Assembly: GCF_001194135.2 (NCBI RefSeq)
Contig: NC_069007.1
Span: forward strand, 1,528,113-1,575,496
Length of the DNA: 47,384 nucleotides
Origin: Octopus bimaculoides
Taxonomy: Eukaryota
Direction of reading: 5' to 3'
Shown: one piece after another, positions 1-47,384 of the stretch
Position numbering within the stretch: the first letter of the stretch is position 1
Layout: each line of letters begins with the position of its first letter
Position numbers and translations under genes: made by a program
The notes under the pieces: generated by a model
Told to the model about the DNA's origin: nothing
What the model saw: the letters and a program-made list of their open reading frames with translations, nothing else
The model's database searches: none

Positions 1-11024: not shown

Positions 11025-12871
11025 CTGGACGGAAGTTCGATGTCTCGAAACTGTCTGGACGAAGAAAAATTGCTAGTCTGTTGACAGAGTTCATCCGACA
11101 GAATAATGTTGCCAAAGTGAAAAATACGTTGAACGTATACAACATGAAACAAAGATATATGATCGTGTCACTGAAAATAAACGGCTGTCCTTTAATTTTT
11201 ACGGCATCGCATGCAGGTAACATAAGTCTCGTCAACTATTTCCTCGATCAATGTGATGCCAACATCGAACAACGTGGAACATATGTTGGAATGAAATGCA
11301 CACCGCTATGGATCGCTGCACTTCGGAATCATTTCTACGTGGTGGTTGCATTGGTCGACCACGGTGCTGATATCAATACGCAAGCAAGTTCTGGCAAAAG
11401 CGCCGTCAGCATTAGCTGTCGAAACGCTAAGATTGTTAAGTATCTCATTCAACAAGGTGCCGACATTGATTTGCCAGATGCCAGAGGTCGCACATGTTTA
11501 ATGTATTCGGCCCCACATTTGAACATATGTCGTCGCTTGTTGTCTCTCGGAGCAAATGTTAACAGAGTTGATCATAAGGGGCAGGACGCTCTCCATTTCG
11601 CAATAAAACGAGGGCAGTTAAAAACAGTGGATTTATTTGTAAGACATGAAAGTAATCTTTTGAGGAAAGATAATCACGGGATAACACCTTTGGAGTTTGC
11701 AGCTATCCATAACAAACCGGATATTTTGGAATATCTAATCTCCACAAATCAGTACGGTAGAGAATCTATAATATCAGCTTATGAACTGTTGGGCAGCCAG
11801 TTTGCAATGGATTATCACTTGACTTATAATGCAGAACAGGTGAAGATATGGTGGTTTAGAGCCCTAGAAATGAGCTACGGAGACACAACTCAGACACCAA
11901 TCATCAAGCATTTATCCACTCATCAAAGACTGGTCACTAATTTTATCGGGGAAGAATTTACAAGCTGTGACTTCTTGAATCAAATTTTACACGATGTGAA
12001 CTCAATATGGACTCAAGGTCTATTGGTGCAGTCACGGATACTGGGACCCAGACATCCGACTGTCATCAAATCATTCATGAGAAAAACGTGTTTTCATATT
12101 AATCGTACTGACTTTCATTCTAGTTTGCAATTATTATACTGTCTGTTGATTTTCTTCGAACAGTTCGCGGACCCATTACAAAACGATATCCTTGATGTTG
12201 TAGGAACGTTCAGTTCCATCTTGATGCACACGGTATTAGCAAATAATTCCAGCACTTACTATATTTTCCGCATATTCCATTGCTTCGTCAAATACGTTAG
12301 CTATAATATAATTCCTTACTTGAAGAAATATGGTCGGAATTTAACGTTCCACAAAATACCAGATTTTGAACGTTTTTTAGTTGAAATTCTCGACTTACTT
12401 GAATTCATATTGAACTTTCCGTTGCCCGATTGTCAAGCAAGCGAGATTGAAAACAGTCTAGGTGAACTCTTACGCCATCATCCACGTGGTATGAACCATA
12501 TAACGCTACTACAACTATCAATCCGAATGTATCGCACTGTCAGTGTAGTTGAAATGCTTCTGCGATGCGGTGCGGACGTGAATGCCATTGACAACGAAGG
12601 CAACACCGCGATACATTACGCTATTCTGTATCCTTCACAACACCAAATAGAAATATTGTCCTCTTTACTTCAATACGGATGCCATGTGGATATTGTCAAC
12701 AATAATGGCTATTCTGCACTGGAATATCTTCAGCATTGCAGATTAATAACCAGCTCTTTGAAATACTGTACGCTTCAGTGCATTTGCGCCAGAATCATCC
12801 GTGAACACAACGTCAACTACAAACACATACTGTCAAAAGATTTGGCATATTTCGTAGATAAGCATGGCTAA
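11025..12871 (+). CDS. fem-1: Fem-1-like ankyrin-repeat CRL2 substrate receptor, copy 1 (large terminal coding exon, 614 codons plus 2 nt; start exon not identified)
   Basis: Seen: uninterrupted frame with N-terminal ankyrins (TPLWIAA..NH..VV..LVDHGADIN; GRTCLM; GQDALHFA; GITPLEFAA), AYELLG, QGLLVQSRILGPRHP, C-terminal ankyrins (GADVNAIDNEGNTAIHYA) and terminal TLQCICARII...FVDKH. Established: this order matches FEM1 family motifs (ALELLG, QALLIRERILGPSHP, TLQCLAARAI...FVSLH). Frame opens at AG 11023-11024 after a polypyrimidine tract; in-frame TGA at 11018-11020. Confidence 0.92.
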
Positions 12872-13229
12872 GTTCTACTGTTTATAGGATTAATTTCTAG
12901 TGAATACCAAGATAATCATTCCTTCAATGTTTTCCAAATATTACACGATTATGATTAACTAAAATGAAAACAACTGTAAAACATAACAAGTAAATGCAAA
13001 CGTTTATTAAATATTATATGTTCTCTGTATATTATCGGCTTCAATTATTGAGATTAATGCGTTATTTATCATCAGTGAATTTATAATTTTGCATCAGGTT
13101 TTAAAAGAATGGAAGTTGGTATGTCTGCATTATTTATATTATGACCACCACACTTGGATTGCTGTTGGACACGAAGCTTCTAGTATTTCTATTTATATGT
13201 TTTTAGGATATACATTCATATGGAAGTAC

Positions 13230-13445
13230 GCATGGTTGTCTAATTGAGAAAGTGGCTTTGCAACCACTTGGTATCGAGTAGAGACCCCCAGAACGCGGCC
13301 TAAATCTAGTAGGAGGGGATATTTTTTTCAATTGAACTTTTAATGCGGTGCACCAACATGTTCGCGTTTCAAAGACGTAGACAGTATCAATGCGTCTCTT
13401 CGAATTATCAATCAATGAATTTACATTAGCTGCCCTAAACGTAAA
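13230..13445 (-). mobile_element. Possible LINE endonuclease N-terminal relic
   Basis: FRAANVNSL....KRRIDTVYVFETR loosely resembles T.NV.TL...KRR.IDI..LQETRW. Confidence 0.3.
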
Positions 13446-13615
13446 CGCATTCATACATTCACGCGCGCGCGCGAACATATAAGTTTGTATGTGTGTGCGT
13501 ACATATATATATATGTGTTTGTGTATGTGTGTGTGTGCGTGTGTGCGTGCGTGCGGTGTGCGTGCGTGTGTGCATGAGCAGGCGTCGGGTGCAGAAAAAT
13601 GCATTTTTTTGAATG

Positions 13616-13663
13616 GCCATATAACTGAAGAGTGGCATCCGAAACTCGGAGTTTTATCATGGC
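13616..13663 (+). ncRNA. Minimal type-I hammerhead-ribozyme-like motif
   Basis: GCCATATAA CTGAAGA GTGGCATCC GAAAC TCGGA GTT TTATCATGGC; intact core, 9-bp stem I with one bulge, weak stem II. Confidence 0.5.
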
Positions 13664-14126
13664 TACCGAATAGTTGTCACATTATTTACAGATATATATA
13701 TATATATATATATGGAGTATCGGATACCGGGGCTGAGGTCTGCTCCTGCATAGCAGGATAATTGTTTTTAGTGCCGTGGTGAATAATTTTTGTTTAGGAA
13801 ATAGCTGCTTATTATCCTCTGAAATATTTCTGCTGGTAAAGTTTGAAGGACCAAAAAGAATGGTAATTTTTAAACTAGGACTACTACAAGAGTGTTGACC
13901 AAATAGAGATAGAATCAATGATATAAGTGAAGTAAACATTGATAGCCCTGTCAAAGTCTATTACGACAACTAACGAGGAGTGGAAGTGGACGCAGATGAA
14001 GTAAATGAAGCAATCGCTTAAAAGGAAAAGAAAGGAAAATGCGATAATAAAATCAAATGAATTTCCTCATAAATAAATGCAAATAAAATAAGGAATCATA
14101 ATAGAGTTTAGAAGCTCGTTTTCAAA

Positions 14127-14312
14127 TTGTATCAACGTCATCGTCATCATAATCATCATCATCATAATCATCTTCTTCTCCTTCTCCTTCTTTTTCTTCT
14201 CCTTCTTCTTCTTCTCCTCCTCGTCCTCCTCCTCCTCCTCCTCCTCCTTCTTCTTCTTCTTCTCCTCTTCCTCCTTCTTAATAATCATCATTATCATCAT
14301 CATCATCATCGT
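14127..14312. repeat. (CAT)n/(CTT)n/(CTC)n compound triplet microsatellite
   Basis: Direct inspection. Confidence 0.95.
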
Positions 14313-14400
14313 CGTAGTCGCCGTCCGTTTGAAAATATTAAACGACCAAGAATTGCTATAATTAAATAAATGAAAAGTCGTAAATGTGCAAGGTAATTTC

Positions 14401-14438
<38 letters not shown>

Positions 14439-15754
14439 CTATAACGATGGTGATTATTGGTGATGGAAAACATTTGAATGGTTCTATAGTATAAGAACCC
14501 TTGTTGACAGAATTAAAGCAATCATGGATTTAACTAGACACATTTTATCAAATATCATCAAGTTGTCAAATCCTGATGACGAAAACCACAGAAAAACTTC
14601 TCCTGGAATTGGGCTTACACTGGTCTGAAGGTGTGTTGCATGTCTCTAGCTGGATTTATTAATTTTTTTGAAGTGGAAGGTGGACGAAGTTATTGTAGGA
14701 ATGCAAGCGTGGTAGACATCGATATTTCGCTATTATTGTGGTTGATGACATATATAAATAGAGTTAAATGCATTTCCTCGTGTTCGACGGCGAACAAATA
14801 TCTCCTAGTGCCTCATAGTGAATTTCCGTATATACTTATAACCAGAAATACAACAAAAGTCAAGTTGTATTCTTTCCAGCATGTTCCAAAACGAATGAGT
14901 GTGCTTGTTATACATAACTTTCAATAAATATATTACCTGTAACACTTTCAGAAGTGTTACAACTCTACAGGCATCTAATCAGACATTTATATCTTACACA
15001 TTTAGTTAAATTGTTAATATGTCATTACGTATTAACTCAATCGCCATTCTTATACATCGTATTACTCGTTGATTTTTTTCTTTTCTACAATTGAAGATGT
15101 CATGCTTTTTTTTGTGGGAGTATTAGAGGCAACATAAGTTCATTTAACTAAATTTGAAGTTTGTGTAATGAGTTTCATGTTCTGGAGACTTTGCTGGTCA
15201 TTGAAATAAAAAAATAAAAATGTGAATTAATTCCAGCATTGTACCATTTTTTTTTTGATTTTACCGCCCATCATTATTCACGTTGTCCTTAGTTTAGAAT
15301 GAAGACAATAAACGGAATATATTATTTATATATTAATTAATTATCTATTTGTTCGACTATATCTATGAAAGACAATAATATACAAAATGGTTTATGGAAA
15401 AAAATAATGAAGAATATATGAAATATTGAATATAAAAGTAATTTTGTAACTTAAAGCTATAAGAGAAAATAATAGTTTTTATCCTCGCCTCACAGTCCTC
15501 CCTTCTATAATTGAAATAAAACTAATTAGAGATGTTATTATATTTATGTTCTTCAGAGAAATGTATATTGTTTAATAAAAGATCTATTTAGCTCAAGACG
15601 AAGCCACTTCAATCTTGAACTATGGTTTATACAGACAAAAGCCACTGGGTTTATCTCCTTTGATTCTCGTTTGGAGTTAACGGATACAAATTATGTTTAT
15701 ATATCAACGCATCATAAAGATACGTCGAGCAATTCTTTAAAAGATGTTCTCGAC

Positions 15755-15955
15755 TTGGCTGTTTGCTTCCCAACCACATGATTTTGGGTTTAGCTCCAAT
15801 ACCTCTTACCTTGGGAAGATGTCATCTACTACAGCCCCGGGCCGATGAAAGCCTCATGAGTGTATTTGGGAGACAGAAGCTGAAACAAGCCCCGGGCCGA
15901 TGAAAGTCTTCTGAATGTACTTGGGAGACAGAAGCTGAAACAAGCCCCGTCATAC
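15755..15955 (+). mobile_element. SINE family B 5' part with internal 55-bp tandem duplication
   Basis: tgcttcccaaccacatg...ccttgggaagatgtcatctacta; unit gccccgggccgatgaaag...gaagctgaaacaa begins at 15834 and 15889, with gccccg again at 15944. Confidence 0.75.
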
Positions 15956-16390
15956 AGATAAATAAAATAAGCCACTGCTTTGTCTGTCTCTGGGAATGTA
16001 GATCTAAAGAGGATCCGTGGGCGAGAGTGTAACGACGATGTTCTCAATATTGAAGAAGTACTCAATAATGCTTTAGCTCCATCTATCGTCGTTGATGCTG
16101 AGAGAAACGAAACCGAGACCGCTTCACAAAAAAAAAGCATTCGGCTAAAAAGCGTCTACAGAGGGAGTTGGAGTGAGACAGAGAAACATATACGGATATA
16201 AAAGGAACGAGAGGGGATGCATTAGGAGGAATGGGTGTGGTGTATAGTAGAAAATAGATTTAGCGAATATATGTGACGTGGTGATGAAAAGTGGACGGGA
16301 AATGATGCTGAGAAGATTGGCTTAACCGTGAAGGAGAGAAGCACAGAAACATAAGCATCCATATGTATATATACACTTATGCATTTATAT

Positions 16391-16425
<35 letters not shown>

Positions 16426-16886
16426 NNNNNNNNNNNNNNNNNNNNNNNNNNNNNNNNNNNNNNNNNNNNNNNNNNNNNNNNNNNNNNNNNNNNNNNNNNN
16501 NNNNNNNNNNNNNNNNNNNNNNNNNNNNNNNNNNNNNNNNNNNNNNNNNNNNNNNNNNNNNNNNNNNNNNNNNNNNNNNNNNNNNNNNNNNNNNNNNNNN
16601 NNNNNTAACACTCACTGAATGAAATCATCTGATAAGACCCTATCATGTGGTTTCGAGATTTAACCATTCAGGTTTTGCTTCTCTTCAGGGGGCTCCACAA
16701 ATTACTCCGGGTTAAAGAGATAGCCTATTTCTTATTAGCGCATGAAGAAAATAACCGTTGAACAGTGAGCGCCAAATCCAAAGTGGTTTCACCTAATATG
16801 TATATAGACATATAACAATAAGTTTTTATAACGATAAATTAATATTATGATTTATTAAATACTTTATAATATAATAATCGTTTTAT

Positions 16887-17237
16887 ACAGATTTTCGAAA
16901 TATATTTTTAAGCCTTTATTTTTTTACTGCAAAATCCTTTAAAAACAACTGTGTTAAAATCTGAAGTTCTTAAATTTACAACTTGAGGCTCGGCAGCCCA
17001 CTCGAAATTTTCATTAATGAGCGGAAAATCAGTTTATAACACGTTTGCCGTTCCTCCTTTTATTTTTTTCATTCCTTGTTACGAATCGATTTGCGAAAAC
17101 GGCACTTTTTTCACAAATTTTCGAAGTATGTTTTTAAGATAATATATCAGATTGTAAAATTGTTTAAACACAATAGTGTTAAAATTTCAAGCTCTAAAAT
17201 ATATACCTTTAGGCTCCGCAATGCACTTGAAATTTTG
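16887..17237. repeat. Diverged direct repeat, about 125-bp copies about 226 bp apart
   Basis: aca.attttcgaa.tat.tttttaag...gtgttaaaat.t.aag.tct.aaat...aggctc.gca....act.gaaatttt at 16887-17012 and 17113-17237. Confidence 0.7.
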
Positions 17238-17449
17238 AAATTATGTGAAATAAATTGACCTTTCGACTTTCTTATTTCCAAAACTAGGTCAGCGAATATA
17301 TGTATTTCACGAGGGCTGGATTACACATACATTAAAATGAATTAAATAGATTGTCAAGATTCTAGCAGAAAAGATAATTCTTCTTTGGCAAAAGGCATCC
17401 ACCCTTTGTGTTACGTTTGAGTCAGTTAAACGAAAAATCATAAATGGTT

Positions 17450-18010
17450 CCTTTCCTGACGTAGAAGGATGACCGTTATCTGGCCGGTTCATTATAATCA
17501 CTCTCTGAAAGATCGGCTGAGATACTGCATGATCTATTTCGCCAAATATCATTTTGCGATTAATCCGTTGATCCTGTAAAAATCTGTGGTACTTTTTTTT
17601 TTAATTCTACAACTGCAGTGTTTTAAGGAGTTGCACTAAATTTTTTGTTGCATTATTTTTTTAAACTCATTACACTTTGTTTGAAACGATGGCTCATTTT
17701 TTCCTACTTTTCACAGATTTTAGTAATGCTTGGTACTTTAGATAACAGTTTAGGATTTTCGGTTTAACTTACTCAGTCGCAACACGAGAAATGGATACCT
17801 TTTCCCGACGAAGAATGATCTTTTTTGCTACAATCTCGATAATTTGTTTAATTGAAGTATCTTTCTTACAGATATGATTTTCTTTTTGTCGTTCAAATAA
17901 AACACACACGTCCTTATAATTTGGAAATCCTGGCTCGCTAAGTTCACATAGAGTACCAAATATTAGGCTGTCGGTATGATGACGTGTCATTGGCGTATTA
18001 GTCTTCACTA
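17450..18010 (-). mobile_element. Degenerate DNA-transposase N-terminal fragment, hAT-like (probably hATm type)
   Basis: Seen: MTRHHTDSLIFGTLCEL...FPNYKDV...IIEIVAKKII....KVSI..V and, after frameshifts, QDQRINRKMIFGEID. Recalled invertebrate transposase N-termini read TR..T.C.IFG...EL....LPTY.DV...EIVA.KI..IW.KASIP.VS and DQR..RKM.IG.VD. Family label is inference. Confidence 0.55.
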
Positions 18011-18822
18011 AATGTAAACAACACTAAATTTTATACGAACACTAATTTTAATACAATGGCTTAAAGTCAAAGTACAAAGCAGAGAACTTCACACACGTAC
18101 AACGTACGTCCATACGCAATGACCGATGCAACGACACTGGAGAGAAGTTCACACTCCTTATAAACAATGAGGAAACTTAAGATATTAGTCAATTGTATGA
18201 TATGTGTAGTCTTTTGCATTCTGGTATGTAGCGATATGTATTGATTTCGACTTATTATCTACGAAATCCAAAATTCGACCGAAAATAGTGATTTTTAAAA
18301 TTTTTATTTGAATTGCGGCGCCTAAAAAATATTTAACAGCAAAGTACATTATTCACGTTTCTTTAAACCCTAATTTGCAACGAAATATCGTTTCTTGGTT
18401 ACTGTACTTCATGTTGACTTAATTTCTTCAATTACACACACATGCGCGCATGCACTCACACACACCTCATCCCTTCGTTCTATGCGCAGAAGTGGTGCAC
18501 AGTAACAGAATCTTCGGATCGAGTCAAATATAACCAACTATTCCATATCGGTGCCGTAGTATCCACATGGGTCTTTTGTACTGGCATTGTGTCCTGTGAA
18601 ATCAATGATGAAGTCAAACCAAATACTGACAATTTGAAATCAATGAATGCAATCGTTTCAGATCTGCTTCTTAGATGTTAGGAAATGCGTCCGTTAAGCA
18701 AGTCCTTCGACAAAGGAAAGTCTTATGTAATGGCCACATCCCTTAATATGTATTACGCACACCTGGAACGTACGCATGAAATGACTTCAAAATATCGTTG
18801 CTTGCTTTGAATTTATTATTAG

Positions 18823-18899
<77 letters not shown>

Positions 18900-19191
18900 A
18901 TAGATAGATAGATATGTACATACATAGATAGACAGACAAATAGATAGATAGATAAATAGACAGATAGACATAAATAGACAGACAGACAGATAAATAATAG
19001 ATAGATAGATAGATAGAAGTGTGTATATATTTGTGCTCGCGCGCAACACACTCACGCACAATCACTCCTGCGCACACATATAACTTAACTTTAATAATTC
19101 ATGTCGGGGACAGAGAACAGAATTCGAAGTGAAGTGAGAGTGGTACATTAACAAAATTTCTAAGAAAGAAAAGTATAAGTAGTGTTTGTAA

Positions 19192-19223
<32 letters not shown>

Positions 19224-19279
19224 TCTGGAAACAGAAGATTAATTTTTTTTTTATTCTATCTTTATGTCTACAATTTTCC

Positions 19280-19331
19280 TGTTCATTTCTTCTTCTATAT
19301 CGTTTCTCTCTTCTACGGAATATTTAAACAG
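19280..19331 (+). promoter_or_regulatory. 3' splice acceptor of Fem-1 copy 2
   Basis: Pyrimidine tract (tttcttcttctatatcgtttctctcttct) then ttaaacag| at the position homologous to copy 1. Confidence 0.7.
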
Positions 19332-21178
19332 TTGAACGGAAGTTCGATGTCTCGAAATTGTCTGGAAGAAGAAAACTTGCTAAACTGTTGACTGAATTCA
19401 TCAGAGACAATAATGTTTCCAAAGTGAAAACTACGTTGAAGAAATACAACTTGAAACAAAGATATATGATCATCTCATTGAAAGTAAACGGCTGTCCACT
19501 GTTTTTCACGGCGTCAGATGTAGGTAACGTAAGTCTTGTTAATTATTTCCTCGATCAATGTGATGCCAACATTGAACAACGTGGAACATATGCTGGAATA
19601 AAATGTACACCACTTTGGATCGCAGCACTTCGAAATCATTTCTACGTGGTGGTTACTTTGGCTAAACGCGGTGCTGACATCAATACGCAAGCAAGTTCTG
19701 GCAAAAGTGCCATCAGCATCAGCTGTCGAAATTCTAAGATTGTTAAGTTTCTTGTACAGCAAGGTGCCAATGTTGACTTACCAGACGCAAGAGGCCGCAC
19801 ATCTCTAATGTGTTCGACAGAACACTTGATCATATGTCGTCGCTTGTTGTCTCTCGGAGCAAATGTTAACAGGGTTGACCATAAGGGTCAGGACGCTCTC
19901 CATTTCGCAATAAAACGAGGGCAGTTAAAAACAGTGGATTTATTTGTAAGACATGGAACTGATCTTCTGAGGAAAGATAATAACGGCACAACACCTTTGG
20001 AGTTTGCAGCTATCCATAACAAACCGGATATAATAGAATTTCTAATCTCCACAAATCAGTACGGTAGAGAATCTATAATATCAGCTTATGAACTGTTGGG
20101 CAGCCAGTTTGCAATGGATTATCACTTGACTTATAATGCAGAACAGGTGAAGATATGGTGGTTTAGAGCCCTAGAAATGCGCTACGGAGACACAACTCAG
20201 ACACCAATCACTAAAGATTTACCAAGTTATCAAAGACTGGTCACTAATATTATCGGAGAAGAATTTACAAGCGTTGATAATTTGAACCAAATTTCACACA
20301 ATGCGAATGCAATGTGGACTCAAGGTCTATTGGTGCAGTCACGAATATTGGGTCCCAGACATCCGACTACGATCAAATCACTAATGAGGAAAATATGCTT
20401 CCACATAAAACGGTGTGAATTCCATGAGAGTATACAATTATTATACTGTCTGTTGAGCTTCTGTAAATATTTCTCTGATCCCCTTCAGAACGATATCCTT
20501 GATGTGATAGAAACGTTCACATCGATTTTAATGCACACAATATTAACAAACAACACCAGCACCCATCATTTATCTCCTATTTTCCATTGCTTCATCAATT
20601 ACGTATGTTCACATGTCATTCCATACCTGAAACAACAAGGAACAACGATAAGCAATCAAAAAGTACCCGATTTGGAACGTCTTCTAATTGAAATTCTGGA
20701 TTTGCTTGAATTAGTTTTGAACTATCCCCTAGATGAATTACATTCAAAAGAAATCGAAAGCAGTTTAGTGGAACTCATAAGTCATCGCCCACGTGGAATG
20801 AACCAAATAAGTCTGCTGCAACTTTCAATTCAAATGTACCATCCTCTTAATGTAGTTGAAATGCTTCTGAAATGCGGTGCAGACGTGAATTCCATTGACA
20901 ACGAAGGCAACACCGCGATCCATTATGCTATTCTGTATCCTTCGCAATATCAGACAGAAATATTATCTTGTTTACTGCAATATGGATGTCATGTTGATAT
21001 CGTCAACAACAATGGTTATTCTGCACTAGAATATCTCCAGCTTTGCAAATTGGTATCCAACCCTTTGAAATACTGCACGCTTCAGTGCATTTGTGCCAGA
21101 AGCATTCGTAAACACAACGTAAACTACAGGCATGTACTGTCAAAAGAACTGGTATATTTCGTTGATAAGCATGGCTAA
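19332..21178 (+). CDS. fem-1: Fem-1-like ankyrin-repeat CRL2 substrate receptor, copy 2 (tandem paralog of copy 1)
   Basis: Seen: same 1847-bp length as copy 1 with constant 8307-bp offset at both ends, about 78% aa identity by hand count, same motifs. Acceptor AG at 19330-19331, in-frame TAA at 19325-19327, AATAAA about 30 nt after the stop. Confidence 0.92.
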
Positions 21179-22429
21179 GTACTACTGTTTGCAGTAAATT
21201 TTCTAATTAATAAATAAAATTGTCTTAAACGTTTGTAATAAAGGATTACAAACAAATAAAAGAGCAATCGTGATATACTCTCGAAAATTACAAATAATAA
21301 TACTAATAATACAACTAAGAAAAATATGTTTCTATATCACCTATTTTATTTCGTTGACGTGTGTATTATATTTTAAAATATGGGACTGTATACCTGCGAA
21401 TAAGTTGTTGCATGTCTTTTTAAACGGCATGTTGTTTCCCTTTGAAATATTCCATAGACAAAATTTAGGATTGACTTGGAGTTCAGTAACACAACAGCAA
21501 CAGATGGTTATTTGTTACCATTTTATGATGACAAACATTTTAGTTTTAACTGAATCTTCCGCGTATGTTTGGCTTTATCTTTAAATTATTTGGTTCCCAT
21601 ACACAAGTAAAGCTCTTATTCTTTAATTTTTGAAAATTACTGACTTCTTTTTCTTGGCTTAAGTTTTTAATTTTGGGGCGAAAACAGGATTTGTTACGTG
21701 CGCCATTTAATTTTCATGCCAAAGAAGAAACCCCCAATGTATGCAAGAATTAGCAGCTAGATCTTCCGTAAATGTCACCCGATCTTATAAAAATGAACAC
21801 ATTCAATAATGTAATCTTTAGTTCTGAGACATATGCGGGATGGCCAACGTTGGAGTTCCTTGATTATATAGATAATCTGTTGTGAAACATTTGGAAGTTA
21901 AATAGAAACAAAAAGACAATGAATGACAAATTTCGTCAGACAAAAATGTAACTTCGACGCGGAGCGAAATATCAGAATATGCCATAGGGAAATATAAATT
22001 TTCAATTTGAATTAGCTTTGCTGATTTCACCGAAAACTGAGTCCTTGTACGTGTTCACAATTAATTCATTCTGTATACTGATGTTCAATTCCAATCCACA
22101 TGCTGTTGATATTTATTTTATAATTGATTAATCGAAGTTCAACCAGAAGCAGTTATACTTTGATGATCAGCGTTCGAAACATAAACACCACAATTCTTTT
22201 TTTGGAGAAAAGAACTATAATTTGTAATATATACTCCCATTATATGAGATAGCATTCTGTAACTTAGCAGAGATTTGATGGCGTTTGTATCCGGTTGTGA
22301 TACCCTCTGTAAACATAATCCCAAATTAAGTCTATAGAAGTGGGTGATCATATAGCGTTTACTCTACGTCTGCATAGATACGATAAGTAGTTAATTTAAA
22401 GAAGGAAAATTGTGAAGAGAAGCATCGAA

Positions 22430-22670
22430 CTTAAGAGTAAATATGGAAGTCCCCATTGAGAGTATTTTGTGAGGGGGAAAAGTTTTTTCGACAATGTTCG
22501 AGTGCTTGTGCATCGATATTGTTCAACCATTTCAAGTAAGGCATCATCTTCCACAGCAGGTCTTTAGGACTTTCATTTGTCTTCGAGGCTGCTGTCCCCT
22601 TCCTTGAGTTCTTTGAACAAGTTTTGTAGCACAGGTTCGTTGACCCTTTCGGGGCCTTCCACATCATTAC
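22430..22670 (-). mobile_element. Mariner transposase fragment (pseudogenised)
   Basis: Minus strand reads LFKELKEGDSSLEDK then, after a frameshift, RPAVEDDALLEMVEQYRCTSTRTLSKKL, matching the mariner HTH region F..GD.SLED..RSGRP..VDDD.L...VE.NP..STR.L. Confidence 0.75.
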
Positions 22671-24169
22671 TTATTTATTTATTATTTTGTCGCTGCTGCT
22701 GTTGCACTAAGTCTATAGCGCAACCATATCCAACTGAATTAGAGGTTGAAAAGATGGAAATCAATTCCTACTGTAAGATTTTGATGAAGCGTATACTTCC
22801 CGATCCGTGACAGGGGGAATCCTGGTCCTTAACATTTTGATATGGACAACACATGTGAAAATTAGTTGTTACTGTCTAACACACGGTTCAAGACTATATT
22901 GGTGCGAAATGAAATAATATTGATTAAGCAGAAATCCTAAATCAATGGACTATAAGTGAGCAAAATTCAACAGACTGAATAGTTTACAACACTTTGTGTA
23001 ATTCGACAAATGGACAAACGAGGTCGAGTATTCTGGAAACAAGGAATACACTCTAGGGGTCACTGAGGAGGGAGAGCTGGCGACGATGAATGAGTTGACA
23101 GATAACTGGTTTCCTTTGCGTGAGATGTAGGCTAAAATGCTATTGGTCAGTTAAAATTATCATGGGTCATAATAATAGTTTGCGGAACACAACAGGTTTC
23201 CAATCAATCAGAATTACACTTACAGTGATGTACAGACATACAAATGCGTGTGCGTGCATATGTATGTATGTGTATGTGTACGTCGGTTCGTGTGTGAGTG
23301 CGTGAGTGTGTGGACGTATTTATATATGCATGTAAGTTTACTCACCTAGCATGTTCTATTTATTCTCTTCGCTCCACAAAACCTATAAATGTGTATTCAG
23401 GTCTGATTCAGATCATGTGAGTGTGCAAATGGACACATTGACCGAAACTCACATTAAAGGGTTTCATAAACACAACAACCAAATCAGTGGAGTAATATCT
23501 GGAGGGGAAGAAGGCATTACCAGTGACGTTGGTTGTCTGTCTATTCAGGACAAAACACATAGTGAGAGTTTTGCACTTGGCGATTGTACACAGCGCAGCG
23601 AATTACTCGGAGAACATTGACAGAAATTTGGAAGAGATTTTTTCTGCAAGCACAATGTATGTCTAGCAATAAACTGTATTTGCCCCCTAAAATTGCCTGT
23701 CTTGTTTAGAAATTAAATCCATGTTGACACATCCCTGCTGACCATGTGAGACTGAGACAAGCAAATCGATATATTGTTGCCTTCATCTAGCATGATATTA
23801 ATGGCCGTAATTTAGATGTAATATGCAGAAATCTCAGTGGTAATTCTGTTTAAAAAGCCCGACATGAAAGGGCCTTAAGCATCATTATGAAAGATACAAA
23901 ATACCATTCGGTCAAATCATAACGTCTCTCACATAATTATAATGAGCTGTAAGTAGACTTAAACAGCGGTGACTGTAAATTACATTTTCGGTTCCTTTAT
24001 TTACCACTCAAATATAATGACATATATAGAAATGTATGAACAAGAATATTGATTACGAGTGCATACATATGAAACCAAATACGTACGTATATACTTGTGT
24101 AGTCGTATATGACTATCTAAACGAATGCACGTTTGAACAACTCGAATATCAGATAATTATATGGTCACA

Positions 24170-24200
<31 letters not shown>

Positions 24201-24532
24201 CACATGTATGTAAGCATATCGATATGAAAGTAAACAGACAGACAAACAGACGGATAGGTAGATATGTCATATGAACAGACATGCACACATACACACACAA
24301 AGACACAGACATACTCAGACATGCACACACACACACAGAAGTACACACAAAATACACAAACATAGACAAACCCATATATATGCAGAATTATATGCGTGTG
24401 GGTGTGTATGTGTGCGTATATATATATATGCATACATACATATATGTAGAGATACATGCATATGCATACATACACACATACATCTACACATACATACTTA
24501 CAGGCGGACAGACTGCCAGACGAACACACACA

Positions 24533-24563
<31 letters not shown>

Positions 24564-24564
<1 letters not shown>

Positions 24565-25423
24565 NNNNNNNNNNNNNNNNNNNNNNNNNNNNNNNNNNNN
24601 NNNNNNNNNNNNNNNNNNNNNNNNNNNNNNNNNNNNNNNNNNNNNNNNNNNNNNNNNNNNNNNNNNNNNNNNNNNNNNNNNNNNNNNNNNNNNNNNNNNN
24701 NNNNNNNNNNNNNNNNNNNNNNNNNNNNNNNNNNNNNNNNNNNNNNNNNNNNNNNNNNNNNNNNNNNNNNNNNNNNNNNNNNNNNNNNNNNNNNNNNNNN
24801 NNNNNNNNNNNNNNNNNNNNNNNNNNNNNNNNNNNNNNNNNNNNNNNNNNNNNNNNNNNNNNNNNNNNNNNNNNNNNNNNNNNNNNNNNNNNNNNNNNNN
24901 NNNNNNNNNNNNNNNNNNNNNNNNNNNNNNNNNNNNNNNNNNNNNNNNNNNNNNNNNNNNNNNNNNNNNNNNNNNNNNNNNNNNNNNNNNNNNNNNNNNN
25001 NNNNNNNNNNNNNNNNNNNNNNNNNNNNNNNNNNNNNNNNNNNNNNNNNNNNNNNNNNNNNNNNNNNNNNNNNNNNNNNNNNNNNNNNNNNNNNNNNNNN
25101 NNNNNNNNNNNNNNNNNNNNNNNNNNNNNNNNNNNNNNNNNNNNNNNNNNNNNNNNNNNNNNNNNNNNNNNNNNNNNNNNNNNNNNNNNNNNNNNNNNNN
25201 NNNNNNNNNNNNNNNNNNNNNNNNNNNNNNNNNNNNNNNNNNNNNNNNNNNNNNNNNNNNNNNNNNNNNNNNNNNNNNNNNNNNNNNNNNNNNNNNNNNN
25301 NNNNNNNNNNNNNNNNNNNNNNNNNNNNNNNNNNNNNNNNNNNNNNNNNNNNNNNNNNNNNNNNNNNNNNNNNNNNNNNNNNNNNNNNNNNNNNNNNNNN
25401 NNNNNNNNNNNNNNNNNNNNNNN
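24564..25423. other. Largest assembly gap; ten further gaps near 3575, 8697, 9127, 16426, 32263, 33893, 35642, 37074, 38644, 42227
   Basis: N-runs flanked by simple repeats; exons could be hidden in them. Confidence 0.99.
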
Positions 25424-25464
<41 letters not shown>

Positions 25465-27136
25465 TGTGTGTGTGTGTGAGAGAGAGTAGGAATTTACAAA
25501 AAAAAACAGAAGACGATGACAGGTGTGTAAACAACAAACAGGTGTATTAGTTTAACGCTCTGGGATGTGAGAAAGTATTTTATATTTCGAGCCTACGCTC
25601 CTCAACAGAACTGAACACGAGAAAATAGAGAGAATAAAAAAAGGTTTAGTGGTTACAATGTCCGGATTAAGAGAAAACGGAGTCAAAAAACAAAAGGAGT
25701 AATGGTGGTTGTCTACTTACTCCTTATGCAGAATGTGCCTACCTCTGGTACTTACACTTTAGATCCATTATGGAGATTTATGTGTGTTTTTTTTTTCAAC
25801 CAGACCCTGTATTGAAAAGACATCCACATAGATTGCATTTCCGATTTGGACCACCATGAGCTGCTGTTAAGTTTTGATTTTGTGGCTCTTAGAATATCTT
25901 TTGAGGCCTCCGTTAGATTTGCAGACCTTATGGCATACACGGCATTGAAAGAGGCATTCCTGCTTGACCAATAATGTTGTGTCCACATCATGAACAAGTT
26001 ATGGCGTAGATTAATTGTCGGGTGAACAGGTAAACTTAGTCTTAATTTTTAATATTTATCCTCGTTTTAAATTGCATTCTGAACCTTCCAGTATATTGAG
26101 ATATGTTTCACAATTAGGTCGCCTGAATCTTTCAACTCTTGGTTCCGTTGTTGCTGCGTAAAATTTCGCAGTTCTGTGTATTAACTTTTGCGGTTTTAGT
26201 TTTCATTTTGTACTTTAGAGTGAATGTGTGTGTGCCAAGAATTTAGTTCAGCTTAGGGTCCTTAGTGACTATGGTTAAATTTTGAATAATAGTGTTACAC
26301 ACCTCATTGTTTATAGGGTTGTGGGTAGAAATATATTGTATTTTAAATCGGGTGTGTTATTCCGTCTTCTCCTAATGTCTAGATATCAATGCTCAACATT
26401 CATCATATCAATATATTTAAATATATAGATGCATATAACATTTTAGATATATACATACATATAAAATATTTAAATATACACATAAATATAACATATTTAA
26501 ATGTATACATGCATATAACGTTTTACCGTGTTCGTATATATAACATATTTATATGCACAAATACACGGTATATGCAAAGTATATACTTGTATAACGTTTA
26601 AATTCTTAAGACTATATGCCTGTGTGTATGTGTGTTAGAGAGAGAGGTTTGAGTAAGTGAAAACATGTTTATGAGCGTATATCTATAGCGTATCCGAATA
26701 AAGTCGACATAAAACATAAGCAGCAATTCTCGGCCTTGCCTAAGTTCATTAATCCCGAAGATAAACATAGTCACACGAATTCATTATATTATGAATGAAT
26801 TGCTTTCGAAAGATATTGATAATCTTCAGTTGTTTGGGGAGTGTTGATTGATTAGAATTATGGAACCCGAGCTACTCGGAAAATGCTTCAAGCTGAGCTT
26901 CAAAGAAACACGCGCAGGAATATATAAATAAAACACATAAATTAGCGCAAAATGTGGAAAATGAAAACATAAATTTTAGTTTTACGTATTTTTTGTAATT
27001 TTCTTGAAAAGCATGCTTGAATTTTAAAATGCTACTAATTTACATAATTACATAAATTATTTCCTTAATCAATATCTTTCTGCGATATATATTACTTTAC
27101 TTGTGGGTATACAACCAATTTTCGCGTGTCTTTCAG

Positions 27137-27268
27137 GAACTACGAAGAACGAATTCCTGCTCTTTCCTGCGATGCAGGAAGAAACATTATCCTGGACATG
27201 GGAATTCAGAAATAATTCCAGTGGTTTTATGTTCTTGCGTGTTTGAAAACGAAAAGCCCAATAGAATC
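27137..27268 (+). other. Candidate 132-bp internal exon of an unidentified gene (ELRRTNSCSFLRCRKKHYPGHGNSEIIPVVLCSCVFENEKPNRI)
   Basis: ttttcgcgtgtctttcag| acceptor, |gtaagt donor, length divisible by 3, phase-0 frame open; no family recognised. Confidence 0.3.
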
Positions 27269-28769
27269 GTAAGTTATTAGAAATTCCATGCCTTACCTAT
27301 TACTGCTTAAATTTCAGTCCGGAGGTGTTAATACTATCCTCGAGATTTAATCTGTTTGAAAACTGCAAACATTTTGTGCAATGAATAGCTTCTATTCTTT
27401 TCTACTAAAATTTACAAATGGTTTTGTAAGCATTTCATTGTGAACCACACAATGTAACCAATATTTTACAATCTCAAAGTAGAACAACGGCCACTGCCAG
27501 CAGCCAATCAGGCACACAACGGCCAAATGCATAACAATCTCAATCTAACCCGTTGGTAAATAACATTCTTCTCATTTTTTAATATCACATTATCGTCATC
27601 TGAATACAAGAAGGTATCCGAACGATGAGATATGACTACTCGCTTTATTAAAACATTAACTAATGATTTTATAATGCAGTGTAATAAATGAATACGTATA
27701 TATATATATATATATATATATACGTGTGTGCCTGTGTGTATTTGGGCGTGTGTATATATATACACATGTATGTATGTGTGTCATTGTTCAGTTCTATTTC
27801 AAGAGTTCTTGCCAATACAGAAAGAGCCGGTTTCTAACCTAGATTCAAGGCTCCTTTATTGGACTTTTTAAATAGACAACAGAATATGTTTGTATGTATG
27901 TAGGTATGTATGTATGTATGTAGGTAGGTAGGTAGGTAGGTATGTATGTGCAGATTTGCTTTTTTTATGTATGTATTCTCATGCATAGTTACATATCTAG
28001 AATGCTCATATATATTTAAATAATAAACTTCTGGAAGGTTTTACAGATTTCTACAGTTCTAGTGACGGATAGGATCTGTACTCTTCGAATTAGCATTCTC
28101 ATAAACGCTAGAGAATTTGAATGGGTTAACGAAACCTACGTAACTAAACTTTACTTAGACTGTTGTTTCCTTGTGAAGATGGGTCTTTCCGCCCGAAATA
28201 TTAACGTTTTATTACACTCCCCACATTGTCAGAAGCTTTCTATTTTCTCTTTCTTTACCCACTTCATTTCAATTTGCTCCAGTCCACACATCTGTAAAAA
28301 GGAACCAGTCCGACGAACTCGCTCTTCTGTTCGCCTATTCGTCTAGCAATTGGAGAGGAATCATTCAAATGCTAAAACGATGAAAAGCGAATTTTGACCA
28401 GCGTTATATAACATCCGATAGTACGGCTTATCGCTTCATCACGTGGCTTATAGCATTAACCTGACTCATCTAGAATATTACAAAGCAGAAGCATGGACCA
28501 CGTGACGCTTTCAGTACGCAATTTACTATTACGTACGGACGTAACATCTACACAGTAACATCTCTAACTTATTCTTCTCTTAATCTGCCAAAATTAATGC
28601 GATACTCATAAATTATTCAAATCTGCGTGAAATATTCTATCAAAATTTTCTAATAAAATCCAAGAAACCCTTTATTTTAAGCTTAATACCTTATTATATT
28701 GATCCGTATTAATACTTGCGTTTATGTACGTATCTGTAAATATTTGTATGTGTGTGTATGTATGTGTGT

Positions 28770-28802
<33 letters not shown>

Positions 28803-28839
28803 TGATCAGTATTAATACGTGTGTATATGTACGTATTTA

Positions 28840-28896
<57 letters not shown>

Positions 28897-29779
28897 GTGC
28901 GTACGTGCGTGAGTGTGTGTGCGTGAACGCGCGCGTTTGGTCGTGTTTCACACATTAATCCTTGAATCCATTCTTACGCATTCATTGGCAGCCATTTTAG
29001 TTTATTGTGTAAATGTTATCATATTTAGAGTTAAAAAGAAAAAATGACTTTTTTTTCTGATGAGAAATTTTAATTTAAACGTTAAAATGGTGTGGGGCGG
29101 CGGGATTTAATCTTCAAAAAGACATGCAAATCATAAAAGTAAGAAACGGTTATCAGTTTGGCCAAAAATATGACTTAGTGGTAGAAATTTTTTATTTTGC
29201 TGATTAAGATTTTAATTAATAAGACTTCTTTAATCAAATAGCAGATCCCAATGCGAAAATATTCACTAATGAAATATAAAAGAAGAAATCAATTGTCAGT
29301 AATGAGAAATTCTATTTTTGAAAAACCAAACAGAAGAGAAATCATACGATACGAAAGGTGAACCGAGGTGATAAGACAAGAAACTGAAGGTGCCATACAA
29401 TAATTTTCTATGAACGTGTGAATGTGCATATCTACATGCGTATATGTGTGTATATATGTGTGTGTGTGTGTGTGTGTTTGTATACATATGTGTAATTTGG
29501 CAAGTCACAACAGCAAATTCTTGGATGTTGTTTCTGCTAAATGTATATATAGCGAGTGTACAAGCAAAATTGATCAAATTTTAGATTCAAGTTCGAATCT
29601 TTGGATGCAACGAATGCTTAAAAATAACTTAAAGGAAGTATCAGCGGTTTTTCTAACGCTGCTGGACGTTGCTATGAGCAAAACATATGTTGATTACCCT
29701 CTAAGCTCACAAGAAGAATTGTGAAGTTGATCATGGGTGAAAATAATATTTTCATAAATAATTAACCATAGCTCAGCGT

Positions 29780-30420
29780 TGGAAGCTTATAAAGGACTAG
29801 AATAAATTTCGAATGGCAGCTTAGTGCCAGATGAATCTTGGCCGAAATCATACATGTTAGGCACCAAGAGTTGCTCTTCTTTTGGCGATGACTTTCTCAA
29901 TCCGCTTCCTGACAGCTTACAAGTTTTCTTAATTAATTCCTCATCAATATCCTCCTCCTACGCCCTACAGATAGAAATTCTGAGGGATTGTGCCTTAGTG
30001 TGGGGCTTCTCACAAGCTTTTCTGACCATTTCCATCTTGATCCTGAAGTCTAAAGTCAGGTGATGAAGGGGGTCAAGTGTTCTTATCCTAAACCTGTTCC
30101 TAAATATGTCTCTGAGAAATTTCTGAGCCACTGCACTAGTGGGATAAGGAGCTGCATCTTGCTGGAATGTAAACTTGACGTCCTCACCAGTCTGATAGAG
30201 TTTCCCTCATTTCTTGCCTCAGGATATTCAGAGAGAATCGAGGTCTTTACATCATTCAAAATCTGAACATTACAAACTCCTGTCAGTCTCTCACCTTTCG
30301 CAAACCTGGACGATGGTATGTTGTTGTCATCACAGGCCATGCAGGATAAAATGGACATTTTGACTGGGGTTTGCACCTGAAAATTACGTTTTTGACTCTC
30401 TCCTGAGTATCCGAAGACAG
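29780..30420 (-). mobile_element. RTE-like LINE endonuclease-to-linker relic
   Basis: Minus frame FAKGERLTGVC...L...KT...P.AR...TSS....MQLLIP..W....ETYLGTGLG*EHL resembles RTE GLG.RN.RGERL.EFC...TW.SP...NQIDYIL...W...TY.GAD..SDH; stops and frameshifts present. Confidence 0.5.
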
Positions 30421-30431
30421 AACTCTTGAGT

Positions 30432-30755
30432 TGCATTCGATAAGGTCGAACATCCCTACTTGGAAGCAATCCAGAAAGCAGGCATTTCAAACCCTTTCTC
30501 AGAGGTTATATCGCTGCAATGCACAGCAGCTCTTGTTCAGTGGTGAAAGTAAACGGCCACCTATCGGAGCAGTTTGGCATCGCACGCTTGGTCAGTCAGG
30601 GCTGCCCGCTGTGGATCCTTCTATATGTATTGGCACTCGAGCTACTGTTGCGGAAGTTGTAACAGCTAAGGGGCATCTCTTCGAACTGGGACAAGGAAGG
30701 GCTATGCCAGCTTACACAGACAATGTCACCCTCATGGTGTCGGACCATAAATAAA
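30432..30755 (+). mobile_element. L1/Tx1-clade LINE reverse-transcriptase fragment
   Basis: AFDKVEHPYLEAIQKAG ... IAAMHSSSCSVVKVNGHLSEQFGIARLVSQGCPLWILLYVLALELLLRKL* ... AYTDNVTLMV, i.e. RT motifs KAFDRV, RQGCPLSPLLY, YADD (established); stop and frameshifts. Confidence 0.85.
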
Positions 30756-31186
30756 ATTAAATAGATATGTTCTCCTTTGTATAAATCCTATCAAAATTAA
30801 TCTACCTTTTGCCCGTAACTACCCTGTTATTTATTCTCAAGTGTCGACTGTCCAAATCAAACAACCGACATTTGTATCAGAGATATGGCAGATATCAAAG
30901 AATTATAATTAAATGCTTTATCAAAGTGTTTAGTGTTTGTAAATAATGACAAACTACATATTTTTCCAAAAAAAAAATGTATTTACTATTCTGTCACTTA
31001 CTCTCTCTTCTCCGCTCCTCTCATCCGCCACATTTTCACTCTTTTCCTGCTTACCGTTTCTAAATGTAGCATTGTGTTACTCATTGCATGTAACCAAGCC
31101 TGATATATACACTCACACTTCATCTCTTATGTTAAATCTGTACGTATATATATGTCTACATACACACATGCATATATATGTCTCCG

Positions 31187-31238
<52 letters not shown>

Positions 31239-32219
31239 TGTGTGTGTGTGTGTGCGCGTGCTACGTTTGTGTGTGTACGTATCGGTTTGTGTGTTTATAT
31301 ATAAATACACGTGTGTGTTTTTATGTGTGGATCAGCATTTACAGTATTTCATTTAAATTCAAGCATATTTAGTCTAGCCGTATCTTTCCATTTCTATATC
31401 TCACATTCTCATGAAGTCCTCTTTCATTAAACTTAACCTTTATCTCATCATTTATATCTCTATTTTATTTTCATTTTCTATTTCTGAAAGTTTCTCTTTT
31501 TGTTGGCCCCTGACGGTGTGCGTTTGCCCGTGCGTGTGTGAGTGAGTGTCTGCATCAGTGTGTGTGTGTGTGTCTGCTGATATCCGCATGAACATGTTGT
31601 ATATTTCAGTATCCGTCGCCAAATATATACATCTGTCTTAATATGTACACGAGGCTATTCGTCTCTGTTTGACTGGTGATGTGTATATGCATGAATGCAC
31701 CTATATATGTATATATCTTTTCCTCTTTCGATTTATATGCGTCTGTGTGTGGATGTGTGTCTGAGTGAATATACCTCTATACCATTATGCTTGCCTGTCT
31801 CACAGTAAGCGTGTGTACGTTTCGATGTGTCTCAATATGAGTAAGCTATATATTTGTCTGTAGGCGTGCGATGTGATCTTAGTGGAGATGTAAGCGTCTA
31901 CATGTGATGTCACTGTTTATTTATACTTTCTTTTAAAATTATCTTCACCTTTTTTCTTTTTTTTTTCTCGTTCCAAACGTTATCAAAACGAGTGATCCTC
32001 TTTCAAATATATTTATTTAAATTTTATATTGAGCTTATATTTCACATCAATAAACTTTGTAACCTTTCAAAACAAATCAAGCTGTCTGTACAGATGCAAC
32101 CAAAATTACTGCATAGTCATAAATGCGATATCCAGACATTTAATGCACAAACGAATATGCGTACACACTTCCATATATATATATATATATATACATATAT
32201 ATCTATATCTATCTATCTA

Positions 32220-32262
<43 letters not shown>

Positions 32263-32593
32263 NNNNNNNNNNNNNNNNNNNNNNNNNNNNNNNNNNNNNN
32301 NNNNNNNNNNNNNNNNNNNNNNNNNNNNNNNNNNNNNNNNNNNNNNNNNNNNNNNNNNNNNNNNNNNNNNNNNNNNNNNNNNNNNNNNNNNNNNNNNNNN
32401 NNNNNNNNNNNNNNNNNNNNNNNNNNNNNNNNNNNNNNNNNNNNNNNNNNNNNNNNNNNNNNNNNNNNNNNNNNNNNNNNNNNNNNNNNNNNNNNNNNNN
32501 NNNNNNNNNNNNNNNNNNNNNNNNNNNNNNNNNNNNNNNNNNNNNNNNNNNNNNNNNNNNNNNNNNNNNNNTATATATATATATATATATATA

Positions 32594-32624
<31 letters not shown>

Positions 32625-33992
32625 ATATAAGGAATTCAGCTTATCTACCCAGCCATGATGGTTATAGATTGATATCCTTGTACAAGGAAGAGCTCCACTA
32701 TAACTAAACTTCCGCGGGGACGAGTTGTGTATTCCTTATTGTCCTTCGCCCCATACGGTAAAATGTATAAGAATACTCTACAAAGTGTAACGTTACTTCA
32801 TAAATGAATTACAAAGGAACAGGACAATGATGCTTAATTCTGGCTGCACGGGTTCTAATGCACCAAGCTTCTGTGTGTTTATGAAAATTCATAGCTAACC
32901 CGCGGTATGTTGTCATTCATTTGTATATGTATATATGCAATGAACTGTTACGTGATAGAAAATTCAACAGGGAAAGTACTCCATTCGGTGAGAGACATGT
33001 ATGATTCATATAAAAGGCAGAATGCATGTATTTAAAGTTTACGAATAGTTTCATACGTTGAGAAATACATAAACATACCTTTACGTCTTAGCTTTTGTAC
33101 TTTCCTTTTCTGTTTATCGTTTACCGTATTTTACATTCTGTGTTTTCTATATGCTGCCTTCTTAGATTCTTTTTTTTTTGTGTGTTTTGTCTATTATTAA
33201 ATTTTTTAGTTCGTTATAATATGTGGCTTATGCCTGATGATGCGTTTGAATCGATCTCAACATATGAAACGCTTAATAGCATTTAAATACATGTATTGTG
33301 TCCCTCAAATAATATATGTATGTATATATGTATTTGGTACCTAGTTAGGTCGGAATAGAATGCACACAAATACAACAATGACAGATAAATACCAACCTCG
33401 GTGGAGAGGTACAGACAGAATGATATCTGGGTAATGTATGAAGCCAAATTGAGCTAGCCAGCCACTTACATTTTATTAATTACGCAGTCCACGCAAGTGG
33501 CAGGTTCGGGGAGGGGTAAATTATAAATAAGTCAGTAACAATTGATAAATAGGTGTCAGTTCATTATAACCATGTCTAACGAATTTTTTAATTGACCAAT
33601 AAGTGCATTATATCATTATGAAATAACAATTTTTTTATTGATTTTGTTTTTCCAGCTGAATCAATGAATTTTACAATCAACATAGTATTTAAGCGAACAT
33701 CATAGCTACAGTGCCATGATGTTGATATCATTTTTCAGAATTTTGCAATTTATTTCTATTGCGATACTTACTCTTCAAAATCACATCACCAATGCTAATG
33801 ACTTTGCCATTCACAATAAGAGTTTCAACGTCTGTTAACAATTACTTAGAACTAATGTTTCAGGTGCGTTGAAATAACTTGACGAGAGCGGGNNNNNNNN
33901 NNNNNNNNNNNNNNNNNNNNNNNNNNNNNNNNNNNNNNNNNNNNNNNNNNNNNNNNNNNNNNNNNNNNNNNNNNNNNNNNNNNNNNNNNNNN

Positions 33993-34025
<33 letters not shown>

Positions 34026-34334
34026 ATACACATATATGTATAAATATATGTGTATATACATGTTGTATTTGTATGTATATGTGTATTTACATATCAATAT
34101 ATGTGTAAGGATATATGTGTTTATTCATACGCTCATAAATATATATATATATATAAATACACACTTATCTTGATGTATATTCATTTACGCATATAACTAC
34201 ATATGTACATGTTCACATACATACGCACATAACACCTAGATAAATGTGTATATATTTGTATATATATTTATATACACATCATATATATCTGTGTATGTGA
34301 ATGTGTGTTTGTTTGCTTGTTTGTGTATGTGTGT

Positions 34335-34367
<33 letters not shown>

Positions 34368-35469
34368 AGCATTTATGTACGTATTTGTGTGTGCCTGTGT
34401 CTGTGTGTACGCGTATATGTTCGAATGTTATGCAATATGCATGATGTTTCATGTAAGTTTCATTGAAATATCGATCCTTTTTCAGATTAATTTGTGCTTC
34501 TGACAGACATGAGATATAACTCGCCTCTGCTGTAGTTTGATCTCAAAAACCTCCAGTCCCTCCTCTTTCCCTTTTTACACAACATCACCAGTAACTGCAT
34601 TGTCGTACATCGACGCCAACGGCATAAAGTTGCCGGAGAATAAAAAAAAAACACTAAATACAAAAAAGAAATACAGAAATCTGACATTTTAGTAACCTCC
34701 AGACATTTGCCGGACGGAAAGACTATTCTGCTTCGAAATGAACAAAACTTGATCAGTTATTAGTGAAATAATGAGATTATAGTATTGGAGGACATTAAAC
34801 GTGGTCTGTTGGAAACAGGAAAATATTGGCATTTTACTATATTTCCTTTGGTGTAGGTTACACTATAAGAAAATATATGCTATACACTGTTGTACTAATA
34901 TGCATTTTGTACTATTTTTAGTTGTGCAGTGGAGTCTTTGCGCAGAAATCTTTGTCAAATTACACCCTATTGTCTAAAAGAAGACAAATTGTAAATATAA
35001 TATTGGGCAATGAAAGCTCATGGTATATAAACACAGATAGGGCTTGGGAGATCTGATTACCGCTAAAATGCTTTTGATGATAGTTTTAAATGAACGGGTT
35101 TGGAAATAGTGAGGAAAGAAAATGAAAATTAGTATCAGGAAGAGGAACAAGAATAACATCAATATTAAACGTAGCTGCGACACCTTAAACAACAAGAACA
35201 ACAAGAAGAGGGAGTGGAGAAAAATCTATTTTCTCAGCAAGAATAGGAATAACAATTGCACTCACAGTAATTACACTAATACCACTAAAAATACTACCAC
35301 CATGACTGGAAAGAATAGTGTACCATCGGAATCACTATGACCATCACCGTTGAAAACCGGGAGCGCCACCAAACACTGCAATCCCAAATTGTTTTAATTA
35401 TGTTAATACAATTTGTAATAATAGTCACATCGTTAGTACTGTTACTGTAACAACAACACTAATGGCAAA

Positions 35470-35641
35470 GTCAGCATCACCACGACCACCACCACGACCA
35501 CCACCACAATCACGACTAACAACATCAACAATCATCATCACCACGATCTCTACTATCACCACAACCACCAGCAACAGCACAACTACCACCATCACCACCA
35601 CCACCACCACCGCCACCAACACCACCACCACCACCACCAAC
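35470..35641. repeat. (ACC)n/(AAC)n triplet-rich tract running into a gap
   Basis: Direct inspection. Confidence 0.9.
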
Positions 35642-36856
35642 NNNNNNNNNNNNNNNNNNNNNNNNNNNNNNNNNNNNNNNNNNNNNNNNNNNNNNNNNNN
35701 NNNNNNNNNNNNNNNNNNNNNNNNNNNNNNNNNNNNNNNNNNNNNNNNNNNNNNNNNNNNNNNNNNNNNNNNNNNNNNNNNNNNNNNNNNNNNNNNNNNN
35801 NNNNNNNNNNNNNNNNNNNNNNNNNNNNNCCATAGCCAACGACAAGAAGGAAACCGCTCTCAGCAACGAACAACAACAGCAAAAACCCAAATGGATCCAC
35901 CAAACAACAACACCGTCTTCCTCCCTCGTACGAGTAGCTAACACCAAAAACATCAGTGGAACTACAAACGCTACCAACCCCACTAGTGAGGAAAAAAAAC
36001 AAAAAAACCCTACTAGTGCCGCCATCACCAACAACGATAGCAATTACCGTATCAATAGCAACGCCAATACCATTACCACGTCTACAGGCATATTGCAACG
36101 GCAACAATAGAAACGTCACTGTTACAGTTACAAACAATAAACCGGCAACAAGAAAACTGCCGCCAAAATAGCTACGAACAACATTCGCGTCTAAACAACG
36201 ATAATACGACTGCAGCAACAAGGACAACAACGTCACGTGAACGAGCGAACGTTTAAGTGCTCACACACCAAATCTATCTCAAAACCACACTTTCTCGCAT
36301 TGATTCTCGACCAGGGTCGGTCCACATTACGCTGGAGTGGGACCCATATAATATGTTGTTACGATTTATATGAAATAGATTCGTGAAGCTTCTATAATAC
36401 ACAAAATAGTTTTGAGAAATTTTATGCTATACTTAATATTATTTAATTCTAAAAAAATATAGTAAGATGTTATTTCTACCTCGAGTGGCTATGAGAGTCC
36501 AGAGAGTCGTTCGAAACATCCGTACACGTGAAGGTTGGCGGTACAATTTCTTTCATCATTGATCAACGCGTTCAAACAGTTCGAAATTAACATCAACAAA
36601 CAACGAGAGATGAAGAACAGGCAACGTGGTATAAATCGATTCTTATAAATATCAACGAAGTGTCCTTCATGCTGGTTCCTATTTCATGAATGGATTAAAT
36701 GTTCCAGAGACGTAATTGTCGCGATTAGAAGGAATTTTATGAGGATCTTACTGATAGAACAACAAATCGGTTCCGTTGGAGAAGATACTCTATGATATTT
36801 GTGCTGTTTTCTGTTGGAACGCATAGGCGTTCAAATCCCACCGAATCCAAAGTTTT

Positions 36857-36929
36857 TCTACTGCTTCTGTTACTCCTCCTCCTCTTGCTACTGCTACTAC
36901 AACTACTACTGCTGCACCTGCTGATGCTG

Positions 36930-36988
<59 letters not shown>

Positions 36989-37524
36989 CCTGCTTCTTCT
37001 GCTACTCCTCCTACTACGACTGCTCCTTCTGTTGCAACAACGACAACTACTATTACTACTACTACTACTACTCNNNNNNNNNNNNNNNNNNNNNNNNNNN
37101 NNNNNNNNNNNNNNNNNNNNNNNNNNNNNNNNNNNNNNNNNNNNNNNNNNNNNNNNNNNNNNNNNNNNNNNNNNNNNNNNNNNNNNNNNNNNNNNNNNNN
37201 NNNNNNNNNNNNNNNNNNNNNNNNNNNNNNNNNNNNNNNNNNNNNNNNNNNNNNNNNNNNNNNNNNNNNNNNNNNNNNNNNNNNNNNNNNNNNNNNNNNN
37301 NNNNNNNNNNNNNNNNNNNNNNNNNNNNNNNNNNNNNNNNNNNNNNNNNNNNNNNNNNNNNNNNNNNNNNNNNNNNNNNNNNNNNNNNNNNNNNNNNNNN
37401 NNNNNNNNNNNNNNNNNNNNNNNNNNNNNTGTTGCAACAACGACAACTACTATTACTACTACTACTACTACTGCTACCACCCCTCCTTCTTCTTCTGCTC
37501 CTCCTCCTCCTCCTCCTCCTCCTC

Positions 37525-37571
<47 letters not shown>

Positions 37572-37757
37572 CCTGCTTCTTCTTCTGCTACTCCTCCTAC
37601 TACTACTGCTCCTTCTGTTGCAACAACGACAACTACTATTACTACTACTACTACTACTCTTGCTGTTGCTACTACTACTACTACTACACCTGCATCTGTT
37701 GCTGCTGTTGCTGCTGCCACTGTTGCTCCGCCGCCATTACTACTGCTGTTGCTATAA
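36857..37757. repeat. Compound (ACT/CCT/GCT)n tract with a higher-order unit of about 90 bp, spanning a gap
   Basis: ccacccctgcttcttctgctactcctcctactac.actgctccttctgttgcaacaacgacaactactattactactac at about 36983 and 37567, partial copy from 37431. Confidence 0.9.
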
Positions 37758-39189
37758 TAATATGTATTTTGTAGAGAAGCATATTTCTTTTCAGCAAGTT
37801 CAAGGAGGCCACAGCGTCACCAATAATCATCCGTATTGATATTCGATCCTTATTTTTTGTTGGTTGATGACTACGACCTTGCATACGATTTCTGGGTGTC
37901 AGCTATGTTGGAGTGAAGGAGTAAATATTTCGTTAGTTTTAAATATCTCTTACACGATGAGATGCACAAAATCTAGAAATTCAACGACGAACCTTTGCCT
38001 ATCTCATGACATGGCGTAAGAACTGAATGAATTTGTATGTTAAACAACGAAGCTAGGTAGCGTTACAGGAAAATATAATCTCTTGGCTGTCAGAGGTTAC
38101 TTCACGCCCAGCTGCACCCAAATTGTGATTCTTTGGAACAAATGTTCTGTAACAACAAATATAATGAACAAGAACAGCAACAAAAGTAAAAGGCAAACCA
38201 AGGAAAAGGAAATATTTAAGCGTTCGCTCGTGTTGGTGCAGATAGCACCCAAATCGTTATCAAATCACAACGTAGAGCCTTATATGAAGAAAAATGGTGG
38301 GTAAAAAATATGTTAATGGATTGCAAAATCCTTTTTTCTTCGTTATTTTAGCTTCGTTTTTAGCTTGCATATGGATGAACTAAATCTATGCAAAAACAAG
38401 ATCATTGCTTACGAGCCTTTATCATATATATTTATACAGATATGTTTAAAAATGGCACACTAATCAGTGAAGCTTGAAATAAAGCTGTGCCCTTTTATAT
38501 TTAAAACGTTCGCGTACACGAGGTTGTTAAATATAAATGTACAAAGATTTATTCCGATCTTCGCTGCTTAGTGTTAGGTTATATAATTCTAGCTCGGCAA
38601 AGCTTGGCACAAGCCAGCAAATGTATTACTTTACTGTATATATNNNNNNNNNNNNNNNNNNNNNNNNNNNNNNNNNNNNNNNNNNNNNNNNNNNNNNNNN
38701 NNNNNNNNNNNNNNNNNNNNNNNNNNNNNNNNNNNNNNNNNNNNNNNNNNNNNNNNNNNNNNNNNNNNNNNNNNNNNNNNNNNNNNNNNNNNNNNATATA
38801 TATATGGATAAGTCATGACCAATTTAATATTTTGCTTTGGTATTTTTATAATTTACCGAGTTAGTTTAAGATCTACATATATACTCATATTTATGATGGA
38901 CCTTGATTTACCTCCCCTTGTCCATCAATATTCAAATAATATTTATCGCCTGTTTGTCTAGGCAGATTTTCTTCCACAACAGGCTTTATGTATGGTCTTT
39001 TTTTAGAATAACATATATATTCTGATATTTTAGCATTCTTGCTTGATAATTCATTTAATAGTAGTCACTTAATTTGTAAATCATAATATTATTTGGGGAG
39101 TTTTTCAGTTGTGACCGGTTTTATTTTTGTTTACGTTTTCTACGCTACCTGGTGTAACCAGGTGCAATGGTTTTATTGATCAGTTCTTT

Positions 39190-39730
39190 TACTACCTCAT
39201 CCTTGGTCGCCAGTCTATTTCTCATTTTTTAATATCTCGATAATCGTGCATCTGTCATTCAAAGAAATGCTGTTATGGTAGTATTTCTACGATGACCTCA
39301 TACTGCAAAACTTCTTGCCCATCATAAACTTCGCAATCTCTTGATCTGTCTGTACCTTTGCACATTAGTGTCAACGATTGCAAAGCCAGGATTTCGGTTA
39401 GGAACGTAATATGTTTGACTAACTGAAAGTGAAATCCTCAACATGTCAAAACAGTGGAATTAAGGGTGTGTCATCTTCATATCTAAGATCAATGCAGAGA
39501 AAGTCACTGATTAACGTTCTTAAATGCTTGCTAAGATGTTCAGGTAAATGATGAAAGATGACGAGCAACTCATTTGGCTCAGGATCATGAAACCCTCGGT
39601 AAAGTTACATGGCGCATCTATAATTTGTTGCATCTTAAGTTCAATATGTACAGCTCTCGATAACTTCCATAGGGACATCGGTTCAACAGATCGTATCAAA
39701 TGCAGATTTAAATTCTTTAAAACTTTAGAG
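39190..39730 (-). mobile_element. RTE-like LINE reverse-transcriptase fragment
   Basis: Minus strand SAFDTI / SLWKL....I.LKMQQII (KAFDSV.R..LW motif), DLRYEDDTPL (YADD motif) and SISLNDRCTIIEILKMRNRLA (YLGS.I..DG....EI..RI..A motif), in broken frames. Confidence 0.7.
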
Positions 39731-39877
39731 ATTTGAAGAGTAAACATATCTGATGTCCTTTTGCATTATCAGTTTTGTCTTTAACTCTAAAACTAGCACC
39801 AGTATTCTATTTCATATACTTTTATAGGTCTAAAATCAAAGGACTACTCTGTTTTCGCTTCTTGAATTTTACCTACT

Positions 39878-40090
39878 ATTCTTCCGTTCAAGTGTATAGG
39901 ATTGTACAGAAATTTCTCATCCTTTCGATTAGAAAAGGCGCACTCTTTTCTTTGCCTATTCGTTTTTGCCCATTCTTTCTTCTTTGTCCATTCTTTCTTT
40001 GCCCATTCTTCCGTTGAAGTGTATAGGATTGTACAAAATTTCTCATCCCTTAGATCAGAAAAGTCACCCTCTTTTCTTTGCCTATTCGTT
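39878..40090. repeat. Direct repeat, 127-bp period, with an internal 3x ttgcccattctttc-like spacer
   Basis: attcttccgtt.aagtgtataggattgtaca.aa.ttctcatcc...agaaaag...ctcttttctttgcctattcgtt at 39878 and 40005. Confidence 0.85.
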
Positions 40091-40629
40091 CGTCACTCCT
40101 TTATTTTATTGTGCAAATATCGTGTCGATATTTTCCAAACCGCTTTCATAATAAACCTAAGATGTAAATATCCTATTAATTCATAACCCGAAGCATCATT
40201 GTCCGACCAAAGCCATGACTGTAGCAATTAATACCTGAACAAAACGTTTAAGCATTAAAAAAATGGAAGAGAACAAAAATGATTATATTCAAATAATAAA
40301 AATATTCGCGGAAACAAAATCGCCAATCGCGAATTATATACTTTTCTGAAGAATAGATTTCATTATAGACTATCACAAATGAACTGTATCGAACTGCTTC
40401 AATTAACAAAGGGTATTTCTTTTTATTATTATTATGTTATATTATTGCAACAAATAAAGCGATACAACCTATTCTGTCGTAACGGAAAAGAAGTGACCTG
40501 TTTAACTCTAAAGTTCACTCCGAAACAGTTTTACTGGCTAACTATTTCATTTTTAGCCTGATCAATTAATATAGAATTTGGATTGTCCAGAATATTAACA
40601 TTATGGCCATTAAATGTAATATTAAATGT

Positions 40630-40700
40630 AATCTTTATATTTCACTGTTTCAGTCATTGCACTGCGGCCATGGTTTGGCAGTGCCTTGAAGGATTTTGGA
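40630..40700 (-). mobile_element. SINE family B 3' tail
   Basis: Reverse complement: ttcaaggcactgcc..accatggccgcagtgcaatgactgaaacagtgaaa. Confidence 0.6.
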
Positions 40701-40849
40701 AGAACAAACAGTTCCTAGTATTTTTTTGAACTCTCGTTCTTATTATATCGACTTATTTTGCTGAAACTTATTTTCATTGAAATATAAACTAGCAAGCGTC
40801 TGTTGTTAAAGAGTGACGGACACAGACGTAAGGAAGTATACACACGCAC

Positions 40850-41000
40850 ATACATATATTATGGGCTTCTCCAGATTCTGTTTATAAAATGCACTCATAA
40901 GGCACTGGTGTGCCGGGGCTGCAGTAGAAGAAATTTGCTCTGAATGACATTCAAGAAAACCAGATCTATGTGGTTGTAGAGCCTGCTTCTGAGGCACACG
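40850..41000 (-). mobile_element. SINE family B 5' part
   Basis: Reverse complement: caaccacatag...ttcttctactgcagccccggcacaccagtgccttatgagtgcattt...gagaagccc. Confidence 0.65.
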
Positions 41001-41958
41001 ACGAAGGCAAAGCTATTAGTTTTAATTTTTTTTTTTTTTGACGCTAAATATTCGTCTTTATCATTCAAGTCAGAAACCATTTCTTTTGCTTTTACATATA
41101 TACAAACGTATGCACGCATGTGTGCTATAAATGTGTGCGCGCGCGTGTGTACTGATGTAAAATGGTATGACATTTCTTCTATAGTTTTGGAACCGTATTT
41201 ATACATTATGCAACTTCCTGTTTCATATAAATATTTAGATTTCCATGAAAAGCGTGGATGCTTTCGCTAAATCTTTGTGTATACGTTTTCTTAAATATAT
41301 GTTTAATATATCTTAAGAGGAATTGATTTATTAAAAAAATGAACCCTACTGCCATCTTCAACTTTCAAAGGTCACAAATAAAACGAGTCATTTTTCAGGA
41401 AGGGCGTACAGTTGAAGACAAATTCTTTTTCCGTGGAGATATAATATTCTGCGTCCATTATCAAGAACGAGCATCTTCCATCGTATTTCTTGATTCCTGT
41501 TATTAGATCTTCGATATTATCATTTACATAACCATCATAGCCTCGTAATATGGAAGCGGAGCAGAATCCGTAGAATATTCCAAAGGATCCTGTTTTATCT
41601 TCATTCCGTGTAACTCCGCCTGTAGACACAGAATAATATATTGAATAGCAAGAAGAGTGTTGCAGAATTTCGTATTTATCAAAACCATTCAATAGCAGAC
41701 GAGTTACGACATACACCGATCCATACGCGTACCTACATATATGCATATATATACACACTACATAAACACATAGATACATACAAACATGTAAACATAATTG
41801 TATACATACACACACACACACATATGTGTTCATACATATGAAAATACAAGTGTGTGTAGGGCATTATATGTATGTGTGGTTGCACATGCGATTCACGGGT
41901 AAGTGCATTGTGTATGCTATTCATATATATCTTGTTAGCACACTATCCATTTCCCTAT

Positions 41959-42041
<83 letters not shown>

Positions 42042-42119
42042 CCTACCTTCCTACCTACCAATCTTTTCTAACTTTCTTTCTCTATCTGTCTCTGTCTCTC
42101 TTTGTCTCTCTCCCTCCCG

Positions 42120-42186
<67 letters not shown>

Positions 42187-42471
42187 TGTGTGGTTATATA
42201 TTTATATATGTATATGTATATATATANNNNNNNNNNNNNNNNNNNNNNNNNNNNNNNNNNNNNNNNNNNNNNNNNNNNNNNNNNNNNNNNNNNNNNNNNN
42301 NNNNNNNNNNNNNNNNNNNNNNNNNNNNNNNNNNNNNNNNNNNNNNNNNNNNNNNNNNNNNNNNNNNNNNNNNNNNNNNNNNNNNNNNNNNNNNNNNNNN
42401 NNNNNNNNNNNNNNNNNNNNNNNNNNNNNNNNNNNNNNNNNNNNNNNNNNNNNNNNNNNNNNNNNNNNNNN

Positions 42472-42504
<33 letters not shown>

Positions 42505-42859
42505 ATATATACATATGTATACACACATACGTATATAAATGCATATAAGTGTCCATATATACAAATAGACGATGGAATGTCATCACGAAATGGTGAATGT
42601 TATGCTTTCTTCAATCACGAATACAAACGGGGAAACATTACTCTACATGTATACATGTCTTCTCGCTATCCTCCAACTATAATTCCGTCAATTATACATA
42701 TCACCGGCGGCGAAGATCTCCTGAACTATCGTCTGAACATAGATTCAGACATGCAGCTGGGAGACTTCGTTGGAGCTGATGTATTTACATGTGTGCTGCG
42801 ATAGACAGCAGAAGAACATATCCAGAATACTGTTGAATAAAGTCCGTAGCAACAAGTAG

Positions 42860-42902
42860 AACTATTGTAATAATAATAATGATAATGATAATAATAATAA
42901 TG

Positions 42903-42987
<85 letters not shown>

Positions 42988-43100
42988 GAAGAAGAAGAAG
43001 ACGAAGAAGCGCGATGATGATGATGGTGATGGTGGGGGTAGTGGTGGTGGTATTGGTGATTTTGATGATGATGACGATAGTAATAATAATAATAAGAAGA
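42860..43100. repeat. (TAA)n/(TGA)n/(AGA)n compound triplet microsatellite
   Basis: Direct inspection. Confidence 0.95.
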
Positions 43101-43144
43101 AGAATCTTTGCCTGAATTATCTTATAACACAAACAACATTGAGT

Positions 43145-43355
43145 TGAAATTTTGGAACTGAGATAGCAATTTCGGTGGAGGAGGTAAGTCGATTACATCG
43201 ACGCCCCCACTGTGTAACCAGTATTCATTTTATTGACCCCTAGATGAAGAAAACCATCTAGACATCCGAGGAAATTGAACTCAGAATGTAAAAGTCGGAC
43301 GAGATAAAGCTGAGTCATTTTGTTCGGCGTGCTAACAACTCTTCCAGCGACCAAC
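43145..43355 (-). mobile_element. SINE family A copy
   Basis: Reverse complement carries gttagcacgccgaacaaaatg...ttctgagttcaat...ggggtcaataaaatgaatac...gtcgatgtaatcgactta. Confidence 0.75.
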
Positions 43356-43743
43356 CTTGAATCACGCCGCCAATATTAAGATTTAATGATGTTAAGTTGC
43401 AACACTGAAAATAACAACATCTCCAAATTAAAGGAGAGTGTACAAATCTCTTCTGCGGTTGTGAATGAGAACAAGTAAATGATATCGAGTATGTTATACA
43501 ATTGATAAGATCATTGTTACGCATTACTTGTTTTCATTTCTCAACAGAATTATTTAGATTATTGAAACAGCGTCTTTAAGAATAAGACATTTTTTATTAT
43601 TTTTGTAAAATGATACATGTCAAATAATTGCAAATTGACAACTCATTCCTGAAAGTAAAGAAAAATACGAAAATATTACGTATGATGAATTTAGAAATTG
43701 AGTTGTTTTTTTACTGTCTAGACAATAAAAATTGAGAGATCGC

Positions 43744-43775
<32 letters not shown>

Positions 43776-46358
43776 CACACACGTATATTATGTGTGTGTA
43801 TAGTTGGTTGATGTATACATACATAATCTACCAAAAATATCCATACAAACATCAACATTAGAAAAGCGTGCGAAAATATATTAATACTACGTTTATTCTC
43901 ACAACATGGGATTAATACAAGTGGCATTTAACTGCATTAATTACAAGTAGAAACATTTTAGAGCGGTAAACAGCAGCTTGGGCAAAGCTGTCCCGTGTGG
44001 TTGCTGCACATGCTTTTTTAAAGGCTTCTCGAAGGCCTGTTATTGAATCCCCATAAGTAAAATCTTGTAAGTGGACATAACCGATACTGTTGATTCACAG
44101 GAGCTTAAGGGTTTCGCTATTTCATAGTTCATCAGGTACTCTCCTAATCTTGGATTGCAAAAGCAAAGACTTCGAGGTGTGACGCGTTGCAATGGTTTCG
44201 TGTCCAAGTAAGACTACACGTCATATTGTTATCGTGTATTTTGCATTTAAGAAGTAACCACGCCTAAATATTTATTGTATGCAGTACTTTGGCAAGATGT
44301 GTTTGGTCTCGTCTTCTGCGTTCTAATGTCTCCTCGAAGCGCTCACTTCCGAATCGCAAGATGGCACTTGGTTCGATTGTTTTTGCTGTTTTAATTAACA
44401 GGTGCTTTGTGTGCGATACACCTAGAGTCTGCCAGAACTTTGCTCTCTTTTATTCTATCAATATCGCTGTTTCTGATCAAATGTGCTCTTAATATTAAGT
44501 CCTTGCAAGGTTTAAATCTGCATGTATGTATTTCTGCATGTATGTGAGTGTCTGCAAGGGCCTACTGGCGAAGAAAGAGACCACGAAACCATGAGACAAA
44601 ATAAAAGACAGAGACTCAGTGTTCCTATGTGTATCGAAGGGAGATAAATCGAAGGTTATAAAAAGACATTGAAATACTGAGATGAAGAGACAAAACAAGA
44701 ACTGAAATTGAAAGAATATCAATGAATTCTTTAAGGTATTCGATGCATCGTAATTGATATGTCTATAATCACGACTTCGTGTAATAGCAATCATGTAACA
44801 GACATTTATTCTTCGATATTTTTGTATTCTTTCTACAAATTAACAGCAATGAAAGACAATGCAACCGTCTCTTGAGAATACATTTCCACATTCCCTTCGA
44901 ACGACGTTTGTTCGCACGTCTTAAAGATTTATTGCCTTGGGTGGTTTATTTTTTTCAGATTAATTTATACATGTATACCTGCTATTGCAAATTTGGTTTG
45001 CACTATAAAACAACAGCGGGAAACGGGAATCATGAGGTGTTAAATAATTGTCTCTCCATGCTCGGCTGAATCAGTTCAATATGATTTAGCTTTGTGAATG
45101 CCATCAGTGTATGTCAAACGATATCATAGACTTAATAGAGATCTCAGGTAACAGAAAATTGTTGCTTTGGATAATAATTTTACCTATAATTGTGACAATA
45201 TGTTACTTTGTTAAAACGTCAGATAACATGCTATACATTATTTCTTCCTTTCATCCTTTGGCATTTAATAAGCGAAGCAACAGTTAGCTATTGAGATCGT
45301 GTCTTCATTCTTCTCTCCCTTTTTCGTAACACTTTTCGTTCAGTTTCCTTCCTTTGTCTCTATGTCTCATAATTTCTAAGAGTGAACACCAAGCCTGTAC
45401 TCACTGTTACGTTATATTATCGACACATAATTGTCACTGAGCCAAATTGAAGAGAACAAAATGGTGTTCCGGTGCTGAAATGATTCTGTCAGCTCCGAAA
45501 TAAGAATTCTTTTTAAATGATGCACATCACCGGCAATATTGAGTGAAGGAACATAGTGAAGGAACATAGTGAGTATATTAAGCCAACTTACACCCTACCG
45601 CGCCATAGCTCATTATTGATAACAAAAATGAAAAACGACAACAATAAAAACAACGAAAATAATCAAACACAAAACAAATGAAGGAAAATTAGAAAAGAAG
45701 ATAAAATAACAGAAGCAGGAGACAGATGTAAGTACTTCGGAAGCTATGACTTCCAAGGCAAGTTGTAGACGTAGGTACCTGAAGCACGTGGCTTGACTGA
45801 AAATGCACTCAACATTTACGGAAATTACACGTCTAAGTGTTGCTCTCCCTTGCTCTAATTTTTCTAATCATTAATCCTATGTATCGTTCCAATCAGTCGT
45901 TAGTTGATAGTTAATTTATTTTCAATGTTAATTAATTAGTTCTCTTAATCTTAATCAAACCTCGTTGCTAATCATTCGTTGTTGCAAATGAAGAATCGTG
46001 TGTGGGATACACGTTTAAATGTCAACGCAGGTAAAGTTATTTAAAATGCACCTCTAGATTTTAATGCATTTCAACAGAATTTTTCGCGTGGATATTGTTT
46101 ATATCCGTAGATGCCATTACTGGAAAGTACTCAATGTTTAATGTTCTTTAATTTATTTTGCTATTAAACAAATCTATATATCTTCGTATTATTGTTTCAT
46201 TAAAAGGACATTTCTATTATTTCATCAATTTCTTTCCATAGTTAAGTCTGATTACAGGACAATACATGATACTTTTTCTTTGCTTCAGGTCTTTATTATA
46301 ATTTCGATTTCTTACTGTACCCATAATTGCTCGAATCACAATAATCATACTTTGTTGC

Positions 46359-46393
46359 TAATCCGCTATCATACTATGTATGATAGCGGATTA
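46359..46393. repeat. Perfect 16-bp-stem hairpin with 3-nt loop
   Basis: taatccgctatcatac-tat-gtatgatagcggatta. Confidence 0.9.
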
Positions 46394-47191
46394 AAGATAG
46401 AATGAGACGGTTTTTTTTTTTTCATTCCTACCTTTCAAAGCTTTCTCACATCGTTTATATATTTATACCCAATCCAATTATACCATCGTTCCAGTGAAGA
46501 ATAAAATAACCTCTTTCGCTCTGTGCTTGGAGTTCAAATTCCTAGGGGCCATTGTTTTTTTGGGTGTGAGAATTTACGGTGGTAATAGTATCTTTTGGCG
46601 TCTATTTTTCAGTGCGTGCCAAGCCCTGTATATAATTATAAAATATATGTTTCTATATATATATTTTTATATATGCGTGCGTGTGAGTGTGTGTGTGTTT
46701 GTTTATACACACACGCACACACACACATTACATTTATATGTGTAAAATAGTATATGTGTATAGATAATCACGCACCAAATTTCTATCACAGTCACTTGAA
46801 TGATACGAACGAGGTCGATGTATAAAGCCACCTGATGGAATTGCTGCAATGGGAAATCGAACTGGTAATGCCGTGGACAGGAAGAGTAACTTCTAATCCG
46901 TACAGACATCTCGACGCTTATTTATGTAAAAAAATAGACAAACAAATAAAACAAATAAAAACAAGAAAACGAAAATTACTGTTGATGATGTATATTAGGT
47001 TCGTGTTATTTGTTCGAATTTTCATGTTCAATTTACGTAAACATTCAAATTACATTTGAAACATGGAGCAGCGTACGTTATTATGAAGACCAAGGTTGTT
47101 GAAAACTCACAACATTTAGAAGTAAAAAAAAAGCAACTCTCTCTTGTTCAACAACTCCCTCGTATATCATTTTTCCCTCATGTTCTCAATC

Positions 47192-47223
<32 letters not shown>

Positions 47224-47384
47224 AATCTGTCTCACTCTCTTTATCCCTTCTCTATATACAAATACAAACACACATACACATATATATGTGTGTGTGTTTG
47301 TGTGTGTGTATGTGTGTATGTGTGTGTGTGTGTGTGTGTGTGCGTGTGTATGTGCGTGTATGTGTGTGTGTGTGTGTGTGTGTG

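What the first reader, a model, noticed from the sequence alone, without database searches (positions are those of the whole stretch)
11025..21178. Tandem pair of divergent Fem-1-like Cul2 adaptors that appear to have lost the canonical C-degron pocket
Seen: two intact, collinear 614-codon exons (about 78% aa identity by hand count) with ankyrins, the helical region and a terminal BC-box. Established (recalled from FEM1C structures): C-terminal-Arg degrons bind acidic/aromatic residues in the VNFDGETIEG loop, RAACFDGH and LHDCAE. Seen here: that loop is shortened to GTY(V/A)G(M/I)K, RAACFDGH becomes SISCRN, and LHDCAE becomes LHFAIK (acidic replaced by hydrophobic/basic). Inference: a lineage-specific family of ubiquitin-ligase receptors with new substrate specificity, such as a different degron class or an immune/germline target, rather than the conserved FEM1A/B/C orthologues.
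Basis: partly seen in the sequence, partly recalled or inferred. Interest (0 to 1): 0.7.

Follow-up and report, generated by a model that had tools for sequence, protein, structure and literature searches.

The report
Octopus divergent FEM1-like receptor, twin exons
This octopus locus carries two duplicated 614-codon exons, each encoding nearly a whole FEM1-like ubiquitin-ligase receptor, in which the residues that bind a C-terminal arginine in canonical FEM1 proteins have all been replaced, mostly by basic ones; public gene models treat the two exons as alternative endings of one gene.

Summary
Window 11025-12871 and 19332-21178 (+) are two intact 614-codon exons, 78% identical. Each aligns end to end with human FEM1C, by sequence (E 9e-57) and by predicted fold (TM 0.81). 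The assembly gap lies in non-coding spacer between them.

The window is Octopus bimaculoides, locus LOC106875467. These are not stand-alone single-exon genes. Both exons open with a phase-1 splice acceptor and have no start codon of their own. Gene models in two octopus species join both to the same upstream ATG mini-exon, which lies off-window. A 51-nt cassette exon sits at 1502-1552.

Both copies are under purifying selection (dN/dS 0.10-0.22). The duplication is older than the O. bimaculoides/O. sinensis split.

Three alignment methods agree that the canonical Arg/C-degron residues are replaced: D77, S117, R121, F125, D126, D188 and E191. The 15 pocket positions go from 5 acidic and 1 basic to 0-1 acidic and 4 basic. 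The basic residues at four of them recur in the cuttlefish-cluster relatives and more weakly in Argonauta.

The proteins belong to a cephalopod family inside an older divergent protostome FEM1-like clade, separate from canonical FEM1A/C and FEM1B.

The BC box is kept, but the Cul2-contacting proline is serine.

Verdict: a real, annotated but unstudied variant of a known receptor family. Function is inferred only.

The parts
1502..1552 (+). 51-nt cassette coding exon (phase 1 at both ends) that encodes (N)ITYPALQDSVCSSHLL(S). It is included in the 633-aa A isoform and skipped in the 616-aa B isoform.
   Evidence: tblastn of the P0001 N-terminus hits 1501-1551. The acceptor is tttttcag|AT and the donor is T|gtgagg. 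Two synonymous and no non-synonymous differences from O. sinensis. The reading-frame arithmetic reproduces P0085.
10972..11024 (+). Polypyrimidine tract and AG acceptor of terminal exon A. This is the 5' edge of the duplicated unit.
   Evidence: About 88% identical to O. sinensis over the upstream 300 nt.
11025..12871 (+). Terminal coding exon A: 2 nt, 614 codons and a TAA stop. It encodes ANK1-7, a TPR-like helical domain, ANK8-10 and a VHL box (UniProt A0A0L8GR18).
11276..11296 (+). Shortened ANK2-3 loop GTYVGMK. It replaces the canonical VNFDGETIEG, so F76 and D77 have no acidic or aromatic counterpart.
11408..11425 (+). SISCRN. It replaces the canonical RAACFDGH: R121 to S, F125 to R, D126 lost or N, plus a 2-residue deletion. 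The preceding S117 is K.
11591..11608 (+). LHFAIK. It replaces the canonical LHDCAE: D188 to F (as in FEM1B) and E191 to K.
12770..12856 (+). VHL box. The BC box TLQCICARII is conserved. The Cul2-box equivalent is ILSKDLAYFV, with Ser in place of FEM1C Pro606.
   Evidence: Contact residues are from PMC12580893.
12872..13179 (+). Probable 3'UTR of exon A, with an ATTAAA at 13006.
   Evidence: The first 300 nt are 92.6% identical to O. sinensis, then similarity drops. The poly(A) site itself is not verified.
16426..16605 (.). Assembly gap in the non-coding spacer between exons A and B.
19282..19331 (+). Polypyrimidine tract and AG acceptor of terminal exon B.
19332..21178 (+). Terminal coding exon B: 2 nt, 614 codons and a TAA stop (UniProt A0A0L8GPR5). 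It has the same motifs as A at 19583-19603, 19715-19732, 19898-19915 and 21077-21163.
21179..21324 (+). Probable 3'UTR of exon B, with AATAAA at 21209, 21237 and 21255.
   Evidence: The poly(A) site itself is not verified.

Best explanation
The window holds most of Octopus bimaculoides LOC106875467.

Gene structure: a shared first coding exon contributes only ATG plus one base. It lies about 3 kb upstream of the window. It is spliced either through a 51-nt cassette exon to giant terminal exon A (633 aa), or directly to the tandemly duplicated terminal exon B (616 aa). One transcription unit can therefore make two different, nearly full-length FEM1-like proteins by choice of last exon.

Protein: each has the FEM1 architecture, an N-terminal ankyrin solenoid, a TPR-like helical domain, C-terminal ankyrins and a VHL box. 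Each most likely works as a substrate receptor that docks on Elongin B/C through its intact BC box (inferred).

Binding groove: it has been rebuilt. The residues that hold the C-terminal carboxylate (S117, R121) and the arginine guanidinium (D77, D126, plus E191) in canonical FEM1 are replaced. The groove carries K117, R125, R148 and K191 instead. It should not bind Arg-ended degrons and more likely binds an acidic or otherwise different motif (inferred).

A versus B: they differ at two groove positions, 155 (Y/C) and 158 (P/E), and most strongly in the helical domain. They probably have overlapping but distinct targets (inferred).
For: Identity and gene models:
- P0085 and P0083 (O. bimaculoides) match the window exactly from the first residue the window encodes. 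O. sinensis XP_036370568 and XP_036370570 are annotated as isoforms X1 and X2 of one gene.
- Both O. sinensis coding sequences start at the same ATGA|GTAAGT.
- The split-codon arithmetic reproduces MNITY...LLS-GRKF and M-I-ERKF.

Both copies functional:
- dN/dS is 0.10-0.15 between orthologues and 0.16-0.22 between paralogues. There are no indels among the four copies.

Fold:
- AlphaFold2 model pLDDT 88.4. Best PDB match is FEM1C in the CRL2 complex, TM 0.81.
- hhalign probability 100%, E 1e-87.

Pocket:
- The 15 positions are invariant from horse to bivalve to insect in FEM1A/C. In octopus they read G--WKSR-RYPHHFK in copy A, which keeps only W88 and H187 of the FEM1C residues. The functional roles of these positions come from PMC10026218 and PMC11053023.
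- Basic character at positions 117, 125, 148 and 191 is shared across the cephalopod family.

BC box:
- EloC-contacting positions L586, 589, 590, 594, 609, 612 and 613 are conserved.
Against: - No RNA or protein data were examined. The shared-start architecture rests on computational gene models from two pipelines.
- RefSeq for O. bimaculoides instead fuses A and B into a 1247-aa protein.
- The Cul2-box proline (FEM1C Pro606) is Ser and Lys608 is Asp/Glu, so Cul2 recruitment may be weakened or changed.
- Pocket polarity was judged from aligned residues, not from model coordinates.
- Canonical octopus FEM1 genes were not directly retrieved. One search lists only the best 120 of 953 hits, none named as a cephalopod.
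Confidence: 0.7

Rival explanations
1. A and B are two independent tandem genes, each with its own promoter and first exon. The shared-start models are annotation artefacts.
For: Each exon has its own downstream poly(A)-like signals. The 6.5-kb spacer was not searched exhaustively for a tiny ATG-N exon. No RNA evidence was examined.
Against: Two independent pipelines in two species use the same ATG-A exon for both. Both acceptors are in the same phase, and neither exon has its own start codon.
Confidence: 0.15
2. The locus encodes a single 1247-aa tandem double-FEM1 protein, as in RefSeq XP_052833072.
For: The model exists in RefSeq. CATG|GCTAAGT at the end of exon A could act as a GC donor in the right phase.
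Against: It needs a rare GC donor that overlaps the stop codon. An older version of the model needs a non-canonical junction. O. sinensis is annotated as two isoforms instead. The 300 nt after the A stop are 92.6% conserved, as expected of a real 3'UTR.
Confidence: 0.05
3. They are simply fast-evolving 1:1 orthologues of FEM1A/C, and long-branch attraction creates the apparent separate clade.
For: The best PDB sequence hit is FEM1C. The tree is distance-based with long branches. A canonical cephalopod FEM1C was not directly shown.
Against: All members of the divergent clade share a 2-residue deletion in ANK5. Gastropods have both a canonical FEM1C (Haliotis, Biomphalaria) and a divergent-type gene (Gigantopelta). 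Several cephalopod paralogue lineages exist.
Confidence: 0.07
4. The proteins bind Elongin B/C but no longer recruit Cul2. They would act as cullin-less decoys or scaffolds, or use another cullin.
For: Pro606, which inserts into the CUL2 pocket in FEM1C (PMC12580893), is Ser or Ala only in the Octopus A/B plus P0087 subclade. It is kept in Argonauta, the second cuttlefish paralogue, the gastropod and the insects.
Against: The rest of the VHL box is conserved and under the strongest purifying selection in the protein (dN/dS 0.04-0.10). No Cul5-box motif is present. Biomphalaria's canonical FEM1C also lacks the Pro.
Confidence: 0.2
5. They are decaying or non-functional duplicates.
For: The pocket residues are lost. 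No exact full-length match in a transcript-like contig was on record for the octopus proteins.
Against: The ORFs are intact in two species. dN/dS is 0.10-0.22 and there are no indels. The replacement pocket residues are conserved across cephalopods. The fold is predicted with confidence.
Confidence: 0.03

Closest known systems
Human FEM1C (CRL2-FEM1C substrate receptor; PDB 9ua3, 8pql, 6lbn)
   Same: Full-length collinear architecture (ANK1-7, TPR, ANK8-10, VHL box). Predicted fold TM 0.81. BC-box residues that contact Elongin C are conserved.
   Different: Only about 25-27% identity. D77, S117, R121, F125, D126, D188 and E191 are all replaced. The ANK2-3 loop is 5 residues shorter. There are 2-residue deletions in ANK4 and ANK5. 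The Cul2-box Pro606 is Ser.
Human FEM1B
   Same: Phe at the position of FEM1C D188 (FEM1B F193) and His at the position of FEM1B H185. Same overall fold.
   Different: FEM1B keeps S122, R126, F130 and the FDG loop, and these are lost here. The tree puts FEM1B outside both other clades, but it was rooted on FEM1B by choice.
Divergent protostome 'fem-1 homolog C-like / CG6966-like' proteins (Gigantopelta aegis XP_041370697, Thrips palmi XP_034255821, Toxorhynchites XP_055634096)
   Same: Same clade (bootstrap 100). Shared ANK5 2-residue deletion, LH[YF]A motif, loss of D126 and E191.
   Different: Most of those, including all the named gastropod and insect members, still keep the carboxylate anchors S117 and R121 and the Cul2-box Pro. 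Cephalopods lost S117 and R121, shortened the loop and gained basic residues.
Cephalopod relatives: clusters that include Acanthosepion pharaonis CAE1275116 and CAE1229995; Argonauta hians GAB1604504
   Same: 37-46% identity. Same pocket remodelling (R121 to S in all). Basic residues at 117, 125, 148 and 191 in the two cuttlefish-cluster relatives, fewer in Argonauta. The cuttlefish-cluster contig L005 and the Argonauta locus both show a phase-1 acceptor in front of one giant coding exon.
   Different: The tandem A/B duplication was seen only at the Octopus locus. No second copy lies within 10 kb in Argonauta.
Genes with alternative 3' exons that encode different functional modules (Drosophila lola, mod(mdg4)); comparison from general knowledge
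   Same: One promoter and 5' part joined to alternative downstream coding exons.
   Different: Here the common part is only 1 or 18 residues, so essentially the whole protein is swapped.

Membership tests
FEM1 family (broad sense) | Collinear architecture: N-terminal ankyrin repeats, TPR-like helical domain, C-terminal ankyrin repeats, C-terminal VHL box | tested here: met
   phmmer residues 44-613 against FEM1C 32-616, E 8.8e-57. hhalign probability 100%, 585 columns. AF2 model TM 0.81 to 9ua3_A.
FEM1 family (broad sense) | BC box that contacts Elongin C ([STP]LxxxCxxx[AILV], plus FEM1C L586, L589, A590, I594, L609, F612, V613) | tested here: met
   TLQCICARII. Positions 586, 589, 590, 594, 609, 612 and 613 read L, I, C, I, L, F, V. 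Contact list from PMC12580893.
CRL2 (Cul2-type) VHL-box receptors | Cul2-box proline (FEM1C Pro606) that inserts into the CUL2 Pro5/Tyr43/Val47 pocket | tested here: not met
   Ser in A and B of both Octopus species. Pro is retained in Argonauta, the second cuttlefish paralogue, the gastropod and the insects.
CRL2 (Cul2-type) VHL-box receptors | Physical assembly with EloB/C-Cul2-Rbx1 | not testable with these tools
   Needs co-IP or reconstitution.
Arg/C-degron-binding FEM1 (FEM1A/B/C, C. elegans FEM-1) | Acidic residues that bind the terminal Arg (D77, D126; E191 for upstream Lys/Arg) | tested here: not met
   D77 falls in a deleted loop, or aligns to V/A. D126 is deleted or N. E191 is K. 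All three alignment methods agree.
Arg/C-degron-binding FEM1 (FEM1A/B/C, C. elegans FEM-1) | Carboxylate anchors Ser117/Arg121 (FEM1B Ser122/Arg126) | tested here: not met
   S117 is K and R121 is S in all four octopus sequences. R121 is S in every cephalopod relative.
Canonical FEM1A/C orthology group | Placement inside the FEM1A/C clade | tested here: not met
   NJ tree with 200 bootstraps: FEM1A/C clade at 100% excludes them, and they fall in a separate clade at 100%. The method is distance-based, so long-branch artefacts are not excluded.
Divergent protostome FEM1-like clade | 2-residue deletion in ANK5 (YKGH to xx--), LH[YF]A motif, loss of D126 | tested here: met
   alignment blocks. Clade bootstrap 100.
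Single gene with alternative terminal exons | Both terminal exons spliced to one shared start-codon exon | tested here: inconclusive
   Sequence, phase and annotated proteins are consistent in two species. No transcript reads were examined, and exon 1 lies outside the window.

The most novel reading that the evidence does not exclude
Cephalopods carry a FEM1-derived receptor family whose degron groove has switched from acidic to basic. It would therefore read a different class of degron, for example acidic or phosphorylated C-termini. In Octopus, one promoter would deliver two such receptors by mutually exclusive choice between duplicated 1.85-kb terminal exons that each encode almost the entire protein.
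Probability: 0.3. Interest if true: 0.6.

Novelty: new variant of a known kind. Interest (0 to 1): 0.45.

Why it matters
FEM1 proteins are the textbook readers of arginine-ended C-degrons. Their 15 pocket positions are invariant from mammals to bivalves and insects in the FEM1A/C sequences compared here.

A conserved, selected FEM1 scaffold in which every key pocket residue has been swapped, mostly to basic residues, would be a natural experiment in how a degron reader is retargeted. It could point to a new degron class.

The wider divergent clade has gastropod, thrips, mosquito and cephalopod members. This suggests an under-described fourth FEM1 subfamily in protostomes that automated pipelines label inconsistently.

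The twin terminal-exon layout is a compact way to express two receptors from one promoter. It is also an annotation hazard, because RefSeq fuses them in one species.

Tried and rejected
- Searched for a third copy or pseudogene in the window by tblastn. None found.
- Looked for the start-codon exon inside the window. Only the 51-nt cassette exon is present. Window position 1 aligns 3.1 kb downstream of the O. sinensis ATG exon.
- Word-indexed homologue searches with A and B were swamped by giant ankyrin proteins and missed the cephalopod relatives. The exhaustive HMMER search found them.
- Tried to retrieve canonical octopus FEM1 by searching with Saccoglossus FEM1C. Only the best 120 of 953 hits are listed, and none is named as a cephalopod.
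- The primary FEM1C structure papers (PMIDs 33398168, 33398170) are not held. Residue roles were taken from PMC10026218, PMC11053023 and PMC12580893.
- The Logan contigs that carry the cuttlefish-like relative turned out to include intron sequence upstream of the acceptor, so they give no evidence of expression.
- The neighbouring 638-aa ORF at the gastropod locus is a translated satellite repeat, not a paralogue.
- Other ORFs of 100 aa or more in the window have no Pfam match. No Rfam family or tRNA was found.
- Literature searches for LOC106875467, FEM1D and cephalopod fem-1 found no study of this gene.
- A first tree attempt with Biopython bootstrapping timed out and was replaced by a numpy implementation.

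Full report
**1. What is in the sequence**

The + strand carries two long open frames that end at 12871 and 21178. Neither has an in-frame ATG near its beginning. An in-frame stop lies a few codons upstream of each, and each is preceded by a polypyrimidine tract and an AG:
- A: aacag|CTGGACGG, exon start 11025
- B: aacag|TTGAACGG, exon start 19332

From the acceptor, each exon is 2 nt plus 614 codons plus TAA. The two translations are 78% identical with no gaps. No further copy is present in the window.

At the DNA level the duplicated unit is 10972-12906 against 19282-21212, 82.9% identical. That is the exon plus about 50 nt of upstream intron and about 35 nt after the stop.

The assembly gap at 16426-16605 lies in the spacer between the exons, next to a (TA)n run. 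In the gap-free O. sinensis assembly the flanks are collinear. The corresponding ~275 nt are a (CA)n run plus non-coding sequence. The gap is irrelevant to both frames.

**2. Source and gene structure**

The closest database protein is O. sinensis 'protein fem-1 homolog CG6966-like isoform X1' (P0001, 94% identity). Its 90% cluster contains:
- O. bimaculoides A0A0L8GR18 (633 aa), identical to exon A preceded by MNITYPALQDSVCSSHLL
- O. bimaculoides A0A0L8GPR5 (616 aa), identical to exon B preceded by M-I
- O. sinensis isoform X2, the B type
- a RefSeq model of 1247 aa (LOC106875467) that fuses A and B

The window is therefore O. bimaculoides.

The 17-residue extension is encoded by a 51-nt exon at window 1502-1552, with acceptor tttttcag|AT and donor T|gtgagg.

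In O. sinensis both coding sequences begin at the same position, ATGA|GTAAGT. The split-codon arithmetic fits both proteins:
- A+AT = Asn, then exon 2, then T+CT = Ser, then exon A, giving 633 aa
- A+TT = Ile, then exon B, giving 616 aa

Window position 1 aligns 3.1 kb downstream of that ATG exon, so exon 1 lies outside the window.

Two annotation pipelines in two species thus describe one transcription unit with two alternative, duplicated terminal exons. Each exon encodes all but 2 or 19 residues of the protein. I did not see RNA evidence, so this remains a model-level statement.

The fused 1247-aa model needs a GC donor that overlaps the stop codon of A (CATG|GCTAAGT). I consider it unlikely.

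The same layout, a phase-1 acceptor in front of one giant coding exon, is present in a cuttlefish-like contig and at the Argonauta paralogue.

**3. Are both copies functional?**

All four exons (A and B in two species) are intact and have no indels relative to each other. NG86 estimates:

| Comparison | dN/dS | dS |
|---|---|---|
| A orthologues | 0.15 | 0.17 |
| B orthologues | 0.10 | 0.25 |
| A vs B paralogues | 0.16-0.22 | 0.52-0.75 |

The duplication therefore predates the bimaculoides/sinensis split, and both copies are under purifying selection. Selection is strongest in the C-terminal ankyrin and VHL-box part (0.04-0.10).

Exons are 94-95% identical between species. Most intron blocks are 73-88% identical.

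**4. What kind of protein**

Pfam sees only ankyrin repeats. Full-length comparisons go further:
- phmmer aligns residues 44-613 to FEM1C 32-616 (E 8.8e-57) and to FEM1B (E 2.5e-45).
- Profile-profile alignment of the cephalopod family against canonical FEM1A/C gives probability 100%, E 1e-87, over 585 columns.
- An AlphaFold2 model of A (pLDDT 88.4, pTM 0.77) matches FEM1C in the neddylated CRL2 complex best (9ua3_A, TM 0.81), followed by other FEM1C and FEM1B structures.

The FEM1 architecture is confirmed.

**5. The pocket**

Published work establishes the following:
- FEM1C Asp126 binds the C-terminal Arg. The D77A/D126A double mutant abolishes degradation of Arg/C-degron substrates. D77 and E191 variants lower affinity. 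Thirteen of 15 contact residues are conserved even in C. elegans FEM-1 (PMC10026218).
- In FEM1B, Ser122 and Arg126 hold the terminal carboxylate. Tyr84, Trp93, Phe130, Tyr153, Ile160, Tyr163, His185 and Phe193 line the groove (PMC11053023).

I mapped these to FEM1C numbering. In the alignment the 15 positions read:
- FDEWSRFDHIYVHDE in every FEM1A/C from horse to Haliotis, Argopecten and Cimex (position 180 is Ile rather than Val in Biomphalaria and Bombus)
- G--WKSR-RYPHHFK in Octopus A
- G--WKSR-RCEHHFK in Octopus B

HMMER, MAFFT and hhalign agree on three points:
- D77 has no acidic counterpart.
- S117 is K, R121 is S and F125 is R.
- D126 is deleted or N, D188 is F and E191 is K.

Acidic residues fall from 5 to 0-1, and Lys/Arg rise from 1 to 4.

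The replacements are shared by the cephalopod relatives. R121 is S in all of them. In the octopus and cuttlefish-cluster sequences positions 117, 125, 148 and 191 are K, R or H. Argonauta keeps basic or His residues only at 148 and 191. This argues for a rebuilt groove rather than a decayed one.

D188 to F is also the FEM1B state, so that single change is not unusual. A and B differ at groove positions 155 (Y/C) and 158 (P/E). Each state is fixed in both species.

**6. The ligase-docking end**

The BC box TLQCICARII fits the consensus, and the Elongin C-contacting positions are conserved.

FEM1C Pro606 inserts into a CUL2 pocket, and Lys608 hydrogen-bonds CUL2 (PMC12580893). Here these positions are Ser and Asp/Glu. 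The loss is confined to the subclade of Octopus A/B and one cuttlefish paralogue. Argonauta, the other cuttlefish paralogue, the gastropod and the insect relatives keep Pro.

Elongin B/C binding is therefore a reasonable inference. Cul2 recruitment is less certain.

**7. Relatives and phylogeny**

An exhaustive HMMER search of 1.84 billion representatives found only five full-length single-stretch relatives among the best 150:
- the O. sinensis orthologue
- two clusters that include Acanthosepion pharaonis proteins (46% and 42% identity)
- Argonauta hians 'fem-1 homolog C-like' (37%)
- a gastropod protein clustered with Gigantopelta aegis 'fem-1 homolog C-like' (32%)

I built a neighbour-joining tree from 39 sequences and 601 columns with 200 bootstraps. 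It gives:
- a canonical FEM1A/C clade (100%) that includes gastropod and bivalve proteins
- a separate clade (100%) that holds the cephalopod family (100%), Gigantopelta, thrips, mosquito and unnamed sequences
- FEM1B outside both (the tree was rooted on FEM1B by choice)

All members of the divergent clade share a 2-residue deletion in ANK5, which supports the grouping independently of branch lengths.

Gastropods have both types. The divergent type is therefore an old paralogue, and the octopus proteins are fast-evolving members of it rather than FEM1A/B/C orthologues.

Within cephalopods at least three lineages exist, and Octopus A/B are co-orthologous to one of them.

Caveats: the tree is distance-based, and I could not retrieve canonical octopus FEM1 directly.

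**8. Mechanism**

Shown:
- gene layout at the sequence level
- selection on both copies
- fold
- residue replacements
- BC-box conservation

Inferred:
- docking on Elongin B/C
- substrate recognition through the ankyrin groove
- loss of Arg/C-degron binding
- preference for an acidic or otherwise different motif
- regulated choice between A and B

No evidence bears on immune or germline roles. A 'derived' male-biased fem1-like gene has been described in a pearl oyster (PMC4082630). It may belong to the same clade, but that was not tested.

**9. Verdict**

Five corrections apply:
- The models treat them as alternative terminal exons of one annotated gene.
- The family is cephalopod-wide, inside an older protostome clade.
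- One of the cited changes also occurs in FEM1B.
- The Cul2-box proline is missing.
- The genes already exist in public annotation, though they appear unstudied.

Interest is moderate.

Noticed in passing
window 11027-12868 vs 19334-21175: Synonymous divergence between A and B is uneven. dS is 0.34 in the N-terminal ankyrin third against 0.62-0.74 in the rest (O. bimaculoides). The first ~60 nt after the acceptor are almost identical. This suggests partial gene conversion or extra constraint, such as splicing signals, at the 5' end of the exons.
   Followed up: partly
window 12866-12880 and 21173-21187: Both exons end ...AAGCATGGCTAAGT. The GC(T)AAGT that overlaps the stop codon resembles a GC-type splice donor. 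It is what the fused 1247-aa RefSeq model for O. bimaculoides uses.
   Followed up: partly
window 4210-6021, 14796-15887, 26418-27282: Intronic and intergenic blocks that are 86-90% identical to O. sinensis over 0.9-1.8 kb, which is higher than the surrounding non-coding sequence. They may be conserved non-coding elements or shared repeats. ORFs of 100 aa or more that overlap the first two blocks have no Pfam match; the third block has no such ORF.
   Followed up: partly
window, 11 gaps (3575-3650, 8697-8800, 9127-9435, 16426-16605, 24565-25423, 32263-32571, 33893-33992, 35642-35829, 37074-37429, 38644-38795, 42227-42471): Where the flanks were read, the assembly gaps are bordered by simple or low-complexity repeats, mostly (TA)n and (CA)n runs. 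Many of the long 'ORFs' in the window are translations of such repeats or run through N stretches.
   Followed up: partly
window 35460-37840: A low-complexity stretch with strong strand asymmetry (GC skew -0.17 to -0.40). It translates as long poly-T/P/S/L/V runs around two gaps. No gene-like signal was found.
   Followed up: no
L002 14145-16061 (gastropod contig, ENA ERZ25071447): The 638-aa 'gene' called next to the gastropod FEM1-like gene is a tandem repeat whose unit translates to about 42 residues, not a protein-coding paralogue.
   Followed up: yes
L007 9950-10000 (Argonauta hians) and L005 516-571 (cuttlefish-like contig): In both relatives the conserved coding sequence continues upstream of the start used by the annotation (Argonauta) or by the automatic ORF call (L005), as far as a phase-1 acceptor. 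Those protein models are probably N-terminally truncated.
   Followed up: partly
alignment (Gigantopelta, Frankliniella, lgn_P0076): Gastropod and thrips members of the divergent clade share a nearly identical groove segment (N[IH]NGGTCLINSVQSA). This points to a conserved, distinct specificity for this unnamed FEM1 subfamily across protostomes.
   Followed up: partly
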